NCBI GenBank assembly: GCA_004431415.1
Contig: QPMI01000047.1
Span: 181,367-245,366 of the forward strand
Reading direction: 5' to 3'
From: Cyanophora paradoxa CCMP329
Lineage: Eukaryota; Plantae; Glaucophyta
DNA: 64,000 nucleotides
Part shown: piece after piece, positions 1-64,000 of the stretch
How positions within the stretch are numbered: the first letter of the stretch is position 1
Layout: every line of letters begins with the position of its first letter
Position numbers and translations under genes: made by a program
Notes under the pieces: model-generated
Told to the model about the DNA's origin: nothing
What the model saw: only the letters and a program-made list of their open reading frames with translations
The model's database searches: none

Positions 1-1750
1 CCCGCATGCGCAGTGCGCATGCACGCCGTGACGAGGTCGACGGCATTAATTATAATCATAGTACTACACAGTAATATTGCGGCTGGAGGCCGCGGCCCGC
101 GGGACCCGATCCGAGCCGATCGCGCGATCATGCACTGCGCATGCGGGGCCAGCCGCCAGTGCGGGCAGTCTCAGAGTCTGCGGCAGCGGCCGCGGCGGCG
201 CCCGGCGGCCGGCGGGTCATGGCCATGGCCAATCATGTCCGACGGTCCGACGCCGGACCGACGGTCATGCCGCGTGCATATGATGATCAATCGATATCCG
301 ATTCGATCGTGGCATGCGCAAGTTACACTGGCAAGCGCAAGTCGTATACCTGGCCCGGAAATTTCGAATTCAGATATAAATTGTCGCACTTGAGTGCACG
401 ATAATTAAATATCTACTAAGCTTTAAGTTACTACTACTTACTACTAAGTTACTAGCTAGTTTAAATTTACTCAGTATCGTATTCGAATTCATTAGCATCT
501 TTTCATATTATTTATTGATTATGCGCGTATCGATATCTCAGAGTCGACGTCTTACATTTGACACCCGTCATGACGCGGACGCGGACCCGGACGCGGATCT
601 TCCGAGTTCGAATTCGAGCTTCGAAGTTCGAAGTCGACGTCCGACCGTCCAAAAACCGATCGCGAATCGATTCGCGATTTCCGATGATCGTCATCATATC
701 GATATCCATGCATATATGATCCGATCGACTCCCATTACGAGTCACATAATAGACCTATACTAGTATGCATCATTTTCAGGCATATCCGATGATTCGCGGG
801 CGACGTCGACCATTACTGGCATGAATCGGACTCATGATCGATATCATCGACGATATGTAATTATAATCTGCGCGAGAAGATCGATATCTAGAACTTGCAA
901 TTGACGCAACGCACTTGGCACTGTTGCACTGCGGCAATTGGCACAATTTGCTTAATTTGGCAGTCGCCTTGGCCCAGACTCCCAGACTAATAACTTTTAT
1001 ATAATTCGTAATAAGAATCCCAGTGGCAACTTGATGACAAGAATTCGAAGCCTTTAATTTGCAATTGATCATGACTCAGTAAAGAACGTGCGAAGTTACA
1101 CTGCGAACTTGAAAGTCTTGAATTCGAAACGGTTCACGGTTCAACGGTTAACAGCCCGGCGCCGGGCCGCCGGCGCCGGCTGGCGGCGGCGCGGCGCCCG
1201 GCTCGGCGCCTCGCGATCGTCCGACGGTCGCGGGCCTCGCGGCCTCAGGGCCTCGACGTCCGAGTACTACTACTAGTACGTATCATGATCGTATCGCGAT
1301 CGTAGGCAGAGTGCACTTGTACCGTAGTACTGCCGCTGCATGCCTACTATTGCGTATACGTAGCTAACGGCGAGCCAAGCGCGCGGCGAGCCAACTTGGC
1401 AAGCGCTGCCGCGTAGCTATAGTGCACGTGCACGGCTACATACTGTGCATGCGCACGTATACGTACTGCGCAGCTGCATATGCATCCGTTACTAGTTAGC
1501 GACTAGTATATAGTGCACGTACGTATACGTGGCAGCACTGGCAGCGTCGATCAGAGCTCGAGTATACGTATACAGCTCAACTTGTAAGCTTATATTGCAT
1601 CGATATCGATATCGTCCGGAGTCCGGACCGGCGACGCGCCAGCCGCGCCGCGGCCGGCCGGCTTCGTACGCGTGTTGACTACGATCGTGAGCTCGAAGGG
1701 CGGACACGCGCGCGTGCGTATATATACGTACGAGTGCGCACGCGTACGCG
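1..1750. other. Non-coding DNA built from blocks of short palindromic words
   Basis: Runs dominated by TGCA/GCATGC, CCGCGG, GATC/ATCGAT, TTCGAA/GTCGAC, CTAG/AGTACT, TACGTA; the ORFs here have no recognisable content. Confidence 0.6.
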
Positions 1751-1759
1751 CGCGGGCCC

Positions 1760-4700
1760 ATGCATATGGCCAGGCGGGTTTCCTCAAGCAGGTGTACGGC
1801 CCATGGCCATGCTTTGGAGGTGTACATTCTCGCAGTAATAGTCGTCGTATACGTGTCCAGCTGCAGCGCGGTAGCCGCCGCCGGCCAGGCGCCGGCGACG
1901 AGCTTCTTGACGCTGCTGTCCTCTTCAAGCGCTGAATGTGTCGTTTCGGAATCTGCATCCTGCAGAGTGGAGTGGGAGGTCGCCAACAGCACCTTCGTCT
2001 ACGATCTGCGAGTCTGCAATATGAATGGAACGACATCAGCAGCCATGGCCAACGTAACGTGCGCCATCCGAAGCGCTTTGAAGGACATCCAATCATGGTA
2101 CAACACAACCGGCACCAACAGCACCCAGCTTGCGCTGGCGGCAGCCGATCTTCAGCGTGTTTGCGGTGGCAATCTGACCAGGTGCGCCGGCCCAGGCCTA
2201 GGATGTCATTTATATATATCTACGTATATATGCACATTCGAATTCCTTCATGCATGTTGACTTGCGCGTGCGCACACACGCGTACGCGCGATTGCAGCTG
2301 CTCCGCATTCTTTGTGATCTCCTATCAGAACGGATCGGCTCCAGCCTATATATATGCGAGCAGAGCTGTCACGCTGAAAGCAGCCCCGGTGAACATCGCT
2401 CCGAGCTCCGATCACCTCTGCACGAACTTGGATGCGAGTTGCACGGTTCGCTGGAACAGCACGGCCGCTGCTGCGGAGTCTGTAGATGTGTATGTTTGCC
2501 GAGCGTCAGCCTACAGCAACGGAGCCTGCGTCACTGTACGCCTATATATTCTGTGGATGTTGCAGACGCGCTATCGCTCTAAGAACTTCCGCATGCGCAG
2601 CTGGCCACCTCCGTAACAGCTCAAGTCTTCGAGTACAGAGTCACGCAAGCCGCAGCTGTCAGTCTTTGCAGGTGCGGCAGGGCCCCGGGGCATATGCATG
2701 TTTACGATCAGGTGCAGATGGGACATATATACTATGATCCTGATATGCATTCGGCATTCGCATTTCGCGCAGCTCCACGAACAGAGGGATCTACAACTGC
2801 TCCGCGTTCTGGATTGTGAGGCCAGCCGGCCAGCCAGAGGCCGATCGTACGCAGGAGGGCGTCCGCGCTGTCAGGATCGCGTTCCACAAAGTCTTCATCA
2901 ACCCGGCCCCGGCGTCTCCCTGTATGACCTCGAACCGCTCATGCGCTGTCTCTTGGGACGACTTCGCTGCCGCCGCCGGCGGCTTTATCACCGTGAAGCG
3001 CTACGATGTTTTCTTGTGCCGATCCGATCAGAACACAGATTTGGCTGCCTCTTGTTTGCTGGTTTGAGACACTTCCTTCCTCGAATTTATTTCGCGGTTG
3101 CAATCGCATGAGCAGAAGCAATCTCGCAGGCGGGGAATACAACAGATCTATCTCTGCAGGTCAATGTGACGAGCTTTAATGTATCCACCGTATGCGGCCG
3201 CGGGTGTGTGCTCCTTTTTCGAATCGATCGCGAATTATAAATTCGAATTCGGACTGCGATGCAGAAATCCAGTGTGGGAATGCGACGCATTCTGGATTGT
3301 TCGCGCGGTAGTGTCAAACACTTCTTCTTTCGACGGATCTCATACCGTCAAGCTTTCCGCCGACGAAATTATGCTCGAGTGCATTCATAATAATTTATTT
3401 GGATTAAATTGAATGCAGACAAAATCGGCCATATTATTCACCACGATTTCCCTGTACCGCAGGTCTTGGTCATCGCCGTTCTGTGCCTTAAATGAACCCT
3501 GCGTAATTAGGTGGTGGGGACGTGGCTCTTATCCCCAGGATATTACTTTTCTTCACCTCTGTCCAACTAGTACTCCCGATTCGAACCGCACGAATTGCGA
3601 GAACGTGCGCCGCCCACCCTCTTTATATTTATTTTATATATTTCTATAGCTAACCGAGGCTCGCGATCACGGAAGCTTGCGGAGGGGAATACCACCGTGG
3701 TCGACCCCGCGGCCCGAACGTTTACCGTGACCCTGAGATGGCCGCACTTCAAAAACTTCTGCGGGTGCGCTCGCCGTATATAAATTTATCATTAAAGCTC
3801 CCGGCTCGCGCGTGCGAGACACACCACATAATCATGATCACAAACGTTAACCCCTCCGGCGTAGGGAGGGCGTATTTTCGTGCGAGGCTTTCGCCATCGT
3901 CAGTGCACGTGGCAGCAGTACAAGTATACCAGCTGGCGGTGCATGGCTATCTATCTGGCTGTTATCGTACTACCCTATAGTCTCCAATTCATCTTCACGG
4001 TCGGTGGATATGGAATGCGTGACAAGCGGCAATGTTAACTGCACCGTCACCTGGCGCGGTATCGAAATCGCACCTGCGTACAATGTCTATTTAGGCCCTC
4101 TATTGGTATATAATCAATCAATTTAGATAACACGAATTCGTGGAATCGATTTCTCGGTCGCACGCAGATCGTGACTGGAAACTCGAGCATACCTGTCAAT
4201 GACTTCGCATTGGCGATGTCGCGATCGCAAATCATAAACTTGGACACCCCTATTTATAATTTTACGTATGCGATCTCCGTCAACGACGTTTACACAATTT
4301 GCGGGTTCGAATTTCATGTCGAGTCATATGCGAAATGCATTCCGCCGCATTGTCATTTTAATTTCGCATGCGTTCGCCGTGACGCCGCGCTCAGGTTCGG
4401 TGTTGACTCTTGCAATACGACTATGAAGGTGGAAACACTCAGATACGCTGCTGCGGGAGATGGGCCCTGGACCGACGGAACATTAGCACAATTGCAAGTC
4501 TTTCGTCCACTTAGAGTTACCGCAGACGTCCTTAGAATCTCCGCAGCCACTTCAGAAAGCTGCCAGCCTTCGTCGTATTACCTCCGACAGCAAGGGTTCG
4601 CATGCCGCGTCTTCTGGCACGTAAAAGAACCGGGATTCGGATCATACAGCGTTTTTCTGTGTCCTATGACTTCCGTTATTGTAAGCTTGCTTAGCTTCTC

Positions 4701-7204
4701 AAACATCAATGAAAGCTCATGCGTCGTCGTACGTCATCTTTTGCGCCACCCATTGAATGTTTTGATCATGGCTCAATTTTATTCAGATGAATCCTACCAA
4801 GAGCGTTGCAACTGGCTCTTCCTCAGGCCTTGAATTCTCCATTCAAGCTGTCGCAGTGTCGCGACTGTGCGGGTATGCAGTAGTTTGACGACTGTACGGA
4901 ATTTCCAATATAAATGCATGACGGCCCGGTCCCCACAAATCAGAGCGACGTCGGCGAGCTGCACCGTGGCTCTGGCGTTGAAGGGTCTTCTGCCGCGTGA
5001 CAGTCTCGTCGCGTCTGCAAGCGCTGCATATGCTGTGAAAAGAATCTTTATCTCTACCTACGAGACGTCAGTGGGATTTGCGCCCGCAGCACCGATGCGG
5101 ATGTTGTGCTACGCTGGGAGTGCATCCGCGTGCTCCGTTCCATGGGTGGTCGACTCTGGATTCACGGGCGTCGCCCTGAAGGAGCTAGGGCATGAATCTC
5201 GTACGGGAGTGTTGTTTGCAATCTGTAAGAATAGTCCCGCGCCGGCGCCGGCGTCGACGTCAGCGTCCGAAGAGCTCGAGGGCGACTACTTGCGTTCTCG
5301 GTTGCAATCTGGAGAATGCGAAGTGGTCAGGTTCATTTCTCTGTCCGACACGCTGAGACAATTGCCGGCGATACTGGTGCGTTACGAGCATTCTGCCCGT
5401 TGCTGAATTAAAGACGAAGATTCGTGCAATGTTGATACCGGCAAGCTGACATGCTTTAATCCGTTTCTAGAACGATGCATCGACAACGGTCAGATCAGGG
5501 ATTGCTCTTCCACGATTATCGGATTTGCGAGAGCACTTAAGCTTGAAAGCATGCAGTGAAAGACAGTGCGCGAGCCCGAGCTCAATGCACCAGACCAAGG
5601 ACTGATGCCAGGCAGAACCAACTGCACTGCCTACATTGGTCTGTTTGCAGCATCTAAGAGAAACTACTCAACAAATCAGGACCCTTCGTTGCTTGCAGAC
5701 CATATCATATCGAATTCTTTTCGAGAGGTCTCTGTCTTGAAGCCGACGCTTTCAGTCAACAAACAGTCATCGTCTCAGTCGTGTTCTGTCGTTCAATCGG
5801 AACGACGCGCAATTGACACCGACTGCGAGTTACCAATTTCTTGGATCACGAAACTGGATTACGCGAGGGTTGCGATCTGCAAGTCCCCAAGCTATAATAA
5901 AGGAGAATGTGTCGAGGTGCATGTGATTGCAATTGATCATGCATATGAAGTCCAAGTTTAGCCTACGCTAGCGCTGCAGATGCATTAAATTTGAATTCGA
6001 AATTCGCAGCTTGAGCCCAAGCTTGCGAGCTCTTCGTCTTCCAGATATCCCCTGAAAATCAACCGAAAAGCTTACGACAGCATCTGCGGGTGTGCATAAT
6101 GCATATATAATTTATAATATTGATGGATATATAATTAGTTGATTTAGACTGTTCACGATATCGATTGACTGAAAATGCAGGCCGCGACCGAGCTTGCTAT
6201 TGGCGATGAAGCTGCGCTCCTGCAATGCATACGTCTTTGTCATCGGCTTGAGCTTGTCCGGGAACTCGAGCGGGTACTGGAGCTCGAGCGGAAGCCACAA
6301 CTTCACTTACGATCATGATGAAAGTCAAACCGACACTCTCGATTCTCTACGGATCACTCTCGAATTGAATTTGCTTGACGTGCACGTGTCGGCCAGCGAC
6401 ACAGCAAGGTCCGGCGTGACCCTCGGCCACCACGCCGTCCCACCTCGACTGGTATCAGCGCTGACAATCCTGCTTCCTGTTATCTTCCCGGCCCTACTCG
6501 GCATTGGAGCGACTCACTTTAAGCGGCAGTCTGTATTCGGCAGTCTTTATTCGGCAGTCTGCTTGGTTTTGTTTGTGGTGCAGTTCGTCGCCATTGTTCT
6601 CGCCATCGCGCTCCCGGCGTGGTTCGGCGATCCCCAAGTCATTCGCTATGGATTGGTGCAAGCCTCACATGAAAATTGGAGCTGGAGGTGGCTTGACTTC
6701 TGCGAAGTCAGCGACCTCGAAAACGAGGAGGTGTGCATGCTGGCCAAAGCATACACGGCGGCACTTGTGTTCGGCGCTCTTTCGGCGGCCCTCGCAGCTG
6801 CTGGGGTGGTATTTTCTATAGCCGCCCTTGCAGTCGCCAAGCCTTCGGACGGAGGGCTTGCAATTGGAATGGAGGACGGAGATCCGGAGTCTACACCCGG
6901 AGCTTCGAATTCGCGCCTTCGGTACCACCTGGTCGCATCGTTCGATGTGCAGGCCATCTCGTTCGTCCTGTCCATCACAACCCTCGGCCTTGTTACAGGG
7001 GCTACCGCAAAGTTTGCAAGGGGCGTCACGCTGTTCGACGCCCCTCTGGGCCCCTGCGTCGGATTGCAACTCATCGCTATCAGCTCCGCAATCGCCGGAG
7101 CTGTGAACATCCTTCAGAATCTCCGGTCCCTGGCCAATTCAAATCGACGCATAGCGCCCCTTGATCCGAAAGATAAGAACCCAGTTACACCCCCAGATCT
7201 GTAG
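1760..7204 (+). CDS. Large multi-exon Cys-rich surface protein with about 8 repeated C-x-C-x-V-x-W...(V/L)C...C modules and a C-terminal multi-pass claudin/amastin-like membrane domain
   Basis: N-terminal hydrophobic stretch (YILAVIVVVYVSSCSA); repeated modules such as CTNLDASCTVRW...VDVYVC...GAC, CMTSNRSCAVSW...YDVFLC...ASC, CALNEPCVIRW...FLHLC...TNC; many N-x-S/T sites; last exon (ORF 6194-7204) has about 5 hydrophobic helices and a W..RYGL..C..C loop. Internal exon boundaries only partly resolved. Confidence 0.65.
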
Positions 7205-8453
7205 CTACGCCTCAAACGCCTCGGCTCCTTTTGCAGCTGTAGCGGCGCCTGCCAGGCTGCAGCTGCCCGAAATCTCGACGCAATCAATTACAAGACAATT
7301 TAGAGCTTCGAATTCAGAGACAGCAAATTTGAATTCGGATGCGCAATTGGAACGCATTTTTTCAAGAACTCTCGATCCATCGACGTCACAATTTTGGAAC
7401 TTTTACTTACATAGCTTGATCATGAACATTGAATATTTTAGACTTGATGTAGTTTTACAGATTCAACTCTCAGAATTCGAATGCACATGCATACGATAAC
7501 CGGTTGTCTCAGGAGCCTGCGCATGCGTGCTAATTCAATTTTCTCATGACCATGAACAATATTAATCAAGGTTTGACGATCTAGCGCTAGCCTAGGCCTA
7601 GGCCTGCAGCTGGTAGAGTCCGACGGTCGCCGATCGCGAGCTCGAGTCGGGCAGCATCTCGAGCTCGGCAGCATCTGGAGGGAGAAGGGTTCAGAACAGA
7701 TCCGGATCCGGACCCAGCAGGCGCCTTGGGATCCGCGGCCGGTTTCACAATTGCAAGTTCACATCCGATGACCCAGGCCAGCTGCGCATGCAGGCCTAGA
7801 GATCTAGACGAGCCTCGAGTTCGACGAGATGCACGCGCGTTGCAGTATTAATTGACGAGGTCGATGTCGCCTAAATTAAATCACGAGCCGATATCGATCG
7901 CGACGTCGAGCCGGCGCCTGCATTTGCGCGCGCTGGCAGCTGCAGTGCCTGCAGCTGGCATGCATATGCGCACCATGCGTCCGGTCCGGTCCCGGGAATC
8001 AGCTGCATGCGCAGGTTTCAACTCGGCGAGCTTCAGTGCCGCTGTGCGCCCTCGCCCCGCGGCCTGCGTTGGGGCACAAGCGTTCAGCGGAAGCGTTCGC
8101 ACACGCGCGCGCTCACATTCTTTGTACACAACCGCGTGGGCGGCACTGCGGCAGCGCGCGCGGGCCGAAAAATACAACTCGGGGCGGGGCGGGGCGGGGC
8201 GGGCGCGACAATCCTCTACTCTAGCCGACGCAGCTGACGCAGACGCCGGGCACGCCCCACTGCAGGGGGCGGGCCAAGCGGCCGCTAAGCTAACGCGGTC
8301 AAGCTGGCACGGGCACCTAACTACTCCGAGAGGCGTCCGGCGCGCGCCACGCGGCACATTCCGCTGTATGCGGAACGGCTTCGAGGCGGTGCCGGAGGCC
8401 CCCGCGGCAAGTCGACGTCGTCGAAGGGGCGGGCGGCCGCGGGGCGGCGCCGG

Positions 8454-11400
8454 TCAGTGCCGTGGGGAGCGCCCCCGGAAGTAGGAGGCCTCGGCGGGGG
8501 CCGGCGCCTGCGCCTTGGCCGGCCGCTCCATCTGGCCGATGAGGGAGGCCTGGCCATGGGCGGCCGCGGCCGCCTCGGAGAGGGAGAGCCGCTCGATGCC
8601 GGGCAGGACCGCCGAGCTGGCCGGGGCCGAGGCCGCCGAGCCCACGAGGCGCGAGGGCTTGACGTGCACCTCCTCCTGCGCCGCGGCCGCCGCCGCAGAG
8701 GCGAAGTCCGACGTCGAGGCGGCGTGCGGGCGCCGCCGGTAGTCCGGGATGATGTACTGCGGTGGACGACCCCGTCGGCTCCGGGGTACGGGTAAATAAT
8801 AGAACGCTGGGGGGGTACCTGGTGGTCGAAGCGGATGTACGAGGCCATCTCCTGCTGCACGTGGAGGGCCTCGCGGAAGACCTGTACCCCCGGCGTCAGC
8901 TCGGCTCGAAGTCATCACTGAAATTCGGCTCTGCGGATTCGAACACTCACCTGCGGGATCTCTGCGAGGTGGCGGACGACGGCCTCGCCCGTGTCGTAGT
9001 CGCGGGGCGGCAGCAGCTCGTGCTGGACGAGGGCCGGCTCGGGCGCCGCCGGCGGGGGGACCGGCGGGGCCGACGGGTCGCGCGAGAGGACGGAGACGGC
9101 GAGGGCGCCGGTGTCCGGGTCGGGCCAGAGGATGGAGGAGAGGCGCAGCATGTACGTGCCGGCCCGCCCCGACCGCACCAGCTCCTGCTCCGCGTCGTGC
9201 CGCGAGACGAAGGCGTGCCGCAGAGCCGCCGGCGCCGGGTGCTCCTCCTCCGGCGCCCCCGCCCCCGCCGCCCCCGCCTCGGCCGCCTCGCGCCACAGGT
9301 TCTGGGTGCGCGCGAGCGTGCCCCGCGCGAAGAAGAACCTGGGAGGAGTTCAATCAGATCCGAGCTACCATCGAAGAATAACATTTAGAAAGGGCACCAG
9401 GGCCAGGTCTTGACGAAGGCCTCCTTGTTGATGGGCTCCCCGAGGTTAACGGGCGCCGCGTTGCGCGGGAGGAGCGCCGGGTTGGCGAGCCGCTCCTGCA
9501 CTGCCGCGGGCGTCAGCGTGCACTGCGGCGGGCAGGAAGCGGAAGGAGCGAGCGAGCGAGCGGGCGCACCGATGGCGCGGGCGTTGTCGAGGTCGCGGTC
9601 GGAGACGGGGAGCGGGGCGAAGAGGCGGTAGGCGGCGCGGGAGACGTCGGCCCAGGCGACCTGCTCCCGCCCCGCCGCGACGCGCGCCCAGGTCGCCTCG
9701 ACCGAGGCGGCCATGCCCGGCGTCCGCTGCAGCACGAGCTCCTCGCGCCCCGCCGCCTTGCCGGCCTCGTCCTCGGCCTCGGCTGCCGAGCGCCGCCCGG
9801 CGGCGACGTCGGCCGAGACGTGGGCGAGGACGCGGGCCTTGGCCAGCGCCGCGACGTGCGCGGCGAACGAGGACCAGGCGCGGCCCTGCGCCGCGTGCTC
9901 CGCGCTCTGCCAGACGCGCCTCGCGAAGAGCTCGCGGTGGAGGAAGGCCAGCGCGGCGGCCGCGTCGACGCGGTCCCCGAGCATGACAGGCTCTCGGTAC
10001 AGGCGGAAGTACTCGCCGGCCGCCGCCGCCACGCGCGCCGCGGTCATGCCCATCACAGCCGTGCCGTCTGCGGAGCGAGCCGAGGTGAGAACGCGGCGGC
10101 GCTCGAAGCGAGATCTTCTTCGGCGTTTCGCACCGTCCTTGACGATGAGGGAGTTGAAGCGGCGGGAGACGAGGCGGAGCGGGCCCAGCTCGAAGGTCGT
10201 GAGGCCCGTCTGGCTGAAGATGCGGACCTGCGGGACGCCCGCTCAGCCCCCCGCCGCCCTTGGGAAGATGAACGAAGCTGGGAAGAGAGGAGAGAGGCAG
10301 CCTAGGGTGTTGTTGATGCGTGCGTGCACCGAAGGCGCATCATCATAGACGCATCCGTTCGGTGGCGCATCCGCATCCGAAACCGAAGCGAAAGAAGCGC
10401 ATGCGAACGGAGCGCGGCGCCCTATCTTCTCCGCTCCTCTATGCGATTTTAATGTATCTTTTATCTTCGATGGGAGCGCACCATGACTTCGTCGGGGAGG
10501 ATGGCGGTGTAGTCGCGGGCGGCGGCGGCCTTGGCGAGGCGGCGGAAGCGGCGGCAGACGGCGCCGAAGCGGCTCAGCTCCGCCGAGTCGAAACTCTGCA
10601 GCGACTCCAGCACGAGCTCGTCCGGCATGCCCACCAGGCTCGCGTAGGGGCCGGACAGGGCCGAGGCCGGCACACCGCCCTCCGCGTCCACGTCCATGCC
10701 CTCCCCCGCGGCCGCGCCCTCCTCCTGCTGCTCCTCGGCGTCCGAGGACATCGGCGAGGCGCGCACCCCGTCCTCCTCGTCCTCCTCGCTCGCGGCGGTG
10801 CGCTCGTCGTCCGACTCCATGAGCGGCGGCACGTAGATGACGGGGCGCATCACGGCGTTGGCGCGGCCCTCGTCGTAGTACTGCGCGCCCGGCCCGGCGC
10901 ACGCTCAGTCGGGAGCAGAGTCAGAGACGGCGGAGGCGGTCGTACGGACCTCGGGCCAGCACTCCTGGACGGTGCGGCCGGCCCAGCACGGCGCGGGCGC
11001 CGCGGCGGCGGCAACGGCGACGGCGGCGCGGACGGTGAGGTCCACGCGCCGGTCGTAGAAGGCGTCTAGCGCGGAGGCTGACTTAAGGAGCGCGGCCTGG
11101 CGGAGACAGTGAGTTAGTTAGTAAAGGGCGGGCCGGTTCTTCCAGCGGGGGAGGAGGGCGGCGGCGCACGATGTGCATGGCGGTGAGTCCGTGCTGGTTG
11201 GCGGCGTACGGGTCGGCCGCGGAGGCGTCCAGCAGGGCCGAACAGAGGTCGCCGGCGCCCAGGCCGGCGGCGTAGTGCAGCGGCGAGTTGCCGGAGGCGT
11301 CCCGCGCGGCCGCGAGCGCCCGCGCCGCGTCGGGCCCCGCCGCGCGTGCGCCGTCGGCGACGGCGCGGAGCTTGGCGGCGGCGAGGCGGCAGGCCGGCGA

Positions 11401-14400
11401 GGCGGAGAAGGCCGCGAGCCGCGCCGCACACTCCGAGTAGGGCGCCCCGACCGAGGAGGAGGAGCCGCCGGATCCCGGGAGCGACGGCGTCGTGTTGGCC
11501 GAGCCGCCCGCGAGCGCGTTGAGGAGGTTCATCGGGTCGGCGCCTGCGAGCAAATGAGAACGGGGAGGCGGAACAAGAGGAAGAAGAAGAGGCGGCGCGG
11601 GGAGTCGAACCGGAGGACTGGAGGACCTCCATGAAGCGCCTGAGCTTCTCGGCGGCCGCCTGCTGCTCGCGCGTCTCCGCCTCGTCCACCAGGCGGAACT
11701 GGACGCGCTGCGAGGTGATACCGTACGTCCGCGTCTGCGGCTGCGGGTACGAGGCCGGCGCAGCCGCCGGGCGGACAGGCTCGAGCGTCTTGAAGCCTGC
11801 CGATACCATAAGTCTTAAAGAACATCTTAAAGGGGTCAAGAGAGCGCGCCTCGGATGTCGGCGGTGGTTGTGAAGCGGCGGCCGTCGGTCAGCTCGACGA
11901 GATACTCCCCGTCGGTCCCGGTGGGGTAGTACGTCTTCAGGCGGGGCGGCTCCTGAGGGGCCGGGGGCGGCGCTGAGCGCCGGCCGGCCCTGGGCCGGGG
12001 CCGGAGGAAGCGGCGGTGACTCACGCGGTCCGCGGAAGCGGGGGATACGAGGAGCCGGTCCGCGACCTCGAACTGCGCCGCGCCGCAGGCCTCGTCCACG
12101 ACCTGAGGAGGAGAGGGGGGGTACGTGAGCGAGCGGCGGGGTACCGGGCCGAGCCGGGCCGGCGGAGCGGCGCGCCTCGCAGACGGCGATGTGATCGCCG
12201 TGCTCAGCGAAGTGAACGGCGCCGCGGACGCCGTCCAGGTTCTGGTCCGTGTCGATGACCCTGCGGCGGGCGCGGTTTGCGAGGGCGTCGTCGGCGGGAG
12301 AGGGAGGGAAAAGGAAAGGCGGCGGGCACCGGCCGTCGGAGAGGTAAAGGCGAAAGCCGCGGTTCTCGAAGCAGGAGAAGGGCTGCGCGGAGAAGACGAA
12401 GCCGACGTGGAGGCCCACGATGCGCTCGCCGTTCGAGGGCCGCGCGATGGAGACCGTGCACGCGCCGTAGCGCCCGGGGCCCGAGCCGATGCCGCCGCGC
12501 ACGATGGTCTTGCCGCCCCCGTAGTCCGCCTCAAGCACGTAGTTGTACGACTCCAGTTGGGGGAGCCGGAACCTGCCCCGCGGATCGAATCAGCAAGAGG
12601 CGGCGGGCGGGCGGCGGCGGCGGCAGCAGCGCGCACCGGCACTCGGCGTGCAGATCGTCCGCCATGCGGACCTCGCCGACAGACTCGGCCTCGGCGACGC
12701 GCTGGTTCGAGCGCTGCACGAGGAAGAGGCGGAAGGGCTGGGCGCCCACGCCCCGCAGCCGGACCAGGATCTCGGGCCGGTACGGCTTCGCCGGCCCGAT
12801 CGCCGGCTTGACCAGCGCAACTGCGGCCGGGCGCGCGCGTCAGGGAGGGAGGGAAGGCGGCGGGGGCGGCCAGGCGCACTCTCGGCGGGCTGGTAGACCG
12901 TGCTGCGGCTGTCCGGCGAGGGCTGCGCCGGGGTTCCCGTGCGCCGGCGGTTGCGCGGCCGCTCGTCCTCGGGGGCAGGGGACGGGGCGGGGGCGGGGGC
13001 CTCGGCGGGGGCGGCCGCGCGCGGCGGGCGCCGGGAGCGGTCCCTGTCCCGCTTCGTGCGCGGCACCGACATGCAGTACATCTGAGGCAGCAGGACCTGC
13101 AGCTGGCTGAACCGCGAGTCCGTCGGGCTGCGCCGCGGGCGTCATCAGCGGGCCGGGCAGAGCGGGACGAGCTCGAACTGGCGCGCACCGGAGGCAGAGG
13201 CGGACAGGCGCGTTGCTGAGCTGGGAGGAAAGCACGAGAACGCGAAGGGCGATGGTCTTGGACCAGCCGGCCGGCTGGCTCTTCGGGACCGTGACCGTCT
13301 GAAGCGGCTTCATAAGAACGCGCGCGCAGTCTCCGGGCGGGCGGCGGGCGCACGGGGCGGTGGTCCTTGTTCGCGTTTCGCGTGTACGCCTTCTGCCACT
13401 GCTGCAGCGCCGGCACCATGTCGTCGTCCAGGCAGATCATGTCGAGCGGCTTCTTGTCCGGTCCAAGCAGCATCGCCTCGAGGTCCACATCCTCCTGCAG
13501 CACCGTGCCGGCCGTGGCTTCCAGGCTGCAGCGCGGCTCGGCCCGGCCCGCCCGAAGAAAAGGAAAGAGAGAAAGGAAGGAAGGCGCACCTGACTTTGCA
13601 CTTGAGCTGCTGGCCCTGGCGGCCGGCGGCAATCGTGGCGATGCCGCCCTTGGAGCCAATGTTCTGCGCCGAAAGGGTCGCCACGATGCGCAGGAAGTGG
13701 TTGTTCGAGTCGATGATGTCCGTCGACTGGCCGCGCAGCGGCTCGCCAGTCTGCTCCTCGTCGCTGTCGTCAGAGACTTGAACCGCGTGCTGCGCAGCCG
13801 CCCGCTTCTCGCGCGTCGACGAGGCGAGCACGGCGGGGACGGGCGAGCGCGAGGACGCCCGGTGCGGGGCCGCTGCCTGGGACGCCGCCGCCAGCGTCGG
13901 AGATACTGGAGTCGTGCGAGAGTTCGATCCAGCTGGCTGCACTATCGGGATAACGTAGCGCGCCTTCTCGGCCGATTGGGTCGCTTTCATACTGTTCATA
14001 CTAGACGCGGCGGCCGAAGACGACGAGGCTGCTGCTGCTGCGCCGTTGCCGTCGTCCTCTAGCATATTAGTCACCGGCGAATCGCCAACGGTGGTCTCCG
14101 GGCTGATCGGCTGCACGTCCATCTCGACTAGCTTCGTGAGGTCGGCCAGGTCGGGCCTGCACGAGCGCGAGCGGCGTGGGCGCGGCGAACTGCGATTCAA
14201 TCGCATGTAGCGCACCTGAAATCCTTGGAGAGGCCGACCGATTGCGCCGAGGCGAAGAGGGCTGACGCCGCCACGAGGTTGTCCTCGCTGAGGTGATCCA
14301 GCGGGCCCTGGAACTGATCATTCTCAAAGAACTTGATAGAGTCAGCGCGGCTGATGCCGGTGAGGCCCACGGACGGGCCGCGCTGCAGCCCAAAGCCAAG

Positions 14401-14517
14401 CGCCTCGGCCCGCTCAAGCGCCCCGAGGCTCATCGTGCTGGACGTCCCCATCGTGAACTCCAGGTTCGCGGGGAGGAGCGCCGCTCCATCCGGGAACTCC
14501 ATATGTTGATCGCTCAT
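8454..14517 (-). CDS. STAT-like multidomain protein: CudA/STATL-type DNA-binding domain, TIG-like segments, ankyrin repeats, 2 F-boxes, STAT linker-SH2, Tyr tail
   Basis: Spliced reading gives LRVLVLSSQLSNAPVRLCLR...PQMYCMSVPRTK (about 13050-13255); ankyrin GNSPLHYAA / GLTAMHI|AALL (about 11040-11330); F-boxes GMPDELVLESLQSFDSAELSRFGAVCRRFRRL and ILPDEVM|VRIFSQTGLTTFELGPLRLVSRRFNSL; linker VAWADVSRA..VSDRDLD..TWPW|FF..LW; SH2 AFVSRHDAEQELVRSGRAGTYMLRLSS; tail ASYIRFDHQ|YIIPDY. Confidence 0.75.
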
Positions 14518-14870
14518 GTTGCTTTGCTCCCGTACCTGACGCTGCGCGGGCTTGAATGCAGGCGGAAAGGCGCGGGCACGCGGCCGCTGCCGGGGACTCG
14601 TTCCGGCGCTGTACGCACCGGCGAAGACACAGTGCAGAGAGCTCCGGTTGGAGCTGCGCGAGGCCGCCTTAGAGGGCCGAGCATATTGTATGAACGGCTA
14701 AGCAGGAGGCTGCGGCTGCGTATATGGTGCGCTCCGGGGGCCTCTGCTGGGCGCTCTATGGGTCGGGTGGGGGTGTGAGCACCTCTTAAGCGCGCGACAT
14801 GGTCAGACGGGTGAGAATCATGGTGGTGTGCTCGGTCATATGAACGTCTCGTACCCCTGCTCATTCCAGC

Positions 14871-15490
14871 ATGGCCGAGCAGCACTCGTTTCGCGATCCC
14901 GCCACTGGTCAGATGGTCACGGCGCGGGCGGAGGAAAACAAGGACGTCGCTGCTGGCCGCGGTCCGCCCGTGCTGCGCGTTTCTGCGCCGCAGGCCGCTG
15001 ACTCTCCGCCCACAGACATAGACCTCTCGGAGAAGGCTTTCCCCTCGCTTGGGGGCGCTCGCGGGGATCGCGAGATCGGTGCGCCGGCCATTCCCTCGCC
15101 CGCGCTCGCCCCGCTCCCGCGCCCTGCATACGCACTCTGCTTCGAAAAACTTGCATTTGTTGTGACCTTATCGTGTGCTGTCGCTCCGGACGCTCTCCCT
15201 CGCCCTCGCGGTTCTCATCCTGCGTTCGTGCCTTCGCGTTCGCAGGACGCGGGCGGATGCACGCGGGCGCCTCGGACGTGCACATCGAGCGCGCGACGGA
15301 AAACATTCTGCAGAAGGACGTCGGCGCCGGCAGCATCCGCAGCGGGCCCGGCGGCGGCATGGGCGGAACAGGTGCGAAACTTCGCCCCGCGTCCCTCGGT
15401 GAACCCGCGCCTGCTCACGGTTCTCTTCCAGGCACGGGCTCCGGCGCTCCGGGCCCGAACCGCGGCGGCGGCGGCGCTGGCCGCGGCTAG
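14871..15490 (+). CDS. Small multi-exon Gly-rich hypothetical protein
   Basis: ATG 14871 divergent from the STAT-like gene; segments MAEQHSFRDPATGQ, DIDLSEKAFPSLGG, HIERATENILQKD, ..GGGGAGRG* are flanked by GT/AG sites. Confidence 0.4.
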
Positions 15491-15544
15491 AGGGCGCGCT
15501 CCCGAGCCGCATCTGGCCGTCTGGCCCGCACCCTCACTCGACTT

Positions 15545-15725
15545 CAGTTCAGCGGCAGCGCTCGCAGTGCTGGTGTAATGTTGTAGTAATTATAACGTAG
15601 ACTTTCGAATTTGATTTGCACTGCTGCGCCCAGCGAAGCCATGCCGTGGGCCCGCGACAAAGCGCTCAGCTGCTGAGGGTGTTTGAATGGATAGAAAAAT
15701 GAAGCTTAAGAACAGAAGGCCTAGC
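15545..15725 (+). repeat. Dispersed repeat copy A (homologous to 29288-29445)
   Basis: Shared strings cagcggcagcgctcgcagtgc, atgttgt, cgcccagcga(a/g)gccatgccg and ggtgttt occur in the same order and orientation in both copies. Confidence 0.85.
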
Positions 15726-17584
15726 TATAGGAGAGGCGCGACGAGGCGGAGGGCCGGGGCGGTGCGGGGACCGTGGGGCGAGCTGGCGGGCGCCGTGGGC
15801 GCGTCGCACCTCCGCCGCCGGTGAGCTCCGGGTTCGTCCCCGGCCGCGGCCCCTCCCGAAATCGATCCGGATCAAGAAGTCCGCGCGGTACGTCCCCCCG
15901 GGCTCCCGAGTCGGTCATGTAGCCGGGCGCGTCGACCTCCACCGCGTAGTACGCGATCATCGGGCCTTGCCTCTGAGGGCCTTGTTAGTTAGAGGCGGGC
16001 GGGGCGGCGGGGCCGGCGGGGCCGGCGAGGCGAGCGCACGTGCTTCATGGCGCGCCCGCAGAGCTCCTTTGCGGCTCTGGAGGGAGAGTCGGCGGGAGGG
16101 TACAGCGCGGCGGGGCGGGGGGGGGTACGGCGCGCACGCGAGCACGGAGGAGTAATTCTCGTACTGGACGTACGCGTCGAAGTCCAGCGCGGAGCCGGCG
16201 GGCGGGGCGGGCGGGCGGCGGGGGCGAGGCGGCGGCGGCGGCGCGGCCGGCGACGGAGGGCGGCGGGACGGGGAGGGGCCGGGGCGCGAGGGGCCCGGCT
16301 TGGGGCCCAGGGCGGGTAGGCCCAGGGAGGTCAAGAGGTCGTCGATCGAGCCACCTTTCGCGGCGGCGGCGGCGGTGGGCGCGGGCGGCCGCGCCGGCGG
16401 CGGCGCGGGGGCCTCGGTCGCTGCGGAAGCGGGCGCGTGAGGCGCCGTTTGTGGCGGGAAGGACGAGGGCGGCTCACAGGGCCCGAACGAGACGCCCTTG
16501 CGCTTGGGCTTGGCGCTCCCCGCGGCCTCCTCCGGGTCCTTGCGGGCCAATGCCGGCAGCGCGGCGGCCGCCGCGGGCCGCGCGGACGCCGGCGCGATCT
16601 CCACGCGGCTGCGGGGCGGGTCGGCGAGCGGCGGCGGAGCACCGGCGCCGTCCGGCGGGGGCGCACCGGACGGATCCGGAGTACCCGAAGGCGAGCGGCG
16701 GCGGAGCACCGGCGCCGTCCGGCGGGGGCGCACCGGACGGATCCGGAGTACCCGAAGGTCTGCTTCACGAGCTCGGGAGACGCCGCCTTGGAGCCCTGCC
16801 GCCGCGCAAAGCTCAGCATCGGGAGCGCGAGCGAGCGGGCCGCGGGCCGGGCCGGGGGCGTGCCTCGGGGCAGAACCAGCGGGCGGGGAGGCCCCTGACG
16901 ACCAGCGTGTCGGGGCGGGAGCCGCCCGCCAGCTTCTCGAACTGGTCCAGGTACGCGCGCGGGACCTCGCCGCTGTCCGCCGCCGCCGCCGACGCGACGT
17001 CCACTTTGAAGAAGTGCGCCTCCCAGCGCCGTCGGAGCGCGTTGAAGTCGGCGGAGAGCGAGCCGCGCGTCTCGACGGCGCTGCTCGTCTAGATGGCGAT
17101 GCCCTGCTGCAGCGCGATCCGCCAGCCGTCGAACGCCCGCCGCACCGCCTCGCACGTCCGTCGCAGGACGCGAGCTGCCCGCCCGGCGTCAGGAGGCGGC
17201 CCGGGCCCCCTGGCCGCCCCGTACGCACCTCGAGCTGACAGAGGATCTCATCGACGCCGCGGCTGACCTTCACGTCGACGACCGCGCAGCCGCTGGCCGC
17301 CTTCGCAGCCTTCTCGATCTGCTCCGCGGGTCGGGCGCAGCGAGCGGGGCGGGCGGATGAAGGCAGGGCGCTCGCGTTCGCACCTCCTGCCGGAGCTCCC
17401 ACGTGTAGACGGCGCTCGACGCACTGCGGGAATGGCCGGAGTCCACGGCGCACGCATGCATTCCGCTCCTGCTCGCGCGCGTGCACCGCGACGAGGCCAG
17501 GCCGAACGAGACTGAGGGCCGCGCCCGGCGAATGCAAAGGCCCGGGAAGGAGCTCGGCTCCAGCAAGGCGAGGTCGCCGGCCAT
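15721..17584 (-). CDS. AKAP17A: AKAP17A / XE7 (SFRS17A)-like splicing factor
   Basis: VYTWELRQE|IEK, RPDTLVVRGLPARWF, LVKQTFGYSGSVR|RVEI and LDFDAYVQYENYSS..ALRGK match the AKAP17A motifs (NWEVMERLK, PDTIHLEGLPCKWF, LNFEAYVQY..ALRG). Confidence 0.75.
16623..16758. repeat. Perfect 67-bp tandem duplication spanning an exon/intron donor of the AKAP17A-like gene
   Basis: ggcgagcggcggcggagcaccggcgccgtccggcgggggcgcaccggacggatccggagtacccgaa starts at both 16623 and 16690. Confidence 0.9.
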
Positions 17585-17802
17585 GCGGCTGCTCGCTCAG
17601 CTGGCGGAGAAGCTGCGTGGTCGATCGCTGGTGCTTACGCGGGCAGGGCTGCTGGCTCGGTCAGTTTTGAGCAGGGTGGTTTTGGGCCTCAACGCAGAGC
17701 AGGGCGGTTTTGGGCCTCCGCTGCAGGGCCTCCCGCCGCCTCCCGCGGTCTCCCGGCCGCCTCCGCTAAACGGGGCCGGGGTACGCATTGAAAAGAAGCC
17801 CG

Positions 17803-20800
17803 ATGGGTCTTCCCAAAGCTCTGAAGGAGCATGTGAGGCGGCGCATGTCTTCCGAGACCCTTGATGTAGTCATCGAGACGTCCGAAAGCCCGCAGGCCCC
17901 AGCGGCACCCGGCAGCGACAGCGGCATTCATCAAGGTTCGGTCCAGAGTCCAGAAGCTGCCCAGATTGCTATAAGACGCTTGTCACACGTGCGCCGGCGC
18001 CGACATTTGCTCCCGCGCGCAGGCCCTGCGCATGCGACATCAACATCGCAAATCCAGGAGGTTCTGCCGCGGCGCACGGTTAAGACGGTTCAATTCGACA
18101 TCGCAACCCCCCCTTCTCCGGCTCCCGCTGCATCATCGTCTCGGCTTCCAGTCAATTCGATCAATGACAATGTTGACGTCGACGTCGGCCGCGGTCCGTA
18201 CGCATCCGCGTCAAGCATATATAGGCCGGACGTATATGCTTCAAGCACTGACCGCTGAATTCCTCCGCGCGCAGGTGTTTCGACTCCGTCTTCAAGCATG
18301 GCGGTGGGCGGCGCGACACGCGTAGCCAGCGCGCCGCCGGCGCCCTTAGAATCTACTCGTGTGGCCAGCGTCGGCGCGGCAGCGGCGGCGCCTGCACACG
18401 CGTACGCAGCCAACGTCGGCGCGGCAGCTGCCTCGCCCACTAGTACTCGTGCGGCCAATTTCAGCGCGGCAGCGGCGGCTCCAAGGCCTCCTGCACATGT
18501 AGCCAGTGTCGGCGCGGCGGCTGCCTCATCTTCTCGTGCAGCCTTGGCCAGCGTCGGCGCGGCGCGGGCGGCGTCTGCGTACGCAGCCAGCGTCGGCGCG
18601 GCAGCGGCAGCGACCACTCGTGCGACCAGTGTCGGCGCGGCGGCGGCGGCTCCTGCACACGCAGCCAGCGTCGGCGCGGCAGCTGCTTCGTCTTCTCGTG
18701 CAGCCATGTCCAGCGTCGGCGCCCTCGGCACGGCGGCGGCGGCTCCTGCGCGCGCAGCCAGCGTCGGCGCGGCAGCTGCCTCGTCTTCTCGTGCAGCCTT
18801 GGCCAGCGTCGGCGCGGCGCGGGCGGCGTCTGCGTACGCAGCCAGCGTCGGCGCGGCAACGGCAGCGACCACTCGTGCGACCAGTGTCGGCACGGCGGCG
18901 GCGGCTCCTACACATGCAGCCAGCGTCGGCGCGGCAGCTGCTTCGTCTTCTCGTGCAGCCATGTCCAGCGTCGGCACGGCGGCGGCGGCTCCTGCGCGCA
19001 CAGCCAGCGTCGGGGCGGCAGCCGCCTCGTCTTCTCGTGCAGCCTTGGCCAGCGACGGCGCGGCGGCGGCGGCGTCTGCACATGCAGCCAGCGTCGGCGC
19101 GGCAGCGGCAGCGACCACTCGTGCGACCAGTGTCGGCACGGCGGCGGCGGCTCCTACACACGCAGCCAGCGTCGGCGCGGCAGCTGCCTCGTCTTCTCGT
19201 GCAGCCATGTCCAGCGTCGGCACGGCGGCGGCGGCTCCTGCGTGCGCAGCCAGCGTCGGCGCGGCAGCTGCCTCGTCTTCTCGTGCAGCCTTGGCCAGCG
19301 TCGGCACGGCGGCGGCAGCGGCTCCTGCGCGCGCAGCCAGCGTCGGCGCGGCAGCTGCCTCGTCTTCTCGTGCAGCCTCGGCCAGCGTCGGCGCGGCGGC
19401 GGCGGCGGCTCCTGCACACGCAGCCAGCGTCGGCGCGGCAGCTGCCTTGTCTTCTCGTGCAGCCTCGGCCAGCGTCGGCGCGGCGGCGGCGGCGGCTCCT
19501 GCACACGCAGCCAGCGTCGGCGCGGCAGCTGCCTTGTCTTCTCGTGCAGCCTCGGCCAGCGTCGGCGCGGCGGCGGCGGCGGCTCCTGCACACGCAGCCA
19601 GCGTCGGCGCGGCAGCTGCCTTGTCTTCTCGTGCAGCCTCGGCCAGCGTCGGCGCGGCGGCGGCGGCGGCTCCTGCACACGCAGCCAGCGTCGGCACGGC
19701 AGCTGCCTTGTCTTCTCACGATCGTGCGGCCACGTCCAGCATCGGCGCTGTAGCGGCTGCGCCTGCATCTACACCTGCAGCCAGCGTCGGGGTAACAGCC
19801 GCCTCGCGATTGTCTTCTCCTGCAGCTGCGGCAAATGTCGGCACGGCGGTGGCGGTACCTGCAGCTGCTCGCGATCGTGCGGCCAGCGCCGTTGTTGCGG
19901 CGGCTTCGCCACCTCGTACAGGCAGCGTCGCTGCTGCTGCCTTGACGTCCGCTCGCAATCGAGGCATTTCGCAGCCGGTGACCCCGGCTGCCGCCGCTCC
20001 TGAAGCTTACGACATTTTCATCTCGCACAAACAGTCCACAGGAAAGAACCTCGCCCGCATTTTCAAGCAGGCCGTGCGTATATGCATGCGCTACAGCGTA
20101 GATTCCGCGCATGCACAGCCTCTCACTCAGCTGTTGTCCACAGGCAGAGAAAGAGGCGCTTGAGCTGGGCATCGAGCTTAGCATCTTCCTCGATGTTGAC
20201 GACTTGAACGACATCCATATTCTAGGCAACAACGTTCGCGCCTCGCGCAGCGTTCTTCTCCTTCTGACAAAAGGTTCTTGCAAGTGATTTTACATGGGTG
20301 ATTGTTCGCTCCATTCTGATCGAAACTACTTTCCCTGATCCCATGCAGATGTGTTCCGCAGCCACTACGTGCTTCAGGAGCTGCGAGCGGCAGACGAAGC
20401 GGGCGTGAAAATTGTACTGGTCTTGTACCGCGACCCCATCGACGGCTTCTTGGATTTCCCTGCCGGTTCGCAATTTTGCTATCAGCTCTCCTTCAAGTAC
20501 ATGAACAACATAAAATTTTTCGACGCATGTAGAATATATATTATGGTCGTCCGTCGCTGTGTCTTTTGCTCTTACACGTCGCGCGATACCCTGCAGCGGC
20601 GACGGTGGGGCTGCCCACAGCTGCGGAACTTAAAGCGGTGGGGCTTGACGAGGCTTCTGCGCGGGCTCTGCTCGGCCGCATCCTCAGCATCACGGCCATC
20701 GAATATCAAGGCGGCGGCGAGTACCACCGCACTTGCATCGAGCAAGTACTCAAGCGCTGTGGCGTCGATGGACGATTGCGCATCTCCAAGAAGGTGGTAG

Positions 20801-23800
20801 CGGTAAGTTCAGGATTCTTGCGCTCGTCCCTGTTGTGGCCGCAATAATTAATCGGCGCGCGCCCTTCCTTCTCTTCAGTACGCGAAAGCGAGCCTGGAGA
20901 AGCCGGCGCTGACGACGGACCTGGAGCTCTACGTGCCGCCGAGGGCCTCGACGCGAACGGACCCCGCCCGCTCGGTCCTGGTGGACCTCTTCGACGAAGT
21001 CAAGCGCTTCCTCTGCCGCTTCGTGCCGGCGCCACGGGCGTCGGCGGCGGCACAGACTGCACGGGCACAAGCGGCGCAGGATCCAGAGTCGGAGTCGCAA
21101 GTGCTGCTTCTCGTCGGGGATCCCGGCTCCAGCAAATCGACCTTCCTCTCCTTCCTCCATCGCGAGGCCTGCCGCCAGCACGAGACGGATCGCGCCGCGG
21201 CACCTGCAGCGGCGAACGCGTTGCCGCTGACGTGCCTCGTGCGGCTAACGAACCTGGGCAAGGAGGGAGCGCGCGGCCGCTTGCGCCAGTACGTTGCGGA
21301 GGAGCTCGGAGTGCAGCCAAACGACCTTCCGTCAATCCGAGCACAGTAAGTCCTCGCTGATTTTCGCTGTGGGCTCAACTGACGCCGGTGCAACGCAGGC
21401 AGGGCCTCGTCCTGCTTCTCGACGCGTACGACGAGCTGGACGAGAAGATCAACTTGTGGCGTGCCAACGAGGTCGGCGCGTGGGCATCCGCGGCCGTCAT
21501 TACGTGCCGCTCGGCATACACCGCCCGCCTTCCGAGCTACAACGTGCGTATGCACGGCTGCCATCTGAAAGCGCTGCATCGCGTGTTCTGCATGTCTTCA
21601 GCATGAACATTCTAGCTCTGACGCCTTGCTTACGCATATGTATACATTTTATACCTTTTTGCAGGAACTCTTTGCACCTCCCGCGCCACACGCTGACCAG
21701 CCCGCGGTTCTTGCTGAGCTCTGCACGTACAAATTTTCCACGGAGCAAGTGCGCTATTGCTGCTGCCGCTGCCGCTGCCGTCGCCGCTGTCGCTGCTGCT
21801 GATCATGAGCGCCTGATCATTGACAGATCCTTGAGTACTTGAAGCAATTCGTGCGGCTTCACGGGAGCAGTGGGGGGCGGGGCGTCACCTCGTGGAGCCC
21901 GGAAGACTACGAACGTCATATTGAACGTACCCCAGGCGCTGCAAAGCTGGTCACGAATCCTTTTACATTGAGGTGCGTGTGTGAATCTCCTTCCAAATCC
22001 GGCTTCAATTCGAGCCTACTTTTTAGCTGATGATCTCTTGCGAACGCAGTATGGTTGCCCGCGTGCTTCCGGAAATTGTGGGCGATCTTGAGCGGTGCGC
22101 CTGTTATCCTAGAGCAAAATTAAACATTACGTCGATCTATCGAGAATTTAGCGAAATATATCGAGAAATCCGACTGCAAGCGAAATGAAATTTAATGCGC
22201 GCTTTAAATTTTGCAGCAAAAAGCAAGAGGCTCGCAGTGGAAAGGGGTACGTAAACAAAGGGCCCACAAGCGAGCTGGTATCGTTTCTCGATCTGTATTC
22301 ATACTTCGTCCGCGTGCGTTGTGTTTTAACGTTCTTCTTCTATCGCTTTACCAAGACATCTCTGTGTGCAGGGTTGGTTCAACAGGCAGTGGAGCAAAAT
22401 AATCGATTATCGAGCAATCCGCCCCTTGCCAAAAGTTGCAGGTGCTTGGATTTCATATTCAAGCTTTTTTGGTTTCTGAGATGTGGTGCGCAGCTCAATG
22501 GAATCCAGAGCGATTCCGCACCTACTGCGAGGGCTTCTGCCGGAGTCTTGCCAAAAACATGCACAAGGTAGCTATAGTTTGGAAACCGCTAAATACTGCA
22601 ATACTGATGCACGCGCAGGCGTCCATCTCCGAAATCACTTGCCGCCTGCTCGGAACGGATGCAGAGGCTGGCATCTTTGAATTCAGCTCACAGCGGCAGT
22701 TGCAGGCAGCCCAAGTGCCAGGTCCTGCGGGCACCGATTCGCCCTACGAGCGCTGCGTGAAATTGCTGACAAGCGAGGACGAGCTGATGACTTTGACGCG
22801 CGATTCGTGCCCGCTACGCACAACCCCCGGGGGTGTTGGGGGAGAGTCGGTCCACGTTCGATTTTTGCACAAAGTGGGCATATGCATGGCCTCCGCCCTT
22901 GCAAACATGTACACTCGTAGCTAATTATAATCGGCGCATGTATTAGACTCTCTTGGAGTACTTCATTGCAGACAGCGCTTTTGAAGACGCGAATCCAAGA
23001 AACATTAATGTTCGTATCTTTGATCCTCTCTGTGCGCTTCTGTCCAGACAATCGCCTATTTTGGATCGCTTTATCTTCTGTAGGCTTAAGCTTCGGAATT
23101 CATGCATATGGGTACTTTTATAACATTTGATGTTCGACACCTCTGCAGATTTCCACGGCACAGACACAGTCACTCGCTCGGAATCGTGACAAGCAAAGCA
23201 CTCTGCACGTGAGGTGCCAGCGCCCATGACCATAGTTTCCAGCATGAAGTATACGTAGCAACTACTTTGCCTATCGCAGGTCCATTGTAGGAGAGCTGAG
23301 CCTGCTCCGATTCTTCTCCGATCGTTGTCGCAAGGACGACACCTACCGAGACGTGAGACACATGAATTTTCTGCGCTCGCTCTTCCTGCTTTCGATTTAT
23401 TGACGTGAGCGCAGCACCTCTTGTGGCTGCTTGCGCGGAGCCGGCGCCGCGACGCGACCTCCGAGGACGTCACTGCTGCCTCGAACGCGATCACCATCCT
23501 CAATCACGGTGAGCCGCCGTGCTAGAAGCTAGCTGCATAATTGGCTAGGATGTGAAGCGCCTGACTTATTAACGTTGCTGGCAGCCGGTGTCTCCTTCGC
23601 CAAAAGCTACCTGCGCGGCATCCGGGTGCCCGGGGCCGATCTGCAACGTCTGGAGGCGGCTGGGGCAGATTTTCGCGGAGCAGACCTTACGGGCTGCTTG
23701 CTTGACGGCGCGAATTTCGCGAACGCAATTTTTTCTGGAGCGAGACTCGATAAATGCCATACAAGTGTTTTTCCTCCACTTCGCGGCCACAGGTCGACCG

Positions 23801-26800
23801 TGAATGCCGTGGCCATTTCAGCGGTGCGTAAACAGGAATGTATGTACAATTAGAGGCAACACGATCAAATCATAGGCACCGCAGACAATGGCGGGTACTT
23901 GCATAAATACTCGATTGGGGCATACTAGCTAGTAAATATCGATTCGCGATCAACATTCTAAGTTTGTGATGGCAGGACGGGAGGCGGGCTATTTCAGGCG
24001 GCTGCGACAAAACAGTGCGAGTTTGGGACCTGGAGACAGGCTCGCAGTTGCAGCGGCTGCAATGCCACACAGGGGAGGTCACGTCGGTCGCACTGTCAGC
24101 GGTGCGCAATATCCGTCAGCGCATTTGAGAAAGAGATACCCGGAGCGCCCGTGGGACTGCTAGAGCTTTGCTTATATTTGTTATAAGAGAGCCAGGAAAG
24201 AAAGCACTGCACAGCACATAGTTATGAAAAAGCGGATGAAAAATCTATTGCAGGATGGACGCCGAGCCATTTCAGGAAGCAGGGATACCAATGTATGTGT
24301 GTGGGACCTGGAGACGGGGGCGGAGCTGCGGCGACTGGAAGGCCACACTCATGAGGTCACATCCGTGGCGATGTCTGCGGTGCGTTGGCGCCTCGGCAGA
24401 TGTTCACAGGCGCGAGAGCTCGGACGGGCCGCGGTGATTAATGTTACGCTTATTATTATTATTATTATTATCAGTAGAGATGGATCAATCGATGAAGATA
24501 AACGGTTGGTTATCCTGACTGCAGCTGGCGCTGCGGCCACGGGCCGCAGGATGGACGGCAAGCGGTCTCAAGCGGCAAAGACAAGATAATACGTGTGTGG
24601 GACTTGGAGACGGGGGTGCAGCTGCGACAGTTGGAGGGTCATACGCATGAAATTACCTCGGTGGCGCTGTCTGCGGTGCGCGCGAATCATGGCGATCATT
24701 TACAGTGGCGAGCTGACGTTGTGTATATTGAGTGGGCTAGACTTCGAAGAGCTGGGTGTCGCTATTAAGCACTAGAAGGGATATCCTTCATATTTCTGTA
24801 TACGTTTTTATAATTTTTTGAAACACTATCTTTGATCAGCTGCCCCAGCTGAACTGTGCTCGCTCGCGTGACATGCTAAACGAATCGAACGGCTTTATGA
24901 CGCGCGAGGCCCGCGGCCGGGGGCGGCAGGACGGGCGACGGGTAGTCTCGGGCAGCAAGGACAGCACGGTGCGTGTGTGGGATTTGGAGACAGCCGTACC
25001 ACTGCAGCTGCTGGGATACCACGAGGGCGGGGTAACTTCTGTGGCGCTGTCAGCGGTGCGTGGTATAGCAACGGGGGGGAGATAGAGAGGGGGATAGGGG
25101 GAGGGGGGAAGGGGGCTCGAGGATTTCAAGTGGTCAGACAGTCCAGTATCAATCTGACAGCGCGAGCAGGTTTAAGTTATAATTAGCTTGAACTACGCTC
25201 TAATGTTTATCTAATGTTCTCTGGAGCTAAACCGTTTAATTTACGTATGTTGCATTTAGCTATAGAGGCTACATTAGATATTGCGTCAAGTACGGAACGG
25301 ACGGCTCCTCTGATGCGACAGGGGCGGGGGCGGCAGGATGGACGGCAAGTGATCTCAAGCGGCAAAGACAAGACAATAGGTGTGTGGAACCTGGAGACGG
25401 GGGCGCAGCTGCGGCGTTTGGAGGTCGATAAGCAGGAATACATCTCTGTGGCACTGTCTGCGGTGCGTTTTCTGCAGCGGGAGAGTCGGGCCCCCCTCAT
25501 CTGCGCTGATTTGGGGAATATTTCCTAATGAGCGGATGGAAATGTTTATGTTTTTTTATTGTATATAACAGCCGGGTCTTCTTGATCATGAACGGTTAAC
25601 GTTGTGAAGTTCCGTTTGACATGGACGGGTCCCGTGCGGCAGGACGGGCGACGGGCTGTCTCAGGCAGTGAAGACGCGACAATGCGCGTGTGGGATTTGG
25701 AAACGGGAATGGAGCGTGTGCGTTTCGAGGGCCGCACGGGACGAGTTACTTCTGTGGCACTGTCGCCGGTGCGCAATCGCGTTCTGGCGTCGGCCATTGT
25801 ATTTCATCCAAATTTCGTATTTTAGACGTCTAGATCAGCAATCGCGAGCTTCTGAAAGAATATTAATGCGCATGCTTGTTCAATGCATTGATAACTTTCA
25901 AGTCGTACTCCTATAAATTGCCCCTCTGATGTCTAGGGCCTCGGACCTGCAGGACGGAAGGCGAGCGGTCTCTGGGAGCATAGATGGAACAGTGCGTGTG
26001 TGGAATTTGGAGATGACGGAGGCTGGGGTTCGGCGTCTGGAAGGCCACTCGGGTTCTGTGACTTACGTGGCAGTGTCGGCGGTGCGTGCAAATGTATGGG
26101 AACTTTCGAAATTCACTCCATGGGCGTCAATTGACTCCATGAGGGATTCACACGCGCACTCTTGAGACGGGCCAAAACCTAATGGAATACCCCGCGGCCG
26201 ATTGTCAAAGCGCTCTTTAATTTGATTTGATTGTTTTGTTCGAATTCGCAGGACGGACGAAGAGTGATTTCGGGCAGCATCGACAGCACGGTCAGTTTGT
26301 GGGACCTGGAGACGGGGGCGGAGCTCCGACGTTTCGAAGGTCACACAGACGACGTCACATCCGTGGCTTTTTCAGCGGTGCGTGATTCTAGATCTGGGAG
26401 AAAATATAGATGAGTGCCTTTTCGGCGGTATATATATATATATATGTCGGTGCGGGTGTAATGCAGGGAAATTGCATGCGCAGATCTAGAGTCATGCATA
26501 TGATCAGATCTAGATTGAAAATGCAGGGAAATTGCAGATCTAGATGCATCGAGATCTATAGCTAAGAGTTTCAATTGCAGGGATCGGGCTTGTGCTGCGA
26601 AATCAGATCTAGCCTTATATTAGTCTTGCACTCGTGGACATGGCTGCGAGAGATTGCATTGGAAGGACGTACTTTCATTTATACGTATATCCTGACTGCT
26701 CCGGCCGCGGGGTTGGCAGGATGGACGGTGGGCTGTTTCTGGTAGTAAGGACAGTACAGTGCGTGTGTGGGACCTGGAGACGGGGGCGGAGCGCTTGCGG

Positions 26801-29104
26801 CTGGAATGTGACTCGGGGCGGGTCAACTCCGTTGCACTGTCGGCGGTGCGTTGTGTAACCCCTACATCGGCAGTGGTCATGCTTTAGCTTAAGCTTGCGC
26901 ATAGTTTGTCTTTCATCAGCTGCCCGCCCCAGTTTTTTGACGCGCGCGGCGCGGCGCCGGCGCCGGGTCGGGGCGGCAGGACGGGCGATGGGTAGTCTCG
27001 GGCGGCGAGGAAGGCGCAGTCAGCGTTTGGGACACGGAGTCGGGGACGGAGCTGCAACGACTGGAAGGCCACAGGTCCGATGTCACGTCTGTGGCGCTGT
27101 CGGCAGTGCGTGCACAGAAGCCTTGAAGGGGGCAGCGGGGAGGGGGAGGCGATCGATCATGATATATTCGTCAAATCTTCGACTCGCTAACTAAATCCGG
27201 GGGCGCAGGATGGACGGCAGGTGGTCTCGGGCGGCGAAGACGAAACGGCGCGTGTGTGGGACCTGGATACGGGGACGGAACTGCGACAGCTGAAGGGACA
27301 CTATTTTGGAATCACCTCCGTGGCGCTGTCGGCGGTGCGCTGATAGTTTTGGCATCGCGGCAGGGATTGGACAGAATTCGAAGGGCTCGGGTACAGTTTT
27401 AATATTAATGTTTAAGGCTTCGTCGCCTATTATTCCGCGCTTCATGTCAGAATCATGGAACGAGATGACGGGATAGGGAATTAATTAGGGATTAGGGAAT
27501 TTTTGTATGCGCGGAGTTCTCATGTAGTGACGGATGCATATGCCCAGGATGGACGGCGGGCGGTATCAGTCGGCTCTGACGAGACGATTCGGGTTTGGAA
27601 CCTCGATACAGGAGAGCAGTGTTGGCAAGGGAAGCTCGAAGTCCTGGTGCAAGCCGGAGGCGTCTCGGCAGGGGGGCTTCAGGCGGATCCAGAGGAGGCA
27701 TCCGGATCTAGATCTGACGAGGAAAGAAGCGAAAGTAGCGCTTCGACATTATTTTCCGAGTTCGATGCGCCCATCTTTTCATTGGGGCTCTCAGCGGTAC
27801 GCGAAGTTTGCTGACCGTGAATCCTCCTCGCAAACCCATCGATATCCATCTTACGAATTTCGGGCGGCAGGATGGGCGGCGGGCCATCACAGGCGGAGAG
27901 GACAAGATTGCGCGTGTGTGGGACCTGGGTCCAGATTCGGGCGCGGAGCGGCTGCGACTGAAAGGACACACGCGAGATATCACCTCGGTGATGCTTTCCG
28001 CGGTGCGTGCTCCTGATATTTTAGCAGGCAGTGAGGAAAGCAGTGATCGGCAGCAATAAATAAATTTAAATTTTGGTGAGGGGCAGAATGAGATCATAGA
28101 ATGAAAACAACTAAGACGTAGCCTAGTAGGTTTGTGAGTGGGGGGGATTGAAGCAGCGCTAGCAGTGACTTTTCGGAAGGGGCAGGGTGAGAACAAGGCG
28201 CCGAGGCGTCTGATTCGGTTGCGGGGCGGGGCGGCAGGACGGACGGCGGCTGGTTTCAGGCAGTAATGACAAGTCCGTGCGGGTGTGGGACCTGGAGATG
28301 TCGTTCGAGCTCTGCGCGAAGAAGGGGCCCGCAGTGCATGCGAGCCCCTCGCCACCGGAGAGGCTTACAGTACCAACAGCGGTGCGCGATCTAGAGCTGT
28401 ACCTCGCTGGGATTTCTCCCTGCAGGAGCTGATTATATTTTTCGCGACAAATCTGCAGGTCGGCGGGTGCGTTCGACGTATTTTTGAGGCCGTCAGCGGC
28501 ACGCCCCCGGAGTTCGCTGAAGCCACGGTGCGCTGTATATAGTTTAGTTTTATGTGTACGCTATATATGCGCACCATGTAAGGATTGCGCCTAAAATCTA
28601 TATATAGCCATATAAATACCGTGTAACACTCAATTAATGCGCCAGAAATTAATGCGTTGTTGTAGGACCCGGACCCCTAGTATTGATAATCATGCGGCAC
28701 CGAATTAATGCGTTTTGAACCTTTTTGGTTGCAGTAGGGGGGTACATACAGCAGTTTCTTAGCGTTTCGGTATTAATGCGGTCCCAAATTAATGCGTTTT
28801 GCCACCGAAAAACGCATTAATTTGGTACCGCATTACTTAAGTGCGCGCATTACTTAAGTGTTACATAGAACGCCTAACTTCAATCAGTCCAACTGCTCTA
28901 GATCTGTACAGCTAGTTCCGGGATCCGCCTGAAACAGTGTTCCCCCCGCAGTTCGACGAGGCGACTTCGATGGCGCCGTCGCTGCGGGCTGTGCTCGAGG
29001 ACCGCGGGGCCCGGCTCGTCCCCGGATCCGGAGGGGGCGCGGGGGACCCGGGGGCCCTCGAGCTCGACGAGGACGCCCCCGTCGTGCCCTACCGCTGGGG
29101 GTAG
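17803..29104 (+). CDS. NLR-like STAND protein: Ala/Ser repeats - TIR - NACHT - pentapeptide repeats - 14 WD40
   Basis: [33 protein letters not shown] (from 20008); Walker [16 protein letters not shown] (21116-21142); Walker [11 protein letters not shown]; VITCRS; LVTNPFTL; FLHK|TLLEYF; [11 protein letters not shown]|AGVSF; pentapeptide [34 protein letters not shown]; 14 WD40 exons 23976-28381; last exon 28952-29104 [22 protein letters not shown]. The start codon is inferred. Confidence 0.9.
18360..19900 (+). repeat. Coding minisatellite (ASVGAAAA.. units) in the NLR N-terminus
   Basis: Core gccagcgtcggcgcggc recurs about every 42-45 bp; near-identical 87-bp units ([29 protein letters not shown]) start at 19381, 19468, 19555 and 19642. 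Confidence 0.95.
23976..28381 (+). repeat. Array of 14 phase-0 exons, one WD40 repeat each
   Basis: Exons 23976-24101, 24254-24379, 24550-24675, 24930-25055, 25337-25462, 25643-25768, 25953-26081, 26252-26377, 26720-26845, 26980-27105, 27209-27334, 27548-27796, 27871-28002, 28238-28381. All begin cag|GA(C/T)GG (DGR) and end at a gt(g/a)cg donor; ten are exactly 126 nt. Confidence 0.95.
28622..28865. mobile_element. MITE-like element in the last intron of the NLR gene
   Basis: Imperfect 21-bp terminal inverted repeats tgtaacactcaattaatgcgc / gcgcattacttaagtgttaca (19/21); internal ttaatgcg/cgcatta subrepeats; no clean target-site duplication. Confidence 0.65.
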
Positions 29105-29287
29105 GCTCCAGCTGCAGGCTGCCAGGCCTAGCGATATAGGCTGCTCGAATATTAGTTCAACGTTTTGATTTTTAGAGAGGCATGGTATCGCTCTCAGTTT
29201 ATGTTTGTCGATAAGATTGTTGTCTGCGAGCGCGGATTTCACGACTTCTACCGGAATACATCAATGACGGTCCCGCATTGGATCGGA

Positions 29288-29445
29288 TTCACTCCAGCGG
29301 CAGCGCTCGCAGTGCGGGTCGGTGATGTTGTCGTAACGTAAATCTTCAATTTCGATATTTTGCAGTGCGACGCCCAGCGAGGCCATGCCGCGAGCAGAGC
29401 TCGGTGTTTTTGCATGGGACACAGAACGAAGAATGGAGGCTAGGC
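29288..29445 (+). repeat. Dispersed repeat copy B (homologous to 15545-15725)
   Basis: Colinear match to copy A with indels. Confidence 0.85.
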
Positions 29446-29538
29446 AGGGGCGTGGGCAGGGAAAAGGCGTAGGAGCAGGATTCAGGAGTCGCGACCCCGG
29501 CCCCCGCCGCCCCCTGAGTACCTCCGCCCTCGGCTCAG

Positions 29539-30750
29539 AAGATTACGAGCCCGGTACCCCCCTCTTCACGGTCGCTGTACCCCTCCGCGTGCAGAAGAGA
29601 CCACCGCCCGTCGTCCGCCATCGACTCGAGGTGCGCCGTACCCCCGCGCCGCTCTTTCCCCCCTATTCCCTCACCTGTACCCCCCGCAGCTCTGCGTGGC
29701 GGTGTGCGAGGCTGCGCCGTGGGCGCGCGCCGCCGCCTCCGAGTACCTCCACTACCTCGGCGCCCACGTCCACGAGCCCGGTACCCCCCTTCGTCCAATC
29801 TTTGTTGTACCCCCGTCCGATTCCCCCCCACCCGCAGGGGTACGGTACGAGGACGGCGTGGAGGCTGTGCTCTGCTGGCTCGCCCCCAACGAGGCCGACC
29901 CCGGCTCCGTCCTCCCCTCCGTCGCGGTGCCGTATCCCCTCCCCGTCCCCACCCCCACCCCCGACGCCGCTGAGAGGGGGTACGCTTTCAGGCGGCGCGG
30001 GAGGCGGCGGCCGCGGGGCCGGCGGGGGCGACGGTGGTGGTGGCGGGGAACGTCGCCCTCCGGATCCTCGGCGACGTCCACGCCCGGTGCGCGCGAGCCC
30101 TCCGCTCGAAATCATGATCAGACTTCTTCTCAGCGCCCGCGCGCGCGCGCGCGCGCGCGCAGGAGCCGAGAATCGGCGCGGGGCGCCCCCCGGGCTCCCC
30201 AGGCGGCGCCCTCAGCTGCAACCCCTTCAAGCGCGCCCCCTCGCGCCCGTTGCAGCGTGGAGGGGCCGGCGGGGGACGGGGCGGGCGACTGGGCGGGCGT
30301 CTTGGTCGTCCCCAAGCCCCTCCGCCACGTGCGCCCGCCTCACATTCAGATGAGCGCCCGGATCGCTCATGTGAGCGGGCGCAGCGGGACCTGGAGGGGG
30401 CCATGCGCCGCGCCGCCGCCTGGCTCCGCCGCCACCCGCCGCCCCCGGGCTCCGCCCCCGCCTTGGGGTCAGCTCCGCGGCCGGCGCCGGCGCCGGCACC
30501 GGTGCGGTCCTTGGGCGCCGGCGGCGGCGGCGGCTTAGCGCGTATACGTATGGGCCTCGAGGCTGCGGGGCCCGGGGTACCCCCCTGGCGCGCCCCGCAC
30601 GCCCCCTCCTCCCCCCTGGCGTCCGGGGCCTCTACCCCCCTCCAGAAGCCGCCCCGTGCGGCCTCGAAGCCGCTCTCCGACGAGTCTCCGTGCCCTCCAT
30701 CTCTAGATCGCTGTCGCCGTCGACGCGGGGCCCCGCCGCCCCGATCATAA
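29539..30750 (+). pseudogene. 5'-truncated fragment resembling the C-terminal part of a hybrid histidine kinase (HATPase end plus pseudo-receiver)
   Basis: Exon begins at an orphan acceptor (ctcag|AA GAT); EPGTPLFTVAVPL resembles the HATPase end; VAVCEAAPWARAAASEYLHYLGAHV and LVVPKPLR resemble receiver beta1/alpha1 and the KP motif. No upstream kinase exons found. Confidence 0.4.
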
Positions 30751-31029
30751 ATCGCAAATAATTGCATTGCAATCAGGCTTGATCGTGAATTGCGAATTGT
30801 AATCAATAGCAAATCATCCACGATTCATCTGTGATCATGAATCGCATATTCAATGATTATAATTATATTAATTCGGAAACTTCGGCTAATTATTATAGCT
30901 TGCGCGGCGCGGCGGCGCCGCACTGTGCATGCGCAGTGTGCAGCAGTGCGGCCGCAGCGGCCGCAAGAAGATCTCATATTCTTTGAGAGACTACGGAGCT
31001 TAGTAACGGAAAGGCGAACCCCCCGTATA

Positions 31030-31420
31030 CTGTAAAGCAGGAAATATTTAAGAGGTTGGATATTAATAGTACTAAAGTTCTAAGGCCTGAGTACTAGAGT
31101 TTTTGGTACTATTAAACCTGAGGTCCGTGGGAGGGGGCCCCCGGGTATAGTACGTAGCGCAGTAACGTCGGCGCGGCCGCCGGGCCGTAGGTAGGTGAAT
31201 TGCTCCGAATTTGCTCGAAGGGAGCGCAGAAGCACGCGGCGTCGCGATCGCCGGCGTCGAGCAACCCCCCTTGCACGCGCCGCGCCCACGCGCACCCCGG
31301 AACCCCCTGCAGCTGCTGAAGGCTTCCGCGACCAACTCTTAATTATTTTAGGCCTACTAAACCGACCAAACCACGGAATTACTAAACATTTTGGGGTCTT
31401 AAATATTTCCTGCTTTACAG
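31030..31420. mobile_element. Tc1/mariner-type MITE (391 bp)
   Basis: Perfect 24-bp terminal inverted repeats CTGTAAAGCAGGAAATATTTAAGA ... TCTTAAATATTTCCTGCTTTACAG flanked by TA on both sides (31028-29, 31421-22); no transposase. Confidence 0.85.
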
Positions 31421-31898
31421 TACGTATACGTAGAAGAAGCTCGATCTCATAGCACTGGGGGTACGCAAGAAGATCTCGCAATTGCAACGCTATAGCTATA
31501 GCTACGCGGGGGGTACGCAAGAAGATCCGGCATACATACACCGGCATACGATATCGATATACCGAAAAATGGAAAAACCGAAAAACCGACACGACGTCAC
31601 GGCGTGTCCATGTGCGCATGCACTGTGCACATATGCATATGTACATTGATATCGATCCGCGCCGATGAATTCGAACCGTTGAATGCACACTGCACACCGC
31701 CGTGATCGCTCATGATCATGATCATGATCAGTGCCAGATGCATATATACAAGTACATTAATATTGTTACAGTAGTACTGCAGATCTAGAACTAGAATTCG
31801 AAATTAAATATTTAGCGTGCTGCATATTCATATATATATATATATACTGGAGAGCTAGAAATATTTAGTATGCTGCATATTTATAGTACATTTTTGGG

Positions 31899-32352
31899 CG
31901 ATCTACTAAATATTTCGAATTCCCGCCTGCTGAAGCCGAGAATTCTTAGGGGTAGTCCCGTCTCCGCCATACAACTTGGCAAAAGCCCTGCGAAGACCGA
32001 TCTACTAAAATTTTACCAGCCGCTAAAGTGGCAGTTTTGGCGAAGTACTAATTATTTTCCTGTACTAAATTAACTAGTTCTACAGTAGTTCTAAAAGGTT
32101 TTGGTCGATCTACTAAATATTTCTCAGAGTCTCGCCTGCTAAAGCCGAGAAATTCTAGGGGTAGCCCCGTCTCCGCCTACAAAAGCGGCGAAACTTGAAA
32201 AGCCCTGCGAAGATATAGTAGTACTCTGATATACTAGTACTCGTACGGTAGACCGACCTACTAAATATTTATAATTACCAGCTGCTAGTGGCGCCCGGCA
32301 CTGCGGCAGTTTTGGCGAAGAACTCATTATCTCAAAAGTTTCCCGTACTAAA
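31899..32352 (+). repeat. Degenerate tandem duplication (two copies of about 170 and 245 bp)
   Basis: gatctactaaatattt..cgcctgct..aagccgaga..ggggtag..cccgtctccgcc..aaagccctgcgaaga..ggcagttttggcgaag occurs at about 31900 and about 32107. Confidence 0.85.
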
Positions 32353-32729
32353 AGAGAACCGGGCTCCGAGGCTCCGTGCATGACGCCCCGTCACTAAATT
32401 AGTGACGTCAGTGATGTCACGACTTGGCGACCCACGAATCCAGGGCCACGATTCATGTGATCGATCATGTGATGGGCTCTGCCCGGCTGACAGGTCCCGC
32501 TGACTCCTCCGACTCTCTGTCGACTCAGTGTCGAGCTCGAGTCTCTGATCATGAGTCATGACCGTCGGATCCGGACGTCACGGTTATGACATGCATATGC
32601 CATGATGTACCGTACGTACGGCCTCTGACTCTAGGCTCTTACTCTATAGCTAGGAGTACTACGGTAGCCTCTTAGGCGAGTAAGCGCAAGCCAGCCTCAG
32701 GCTACTGCAGCTGGCTTAATTATAATTAT

Positions 32730-32970
32730 GAATTGCCGTGGTGTAAAACTGCCGAATTCCTAAAGTTCGCCCAAAACCGGAGTTGCGCATGCCGTGGCCG
32801 AATCATATAGCTTCTGCTTCTGCTCTATCATATGCATGATGGTGGGCTAAGAAAGAACCGGTACCTATATATCCCCCAAGCAATTGCCGTGATGCTAATT
32901 TATAATTATACATTGCCGAGTTCGGCCTTTCGGCAATTTACGGCAATTTAAAACTTCGGCAAAAAAGGCC
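32730..32970. repeat. Cluster of ttgccg / cggcaa inverted motifs, possible decayed foldback element
   Basis: aattgccgtg, ctgccgaa, caattgccgtg, ttgccgag on the left; tcggcaattt, acggcaattt, tcggcaaa on the right. Confidence 0.35.
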
Positions 32971-34034
32971 GTCCTACAGTACTGCAGCTGCCAGGCAGTG
33001 CCACTGGCCAGCCTATAGCTTGTGCCAGGCTGGCCCAGCATCTGGCCACTGTGGCCAGCATCTCAGAGCCTACGGTCTGCCGCAGTGCTGCAGTCTGCGC
33101 AGCTGGAACTACCGGGTAGATCTTGATTCTGAGCATGAGCTCGAGCCTTTCAAGTAAGTTTGACTCTTTGAAGTTTCGAATTTCGATCGCGAATCCATCG
33201 ATTCACGAAACGATCCGATGAGCATACTAGTAATCGAGAATCGAGATCCGAGACTCGCGAATCGGCGCCGGCGCCGGCCTGATCATGAGTCCTGAGTCCT
33301 CAGACGTCGCGTTGCGTCGATATCGATGACGTCGAGTCGGAGTCATCCCATACAAAGAAAAGTCGGTCCGGTAGCAGTTTAATTTCATATAATTGTATAA
33401 ATTTTTAAAAAAGTCGGAACGTGAACGGTCCGGAAGTACCGTATACGTAGTACTACGGTACAGATCTAGAGTCGCCGCGGCGCACTGCGGCACGCGTGTA
33501 CATGTACAGTCTGCGGCATATGCATGTCACATGACTCAGTGATGTACAGCTGCAGACCGCGCGCCGGCGCCAGCTTATTATAAAACAATATTGCATGATG
33601 ATGCAGCCCATCGATCGTGATATCGATCGCGATATCCTGATCATGATTTCCGATCATCCGATGATGGGATATCCGATGATCGATTTCGATCCCGATTCTC
33701 GAATCCCGACTCCCGCGCCGACTCGCCGCCGAGTCCCGATTTGCATACGTATACGTATACGTATACCGGTATCCGATCCTTATTCCGGATCCGATCGTCG
33801 GATCTTCCGAAGTTCGGATCGGACCGTCGGACGGAATTCGAATTCAGCGTTGACGTACCAGCAGTAGTACCGTAGTACGCGTTCGCTGCGCGCGCCGCGC
33901 CCGCGGCCGCAGCGCGTTTCAAAGTTTTCACCGAGTCAACATCGATATCGATATCAGTGACATATCGATCACAGCCGCAGTGCATCATCGCACGCGCATA
34001 CGTATACGTGCACATCGTGTCGACGTCGGCGCAA

Positions 34035-36749
34035 ATGATGCGGTTCGGGTCTCGACTCCTCCTTCCCCTGGGTGCGTTTCTAAGATTGCCATGGAAAGGC
34101 CTTGGCGTCTCTCTTACGTAAGAACCCTGCGGTGCCCTGCACAGCCCTCTTGGCAGCAATCGCGAGCGCATCTGCTGCAAGCGTTCTTAGTGAGGAGGCG
34201 TTGAGCGTCAACGTTCATCTCGAAAGAACTATTTCAGCGGGCGATGTCGCCGTGTACAGCTTCTCCGTTCCAAGCAACCTTCGCAAGGTAGTCAACGTGT
34301 ACATACAAAACATCTTTACGGTGCTTCTGCGCATGCGCATGCGTTCATATCTTAATATGGCGCCGCGGCGCGTCCGCGGCCGTCTGAATGCTTCTTGAAT
34401 CTGCAGGCTATCCCAGATGACTTTGAGTATGATGTGAGCACTCTCACGTCCGACGGCATTTCAACTGGACGCCCTCATGGCGGAGTCGGGACGTGCAAAG
34501 GAACCTCCTGCTACGACGGGCCGCGGAAAACAATCAACTTCTGTGACGGTCAGCGTGTTTTCCGAAGCGCTCTAAATCTGATATATATATCGATCGCAAA
34601 CTATCAGACGAATTCCTAATCTAGATCTTTCGACCATCGGGCGCAGGATGGAATGCGCAGCTGGGCGAAGTCAAAGTTCAGTTCCGGATCAAGAACACGA
34701 ATAACTACTTGAACGCCAAATTCAAAGTCTGGGCAGCCTACCAGGCCTGCCGTGCGCACGATCATTTAAGTGGATGCGTTTCATCTTAGACGACAATATT
34801 TAATATGCGTATATATATATGTATCGCTGCATGTACGTATATACGCGCTGACGGTTCGACGATCGCGAACTCGATACAGAGTGCCCCAAGCGGGCTTACC
34901 TGCGGGATAAGCTGCAGATGAGCGCCTGGTGTGCAGGGGGCCTAGCCAATCCAGATTGGTACCCGGACCCGATCACTGGCGTGTCCCTCGAAGATATCTC
35001 TGGTGGTTGCTTAACGGTCGGCGGAAAACAAGTGTGCGAGCCTCAAGGAGGTCTGGTTTGCAGCACAGGCGAGCGCTGCCCTCTGGGTACGAATACGTAT
35101 GCGCCGATCGCGACGTGAAACAACGCTAATTATATATATAATTTTTATGTATATAGTAATCACAATGAAAATCGTCAGATGACCCCAATATGACGCTCGC
35201 TCCTCCTTCAAGTTCAAATCTGGCGCCAACCCCCACACCAAACAAAGGCGCCGGCGCCAGCGCCGGTTCTTGTAAGCAGAGCTGCAGCTGCGATTGCTAT
35301 TAAGTTTGCTGCATACTAACTTGCAATTGGAGCAGACACAGTCCCAAGCGGCGTGAACAGCAACCCGTCGGCGCAAGTATGTGGATCTTTTTCTTTTTCC
35401 TTTTCCCGTACATGTCGGACGATTTTAGGTTGGTTGCTCAACTTCCATTTTTCTCAGAAACCTCTCAATTGGCACCTTTATTATACCAACGCCGCCTGCA
35501 ATGACCTTGAATGGCCTGTAACTTGCAAGACGGGAGCTGGAGACAAGCTGTCCGCCGTATTCACAAAGAGCTGCGTGACGATTAATGGAAAAACAACCTA
35601 CTCCGGCACCTGCACTCGGACCACTGCTACGGGAGGAAAGTTGGAATACGTCTACCACATTCCGGGTGCGGATATTGATGCGCATTATAAAATATCGAGA
35701 TCGATATCGATGCGAAATGTTTTTTAAATATTTTTCTGACACCGAGTGCGGGTAGCCACGATTACGATGACTCTGTCGGGCGTGTACAGCGACTTCGTAG
35801 CGGCGTACGGATCGGAAACGAAGGCCATGGACGTCATTTACGCAGAATTCGCGAAGCAATCCGGCGGGGCGCTGTCTACCTCCCAGACCTGGAACGTGAG
35901 TACTGCACACAAGTTAGAGCTCGAGTGATGTGTGATCTTATGATTATATATTCATTCGATTACTTGAGCTGCGCGCAGATTGTCGCTATCTATGCTGGGA
36001 GCATTGTCATTACAATTGCAGCAGATGCATACGACAGTACCACCGTGACCGCTATTGAGAACACTGCGCGCGCCATCGCCGCCTCTTCCGGATTCCTCGG
36101 GCTGAAAGCAACGCTTTCTTCCGACAACGCCGAGCGTCCCGCTTGGACGATTGCAACAACGGCCAATAAGCCGACAGACCAGGCTCCGAGCTCGAGCAAC
36201 AACCCCAGCTCAAGCGGCAGTTCAAGTAAGCGTCTCCATCGATATCAGTACTAGTAGTACTATATATATAGCTAGTTGCGGTATTGATTGCACTGCTTAT
36301 TAATATTACTTCCCTGCAGACACAGTTGCCCTCGCTGCAGGCATCGGCGGCGGCGTTGGAGGGTGCGCTCTGTTGCTTTGATAAAACAGACTCTGAGAGC
36401 CTTTAGAGATTAGCCGCTGAGCTTCGCGATCGCAAGCTCGCTGACCATGATGCAATATTGCAGGGCGGTGCTCCTCGCTGCCATCGGCACGACGGTGTAC
36501 TGCATGAAGCGCAAGCGGCACAATCGCAACGTGTCCACGGGACGGCAGGCCAGCGCCACTAGTACTGGCCCCGCACTGCACGCCGGCAATGATTTCGCGA
36601 AGCCCGTCTCCGTTCAAAACGTCTCCATTGCCGTCGCCGACGATGCGTACGGCGACGTCCAGAAGCCGGCTCAGCTTGTCTCGAGCTCGCAGCCTGCAGC
36701 CTATGCGCCGTCTGCGCCTCCCGCAGTTAACGTTGCTGCCCATGTTTAA
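34035..36749 (+). CDS. Type-I membrane glycoprotein with Cys-rich ectodomain and SEA-like juxtamembrane module
   Basis: Signal peptide MMRFGSRLLLPL|ALLAAIASASA; Cys-rich exons; ITMTLSG..|IVAIYAGSIVITI (SEA-type GSxV motif); Ser/Pro stalk; TM VALAAGIGGGVGG|AVLLAAIGTTVYC then KRKR; stop at 36749. Confidence 0.7.
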
Positions 36750-37515
36750 AATAAGCAAGTGAATAATTTATTAACTGTAATTCGAAAATTGAAATTGATC
36801 ATGATTCACTAAGTACACGAATATACACTTCATGTACATGCACAGCCGCTGTCGCCCGTTGAATCAAAGGAGCGCCAGCAGTATAGGAGGATCCGGACTC
36901 GCGGCCAGGGGGGCCAGGGGCCAGGGGCTCCGGTCCGGACTCCGGATCCGGCTCCGATCCCGGATCCCGGAGCTCGAGAGGGGAAGAGGAAGCGCGTGAT
37001 TGTCTTGTCTTGTCCGAATATTAATCGCAATCGAGCCTGCAAATGTGCATGCAGCCCGCATCAATGCATGCAGCCCCTGTTCCCAGCGCTGCCCCCCCGC
37101 GCGCTCCCCCGGCCCTCCCCGCTCCATCGTGGAATACACAATATACTCGCTTCCATATATGCATAAACTATATATACTGTCTGATGGTCGCTGACTCAGT
37201 GATCATGAAGGAAATGAGGCGGAAATTGATATTCCAAGCTATAGTAACAGTGACGTAGACGTAAGAAAGAGCCAAATTAAAATACAACTCATGATCAGGA
37301 GTCATGATTATGACACTACTCATGATTAAAACTCATATGCACGATTAATTATAAAGAAGAAGCGTCCTGGCAGAGAAACTGGCGGCCATAGGGCTTCCGG
37401 CACCGAATCTAGATACGATGCTCCCGCTCAGCTGCGCGCGCGGCTCCCGCTTCCGGCCCGGCACCGATGGGTGGGCAGGGCGAGTGCCCGGTCGCCTCCC
37501 CGACGCTCGAGCTCA

Positions 37516-37582
37516 GGGGTAACTTCACTAATAGCTCAGTGGTGGAGCGCATCGTTCGCATCGATATGGATGATGTTCAATC
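37516..37582 (+). pseudogene. Decayed tRNA-Ala(CGC) copy
   Basis: ggggtaa[insert]tagctcagtggtggagcgcatcgttcgcatcgat matches the 5' two-thirds of the tRNA at 39310; T-arm is disrupted and the 3' acceptor strand is missing. Confidence 0.8.
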
Positions 37583-37620
37583 ATTTATTATAGGTTCTTC
37601 GGGGTCTGGGCAGGGCCGGG

Positions 37621-39006
37621 CTACCCCTGGTGCGGCTCGAACTTGCCCAGCAAGGTCGAGGCCATGCTGCGATCGCGAGGGGGGGGGGGGGGGGGGGGGC
37701 GGAGGGTCGGCCGAGCCCTGGAGAGGGGGGGGGGAAGGGGGGGGGGCGCCGGCGCAGGGGGCGTACCCGTCGGAGCAAGGGACGGGGAGGCACGCCATGC
37801 AGGCGACCGTGCCCGATTTGGAACCGTCGCGGTACCTGTACCCCCCGCCCGCCGTGAGCCCCGAGCTCGGGGGAGGGGAGGGGCGGGGCGGCGCGCCGGT
37901 GCTTGGGGCTGGGGGCGGTGAGCGCGTGCAGGACGTGCTCGGCGATGAGGGCGGGCGGCGAGGCGTCCCGCCTGCGCCAGTGCATCAGCGCCCAGCTCCG
38001 CCGCACGCTCTCCTCGTAGGGGCCGCTCCGCTCCACCGACTGCGGCGCCCGCGGCCGGGCTCGGCCTCAGCCGCACCGCCGCGCTGCGCCGCCCAGCGCG
38101 GGCAGGGGCCCGGGGAGGCGCGCCTTTTTTATTCTGCCGTTCGAGACTTCTCCTTCGGTGATGCTCGAGTTGATGCAGCCCTGCCCGCGCTCGCTCGCGC
38201 TCAGAAGCCGGCGGGCGGGGCGCCGGGCCGGGGCCGGGGCGCGCACGGGCTGGATGATGGAGACGTGGGCGCCGAAGGGCGCCAGCTCCTGCCGCAGGCT
38301 GTCCCCGATCGCCTCCACCGCGAACTTCGTCGCAGAGTAGACGCCTAAAAAGGCTGAGGATAGGATGCCAGCCACTGCGCCGGACCCGCCCCGGCCCGCG
38401 ACCGCCACTCGGATCCGCAGCCGGCGCGCGCGCGGGCCAGCTGCAGGACGGACCGGATCCCATGAGCACGACGCGGCCCTTCGTCTCGCGGACCATCGGC
38501 AGCAGCGCTTTCGTCACCGCGACCAGCCCGAACACGTTCACTGGCACCCGCTTAGCTCGCGGCCCGTCACCGCGGCCGGCGGCGGCGCAGCGGCGAAGCG
38601 CACCTTCGAACACCTGACGGATCTCTTCAGTGGGGATCGTCTCCCAGGGCCCGAGCAGCGTGATGCCAGCGTTGCACACGACGCCGACGCGGCCGCCCTT
38701 CGAGACGGCCGCGACCTTCGCCGGCAGCTCGCGTACGTGCTGCCGCCCGTTCTAAGGCGGAGCGCGCGTGTGCGGCGCGCGGCGCGAGCGGACCTGCTCG
38801 TTTGTGACGTCGAGGATGATGGGGCGCAGGCGGGGCGAGCCGCGAGCCGCGAGGCGGTCGGCGTCGGCCTGCTTGCGGACGCCGGCCAGCACCTCGAAGC
38901 CCGCGGCGTCCAGCGCCAAGGCCGTCGCCTCCCCGATCCCGCTCGAGCAACCCGTCACGACGACCGTGTACGGCGCCTCGAGCTCCCGCGACGACCCGAG
39001 GCCCAT
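37621..39006 (-). CDS. Classical short-chain dehydrogenase/reductase (retinol/17beta-HSD-like)
   Basis: TGCSSGIG, LDVT, VCNAGI, VNVFG, GRVVLMGS, catalytic YSATK, SLRQELAPFGAHVSIIQP; multi-exon. Confidence 0.92.
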
Positions 39007-39309
39007 GATGATGCTAACTGTAGCGCTGTCACCCGAGGCGAGGTTAGCGCTGCAAGAGGCGGGCCGCGGGCTGCGCAGCCTGCGCTTGCACTTGCATGGG
39101 AGGGCGAGCTGCGGGCTGCGGGCTCTTTCGCTGCGCTAGCGCTGCGAGCGGCCGGCTGCCTGTTCGACCGGGAGAGTGCGGCGGCACTGCGGCCTAGGCC
39201 TGCGATGAGGTGATGGGTGAGTTGGAGCTCGAGGGTTCCCGGTGGTTGGTTGTTCGGCAAGCCCTCGGCAAGCCGCAACGGATGCCTTATCCTGACCTCG
39301 TTTTCCATC

Positions 39310-39381
39310 GGGGTAATAGCTCAGTGGTAGAGCGCATCGTTCGCATCGATGAGGCCCGGGGTTCAATCCCCCGTTGCTCCA
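39310..39381 (+). tRNA. trnA-CGC: tRNA-Ala (anticodon CGC)
   Basis: Cloverleaf: acceptor GGGGTAA/TTGCTCC with G3:U70, D-arm GCTC..GAGC, anticodon arm CATCG-TTCGCAT-CGATG, T-arm CGGGG-TTCAATC-CCCCG region, discriminator A. Confidence 0.95.
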
Positions 39382-39572
39382 TTGTTGCCGCCCTCGGCGG
39401 CGGCCTTATTGCCGCCCTCTGCCACTCTCTTCCCATCGGCCTGGTCTCGGACCGCCAGGGAAAAGCGCGCCGATGCCGTCCCGTCGCCCTGCGCCGCGGC
39501 AATGCCGACGCAAGCCGACTGTGCGGGGTACGGCTTGCGAGTCGGCTAGCCATCGAGCCGAGATCTATAGCT

Positions 39573-41620
39573 ATGGCGTTCGTTAGCTGCCAGCCGCTGG
39601 CACGCGTGGGGAGCGCGAGCACGCCGCAGCGCTCCCAGCGTGCTTCATGCGATGCGGCCGCGGGCCTCCGCTCGGAGTTCGCCGGCGCGCGTGTGGCCCG
39701 GCGGACGTTCGTGCTGGACCTGGCGGCGTGCAGGCCCCGGCACTTCGTAGTCGATGCGGCGCTGGAGAGGAAGAAGGTGAAGAAGAACGAGGAGATCCCG
39801 CAGGAAATCGTGCTGCCCGACCGCTCCTCGGGCCCCTCCACACAGTACGCGCGCCCTCGCCGCCCGGGCCCCGTCGCAGCGTTCCGCGCAATCGCATGCG
39901 TGCGCGGGTCGCTGAGGCGGTCGGCTCGCCGCGCAGGCCGCCGCGGACGGAGTTCAAGGTGCTGCCGCGGTCGGCGGTGGTGGGCGAGGAGACGGAGGAG
40001 GAGCTGGCCGAGCTGGCGCGCAAGAAGAAGAAGGAGGACGAGGAGGGCACACCGCTCGCGTACCGCATCGGCGGCGCCATCATCGGCTTCTGCCTCATCG
40101 CCTCGTCGCTCGGCCCGGGCCTCTCGGGCTTTGGCGGCTCCAAGAGCAACGACCCCGCGACGCTCGAGAAGTCCGAGATGAGATGGTGCACGGCGCCCCG
40201 TCCTTCTCCCCCTTCCCCTCCGCCTTGCCAACGAACGGGGCGGGGGGCGGCGGCAGGGCGGAGATCGTGGAGAAGGACCCGCGGGACAGCACGGCGCTGC
40301 GCACGCTCATCAACACGAAGGTCCAGCTCAAGAAGGTCGAAGAGGCCATGCCGCTCCTCGACAGGCGAGCGCGGCGCGGCGGCCTCCGCTTCGCAGTGTA
40401 GCCCCCCCTTCGTTCTTTCTGAGCGGCGGCGGCGGGGCGGGGTACAGGCTGGCGGCGCTGGACCCCGATGACGCGGAGGTCGCCGACTACCACGCGCTTC
40501 TCCTCGCCACCCGCGTCCGCTCCCTCCCCCCCCCCCCCCCCCCCCCCCCTCTTTCCCCCCTTCCCGCCCGCTCAAGCGCTCACTCTTTCTTCTCCGCAGG
40601 GCGACGACATCGCGGGCCTCCGCCGCCTCGAGCAGTACCTCCAGGTGCGGCTTACCCCCCTCCCCTCCCCCCCCACCGTCCGAGAGCTGCGGTACCCCCC
40701 TCGGGCCGCCCACCCACCGCGGCCACGCAGCGCAACCCCTTCGACACGAACATGCTCCAGAAGGTCGAGATTGAGCTCCAGGTCCGCGCTCGACCCCGTA
40801 CTCCGACGCCCGCTTCCCCCCCCCCCCCGTCCAACCGGGAGGGGTACAGGGCACGGGGCGGACGGGGGAGGCGGTGAAGCTCGCGGAGCGTACGGTGGCG
40901 CTGCTGGCGGACCCGAAGGATTCCGCCGCCCTCGCCGCCCTCAACGCCTTCTACAGCGACGCCGTGCGCCGTACCCCCCTCCGAACAAACGCGTACCCCC
41001 TCCTCCGGTCCGACGCGGGGCGGATCGCGGGGCAGGGCGTGGCGCCGCTGGGGCAGCCGAAGGAGCTGAAGCGGCCGACGGCGGACCAGAAGCTGCAGGT
41101 GCGGCTGATCCTGGGCCAGGTCTACGTCTCCGACGGCGGTGCGCGCCCCGGTTTCTCCCATTCTCGCCCCGCCGCGTGTTCCGCGGCTCAAGTCCCGAGC
41201 AGACTTCGACAAGGCCATCGAAACCTTCGAGAAGCTGACCAAGGTCCGTCCGGTCCCTCGCCGCTGCGGGCTGCTGCTGTACCCACCCGCCCGCCCGCAC
41301 CCCTCACGCCCGTACCCCAGGATTTCCCGAAGGACTTCCGTGCCTTCATCGCGCTGGGCTCCTCCATCGAGCTCTCCAGGCCGGGGGACGCCGCCGCCCG
41401 CGCCGAGGCCCAGGCGCGCACGGCAGCTTCTTCTCATATCACGCTTCTCTTACTATAGCTGGCTCTCTTAGGCTGTTTTAGGCTGATATTAAGCCCCCTA
41501 GAGTTTTGCCTCTCTGTCGACGTCTGACCCGCGCTCCTTCCCCCTCGGCAGGTGCTGTACCAGCAGGCGCGCGTGCTGAACCCCAAGGAGGTCGACAAGA
41601 TGTTCGCCCCGGACAACTAG
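39573..41620 (+). CDS. Plastid-targeted membrane-anchored TPR protein (SLOW GREEN1 / cyanobacterial TPR-like)
   Basis: MAFVSCQP.. transit peptide; TM IGGAIIGFCLIASSLG; TPR helices EKDPRDSTALRTL..EEAMPLLDR, LILGQVYVSDG|DFDKAIETFEKLTK|DFPKDFRAFIALG. Confidence 0.75.
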
Positions 41621-41811
41621 CCGGCCGCATGCGCAGCGCCCGCGCTGCTCTTTCACGCCGCCGCTTGTTCTCCATGCAAACGTTGACGGGAGCGCTGGTT
41701 GATCTTACGGTGCCAGGGGTGGGCTAGCTAGCTAACTACATGGCAACTAGCGACGGCCGCGGCCGCGGGCGCTGCGCTGTGAAACTTGAAAGGGGCGGCC
41801 TCCGAATGATC

Positions 41812-44757
41812 TCAGCTCAGGAGCGGACGAGGCAGAAGACAACGTGGGCCTCCCCCTTCCCCGCGTTCACCAGCTCGTAGTCCGCCCCTGGGGGGGAACG
41901 AATGAGCTCGGGGCGGGGGGGGGGGTACGTGGACGCGGGAGCGCACCGGGCTTGAAGAAGGCCCAGTCGCCCTCGTCGAGGGGCAGGCGGAGCGGCCCCT
42001 CCCGCGCCTCCACGCGCCCGCTCTTGACGAAAAAAACCTAAGAAGAGTCAGAAACAAAGAAATAAAGCCGGAGCTTAAGCTTAAGATGGGGAGCTTAAGG
42101 TGAAGAACCTGCGTGTGGCGGGAGGAGGCGACGGCGCTCCCGGCGCCCTCCCCGAGGAAAAGCACCCCGCTGCAGGCTCAGATCAGATCGGGTCGGATCA
42201 GATCAGATCAGATCAGATCGGTGGGTTCTGGATACGGCACCTCTGCCAGCGCTTCATCTGGTAGGCCTTGCGAACGACGAAGTCGCCCGGGCGGACGACG
42301 GCGGGCGCCGGGGCGTCGGCGGCGGCCGCCCAGGGGTCCGTCTGTACCCCTCGGGTGCGGGTGCGCGCCGCCGTGCGGGGGGGCGGCTGCCGCGGGGCGG
42401 GGAAGGCGGTGAGCGCCGAGACGCGCCGCGGGGGCGTCGGGGGCTCCTCTGCAGCGGCAAGGGCAACTCGTGATCAGCGACTCGATGACTGCGCGAGACG
42501 CGCGTTCTTACCTTCGGCGTCCGTCTCCGCGTCTGCCGAGGCGACCTCTTCGGCCTCGGATCCAGCCGCCGGAGCCGCGGAGGCGCGGGCGGGGCGGCCG
42601 CGGGGCGGCGCGGCGGCCTCGGGGACCCCCTCGGGCGCGGCGGGCGTCTCGACCTCCGCGGCGTCGAATCCCGGCGGCGCCGGCGGGCTCTGCTCGGAGG
42701 GCGCTCAGGGCCAGCGGAGTGCAGGCGCGCGCAAGGAGGGTACCGCGAAGACGAGCTCCTCCAGGTGGGCCTCCGGGGTACCCGGACCGCCGGCCTCCGG
42801 GGGGGTGCGCTTCTCGACTCCGACAACCCGCGGGACGCCTGTGCGCCAGAGCCGCGATGAGGGGAAGGGGGGGTACGGATTCCAGCGAAATGAAAGCGAT
42901 ACCCGAGTCCTTGTCGACGCCGTACACGATGCGCTCCCCGGCCCAGAACTGGAGGGGGGCGATACGGGCGCGGGAGCTCCGCCGCGGGGCGGCCCCTGCG
43001 GGCGTGGACGTACGCGTGGGCGGCCGGCATGCGAGGGCGGGGCCCCCAAGACGAACCGCGGGGCCGCTCGGGCTCGGGTACGTCGTCTGCGTCCGCGCGG
43101 CGGGGAGGGCGGCGGCCGCGGGCGGGCGGGGCTGCCTCCGGAGTCGGTTCGGGCTCGGGCGGCTGCACAGGCGCGGCCGGGCCGGGGCGGCGGCCTTGCG
43201 GGCGCGAGGGCGGGCGCGGGACGGGGCGGAGAGGGAGCGCGGGCCCGGCGCCGGCTTGGCGGCGGCGGGAGCTGCCTGGGGCTGGACGCGCCGCTTCTTG
43301 CGAGGGGGCGAAGGGAGCGGGGAGGGCGGGGCGGAGGCGGCGCGGCGAAGGCCAGCGCCGCGGGATCCAGCACCGGCGGGGCGCGTGGTGTCCGAGAAGA
43401 GGCTGCCCACCTCGTCCGCCTCGAAGGCATCCTCGCCTTCGGCGCCGCTCGTGGCGAAGCTCATCGCCTCGCTTTCCCAGTCGAAGGCCGACGAGGCGGC
43501 GCTGGGGGACGAGGCGCCCGCGCCCCGCCGCCGGTACGTGCGCCCCGCCAGGCCCCGCAGGGCGCCCAGGGGGTCGGCCGGGGGGTCCGAGAAGGGGGCG
43601 GAGGGGCGCGCGGCAGGGCCAGATGCCGGCAGGGGCGACGGCTCGAAGCCGACCTCGTCACGGGTCGGGCCGTAGGGCCGCCTCTCCGCCGCCACACTGG
43701 GACGGCTCGCCGCGGCGCCCGCGGCCCGCCGGCGCGGCGGCGGGCAGGCGGCGGCTGGGCTTAGAGGCTGCGGGGGCGGCTCGCCTTCGCTGCTGGCCTC
43801 CGCGGCGGACGAAGGGGCCGAGGAGCCGGCGACGCGCGCCGACCGGCGGACGGAGCCGCTCGGAGCTGAAGCCTTCGCGGCCGCCTTCTTCCGCGGCCGC
43901 CGCTGCTTGGGCGGGGGAGCGGCGGCGGCTGGGGCGGGCGGGGCGGGCGGGGCGGGCGCCGGAGCCCGAGAGGGCGGCTGCGCCTTCGTGGGAGTCGCCT
44001 CGGCGGGCCTCTTCCCGGCCGAAGCTGACGCCCGGCGCGAATCCGCCTGTGAAGAAGCGACGGCGGGACCCGGGGCGCGGGCTTCGGAGGCGCCCGCTGC
44101 TGCCGTCGGCGCCGAAGATACGGAACGGGAGGAGGACGGCGCAGCAGCGGAAGAGGACGACGCCTGCTCCGCCGCAGACCGTGAAGGACCCGCGGCCGCC
44201 GGCGGAACGGTTGCCTTGGCTGCGGACGCCGGACGCGCGCCTGGCGCCGGCTCGCGGCGCTGGCGCTGGAAGATGGCCGCCAGCCCAGACAGGGTCGGCT
44301 GCTGCTGCTGCTGCTGCTGCGAATGCTTGGTTTGCTGCTCAGAATGCGAATCCGAAGGAATCCTGTGCGAGCCGGCCGCGAGAGAATTTGATCCCGCGAC
44401 CGTCCCTTCCCGCGCTGAGCCCACGCCGTCCGCATTTGCTCGCTGCGCCGGAATCTGCCGCGCGCGGGCCGGAGGCTCGCTGGAAGAGCGCCTGGCAATG
44501 ACGTGCACTGTGCTCTGCTCCGCGAAAAGTACGTGCCGGTCGCCAGGAGGCCGAGCGCTCTGAGATCTCCCCGCTGCCTTGGACGATGCCGGCTTCAATG
44601 CGGCATTTCGCTGAGGCTGAGGGGCCGCCGCGGGCTTGCGCACGCCTCCCGATGCAGCGCGAAACAGGCTCGTCGCTTTCGCGCGGGCGGGAACTCTCGC
44701 TGGAGCCGTCGACGGAGAAGCGTCGAAGGCGAACGGGTCATCCTCGCTCTCCGCCAT
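41812..44757 (-). CDS. CENPC: Centromere protein C with C-terminal Mif2-type cupin
   Basis: CENP-C motif RRSSRARIAPLQFWAGERIVY; spliced C-terminus SGVLFLGEG..|VFFVKSGRVE..LDEGDWAFFKPG|..YELVNAGKGEAHVVF matches the Mif2/CENP-C cupin. Confidence 0.9.
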
Positions 44758-45390
44758 GACCGCGCTGCGCTTGCCGACGCTCGGGAAGCGCAGCGATCAA
44801 ATCTGCGATGGAGCGCCCAGAGATCTGCGCCCGGGAAGCTCAGGCGACTTCAGAGCGAGGGATGAGCCAGGAAAGACGAGAAGGGCGGTCCGCGCGCACC
44901 GAGAAAGTCCTGGCCAGCAAACGCGCGTACGCGTACCCGGACCCGCGGCCACCGGCCAGCATCGCTTCCACCGCCCCGGCGCGTTGTATCCGCTCTCCCT
45001 CGATCGAATGAATCGCGCTCTGCCGACCGCGCGCGACCTGCACGGCGCGTTGAGCTTGCGTGGGCGCGCTTGCCGCGAGGGACCCGGACGCGCATCGACG
45101 TGCTCCGAGCGAAGCCTAGCGCCGCTACCATCGTACTGCTTTGCATGACGCCACCGCCGGTGAGCTCGCAGGGCCAGCCGCGGGCTGCCAAAGTTGATCG
45201 AGCTTCCGCGCTACGCCGAGATGGAGCCGGCAAGGGCTTCGACGCACTGCACACGCCGGCACGGGCCATACCAGTCACTTTGAAGTCGCGCACGGGCGGT
45301 TGAGCACGGAAAGGCGATGCCGCAATCATCGGCGCAATGCTGCTTTGGGGTACTGGTGCAGAATCGCGTACAGCGGCCAGCGAACTCGAA

Positions 45391-48300
45391 ATGAGCAAGC
45401 GCAAGAGCGAGGGGCCGTCGGAGGGGTCGTCTAAGAAGGGCGCGGAGGCGTCCGATCTGCGCATCCGCTCCCACGAGCTGACGGGCCGGCCCGAGGACCA
45501 GGTGCGCCGAATTGCTCGCTCTGGGTTCGCGACGCTGACCGATCGCGCGCTTGCGTGACCTCGCAGCATGATTGGGTTCGTTCCGGCTCGAGCTCTCCCT
45601 CGCCGCTCCCCGCTGACGAGCTCGCGCAGGTCAAGCGAGCCGCGGCGCGGGCCATGCTCCGAGGTGCGGGCGCCGCCAGCCCGTCCGATCGCTCCCTGAG
45701 CGTACGCAGCCGTCGGGTTCGGCGACGACGACTTCAAGAAGCCGAGTGCGCCCCGATCCGAACCGATCTCGAGTCGCCGAGCGAGCCCGACTTCTGCCGT
45801 GCTTGAGCCCCCGCGCAGTCGTGACGGTGGCGTGCCCGACGACGAACGCGACGCCGTGCAACGCGCACCTGGAGGAGCTCGGCAAGATCGCCGCCGAGGA
45901 AGTCAAGAAGACCGGCGGCATGTGCGCTTGCGCGGGGCCGGGCGGGGCGGGGCGGGGCGCGGCCCCTCCGAAGCTTAGCTTGAGCGCGGCAGGCCGTTCG
46001 TGTTTGGGACGCCCGTCATCAGCGACGGCGAGACGATGGTGCGAGGGCGCCCGCCTGCGCGGCTCCGCCCGCTCTGCAGCTAACTCAGTGACGCCCCGCG
46101 CAGGGCATGGAGGCGAGCAAGCCTGAGCGCTCTCTTTGTCTCAGCTTTCCTCCGCCGACGCGGGTTCGAATCCGCAGGGGATGAAGTACAGCCTCATGAG
46201 CCGCGACCTCATCGCCGACTGCATCGAGGTAGCCCCCCGACCTCCTGCTTGGCTCCGCCCTGGGGTACGTGCGCTGATCCAACCCCGCCAGACCATGCAC
46301 GAGGGGTACAAGGCCGACGCCGCCATCACCTTCGGAGGTGCGGGGGCTCGAATGTCCCGTACCCCCACCCCGCCCCCACGAGCGCCGTACCCCCGCAGGC
46401 TGCGACAAGTCCATCCCGGGTGCACTGATGCCCCTCGTTCGCAACAACGCCGTCGGCGTGTTTCTGTACGGAGGCGCGCCTCTCCCCCTCCCCCTCCCGC
46501 CCATCCAGGTTCGAATCCGCGCAGGCACGATTCTGCCGGGCCGCCTCCGCGACAAGGACCTCACCGTGGCCAGGCGCGCCATCTCTAAGCAACTGTACCC
46601 CTCCCGGCCTTTCTGACTACCCCGCAGCGCCTTCGAGGCGATCGGGTCTTTTGCGGCGGGCAAGATCGACATCGAAGAGCTTCACAAGGGTGCGGGGGTA
46701 CAGCGTTATGGTCCACTCGCCGCCCCTCACTCTCCTCGATCCGTAGTCGAGTGCAACTCGTGCCCCGGCGCCGGTGCCTGCGGCGGCATGTTCACGGCGA
46801 ACACGAGTGAGCCTGTACCCCTCCCTCGCCCGCTCCCCCCTTCGGCAAAGCGGACGGGGGTACAGTGAGCTCGGCGTTCGAGGCGCTGGGCGTCTCTGTA
46901 CCCGGCTCCGCCTCGCACGCCGCCGTCGACCGCGAGAACAACGTGCGGCGCCCCCGCCCACTCCGATCACCCTCCTGCCAAAGCGTCCTCCGGGGGTACA
47001 GGTCTCGGAGCACAAGCGGGAGGACGTGCGCGCCTCCATCGGTGCGCCTACCCCACCCGCACCCGCCTCTCTCCCCGTTTCTCCACCGCTCACCTCTTCT
47101 CCCCTCCTCGCCAGCGGCGCTGTTCCACTGCCTGCGGCACAACATCCGGATGCGGGACATCGTCACCCGCAACAGCCTCCAGAACGCCATCGCCGTGCGT
47201 CCAAAAAGCGGAGGACCCTAGAACGCCCCGCCCCGCCCCGCCCCGCTTCCGTCCTGACGCCCCCGCCCCCGCCCCCGCCCTCAGGTGGTGATGGCGCTCG
47301 GGGGCTCGACGAACGCCGTCCTCCACCTCCTCGCCCTCGCCCACGAGGCCCAGGTGCCCGGGTACAGGTGTTGGGGGGGGGAAGGGGCGGGGTGGGAGGC
47401 GGTAGCGTCTCGCACGCCCCCTAAAGTGCCTTAGGGACGCGCGCCGCTTCGGCGTGCTAATATTAGCGGCGCGCAGGTGAAGCTCGAGCTGGAGGACTTC
47501 CAGCGGTCCGCGTACCCCCCTTCCCTTCTCAGACGCGCGTACCCCTCCCCGCTCACGAGCGAGCCGGGCCGTGCCGGTGCGCAGCGTGGCGGCGAAGGTA
47601 CCCCTCCTCGGAAACTTCAAGCCCTTCGGTGCGCCCGAGCACCTCTGCAGCTGACAGCCGCAGCCAGCTGGCACCGCAGGGTTCTACGTATACTAGCCAA
47701 AGTAGAATAATTTGATCAGAAGAAAGGCCGATCTAGCCGGCTGCGAAGTCGGGCGTCCGGGCCGCCTCCGAGGCTCGGCGCCTGGCCGCCGGCCCCTGCT
47801 GAGGGGGGGACCGGGCAGGGAAGTACGTGATGGACGACCTCGACAAGATCGGCGGCGTTCCGGCCGTGATGCGGCGCGTTCTCCCGCCCCGCCCCGCCCA
47901 ACCTAGCCACCTTTCTCCCGTCTCTTAGTGGGCGGGGGTGTAGGACGATGCTGGACGCGGGTCTGATCCCGTACCCCGACGAGATGACCGTCACCGGGAA
48001 GACCGTTCGCGAGAACCTCGCGAACGTTCAGCCGCTCCCCACCGTACGCGCGCGAGCGGGCGGGCCCGGGGCCCGGGGGTACAGGCCCCTTCGAATCCGC
48101 TCTGAGGGGGGTACGCAGGGCCAGGACGTGGTGTACGTACCCGCCTCGCCCCTGGCGGCTCCCGGGAACCACATCATCGTCCTGGGGGGCAACCTGTGCG
48201 AGAAGGGCGCGTTCGTACCCCTCCCCACCATGCCGCCGCATGATGCTGGAGCCGCCGGTTATTTATATCCGCGAGCGCAGGAGGCGTGATCAAGCTCAGC

Positions 48301-49304
48301 GGCAAGCACCTCGAGGTTCGTACCCTCCTGGGACCGGCCCAGTCATCCCTCCCCTTCGGCCCCTTCCGAGCACAAACGACGCCGTACCCCCCACCCCGGG
48401 TAGGTGTTCGAGGGCCCGGCGGTCGTGTTCGATTCGGAGGGCGCCGCCCTGGACGCCGTCCTCGGCGGGAAGATCAAGCACGGTACCCCTTTCTAGATCT
48501 ATGCTTTTTCCATCGATTCTCGCGTACCCCCCTTGACGCGGTGTGCGCAGGCGACGTGATGGTCCTGCGGTACCTCGGCCCGGTCCGTCGTACCCCTCGG
48601 GGCGCAGCCGTACCCCCGCCCCCGCCCCGCCAACCCCGTACCCCGCGCAGGTCGGCGCGCCCGGAATGCCAGAGATGCTGTCCCCCTCCTCGGCCCTCGT
48701 CGGCGCCGGCCTCGGCAAGGCGAGCGCCCCGTACCCCCCTTCTACGCTCGCGTACCCCTGACGCGAGACAGGACGTCATGCTTATCACGGACGGCCGCTT
48801 CTCGGGCGCCACGCACGGCGAGTACCCCCCTCGCGGGCTGCGCGGCGCGCGTGTACCCCCCTCCTAACGCGCAGCAGGGATTATGGTGGGCCACGTGTGC
48901 CCCGAGGTCCGCCCAGCCCCTCACGCGCGCCCTCCCTTGGCATCAGTACATGTGTTTGAGGCGCGGGGCGCAGGCTCAGGTCGGGGGTACAATTGGCCTC
49001 GTCCACGACGGGGACCGGGTACGCGGCCCAACCGGAGAACGTTCGCCAGCCCGTCCCGAGCCCGCCGCGCCAGATCCGCTTCAACCTGGCGGAGCGGACG
49101 CTCTCCCTCCTCGTCCCGCAGGACGAGATCGACCGCCGCCGCGCCGCGTGGAAGGCGAGCCCGCTGCCACGCCGCAGGCCGCTCATGGCTGAGCGGGGCG
49201 CGCGCGCGCGCGCGCAGGCGCCGGCGCTGAAGTACACGCGGGGCGTGCTGGGCAAGTACGCGCGGCTCGTCGGCTGCGCCTCCGAGGGCGCCGTCACACA
49301 CTAG
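45391..49304 (+). CDS. ilvD: Dihydroxy-acid dehydratase (IlvD/Edd family), more than 20 introns
   Basis: RAMLR|[22 protein letters not shown]|GME|[89 protein letters not shown]. Confidence 0.95.
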
Positions 49305-49573
49305 GCGCCGCGTTGCAGAGCACTGCTTGCAGAATTCAATAATGACAATCGATAGCGCGCCTTGGACTCGGGTGGTGGCGACGAGCTGGGCCCAGCTGGC
49401 AGGTGGTTGGGGTACGGCATTTGCCAAGCGTTAGTCCAGCCAGCGAAGCAGCGGGCCCCGACGCGCGCTGATCGCCTTCCAAGTTCGATCCGGGAGCTCC
49501 CGAATCCCCAGCTTCCAGCTCTACCCGCCGCGGTCAACGTCGGCCCTCCGACTACCCGCCGCCAAATTCGCAG

Positions 49574-50753
49574 ATGGCGTCGTCGATCGTCGCGCGCGTC
49601 GCGATCCTCGTGTTCGCCGTGGTCCTGGCGCTCGGCACGGCCGAGGCGAAGCTCCCCAGCCCGCTCCGAATCATCAACAACAAGGCGCTGCCGACTTTCG
49701 GCCTGCCCGGGCTCGTCCACCAGAGCATCGCCACGAAGCCGCACCACGGCTCCAATGTCGATCTCTGGCGTGAGACGATCATCAAGAACGCCTGGTGGGC
49801 CCGAGCGCCGCGCGCCGGCGCCCCCCGCGCTCCCGACCTTCGATGTCTGATCAGCGATCGCCGCGAAGGACGCCGATACACCTGCACGTCAAGAACGAAG
49901 AGTACATACACGTCATCTCTGGCACCTTCTCGATCCGCACCCTCGATGGCGTTTACCATGGCGCGCCCGGTCGAACGCCCGCGCTTCATACGCGCCCGCG
50001 CGCGCGCCCGCGCGCCCCCGCCGGGCCGGGCTTCGCAGCCGCTGACCGGCGCCCCGCCCTCGCGCGCAGCCGGTGTGAACGACACGGTCCACCTCGACAA
50101 GGGCGTGATCCACCAGGTGCGTCCTCGCACTGCTGCTGACCCGGATCAAATTCGGATTCGAATGCGAAAATTCGAATTTGAACTCGGACGGCAGGTGGGG
50201 AACGTGGACGACGCCGACGCGGTCGCCCTCGTCGTCATCAGCGACGTACCCACCGACGCCACCGTGCGCCCCGCCCCCCCCGGGACCCCGCCCCCCGCCC
50301 GCCCGGCTGCAGCCTAGGCCGCCCCGCCCGCCGTCCCCGCCCGGCCCGCGTCCAACCCCCCCCCCCCCTCTTCCCCCCCCTCTTCCCCCCCTACCTCCTT
50401 CCCCTAAAGCCGCCGCCTACTAGTACTAAGCTCGGCCTACGACTCTCGGCGACCGAGAACAAGCTCCGCCCCGCCCCACTTAGCCTGTGCTCGAGACTGC
50501 GAACAAGCCCCGCTAGACTTATTCCTCCTGAGCTCGCCCCTGACATCTTTCATTCTTTCTTCGCCTGATCATGAGCTCTCCCGGGCTCTCTCTCCCGCAG
50601 GTCTTCCCGGACTGGGAGCACGCGAGGGCGGGCAAGGGGGAGGACGTGCAGATCCCGTGGTTCGCCCCCATCTCCCCCGAGGAGCAGGAGACCATCGCCC
50701 GCGACGCCGCCGCCCGCGGCAAGGCCGACCCCATCCCCGACCGCGAGCTCTGA
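49574..50753 (+). CDS. ABP1: Auxin-binding protein 1 (ABP1)-like secreted cupin
   Basis: Signal peptide; FGLPGLVHQSIA..HG..VDLWRETI; W|TPIHLHVKNEE; NDT; IHQ|VGN; LVVIS; VFPDW; ends PDREL*. Colinear with plant ABP1 boxes. Confidence 0.8.
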
Positions 50754-51235
50754 GGCGCGCGAGCCTCGGAGTTTCGAGCCGGCTCCAATTCCGCGCCCGA
50801 TCTAACTGGGCCCGATTATCGAGAGGACTCATTATCATCACGGAGAGTTAATATAGAAGAATAAGACTTCTACTACGACTACTAGTACTACTACTACTAC
50901 CGACCTGTCTGAAGCACTTGAAAGAAGTGAAAGCTTAAGAATACACCGTGCGACTCCGGATCCCTAACACTAGTGCTTGCGGGGCGGCTGGACGCATTTA
51001 ACCTAGAGGGGGGGTCGAATGCTCCTAGGCGCTGGGCCAAGCTTTCACGCGAAGTCAGTCAACGTCCCTGCCCTCCCACTCGGGCCCCCCGCCCGGCCCG
51101 GCCACGGCATAGGCGCTGGCCCGCACCCGCACCGCCGCCGGCACCGGCGCCGGCGCCGCAGCCGCAGCCGACGGCGCGGCCGCCCCGTCCGGATCCCGGC
51201 CCGCCGTCTCCTCCTTCTCAAAGCTGCAGGAGCGA

Positions 51236-54170
51236 TCAAATTAGAACCGGGCGGGCCCGGGGGTACAGAGAAGTCTGCCCACCTGTAGACGAAGGCATCC
51301 TCCTCCTCAGTTCGCGGGTTCGGCTCCGCCAGCGTCCGCCCCGCGTCGCTCCGCCCGGGTCGCGATCGCGGCCTGCGGGGGCGGGGGCAGGCCCGGCTGG
51401 CCTCAGCCGCCGCGGAGAGCGAGGAAGGAAGGGGGCAGGCCTGCCGGACGGGAAGGCGTCGTTTCCGCCTCCTGCCCAGCTGCTGCCGTTGCCGTTGCTC
51501 AGGTTAGCCTTGGACGGGGCCGGCGCCTCGCGCTCCGCTGCCGGCGTCCGCGCCGACGCCGGCGCCGGGTGCACAGCGGGGGAAGCAGCGGAGGCGCCCA
51601 GCTGCTGGCGCCAGCGTTCGACGACAGCAGCGGCGGCCGCCAGCTGCGTGCGCTCCTGCACCAGCGCCCTGTACCGCTCTTTGTACATAACCCGCGCCAG
51701 CGCCTGCGGAGGGTACGAGGGATGCCGAGGAGGGTCGGAGGGGGTACAGGGAAGGAAGAGCGGGAGAGCGGCGCACGGCGATGGCGTTGTCCGCGAGCTT
51801 TATGAGCACGATGCCTGCGCGAGGATCAGGGGGTTCGCCCCGCGCCGGGTACGCGTGTCGGAGGGGAAGGGGGGTACCGCACCGGAGATGACGCCGGTGA
51901 TGACGGAGATCCACGAGAAGCGGTGCACCTGACCCTGGATGATGAAGTTCACCTGAGGCGCGGGGGGGGTAAATCCGAGTTCAGGGCGGAGCCGGGGCCG
52001 CCCGAGCGGCAGAGCGTCGCACGTTGACGCCGTTCTGCGAGCGCCGCCAGTAGTGGTCGGGGTACCGGATGTACACGTTGGGCGACGGTCCCTGGAATCC
52101 CCACCTACGTGTACCCCCCGCGTCGGACCCGGAAGGGGGGGTAGAGAGGTGCGGGGGGGTACAGGAACGGGAGCTTCTGGGCCGTGATGCGGCACCGGAT
52201 GTCCGAGAACCCCGGAAGGTACTGGTACAGCTGCGCCGAAAGCCCGAGGCGCGTCGGTACCCCCCGGCGAGAGGCAACGGTACCCCCGGGCCCCGGGCGC
52301 ACGTTGCCGTACTCGAGTCGGACGACGATCTGTACCCCCGTCGAGCGGTGCAGGACCTTCCCCATCGAGGCGGAGACGGTGGGGTCCTGCTCCGCAGCTC
52401 AAGCCCCGGCACGGATCCAGGCCGCGGGCATGTCCTTCACCTGTGCGTTTTCGCCCTCGAGGTCGACTCCGGCCATCTCCAGGATCTCCTTGAACGTGAT
52501 GTCTGGTCGGGGGGCTCAGATGAGAAGCTCATGTTTGACCAGGGCCCCGAAAGCGAGGGCGCTGTACCCTGCACGATGCCGGTCTTGCTGTACCGGACCA
52601 CCTTGCCCTTCCTGCCGGCCGCCCCGCGAGCTCAGCTTTTCGAGGCGTGCTGGCTGCTGCGGATGCGGACGCGGGGCGGCGAAGGGCACCGGTCCAAAAG
52701 CTCCGTCTCGATCTGCGGGAGGGACGGGTCAGGGGGGTACGGAAATCTTGTGGTGGGGTGCTTTGCACGTGCGCGCCTCGGATTGCTCGGTCCAGGAGAG
52801 GGATACCCCGTGGAGGAAAGAGAACGGCAGGTACTCGGCGCCCTGTGGGGGGGGGGGGTGCGTTATTCAGCTCAGCTCGGCGCCGGAAACGGAAACGGAT
52901 CGGAGCGCCGGCCTTGAAGATGGTGTCGCTGTGCCCCACCACCGTCCCGTTCCGGACCTCCTGCACCGGGTACGCATTAGCATCGAAAAAATGGACCGGG
53001 GGTACAACGCGGCGCACATCGGCGTGCTCCCCGGTGCTGGGAGGCGAGGGGAAGGGGTACGCATTGAGCTCCAGGGCGCGCGCGGGAAGGGGGAGGGGAG
53101 GGGGGGGGGGAGGCAGGAGGCTCACGCGAGAAAGATTCCGTTCGCGCTGATCTGCGATACCCCGGCGGGCGCGTGGACGTCACTGCGAGGGGACGGGACG
53201 CAAGGCGAGGGAGGTGCGGGGGCACCTTGTGGACAGAATCTGCGGGGCACGATCAGGGGGAGGAGGGAGGAAGAAGGGAGGGGGGGGAGGGGGAGGGGGG
53301 GGGCAGCCAACTCACCGTGCCTGTCGCAGTGCAGCATTCGGAGCAAAGCAGCACGCATCGTCATCAATCGCTCGGGGCGGGGCGGGACGGAGCGGAGAAG
53401 AAGACTGAGCGCACGGTGCGATGGCGCAGACTGGGTCGTAGAAGCCTTCGGGGGGTAATCAGAACCCGAGGGGGGAGGGGCGGCGTGGGAAGGGCGCACC
53501 GGGGAAGGGTATGCGATAGGCCTTCAAAGCCTCCGGGGAGCAGTACGGAACGTTGGCGGGTATGGAAGCCTGCAGAGAGGTGGGGGGGGGTACGAAAAGC
53601 GTCGGCGGGGAGGGGTACGGGGCGGGGGCGGCGGCCGCGGACCATGTACGCTTCAGCGGCGAGGCTCCAGGTGTTGACTGCGACCGGGGGAGGCACCCGT
53701 CAGGGTACGCGAAACGAGGAGCGAAAAAGGCATTCAGACTCGGCTGACCTTGCCCATTTGGCACCTCGGGCGAGGCGTACTGGCGGAAGTAGATGATCTG
53801 CGGGGGTCCGGCTCGCTCTCAGCGACTCCGCGGGGGCCCAGCGGGGAATCAACGCGCCTGGCATGTGATGTAGAACAGAGCAATGCCTGCCGAGCGCGCG
53901 TGAGCTTCGGGCGCGCCAGCCTGACGGACCCGGAGCGGAGCGGAGCGCCCGCGGCCGGCGGCACCTTGGAAGACGACGTGGAGGCGACCCAGGAGCTTGC
54001 TCTCGACCTGCGCGTGCGGCAGGCGCGTCAGCGCTCCGCCGCGTTGGGATGCGCGACAGCTGCAGCTGCTGCATGCAAATGCGGCAGCCGTTTTCGCTGC
54101 GGGCAGAGCACGCGAGAGCGCAGGCCCCACGCACCACGACGGACTTCTGCGTGCTGAACGTGGTGAACAT
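51236..54170 (-). CDS. P2X-like purinergic ion channel
   Basis: MFTTFSTQKSVV|VESKLLGRLHVVFQ|GIALFYITCQ|IIYFRQY (TxK motif plus TM1); VPYC..VC; DITFKEILEMAGVDLE; RSTGVQIVVRLEYGN; NGVN|VNFIIQGQVHRFSWISVITGVISG..IVLIKLA (TM2); YRALVQE. The 3' end is approximate. Confidence 0.85.
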
Positions 54171-54685
54171 GGTTGAGGAGCTCGGCTTGGCCCGCCGCAG
54201 GCGCAAGCAGCAGCCAATTCTTCCCGCCTCCGCGCGGCGTGCCGCTGCCTCGGAGCGCCTCCTTTGTAGCTACGACCGGTACAGCTGCCGCCGCCGCCGC
54301 GCGCCCATCGCACCGGGTGCGACCGCGAGTCGAGGCTCACCGCCCGCTGGCTACGAGCACCGCCCTTAGCTATAGCTAGAGGTCTCGGATCACGCCAGCC
54401 TGCGTTCTGATCACGCCAGCCTGCGCGGTACCGGTTGAGCTTTCTGTCTGGATCCGGATGCGGCCGCGTTCGGATCCCCGAGGTGCAATATCGATATCAA
54501 GCTAGCGCTCGAGGCGACAAGCGCAGCGCCGGCGCCGGCAGGCGAGCTCAGCGGCCAGCGCTGCTCGACAGTTGTGATGCTAGCTATATGATAGAGAAAA
54601 GCGCTGGCGACGGGCCGGGGGCGGGCAGCGCGCGGCGCCGGGCCGGGGGCCCGGCCGGGGGCCGGGGGCCGGGGCGGGCTCGGAT

Positions 54686-56424
54686 CTAGAGGGCGCCGGA
54701 GTCGGTGATCTCGACGCGCTGCTTGGGGCGGTCCACGCGCGGCACCGTCTCCACCGCCTCCACCTTCTTCACCTGCCGGGGCGCCGCGCCGCGTGAGGCT
54801 CTTAAGCTAAGACCTGAGCTAAGCCAATTATAAGCCTCTAAGCTAAGCTCTAAGAACGGACCACGTCGAAGCCCTCGAGGACTTTGCCGAAGACCACGTG
54901 GCGCCTGCACGCAGGAAAACGGCGTCAGAAGTGGAAAGAGAAGAGGCGGCTGGGATCTGCGGCCGCGGGGCAGGGCGGAAAGCTCGGAGGCAGCACCCGT
55001 CGAGCCAGGGGGTCTTGACGGTCGTGATCTGCCGCGCGCGCGTTCTTTGTCAGGTTTCTAGATCTGAAAAAAATCCGGAGGGCGGCTTGAAAAGGGCTCA
55101 CGAAGAACTGCGATCCGTTCGTGTTGCGGCTGCGCATAGTTCGTAAGAGGGGGGGGGTACGCGTAGCAGAAGAGAGGCCGGAGCCCCGTCCCGCGCACCC
55201 GGCGTTGGCCATGCTGATGTACCCTGCGAGCCCCGATAGCGTCAGCCCGATCCAAAGAGGGAAGGGGGTACATGATATCCCGCCCGGTCCAAGGGGGGTA
55301 CAAGAATCGGGGGGGGGGTACGGGGATCTCACCGGGCCCCTCGTGGCGGAGGGCGAAGGACTCGTCGGGGAAGTACTTGCCGTAGATCGAGCGGCCGCCG
55401 CGCCCGTCCCCGCGCTCGAAGTCACCGCCCTGGGTACTCAATTTAATGTGAACGACTGTGATTCGGGGTCCTCGGGGCTTCGAACCTGGATCATGAAGTT
55501 CGGGATGACCTGCTCGGCGCGCGGGGCGCATAGTCAGATGCTAGTTTGAAGGGCGGGGAGGGCGGGAGGGGGTCGGACCCGGTGGAAGCTGCGGCGGGGG
55601 GGCGGGGGGCGCATCCGGTGGGGTGCCGTAAGGGAGGGGGAGCGGTGGGGGTGGGGGTGAAAGAGCTCACGTGGATCCCTTGTACCCAAATCCCTGCAGG
55701 AAGCCGGGCGTCAGCAAATCAGAGGGCAGGGCCACTTCGGGCGCGGCTGTTCTGCAGCTAAACTGGACAGAATTGATGCCCGCACCTTCTCGCCCGTCGC
55801 GAGGGTCTTGAAGTTGAGAGCGGTCTTCGGCACCACGCCGCCGAACAGTCCGATCACGACGCGCCCCGCCGGCTCTGCGGGCGGCGCGCGCGGAGGTCGG
55901 ACCGGAGCGGCGCGTGGGAGCGAGCGAGCGCCGGCGGAGCGGGCATAGGGGGCGGGACGCATCGCACCGCCGCCGATGGAGATGTCGAAGAAGACGCGAT
56001 CGGTGATGTCGGGCTCAGGGACCGCCTCCTCGCCCTGCGCGTGGAGCGGCCGCGGCGCCGATACGCGTGAGCTCGTGCGCCGGCGCGGCGCAAGGAGGGG
56101 CGATCGCTGGCTGCAGCGGGGTGATCGCAGGAGTCAGCTAAGCTAGGGCAGGGACCGCACCTCCGCCAGGGCGGGCGTGGGGCGGGCGGCGGCGAGGCCG
56201 AGGGCCGCGGCGATGCCAGCGAAGCGCGCCAGGTGCTCACGGCGCCCAGAAGCGTCTACATCGGCGTCGAATGTCGTCTTGCGCTGCTCGCAGACGGTGT
56301 GCGGCTCATGCTTCCGGCGCGCCTCCGGACGGGCCGACGGTGCGCGGCACGACTTCGGAGACTCCAATCCAAAGAAGGGAGAGCGTGCGGCGCCGATGGC
56401 CGTGCAGGGAGCGAGGAAGGCCAT
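54686..56424 (-). CDS. Thylakoid-lumen cyclophilin-type PPIase (CYP20-2/TLP20-like)
   Basis: MAFLAP.. transit peptide, SGRREHL plus hydrophobic stretch plus ALA lumen signal; [20 protein letters not shown]|VIPNFMIQ|[29 protein letters not shown]. Confidence 0.93.
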
Positions 56425-56490
56425 CTTGAACAGGGGTACTGGGTTGGGCCAGTTGTCAACGCGCTGAGGCCAACGAACCCGGCTCGCGCG

Positions 56491-58308
56491 ATGAGGTCCG
56501 TCGGCGATGGCCTCGCCCGCCTGCCGCGAACACTTACAAAGCCTGACGCATGCGACAGCGCGCCCGAGGACACCGTGGAGCAGTGGAAGCGGGTCGCGGA
56601 GGAGCGCGCGAAGGAGCTTCTGGAATTCCAGGCTCGCCACGTTCTCCTGGTCGCCTCCTCGATGCTGATCGCTGTGGCAGGAGTCCAGCCGTGAGCTCGA
56701 GGAGGCGCTCGAGGCCGAGCTTCAGGGCGCCAAGGACGCGCAGAAGGAGCTTGAATTGGAGCTCAACCGCGCCCAGGCGAAGATCAGCACGCTGCAGCGC
56801 TCCTACGATGCGCTCCGCCACGAGCACGACGACACCCAGGCCCGCCGCCCAGCAGTTCGCTCCGCGAACGCCTGACGCCGGCCGCAGGCGAAGCTGCTGG
56901 CGCTGTCTCAGGAGTCTACGAGGACGACGGGGTCTCTGCAGGTCCGCCGTCCGGCACGCGGGTAGCCGCCCGCGAGTCGCGTTGACGCTCTGGGGCTGTA
57001 GGACGAGCTAGCTTCGCTTCGGGAAGCGAAGAAGGCTCTCGAAGAGTCATTGCGGAAGTACGAAACGCGAAACGAGGAGCTCGAGTCGAAATCCAGGCGC
57101 GCGCTTCGCCGGCGCGCCGCTGCCGTTCAAATGTCGAGCGCGGTTGCGGTTGCGGCGCAGGGAGCACGAGGCGTCCGTGGAGGACCTTCGCGAGCGTCTA
57201 GAGCAGACGGAGGAGCAGGTTGTGCTCCTGCAGCAGGAGGTGGAGGAATCGCAGGCGTTCGGCGACACCGAGATCCAGCGCCTGCGGGATCAAATCCGCG
57301 GTGCGGGGCCGCGTGGCCCCGCCGACCGCGCGCCGCTGCGCCTTGACTTGTTCGCGATCAGATCTCGAGGACGAGCTGGCGGTGACGCGGCGGCGCGCCG
57401 CGGAGTCCGAGGCGGCGCTGGCGACGCCCCGCCCCGCCCTGCCGGAGCCGGAGCCGGTGCCCGCGGCCGAGCAGCAGCGTCCGGAATCGCTGCCGTCCGA
57501 GCTGCATCCCCGCGAGGATCAGGAGATGCCGGACGCCCCGCCCGCCGCGGCGCCGGCATCGCCCCAGCCGCCCGCCCCGCGGCAGAGCCCGCTGCCGCGC
57601 CCGCGCAGACCCCTGCGGCGCCGCCCGAGCCGCCCGCTCAGCCGCAGGCGCCGACCGCCCCGCCGGCGCCCGAGAAGAGCGTATCCTCCCCCGAGCCCAA
57701 GAAGCCGCGGCGCTCCGGTATCCCCCTCGCCAGCCCGCGCGCCTCCGCCTCTCGCGCATCCACCGCCGGCGCCGGCGCCGCCCCCTCCTCCTCCTCCCTC
57801 CGCGCCTCCGCTTCCTCCTCGTCCGGCGCGGCCCCCGCCGGCTCCCCCGTTACGCCGCGCTCGCAGGTCCGGCCGCCCTTCGTCCTGGGCCCCGGCCCCT
57901 CGCCCTTCCAGCGCCCCCGCCCCTCCGTCGCCTCCCCGGGCCCCTCCCCCACCGCCGCCGCCTCCCCTCGCGCCCCCCGCCCTTCCTCCCTCAAGACGCC
58001 CCGCCGCGCCTCCGCCGCTTCCTCAGAAGCGTCCGCCGCCGCCGCCGCCGCGGCCCCCGCGGCGCGCGGCGCGGGGAAGGAGAACGCGCGGCCCTTCGCC
58101 CCGCCCTCCCGCGACTTCGCGGGAGAGCTGCAGACCATGATCACGAACACCAAAGTGCGCGCGGCTCGAGTCCGCCGGGGTCCGTTTCCTGCCGCTTCTA
58201 ACGATCGACCGCCTGCTTTCGCCGCAGTCGATCCGGGAGCGCATGGCCTCCATCCGGCAGGCGCTGCAAAACGCGCGGGCCGCGAACCAGGCCGCCGGCG
58301 CCCAGTAG
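56491..58308 (+). CDS. NDE1: NudE/NDE1/NDEL1-like coiled-coil dynein regulator
   Basis: QWKRVAEERAKELLEFQ|ESSRELEEALEAEL; DELASLR..RKYETRNEELE..; SVEDLRERLEQ..EIQRLRDQIR|DLEDELAV match NDE1; C-terminal coil LQTMITNTK|SIRERMASIR. An apparent frameshift lies in a C-rich run near 57575. Confidence 0.85.
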
Positions 58309-58458
58309 CGGCGCACAGAATCAAGGCCCCGGAGTGTATTCTACTGTTGTCCGAATCCGAATCAAGGAGATCCCCGCGCCACCGATGCGAGGGGAAGCCG
58401 ATTATTCGCTTTGATTAACATTAGCTATGAACAACTTTTAAACTAAAGCAACTGCCCG

Positions 58459-61400
58459 CTAGGGGTGGAGGCCGAAGACCGCATGGCGGGCGCCGCCACC
58501 CGCGATCAGCATGTTCTGGGCGTCCGGGGACGGCTCCAGGCGCCACTCGAAGAGCGCCGGGTCGGGTCCCTGCGGGGGCGTTCAAACTGCGGGGTAGAGG
58601 CCTGCAGGCCTTGGGTAGGGGGTACGTATACGGACCTTTTTCTGAGGGGAGCCGCGGCCGTTTGAGCCGGGAACGTTGCTCCAGTTCCAGCGGGGGGAGG
58701 GGGGCGCCTCGGGGGCGGGGGCGGGGGAGAGGGCGGGCGAGAGGGATCCGGACGGCAGCGGCGGGAGGCGGACGAGGTCGGGGGACCGGGGCGCCGTCGG
58801 GAGGGGGCTGGGGGGAGACGCGTCGGGGGGTACAGTCGACGCCCGGCTCGCGATCGCGAGCGCTGCGCAGAGGCGGCCCGTGAGTACGTGCGCCGGCCCC
58901 GGCCGCTGCGCACCGCTCACCTTCCCCGCGCGACACTGGCCGGCTGGCATTGGGTCCGGAGGCCTGCGAGGGGGTACGGCGGTGTTAAAGAGGCGCGGGC
59001 GGGCGTGACGGCGTGGGACCGATCACCTGAAGGGGTACGGCGCTGGGGGGGCGGCTGATAGAGCTCGCCGGCCGGCTGCGCGCGCGGAGTGAGCGAGGCG
59101 GGAAAGGCGCGGAGAGGGCGGGGAGGGTGGGGCGCGTGGGCGCCTCGGCAGAAGGGCGAAGCTGGGCGAGGGCGTGGCGGCCGGCGTGCTCCCCCTGGAG
59201 CCCCACGGGCCCACGCCCTCCCTGCGGTGCGGCCGCCCGTCAGAGATCGCCGGAAGGAAAGGGGGGTACACGCTCACGCGAAGGAGGCGCCCTCGCGCCC
59301 CGCGGCGGGGCGCGGGGCCGTCCCGTGGCGGTGCGCGGCGGAGTCCCTGCTGGGGGGTCAGGAGGCGGCTTCGCACGGAGAGGCCTAGGATCGACGAGGG
59401 GCGCACGAAGTGGCGGCGGTCTTGCGGGGCGAGCGGGGCGGCCGGGGCGGCGAGTGCGCTCCGGGCGGGGGCGAGACGGGCGCGTGGGGGGGCGGGGCCC
59501 GCTCCGGGTAGGGCCGGGGCGAGGGCGGCGTGGAGAGGGCCGGCCGGGGCGGCGCGGGGCGGGGCGAGGGGACGGCTGAAGACGGGGGGGAGCGAGCGAG
59601 GATAGGGGGGACCACCCGGCGCGGGCTCAGCGGCGGCGGACAGAACGAGAGGAACGCTTGCCCCAACGACGGGGCGCGCGGCCCAGGGGTCGACTGCGGG
59701 GCCGGGCGGGGCGCGCGGGCCGCCGGGGTGGCCGGTGGGGGCGAGAGCTCCAGGGGGGCGGCGCCGGGACCTCGGGGGTACGCGCGAGGCGCATGGATAC
59801 GGGAGAGGCGGGGGCGGTGGCGGGGCGCGGGGTGGAGGGGGTGCGGGCCCCGGTGCGGGGCGTGCGCGCGGACTTGGGCCGGAGGGGCAGCGCGGAGCCC
59901 ACGACGCCGCTCCGGCCGCCGCCGCCTTCGCCCCACTCGGAACCCAGCAGTTCTGCGTGCGGTACGCCGCGGCTCGTTTCGGGCGGCGGCGGGCGGCGGG
60001 CGGCGGGCGGCGAGGGGCGGGGGGCGGGGGGCGCACGGCGGCGGCCAAGAAGCCCGGCAGAGGCGAGGATCACCTGACCCGAGCTCCAGCGGCGGCCCCG
60101 CAGGTTCGCCAGCGCTGCGGAGACGCGGGTTCGAATCCCGGAGGGGCGTTAAGGAGAGACGGCGCACCGGGGGGCAGGCTACCGAGGAGCGGGGGCCACT
60201 CGCCGCCGCCGGAGATTCCGGGATCGATTCCCGGCGGGGCCGCCGAGTCGGCGGCAAAGGAGAGGGCTAGTCGGGGTACGGCGGTCGCGGCAGGGGTACG
60301 TGGAACATCCGCGGGGACGGCCGGCGAGGCCGGCGCGGGCTCCGCGGAGGGGTTGGAGGCCGCGGGGGCCAAGGAGGCGGACGGGAAGTGCGCCGCGGGG
60401 GTACGCGGCGGCGAAACCGCGTACCCAAAGCCGGGCGGGTAGGGTGGGGATGAAGCAGATCGGTCCGGGGGGGGGCCGGCGGACGTTTGGGGCGTGTGGG
60501 GCGTCCGGGGGGTACGGGGCGGGCGCGGGGAGGGGAGGGGGCCGCCGCCCCCGCCCGTCGTGGAGGGGCGCGGGGAGGTCGGGGGCGGACCGAGCGGGGC
60601 CTGCTTCTCGACCGCGGGCTTCCTAAGAGGGGCCACGCGGAACCACTGCACCGGCTTCCGGCCCCTCGCCGTCGCCCCTGCGGCGCGCAGATCGGCCAAG
60701 TTTAGGCCGAACGAATCGAAGATGCGCGCTTGGCAGGGGTACGCGCGCACCGCCGGACGGGTCGGGGCCGGGACCGGGGCCGGGGCCGACGGGAAGCAGC
60801 AGGACGTCACGGAACTCGAGGCTGGTAGAGGTCACGGGTACGCTCACGCGGCGGGGGGAGGGCGCGGCCTGGGAGGCGAGGTCAGACGCGGAACAAAGCT
60901 AGGGGCGGCGGCGCGGATCAAATCTCGCCTTTGGGGGTGCGGGCCGCAGCGGGCGCCGGCCCGTCAGGGATCCCGCCATGCTGCCCTGCGTCTGCGCGGG
61001 CCCGGTTTGCCTTGGATCCGGACTACGCGTCCGCCCCGTGCACCCAGGGGCGGGAGGCCGGCGGCGTGGGAAGTGTGAGCTCTCTTCGGCCGCTGACATC
61101 GTTTCTGCCAAAACGGGGGTACGTGCTGTGAGAACCGCACTGGAAATAAGGAGCGGGGGTACGCGTACCCTGTCCGGGGCCCGCGGGAATGATACGGATC
61201 TAGCGCTTCGATTACAACCTCTGCGAGGGGGTGAACATGGAGGAAAGAAATGGGCGCCGCGGGGACTCGAACCGGAGGTCGGTCGGAGGGAGGGACCCCC
61301 CGCGGAGACGTTGGGAGCGAGGACGGCAGCCCCTACGGCCTCGATGAACTGCGCGTACCCCTCCGGAGTGGCCTCCAGCGCCCACCGGTCCTGCAGGGGG

Positions 61401-62416
61401 GAGGGGGAGGGAATAAGAGCGAGGGAAAGGGCGTTGAAAAATTCGAAAGGGATGGGGGAGGGGGGGGGGTACCGCCAGGTCGAGGATGACCGAGCGGAAT
61501 CCGGGGCGGCCCATCTTCCCGTCGCGGTCCCGCGCCCGCTCCCAGTCTGCGCCGCCCGCGCTCAGAGGGGTACACCGAAAAGAGCGGAAAGGGGGGTACA
61601 GTCGGCGACGGCCTCGGGGCGGGCGCCGGGGTCGGCGGGGAGCTCGAGGGCGCGGTGCACGAGCTGCGGGGGCGTCACGCGGATCGAATCGGCGATCAAA
61701 TCGAAGCGGAAGCGGGCACCGCACCTCGTAAAAGGACGCGAAGGCGGCCGCGTCCACGCGGCCGCGGCGGTGCACGTCCACAGCGCTCCAAATCTGGCCG
61801 CGCGCGGGAGAGGGCGGGAGAAGCTCGGATGCGCGCTCGCTCGCTGGCTCGCTCGGAGGGGCGCGGACGCTGGCGGACCCGGTCGGAAGCGGAGAGGATG
61901 CCCGGATCGAATCGGAGCGCGTCGAGCCGCAGCCGCTCCTTCGCCTCCGGCCAGTGTTCGGCCGGCGGCGACGCGTGGCGCCGGGGCGCGGGCCTCGCCA
62001 GCGGGCCAGCCAACACGCGGATCGCTTGCAACACATTGCTCTGCGTGCCGCTCGGCGTCTGAAGATCGCTAGCCTCGCCTAGCTAAGCTTCGCACCGTAA
62101 CGTCGTCGCTCCCTTTCAAGGAGACTGCATAGGATCGCGCGTCCAGTGAGGCATCGGGTCTTAAGTGAAGCGAAGCCTGCAATAGTGTGAGCGCGGGGAC
62201 GCGGCGCTCGGGCAGGCGCCGCACTGCTGGGCTCTCAGCCGGTCCGCTGGCGTCGGCCCGCTTCCCGCCCGCGTGCAGCTCTTGCTGCTGCTGCTGCTGC
62301 TGCTGCTGCTGACTTGCTGATCCCCCTCCGACCGAGGAGAACGAAGCCGGGGCCGAGTCTTTGTTTGAGCCGCTCGACCAAGGCCGCAGCTGCAGCGGCT
62401 TAAGCAGCGTGTTCAT
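58459..62416 (-). CDS. Hypothetical protein with EF-hand-like motifs and long Pro/Ala-rich tail
   Basis: MNTLLKP.. with polyQ; IWSAVDVHRRGRVDAAAFASFYE and DWERARDRDGKMGRPGFRSVILDLA|DRW resemble an EF-hand pair; 3' exons are poorly resolved. Confidence 0.5.
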
Positions 62417-64000
62417 AGCTAGCGTTGGCTCAACCTACGATGACATCTATACCTATCTGTAAAACGATAGAGCCCCCACTCGCGCTGCTAAGCTGGCAGT
62501 TTTGACCCAGCCTGTCGGCAGTACACGTAGAGCGGGGATTCGAACCCGAGGTCGGACGACTCCATCCTCACACATCGCTAGCGCGCTTCCTGAATCGAAC
62601 ACGCCCGCTTCAGCGTTGCGTCGGGATTCGGTAGACAGCCGGGCAGTAGTTGGATGCGTCCGGGCGTCCGCCGGCCATGTGGCCGGCTGCGGCAGCGGCC
62701 GACGCGCACCGCCCTCAGCGAGCATAACGCACTCAGCTATAGCTATAGGGTCTTCTGCACCCGTACTGGGTCGGTCCGCGCGGGAGACGGTGCCAGATGC
62801 GCAGGAGATGCGGGGGAAGAGGTTGGGGCGCCAGCGGCGTCGCAGCCGACATCCGTGAGGCACGGAGATACCCTCGGTGCGCTCGTGGTGCGCTGGATCG
62901 GTCCCGGGCAGCACCCTGCGCCGCGCCGGGGCCCGCTGCAGCTGCGGGCAACAGTGCCGCTGACAAACACGCGCACGCAGGCCGAACGCTTTTCATGAGC
63001 TTCTCCCGATAGCTATTTCATCTGTAGCTACCATCCAATGCGCCTCGTCGGCTCGCTGCCTCGTCGCACATCGGGCGAGCGACAGACGGGCGCCCAGGTG
63101 CGGCGCCGCGCGTTGTTCCTCGCGCAGAAAAGGATGTTTAAAGAATCGCGCATGCGTCGGGCTCGTTCCAACCGGGTTCCGCGCAGGCCGGCCGGCAGCG
63201 TGCGGATTCCTTATAATTAAAGCTTGCAGCTTCGAGAGCGCCTGCCGGCAGCGCGCACGCAGAACGCTTTGCAACCGATCTCCGGTCGAACTCCCTACCA
63301 CCGATCCCCAGTCGAACTCTTTGCATGTGACCCGCCGCCGCGGCCGCGCCGCCGCAGTTTCATGGTAGGGCGGCCGCACCCGTGCGCCCCCGCCCCAATC
63401 GCTGCGGATTGCCGTGATATCGATCCTCGCCTCAGATACTCACGAAACGGCCGCGCGCGAGCGGGTCCTCCGCCGCTTCCCCCCTCGCCGTGCGTACCCG
63501 TATCGGGGGTACAGAATTTTTTAGTGATCTTCTCTCAGGTCCTCATTTCTCGGCGCGGCGGCGGCGGCGGGCGGCTCCGCGCGGCTTCCCGTGCGCGTCT
63601 TGGCAGGGCCCGCCCACATGTGCAAGTGCACTCTGCAGCTGATCAAAAAAAGGGAGGGGGGGGGGGGGAGGCGGGGGCCATTAATATTCCGGCGCGGTAT
63701 CCGGCGCCGCGGCCTGCGAGGAGCGCGGGCCCAGCTGCAGAGTCTCTATAGCTAGATCTCGAGCTCCGGCCTGGAGAACCTTCTGGGCCGCGGCGCTCCT
63801 CTGCCTTTTCTCAGAGTCTCTTACCGCGCGTAAGGATGCGCGGACTGGAGGTCGCTAGGATATACATGTATAAACGCTTCTGCTCATAATCATTTGAATC
63901 ATCCCCGCATCATAAATAGCTATAGGATGTGTACGAGCTACAGTTTGATAGTAAAGTGTTCATATTGCAGTATTCAATAAAGTGTTCAATAAACGCTTGC

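What the first reader, a model, noticed from the sequence alone, without database searches (positions are those of the whole stretch)
8454..14517. STAT-like transcription factor fused to TIG-like, ankyrin and tandem F-box domains
Seen: one spliceable reading carries a DNA-binding motif (LRVLVLSSQ...MYCMS), two TIG-like starts (VALVKPAIGPAKP; VSIARPSNG), ankyrin repeats, two F-boxes and a STAT-type linker-SH2 with both phosphotyrosine-binding arginines (FVSR, YMLRLS). Known: the DNA-binding motif resembles Dictyostelium CudA and plant STATL (SHA/SHB). TIG plus ankyrin is typical of NF-kB, CAMTA and Spt23; F-box plus SH2 plus ankyrin occurs in Dictyostelium FbxB. I do not know this full combination. 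Inference: a single protein coupling pTyr sensing, DNA binding and SCF ubiquitination in an alga.
Basis: partly seen in the sequence, partly recalled or inferred. Interest (0 to 1): 0.9.

Follow-up and report, generated by a model that had tools for sequence, protein, structure and literature searches.

The report
Algal CudA-type regulator with F-boxes, SH2
An expressed gene of the alga Cyanophora paradoxa joins, in one protein, a slime-mould-type DNA-binding domain, ankyrin repeats, two ubiquitin-ligase adaptor (F-box) motifs and a phosphotyrosine-reading SH2 domain, a combination I found nowhere else, which suggests an animal-like signal-to-gene switch with a built-in off-switch in a relative of plants.

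Summary
The gene is real: 20 exons on the minus strand (14517-8454), 1548 codons, no stop. RNA-like contigs from three studies splice it and tile it end to end; a DNA-like run shows none of the joints. It is Cyanophora paradoxa tig00000190_g13864, whose public model carries a spurious 32-aa exon inside F-box 2.

Supported: a CudA-type DNA-binding domain (ESM Atlas top hits are DG1062_N, i.e. Dictyostelium Cdl1a; core motif 8/9 identical to Entamoeba CudA), 2 ankyrin repeats, two F-boxes, and an SH2 keeping both arginines (weak scores, but all four PDB hits are SH2), followed by tyrosines. Not supported by any tool: the TIG label and a STAT-type linker. It is not a canonical STAT.

No homologue was found among 5.8 billion proteins. 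Best reading: a CudA/STATL-class transcription factor fused to an FbxB-like SH2-F-box ubiquitin-ligase adaptor. All function is inferred. The scan noted a similar, unchecked gene with a RING in place of the F-boxes elsewhere in this genome. Verdict: new variant of a known kind, interest 0.62.

The parts
8454..14517 (-). Coding region, 20 exons, 1548 aa (exons 14517-14216, 14156-13590, 13525-13354, 13298-13189, 13127-12880, 12820-12637, 12572-12330, 12260-12176, 12102-12025, 11952-11850, 11796-11611, 11543-11170, 11096-10950, 10880-10482, 10227-10134, 10067-9570, 9500-9398, 9338-8951, 8881-8819, 8756-8454)
14518..14864 (-). Spliced leader: exons 14541-14518, 14653-14619 and one ending at 14783. 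An in-frame ATG at 14864 would add 47 aa (public model); RNA contigs reach only about 14814
13724..14517 (-). Low-complexity N-terminal region, aa 1-245, no domain hit; possible activation region (inference)
13049..13723 (-). CudA-type (DG1062_N-like) all-beta DNA-binding domain, aa 246-410, over exons 2-5
13221..13256 (-). CudA core motif TIALRVLVLSSQ (aa 362-373)
12887..13048 (-). Basic then Pro/Ala-rich linker; basic cluster right after the DNA-binding domain, candidate nuclear localisation signal
   Evidence: role inferred
11654..12886 (-). About 280 aa of hydrophobic, probably beta-rich sequence with two or three TIG-like starts; identity not confirmed
   Evidence: no hit
11446..11508 (-). 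Gly/Ser-rich stretch (62% G+S, the richest 21-aa window of the protein) just before the ankyrin repeats
11034..11424 (-). Ankyrin repeats (two clear, starts at aa 844 and 878, with flanking helices)
10665..10847 (-). Acidic spacer (31% D+E)
10518..10646 (-). F-box 1 (passes Pfam cut-off)
10134..10517 (-). F-box 2, directly after F-box 1, split by the 254-nt intron 10228-10481
9272..10065 (-). All-helical region of about 220 aa before the SH2; position of the STAT linker or Cbl four-helix/EF part, fold not assigned
8843..9226 (-). SH2 domain; Arg alphaA2 codon at 9202, Arg betaB5 codon at 9145; Pro-rich insert after betaC
8740..8842 (-). Tyrosines just after the SH2 (Y1442 at 8839, Y1449 at 8756, Y1454), candidate phosphorylation tail
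   Evidence: role inferred

Best explanation
One expressed gene encodes a CudA/STATL-class transcription factor whose C-terminal half is an FbxB/SOCS-like phosphotyrosine-directed ubiquitin-ligase adaptor. SHOWN: one open spliced frame; CudA-type domain; ankyrin; two F-boxes; SH2 with both pTyr-binding arginines; tyrosines after the SH2. INFERRED: (1) the N-terminal domain binds promoter DNA, as CudA and SpaA do; (2) a kinase phosphorylates a tail tyrosine or a partner, and the SH2 binds it, causing dimerisation or docking; (3) at least F-box 1 binds Skp1 and brings Cul1-Rbx1, so the SH2-bound protein (the partner subunit or another factor) is ubiquitylated; (4) the result is a signal-gated factor that carries its own off-switch or co-activator turnover, a job that animals split between STAT and SOCS/Cbl.
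For: Single transcript. CudA link: three best ESM Atlas clusters are PF28397 DG1062_N (0.87-0.89, 173-182 shared features), next are LAG1 and Runt DNA-binding domains; DG1062 is DDB_G0286351 = cdl1a; LRVLVLSSQ matches Entamoeba CudA LRILVLSSQ at 8 of 9; pattern expected 2.7e-7 times by chance (post hoc). A low-confidence model's best Atlas match is the COE/EBF DNA-binding domain (TM 0.46). SH2: Pfam E 0.0045; all four PDB hits are SH2 domains with both arginines aligned. F-box and ankyrin. FbxB precedent: PMC2906285, PMC3085826. Lead only: scan note s1-560166 reports a RING ligase at the same position in another gene of this genome.
Against: No homologue in any search, so conservation of the combination cannot be shown. 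Atlas scores are just under 0.9 (lead level) and structure matches are weak (pLDDT 49; Z 3.5-3.8, tied with unrelated folds). The CudA SK dipeptide of the last strand reads SV here (vs 8). The SH2 match covers only alphaA-betaB; its model did not fold. pTyr dependence of plant STATL is itself unproven (PMC8331091). Contigs come from short reads, not single molecules.
Confidence: 0.45

Rival explanations
1. Processed precursor of the NF-kB p105 / Spt23 type: the N-terminal DNA-binding plus TIG-like part is held inactive by the ankyrin-bearing C-terminal half; on a pTyr signal the built-in F-box drives ubiquitylation and partial proteasomal degradation that stops at the Gly/Ser-rich stretch and frees an approximately 790-aa factor.
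For: Order DBD, basic cluster, TIG-like, Gly/Ser-rich stretch, ankyrin matches p105/p100 (own knowledge). The most G/S-rich window of the protein (aa 772-792) lies exactly before the ankyrins. DBD resembles the Rel/EBF/CSL fold class.
Against: TIG identity unsupported; only two clear ankyrin repeats; the Gly/Ser stretch is short and such stretches are common in this GC-rich genome; no protein data.
Confidence: 0.2
2. A transcription factor or scaffold in which SH2 and F-boxes act without pTyr signalling or ubiquitylation: the SH2 is a constitutive interaction module, as suspected for plant STATL, and the F-boxes bind Skp1 outside an SCF ligase (as in KDM2B or Ctf13, own knowledge).
For: Plant STATL pTyr function is doubtful (PMC8331091). 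The SH2 has long Ala/Pro-rich inserts and scores below Pfam cut-off. F-box 2 is below cut-off.
Against: Both pTyr-binding arginines are kept and tyrosines follow the SH2 in an otherwise Tyr-poor tail. Unchecked scan notes report kinase-SH2 proteins in this genome.
Confidence: 0.18
3. Mainly an FbxB-like cytoplasmic SCF adaptor; the CudA-type domain is a shuffled-in module that no longer binds DNA.
For: The ankyrin/F-box/SH2 set is that of FbxB (PMC2906285). The CudA SK motif is changed to SV. Other scan notes describe CudA-like cassettes shuffled among unrelated genes in this genome (s1-512785, unchecked here).
Against: The LSSQ core is nearly intact and followed by a basic cluster as in CudA; the domain spans four exons that are all kept in frame.
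Confidence: 0.14
4. Two or more neighbouring genes, or an assembly artefact, read as one.
For: No single contig spans the whole stretch; X1 and X4 break near 13003. No homologue has the architecture.
Against: The break is inside exon 5 with overlapping contigs (12987-13015) and is bridged by X8; no stop in 1548 codons; no differences between RNA-like runs, DNA-like run and window; the public annotation gives the same single gene.
Confidence: 0.03

Closest known systems
CudA-like transcription factors (CudA, SpaA, Cdl1a = DG1062; Pfam PF28397 DG1062_N)
   Same: Same DNA-binding core: strand order, LSSQ motif, last strand followed by a basic cluster.
   Different: CudA-like proteins continue into a helical region and have no ankyrin, F-box or SH2 in the published alignment; described as Amoebozoa-only (PMC8808424). 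SK motif is SV here.
Plant STATL / SHA-SHB
   Same: SH2 near the C-terminus in an archaeplastid (PMC8331091, PMC3670131); from memory (Yamada 2008, not readable here) they also carry an N-terminal CudA-like domain.
   Different: About twice as long, with a TIG-like/ankyrin/F-box block between the two ends; has tyrosines after the SH2, which are poorly conserved in STATL. No sequence match to STATL was found.
Canonical STATs (animals, Dictyostelium, Acanthamoeba)
   Same: Ig-fold-class DNA-binding domain, helical region, SH2, then a tyrosine.
   Different: No coiled coil before the DBD, no STAT Pfam hit, DBD far from the SH2.
Dictyostelium FbxB (also SOCS and Cbl as functional analogues)
   Same: SH2 + F-box + ankyrin repeats in one chain (PMC2906285); assumed to target proteins for degradation (PMC3085826).
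   Different: FbxB has no described DNA-binding domain; orthology not tested.
NF-kB p105/p100, Spt23/Mga2, CAMTA
   Same: DNA-binding domain, then TIG-like segment(s), then ankyrin repeats (own knowledge); Gly-rich stretch before the ankyrins as in p105.
   Different: DBD is CudA-type, TIG not confirmed, no death domain, membrane anchor or IQ motifs; they rely on separate ligases.
KDM2A/B; LEAFY-UFO
   Same: DNA binding and an F-box act together at chromatin (KDM2 in one chain, own knowledge; LFY-UFO as two proteins, PMC10227421).
   Different: Unrelated DNA-binding folds, no SH2.

Membership tests
CudA-like domain (PF28397 DG1062_N) | Core motif R-[IV]-x-[VI]-L-[ST]-S-[QK] | tested here: met
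CudA-like domain (PF28397 DG1062_N) | Nearest family by model features | tested here: met
   (0.87-0.89, lead level)
CudA-like domain (PF28397 DG1062_N) | Last strand motif I-[RK]-[VC]-[VI]-S-K | tested here: inconclusive
   reads MYCMSV; S kept, K lost
CudA-like domain (PF28397 DG1062_N) | Profile score above the family cut-off | not testable with these tools
   the Pfam copy here gave no hit and may lack the model; no PF28397 among precomputed domains
CudA-like domain (PF28397 DG1062_N) | Sequence-specific DNA binding | not testable with these tools
   needs experiment
Canonical STAT | Coiled coil before the DBD | tested here: not met
   aa 1-245 low complexity, no Pfam hit, no strong heptad run in a crude scan
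Canonical STAT | STAT DNA-binding domain directly followed by linker-SH2 | tested here: not met
   no STAT Pfam or PDB hit; about 690 aa of other domains intervene
Canonical STAT | STAT-type helical linker | tested here: inconclusive
   helical, but model pLDDT 38 and no STAT hit
Canonical STAT | Tyrosine just C-terminal to the SH2 | tested here: met
   Y1442, Y1449; phosphorylation untested
SH2 domain | alphaA Arg and betaB5 Arg in register | tested here: met
SH2 domain | Complete alpha-beta-beta-beta-alpha fold | tested here: inconclusive
   single-sequence model failed
F-box protein | F-box motif above Pfam cut-off | tested here: met
   F-box 1; F-box 2 below cut-off, similar to F-box 1 at p 0.003
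F-box protein | Skp1 binding | not testable with these tools
   needs experiment
IPT/TIG-ankyrin factors (NF-kB, CAMTA, Spt23) | IPT/TIG domain | tested here: inconclusive
IPT/TIG-ankyrin factors (NF-kB, CAMTA, Spt23) | Rel-homology or CG-1 DBD | tested here: not met
   no Pfam hit; nearest family is CudA-type
Plant STATL (SHA/SHB) | Sequence homology to STATL over DBD and linker-SH2 | tested here: inconclusive
   no hit in word-seeded searches, which miss distant kin; no STATL sequence was at hand for a profile test

The most novel reading that the evidence does not exclude
A single-chain signalling switch without precedent: the same polypeptide reads phosphotyrosine, recruits SCF to itself and is processed or destroyed to gate its own CudA-type DNA-binding domain, combining STAT, SOCS and NF-kB-precursor logic, as one member of a small glaucophyte family with interchangeable ligase modules (F-box here, RING in a noted paralogue). 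It would show a working pTyr-SH2-to-transcription pathway in Archaeplastida that plants reduced to STATL.
Probability: 0.25. Interest if true: 0.85.

Novelty: new variant of a known kind. Interest (0 to 1): 0.62.

Why it matters
Whether plants and their algal relatives use SH2 readers of phosphotyrosine is an open question; apart from SPT6L and STATL no SH2-like domain is recognised in plants (PMC8331091). This glaucophyte protein keeps both binding arginines and a tyrosine tail, and its SH2, F-box and DNA-binding parts can each be expressed and assayed. It also puts a CudA-type domain, described as Amoebozoa-only (PMC8808424), in an archaeplastid, next to ankyrin repeats and an SH2, which bears on how STAT-, NF-kB- and CAMTA-like architectures were assembled from shared parts. 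The weight is limited because it is a single sequence in a genome where the scan notes many shuffled fusions.

Tried and rejected
Homologue searches: SH2 exon against 1.84 billion representatives gave only the gene's own protein plus two low-complexity false hits; three word-seeded searches gave self or nothing; metagenome and viral contigs nothing; no contig record; no paralogue in the window. PDB sequence searches for DBD, TIG-like, helical and long SH2 pieces gave only chance hits. ESM Atlas gave nothing for the linker-SH2 piece. The single-sequence model of that piece was unusable. Foldseek on the DBD model had no significant hit. TIG-like segments are not clearly repeats of each other (one pair p 0.002 but out of register). 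The 32-aa exon in the public model was rejected: RNA skips it in three studies and its GC3 is 0.53. 'Two genes' rejected. Yamada 2008 could not be read. No paper on Cyanophora SH2 or STAT proteins was found. My own joined 1548-aa model was never handed to a search tool: it was used only inside scripts for frame checks and motif counts. Searches used exon references or parts of the database's own protein P0001.

Full report
Observation. Public runs holding about two thirds of the stretch's words looked like spliced RNA. Laying three of them (three studies) and one DNA-like run on 8700-14699 printed 15 joints, each present in all three RNA-like runs and absent from the DNA-like run, with no letter differences. 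Four more introns follow from contig coordinates. The 20 exons give 1548 codons and one stop; GC3 is 0.93.

One transcript. An X4 contig of 3750 nt runs from 13015 in exon 5 through the TIG-like, ankyrin, F-box and SH2 parts to about 8090. An X8 contig of 1598 nt runs from the leader to 12727 and shares the 12820/12880 joint. The break in X1 and X4 lies inside exon 5, where their contigs overlap. These are short-read contigs, so this is tiling rather than single-molecule proof, but the two-gene reading has no support.

Identity. The SH2 exon, searched by reference, found one real protein, P0001, named Cyanophora paradoxa tig00000190_g13864.t1 in EukProt, alone in its cluster. It equals my model except for 47 extra N-terminal residues from an ATG at 14864 and a 32-aa insert inside F-box 2. 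The insert lies in the 254-nt intron that all three RNA-like runs skip and has GC3 0.53, so I take it as an annotation error. Following the operators' note I did not hand my joined model to any search; I used exon references and parts of the stored protein P0001.

DNA-binding domain. Pfam, NCBIfam and PDB sequence searches are blank. The ESM Atlas puts three PF28397 DG1062_N clusters first (0.87-0.89, 173-182 shared features), then LAG1 and Runt DNA-binding domains. DG1062 is DDB_G0286351, the CudA-like factor Cdl1a (supplement of PMC8808424). In that paper's alignment the core reads LRIKVLSSQL in CudA and LRILVLSSQH in Entamoeba CudA; here it is LRVLVLSSQL, followed as in CudA by two strands and a basic cluster. 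A pattern from these columns is expected 2.7e-7 times in this protein (post hoc). The family's SK dipeptide is SV here. A single-sequence model (pLDDT 49) is all-beta; its best Atlas match is the COE/EBF DNA-binding domain (TM 0.46) and EBF1 is among the top VIA rows (Z 3.5-3.8), which is weak. I put a CudA-type domain at about 85%.

Middle. A Gly/Ser-rich stretch precedes two clear ankyrin repeats. After an acidic spacer come two adjacent F-boxes; the first passes Pfam's cut-off, the second scores E 4.5e-4 from its second exon alone and resembles the first.

C-terminal part. About 220 helical residues precede the SH2; a STAT-type linker could not be shown. The SH2 scores E 0.0045 in Pfam over alphaA-betaB, and all four PDB hits for that stretch are SH2 domains (SHIP1, SHIP2, SAP) with both arginines aligned (each E 1-1.7). 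A generic SH2 pattern is expected 2.8e-6 times. Tyrosines follow at 1442, 1449 and 1454.

Relatives. None was found among 5.8 billion proteins, 1.84 billion representatives, or metagenome and viral contigs. These searches miss distant kin, so this shows divergence, not absence. Unchecked scan notes describe, elsewhere in this genome, a gene with DBD, IPT, ankyrin, RING and a STAT-like module, kinase-SH2 fusions, and tyrosine tails after SH2 domains.

Mechanism. Most likely (0.45) the protein is a CudA-type factor whose SH2 binds a phosphotyrosine on its own tail or a partner and whose F-box brings SCF to that complex, giving signal-gated transcription with a built-in off-switch. Rivals are a p105/Spt23-like processed precursor (0.2), pTyr- and SCF-independent scaffolding (0.18), an FbxB-like adaptor with an idle DBD (0.14) and an artefact (0.03). 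Only the architecture and expression are shown.

Comparison. It works, by inference, like STAT plus SOCS/Cbl in one chain. It is not a canonical STAT (no coiled coil, no STAT DBD next to the SH2) nor an NF-kB or CAMTA member. Its two halves have precedents: CudA-like factors (PMC5923282, PMC8808424) and FbxB (PMC2906285, PMC3085826). Its two ends match what I recall of plant STATL, whose pTyr function is doubtful (PMC8331091). I found no paper on Cyanophora SH2 or STAT proteins and none describing this combination, within a library that lacks most subscription papers.

Verdict. A real, intact, expressed gene with an undescribed domain combination built from known parts: new variant of a known kind, interest 0.62.

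Noticed in passing
window 10228-10481: The only long intron (254 nt, 59% GC, others 53-73 nt) splits F-box 2 and holds a short inverted repeat (10354-10371 / 10394-10411); the public model puts a false 32-aa exon in it (10425-10330). A depth-4 contig retains it.
   Followed up: partly
window 11797-11849 and 12103-12175: Two of 19 introns are GC-AG, both supported by RNA joints.
   Followed up: yes
window 14786-14800: A four-codon upstream ORF lies in the RNA-supported leader, out of frame with the main ATG; an in-frame ATG at 14864 lies just beyond the RNA-supported part.
   Followed up: partly
ESM Atlas result: DG1062_N (CudA-type) clusters are listed mostly from haptophytes and oomycetes, which conflicts with the published statement that CudA-like factors occur only in Amoebozoa.
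   Followed up: no
window 6194-7204 (+): Intronless 336-aa ORF with several hydrophobic segments, convergent on this gene, in a lower-GC zone (50-54% against 71-74%); no Pfam hit.
   Followed up: partly
window 15957-17537 (-): Next gene upstream on the same strand, apparently multi-exon; unspliced frames gave no Pfam hit.
   Followed up: no
window 1-8000 and 20000-38000: Long stretches at 50-59% GC alternate with 66-77% GC blocks.
   Followed up: no

What the first reader, a model, noticed from the sequence alone, without database searches (positions are those of the whole stretch)
23976..28381. One-exon-per-blade WD40 sensor: a cassette system for receptor diversification
Seen: 14 consecutive phase-0 exons with identical boundaries (DGR...|gt), ten exactly 126 nt, so any exon can be skipped, duplicated or swapped in frame. 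The scaffold is conserved while introns are largely dissimilar. Variation concentrates at the residue before the conserved Asp (C,R,K,K,K,E,I,I,K,E,E,S,E,N) and after the GH position (TGE,THE,THE,EGG,KQE,TGR,SGS,TDD,SGR,RSD,YFG,TRD). Known: the equivalent surface positions are hypervariable in Podospora HET-E/HNWD receptors, and exon-per-repeat shuffling is described for Ectocarpus LRR-ROCO and NB-ARC-TPR genes. Inference: an algal NLR whose double propeller is diversified by exon shuffling and/or alternative splicing. I know of no description of this for WD40 NLRs in this lineage.
Basis: partly seen in the sequence, partly recalled or inferred. Interest (0 to 1): 0.9.

Follow-up and report, generated by a model that had tools for sequence, protein, structure and literature searches.

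The report
Exon-per-repeat WD40 NLR in Cyanophora
An immune-receptor-like gene of the alga Cyanophora paradoxa has each of its 14 WD40 sensor repeats on its own exon, but the RNA joins them in order, and the family appears to vary by DNA recombination, as fungal self/non-self sensors do, not by mixing exons.

Summary
In detail: 14 phase-0 WD40 exons, ten of 126 nt. They end a 34-exon TIR-NACHT-pentapeptide-WD40 gene of Cyanophora paradoxa that reads open (about 2,100 aa) and is transcribed. It has at least 12 paralogues with WD40 units; the nearest outside relatives are in Mortierellaceae, a Mortierella endosymbiont and Sorangium. The exon is one repeat period cut in the a-b turn, not one blade. 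The cassette reading is mostly unsupported at this locus. RNA contigs (3 samples) join W4-W14 in order; no skip is among 15 listed joints (7 hidden). Repeats are old (67% nt), with no dN/dS>1 class (power 10/10 at omega 3), no orphan exons and no exon taken from a paralogue. The variable positions top the list in 129 unrelated WD40 arrays too. Younger paralogues do turn over repeats, but below exon level, as in HET-E. New: the first three WD introns are selectively retained, the first in all four runs, predicting a sensor-less TIR-NACHT form. This scan noted such arrays at other loci of this genome; I found no paper on them.

The parts
17845..20007 (+). N-terminal low-complexity Ala-rich region with an 87/246-nt tandem repeat; start codon and splicing here uncertain (the annotated model starts at about 17845 and splices out part of the repeat)
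20008..20802 (+). TIR domain over four exons (..20073, 20144-20273, 20349-20465, 20597-20802); putative catalytic Glu at 20378-20380
   Evidence: Pfam TIR_2 E 2.8e-4, below the curated cut-off; motif
20879..23508 (+). NACHT-type NTPase and helical domains, exons 5-17; Walker A at 21116-21139 with Ser for the last Gly; Walker B at 21409-21435
   Evidence: (NACHT E 2.9e-3, below cut-off); 100% match to annotated protein tig00000190_g13867.t1
23585..23823 (+). Exon 18: pentapeptide repeats plus the GH and strand a of the first WD40 repeat; ends at the same SA|DG intron site
   Evidence: Pfam Pentapeptide E 5e-16; joint to W1 in RNA
23976..24101 (+). WD exon W1, 126 nt
24102..24253 (+). Intron W1-W2, retained in contigs of all four RNA runs; in-frame stop 8 codons in, predicting a product without the propeller
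24254..24379 (+). WD exon W2, 126 nt
24380..24549 (+). Intron W2-W3, retained in part of the RNA
   Evidence: contigs 2, 9 and 13
24550..24675 (+). WD exon W3, 126 nt (83% identical to W5)
24676..24929 (+). Intron W3-W4, retained in the main contig of X15 and X16; its 3' part is uncovered in X17 (inferred from bin depth)
24930..27334 (+). WD exons W4-W11 (24930-25055, 25337-25462, 25643-25768, 25953-26081, 26252-26377, 26720-26845, 26980-27105, 27209-27334), spliced in order
27548..27796 (+). WD exon W12, 249 nt, with a long acidic Gly/Ser-rich insert in place of the d-a segment
27871..28002 (+). WD exon W13, 132 nt
28238..28381 (+). WD exon W14, 144 nt; strands b and c of repeat 14, then a divergent tail
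28459..28527 (+). Tail exon 33
28952..29104 (+). Last coding exon with the stop codon; transcript runs on to at least 29190

Best explanation
The array is the sensor end of an intact, transcribed TIR-NACHT-pentapeptide-WD40 STAND (NLR-like) gene, one of an expanded Cyanophora family. An ancestral repeat carried one phase-0 intron in the a-b turn. Unequal crossing-over or conversion then copied and homogenised repeat-plus-intron units inside each gene, which by itself gives equal, in-frame exons. In the family, new sensor surfaces arise in the DNA by HET-E-like repeat turnover, with exchange points inside exons as well as between them. This copy is an older array that has largely stopped homogenising. 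It is spliced in order from W4 on and most likely encodes one fixed 14-repeat sensor. It also makes intron-retaining transcripts that stop after the first repeat. Likely mode of action (inferred from STAND proteins, untested): the propellers hold the NTPase closed until a ligand binds their top face, and oligomerisation then activates the TIR domain. Shown: gene structure, transcription, splice joints, intron retention, family, repeat divergence, absence of omega>1. Inferred: recombination mechanism, exon limits in paralogues, immune role.
For: Open frame over 34 GT-AG exons; exons 2-17 identical to the annotated protein; consecutive RNA joints and no base differences. Repeats group by gene or subfamily, and the ten clean repeats of this gene fall on one side of a branch (1 change, SH-aLRT 85, quick tree). 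Paralogues with cores 80-88% identical have 16, 13 and 14 repeats; two of three pairs show no collinearity (p 0.32, 0.41; third pair p 0.002). In six high-identity paralogues the two variable patches of one exon period are unlinked (r 0.007, p 0.45, 68 units), and identical patches recur with different partners. Fourteen of 15 inserts in paralogue models sit at the same boundary, several with intron-like ends. At this locus four-fold sites are 47% identical (saturation 33%), M1a against M2a gives LRT 0.001, and simulated omega 3 is detected 10 of 10 times. Exon density equals that of the rest of the gene in a genome with 9.2 introns per gene (PMC6704402).
Against: Paralogues are known only as predicted proteins, with no DNA, so their repeat order and exon limits may be partly mispredicted. 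Unlinked patches could also come from fast independent mutation. Logan contigs drop rare forms, 7 weaker joints were not shown, and one graph branch in X17 is unexplained. TIR and NACHT hits are below Pfam cut-offs, and Walker A is atypical. No population or strain data were tested.
Confidence: 0.68

Rival explanations
1. One reading: the exons are interchangeable cassettes, and alternative splicing or whole-exon shuffling builds a combinatorial receptor repertoire, as proposed for Ectocarpus ROCO and NB-ARC-TPR genes.
For: All exons are symmetric and phase 0. Repeat number and order differ among paralogues. In X17 the contig graph branches at the W1 donor without a merge at the W2 acceptor, which may be a W1-to-W3 or W1-to-W4 joint (table 8; my inference). 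Boundary inserts of paralogue P0018 recur as two types in mixed order.
Against: No skip among 15 listed joints; W4-W14 lie on one contig in X15 and X16. No intronic, antisense or orphan exon in 64 kb. The exon is not a blade. Patches within an exon period are unlinked. No omega>1.
Confidence: 0.12
2. Regulated intron retention is the functional point: the first WD introns act as a switch between a full receptor and a sensor-less TIR-NACHT-pentapeptide protein, as with truncated isoforms of plant TIR-NLRs (N, RPS4). This can hold together with the best explanation.
For: Only the first three WD introns carry contig coverage; bins in later introns are at or near zero, so DNA carry-over is excluded. 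The first is retained in 4 of 4 runs (3 samples, 2 studies). Retention gives a stop 8 codons after W1. W3-W4 retention differs between studies. Plant precedent: PMC4100160.
Against: Slow splicing, detained or decay-bound transcripts, or an overlapping antisense RNA would look alike in unstranded contigs. No protein evidence; not tested in paralogues; depth is only 3-12.
Confidence: 0.25
3. A decaying copy: the gene left the recombining pool, its propeller is eroding and splicing of its first WD introns is failing.
For: Loss of the GH in several repeats, long insert in W12, long terminal branches, retained introns, atypical Walker A.
Against: No stop or frameshift in 34 exons; 79% of repeat sites under purifying selection at omega 0.14 (although this partly reflects the past); the Walker A change is shared by all paralogues where the motif was found; transcribed throughout.
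Confidence: 0.12
4. A non-immune scaffold or signalling protein whose WD40 array varies only because top-face residues are unconstrained.
For: Positions 10, 12, 33, 34 and 36 are among the five most variable in 129 non-Cyanophora WD40 arrays at all levels of internal identity; omega is about 1 at the variable sites here.
Against: TIR with a catalytic-position Glu, NACHT-type switch, lineage-specific expansion with varied N-terminal domains (TIR, SAM) and repeat turnover fit conflict-type receptors.
Confidence: 0.1

Closest known systems
Podospora HNWD/NWD NLRs (het-d, het-e, het-r; PMC1805685, PMC13449251)
   Same: NACHT plus C-terminal WD40 array; repeats homogenised within genes; variable repeat number and order; variable sites at HET-E codons 25, 27, 7 and 9 (exon positions 10, 12, 34, 36) in the paralogues.
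   Different: TIR rather than HET effector; pentapeptide linker; an intron in every repeat; this copy has 61% internal aa identity (HET-E type 80-100%), no positive selection, and position 36 nearly fixed; no known ligand.
Ectocarpus LRR-ROCO and NB-ARC-TPR genes (PMC3341825, PMC11378527)
   Same: One repeat per symmetric exon in the sensor domain of an algal candidate immune receptor.
   Different: WD40 rather than LRR or TPR; no intronic, inverted or orphan exons here; no exon skipping seen; no positive selection at this locus; short introns (74-342 nt).
NACHT-pentapeptide-WD40 proteins of Mortierellaceae, their bacterial endosymbiont and Sorangium
   Same: Nearest outside relatives over the NTPase-pentapeptide core (23-29% identity to P0002, E down to 1e-109); same Walker B and domain order.
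   Different: The Cyanophora clade has Ser for the last Walker A Gly, N-terminal TIR or SAM domains and an intron in every repeat; direction of any transfer not tested.
Plant TIR-NLRs with intron-retaining isoforms (tobacco N, RPS4, RCT1; PMC4100160)
   Same: Retention of introns at or near the start of the sensor predicts a TIR-NTPase protein without most of the sensor.
   Different: NB-ARC-LRR rather than NACHT-WD40; function shown there, only transcripts seen here.
Animal NLRs with exon-modular LRRs (NLRP3; PMC6642158, abstract only)
   Same: Strict exon modularity of the sensor repeats of a NACHT protein.
   Different: LRR; exon skipping is documented there and not here.

Membership tests
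NLR-like STAND (NACHT-WD40) | NACHT-type NTPase with Walker A and B | tested here: inconclusive
   Pfam NACHT E 2.9e-3, below cut-off; strong core similarity to proteins carrying PF05729; Walker B intact; Walker A has Ser for the last Gly throughout the Cyanophora clade
NLR-like STAND (NACHT-WD40) | N-terminal effector domain | tested here: met
   TIR_2 E 2.8e-4 with Glu at the catalytic position; paralogues carry PF13676
NLR-like STAND (NACHT-WD40) | C-terminal superstructure-forming repeat | tested here: met
   14 WD40 repeats; paralogue model matches multi-propeller structures including 2ymu and Apaf-1 (pTM 0.49)
NLR-like STAND (NACHT-WD40) | Ligand-triggered oligomerisation and defence output | not testable with these tools
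   No functional data
HNWD-type high-internal-conservation sensor | Repeats 80-100% identical within the gene | tested here: not met
   61% aa and 67% nt here; several paralogues reach 78-85% aa
HNWD-type high-internal-conservation sensor | Four top-face codons under diversifying selection | tested here: not met
   Three of the four sites vary, but at omega about 1; LRT 0.001; power 10/10 at omega 3; paralogues not testable without DNA
HNWD-type high-internal-conservation sensor | Concerted evolution and repeat turnover within the family | tested here: met
   Repeats cluster by gene or subfamily; number and order differ among close paralogues; predicted proteins only
HNWD-type high-internal-conservation sensor | N-terminal HET domain | tested here: not met
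   TIR_2 found, no HET hit
Ectocarpus-type exon-shuffling receptor | One repeat per symmetric exon of equal length | tested here: met
Ectocarpus-type exon-shuffling receptor | Intronic, inverted or inactivated spare exons | tested here: not met
   None on either strand of the 64-kb window, by protein and DNA profiles
Ectocarpus-type exon-shuffling receptor | Alternative splicing of repeat exons | tested here: inconclusive
   No skip among 15 listed joints; 7 hidden; contigs drop rare forms; one unexplained branch
Ectocarpus-type exon-shuffling receptor | Positive selection on repeat exons | tested here: not met
Ectocarpus-type exon-shuffling receptor | Array differences between strains | not tested

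The most novel reading that the evidence does not exclude
Cyanophora has an NLR family that pairs HET-E-like DNA recombination of exon-per-repeat WD40 sensors with a splicing switch at the start of the array. Regulated retention or skipping of the first WD introns and exons would tune the ratio of full receptor to sensor-less TIR-NACHT protein, and in the younger paralogues might also change the propeller make-up.
Probability: 0.2. Interest if true: 0.75.

Novelty: new variant of a known kind. Interest (0 to 1): 0.45.

Why it matters
I found no paper on NACHT-WD40 receptors in glaucophytes; the genome paper does not mention NACHT, WD40 or TIR; and I found none on WD40 NLRs with one exon per repeat. 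The family shows that a single-celled alga from an early branch of Archaeplastida has an expanded NLR-like set with fungal-style repeat turnover. It also lets one ask whether exon-per-repeat structure drives receptor diversity or is only a by-product of copying a repeat in an intron-rich genome; this locus favours by-product. The retained introns give a cheap test of whether plant-style truncated TIR-NLR isoforms arose independently here. Each ingredient is known elsewhere; the combination and the lineage are new.

Tried and rejected
Exon skipping as the main isoform: not seen. Positive selection among the 14 exons: rejected with a power check. Orphan or antisense exons: none. Collinearity with any paralogue: none (lowest p 0.07). 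Mosaic test on this gene's DNA: best pairs p 0.002 of 45, not significant after correction; the 27-30-nt run shared by W2, W8 and W9 is also matched by other transcripts (loose ends), so it is family consensus and no proof of recent conversion. A strict four-gamete pattern of whole patches was not found. DNA for paralogue P0008: not on record. A search with a paralogue's WD array gave only generic WD40 proteins; these were used as the control. Neighbouring ORFs gave no Pfam hit. The careful repeat tree did not finish; the quick tree was used. The joined spliced model was not sent to any search or folding tool: searches used single exons or stored protein ids.
Full report
Observation. All are bounded by AG and GT, all are phase 0, ten are 126 nt and the others 129, 249, 132 and 144 nt. 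Profile searches of both strands of the 64-kb window find these 14 and no further copy. Fourteen DNA runs hold 0.99 of the sampled words of the region, which argues against an assembly artefact, though they may include the source of the assembly.

The gene. From splice-site coordinates I derived 34 exons on the + strand that read open for 2,093 codons from a provisional start at 18298 to a stop at 29104. The order is an Ala-rich repeat region, TIR (Pfam TIR_2, E 2.8e-4, Glu at the catalytic position), a NACHT-type NTPase (E 2.9e-3; both below curated cut-offs), pentapeptide repeats (E 5e-16), 14 WD40 repeats and a short tail. The largest NTPase exon found a 100% match, EukProt Cyanophora paradoxa tig00000190_g13867.t1. 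That model agrees with mine over 769 residues but ends inside the pentapeptide exon and lacks the WD array. The 5' end remains uncertain. It was assembled only inside scripts, from coordinates, to check the frame and to compare it with proteins already fetched. The database search and the fold of the joined protein were left out.

The family. About two dozen C. paradoxa proteins share the core, 12 or more with WD40 units. The next relatives are NACHT-pentapeptide-WD40 proteins of Mortierellaceae, a Mortierella endosymbiont and Sorangium, at 23-29% identity. All Cyanophora members in which the motif was found have Ser in place of the last Walker A Gly; the outside relatives keep Gly. MCM helicases work with Ala or Ser there (own knowledge), so this need not mean inactivity. 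In paralogue models 14 of 15 inserts between repeats fall at the same boundary, some beginning like a donor or ending like an acceptor read-through. This is indirect evidence that the intron site is shared across the family. No paralogue DNA was available.

Exon against blade. A model of paralogue P0008 places the boundary in the turn between strands a and b; positions 10-12 are the b-c loop and 32-34 the d-a loop (mean pLDDT 72, pTM 0.49; best match the repetitive propeller 2ymu). An exon is therefore one repeat period that straddles two blades. Symmetry needs no special explanation: one intron in a 42-residue unit, copied with the unit, gives equal in-frame exons. Mean exon length is 137 nt in the array and 139 nt upstream, and 14 of 15 donors in the array are GTGCG against 6 of 17 upstream, as expected for one ancestral intron. 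The genome averages 9.2 introns per gene (PMC6704402).

Splicing. Contigs of four probable RNA runs (3 samples, 2 studies) were laid on 23200-29190. The listed joints are all GT-AG and all join neighbours: pentapeptide to W1, W4 to W5 and on to W14 and both tail exons. In X15 and X16 one contig spans W4 to the 3' end. No base differences were listed. Seven weaker joints were not shown, and contigs drop rare forms, so only major skip isoforms are excluded. In X17 two contigs break at the W1 donor with no matching break at the W2 acceptor; this may hide a W1-to-W3 or W1-to-W4 joint and is unresolved. Unexpectedly, the first three WD introns are covered. W1-W2 is retained in all four runs, without a break in X15 and X16. 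W2-W3 is retained in part. W3-W4 is retained in X15 and X16 but apparently not in X17. Bins in later introns have zero or near-zero depth, so this is not DNA. Retention of W1-W2 gives a stop 8 codons after W1 and a product with TIR, NTPase and pentapeptide but no propeller. Plant TIR-NLRs need such isoforms in some cases (PMC4100160), but unfinished splicing or an antisense RNA would look the same here.

Variation and selection. The exons are old: 67% identical in nucleotides (60-83%), 61% in amino acids, 47% at four-fold sites against 33% at saturation. HET-E-type arrays are 80-100% identical (PMC13449251). The HET-E selected codons 25, 27, 7 and 9 (PMC1805685) correspond to exon positions 10, 12, 34 and 36. 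All four, with 33, are the most variable sites in the paralogues; here 36 is nearly fixed. A codon model puts 10, 12 and 32-34 in an omega = 1 class together with 6, 23 and 26, and finds no omega>1 class (LRT 0.001). Simulations with five sites at omega 3 were detected 10 times in 10. The same five positions head the variability list in 129 non-Cyanophora WD40 arrays, largely from prokaryotic or metagenome gene calls, at every level of internal identity.

Turnover in the family. Repeats group by gene or subfamily (25 label changes against 63 for shuffles). The ten clean repeats of this gene lie on one side of a branch, so none was recently taken from a sampled paralogue (42 columns, quick tree). 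Its order matches no paralogue. Three paralogues with cores 80-88% identical have 16, 13 and 14 repeats; their repeats intermix on the tree, and two of the three pairs are not collinear. If whole exons were the moving unit, the two variable patches on one exon should travel together. They do not (r 0.007, p 0.45; across the intron r 0.10, p 0.09), and identical patches recur with different partners. This fits crossing-over or conversion inside the conserved middle of the exon, as in HNWD genes. The result rests on predicted proteins.

Verdict. This is a real NLR-like gene with an exon-per-repeat WD40 array, in a family that works like the fungal HNWD sensors. It is not a member of that family (no HET domain, low internal identity, no selection signal), and it meets only the gene-structure criterion of the Ectocarpus system (PMC3341825). 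Literature searches found no description in glaucophytes. Earlier notes of this scan report such arrays at other loci of the same genome; they are leads, not support. New here are the RNA test, the selection test with power, the sub-exon unlinking and the selective intron retention. Novelty: new variant of a known kind; interest 0.45.

Noticed in passing
window 24102-24929: Selective retention of the first three WD introns in RNA contigs; the first gives a stop 8 codons after W1. An in-frame ATG at 24224 inside the first intron could start a WD-only protein.
   Followed up: partly
window 21116-21139: Walker A has Ser for the last Gly in all Cyanophora paralogues where the motif was found, while fungal and bacterial relatives keep Gly; effect on nucleotide binding unknown.
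   Followed up: partly
window 23625-23793: The public gene model splices inside the pentapeptide exon and stops at once, so the annotated protein lacks the whole WD array; RNA contigs cover the full exon and join it to W1, so the model looks wrong or minor.
   Followed up: partly
window 18355-19717: Coding tandem repeat (period 87 and 246 nt, about 14.6 and 5.3 copies) giving an Ala-rich N-terminal region; real splicing here not checked.
   Followed up: no
window 27548-27796: W12 carries an acidic Gly/Ser-rich insert of about 41 residues in the d-a region, present in the spliced RNA; it would sit on the top face of the propeller.
   Followed up: partly
window 24300-24331: A 30-nt core of W2 is shared with other, much deeper RNA contigs, one of which continues into non-WD sequence; probably paralogues.
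   Followed up: no
proteins P0018, P0022, P0024: Inserts at the repeat boundary recur as a few sequence types within and between these paralogue models, suggesting introns or mini-exons copied along with the repeats.
   Followed up: partly
proteins P0006, P0009, P0020, P0021, P0088: Paralogue models with the same NTPase-pentapeptide core but no clean WD40 units and other C-terminal sequence; either sensor swaps or gene-model errors.
   Followed up: no
window 20000-29000 and 31000-36000: The gene and some flanks have about 50% G+C, against about 70% in much of the window.
   Followed up: no
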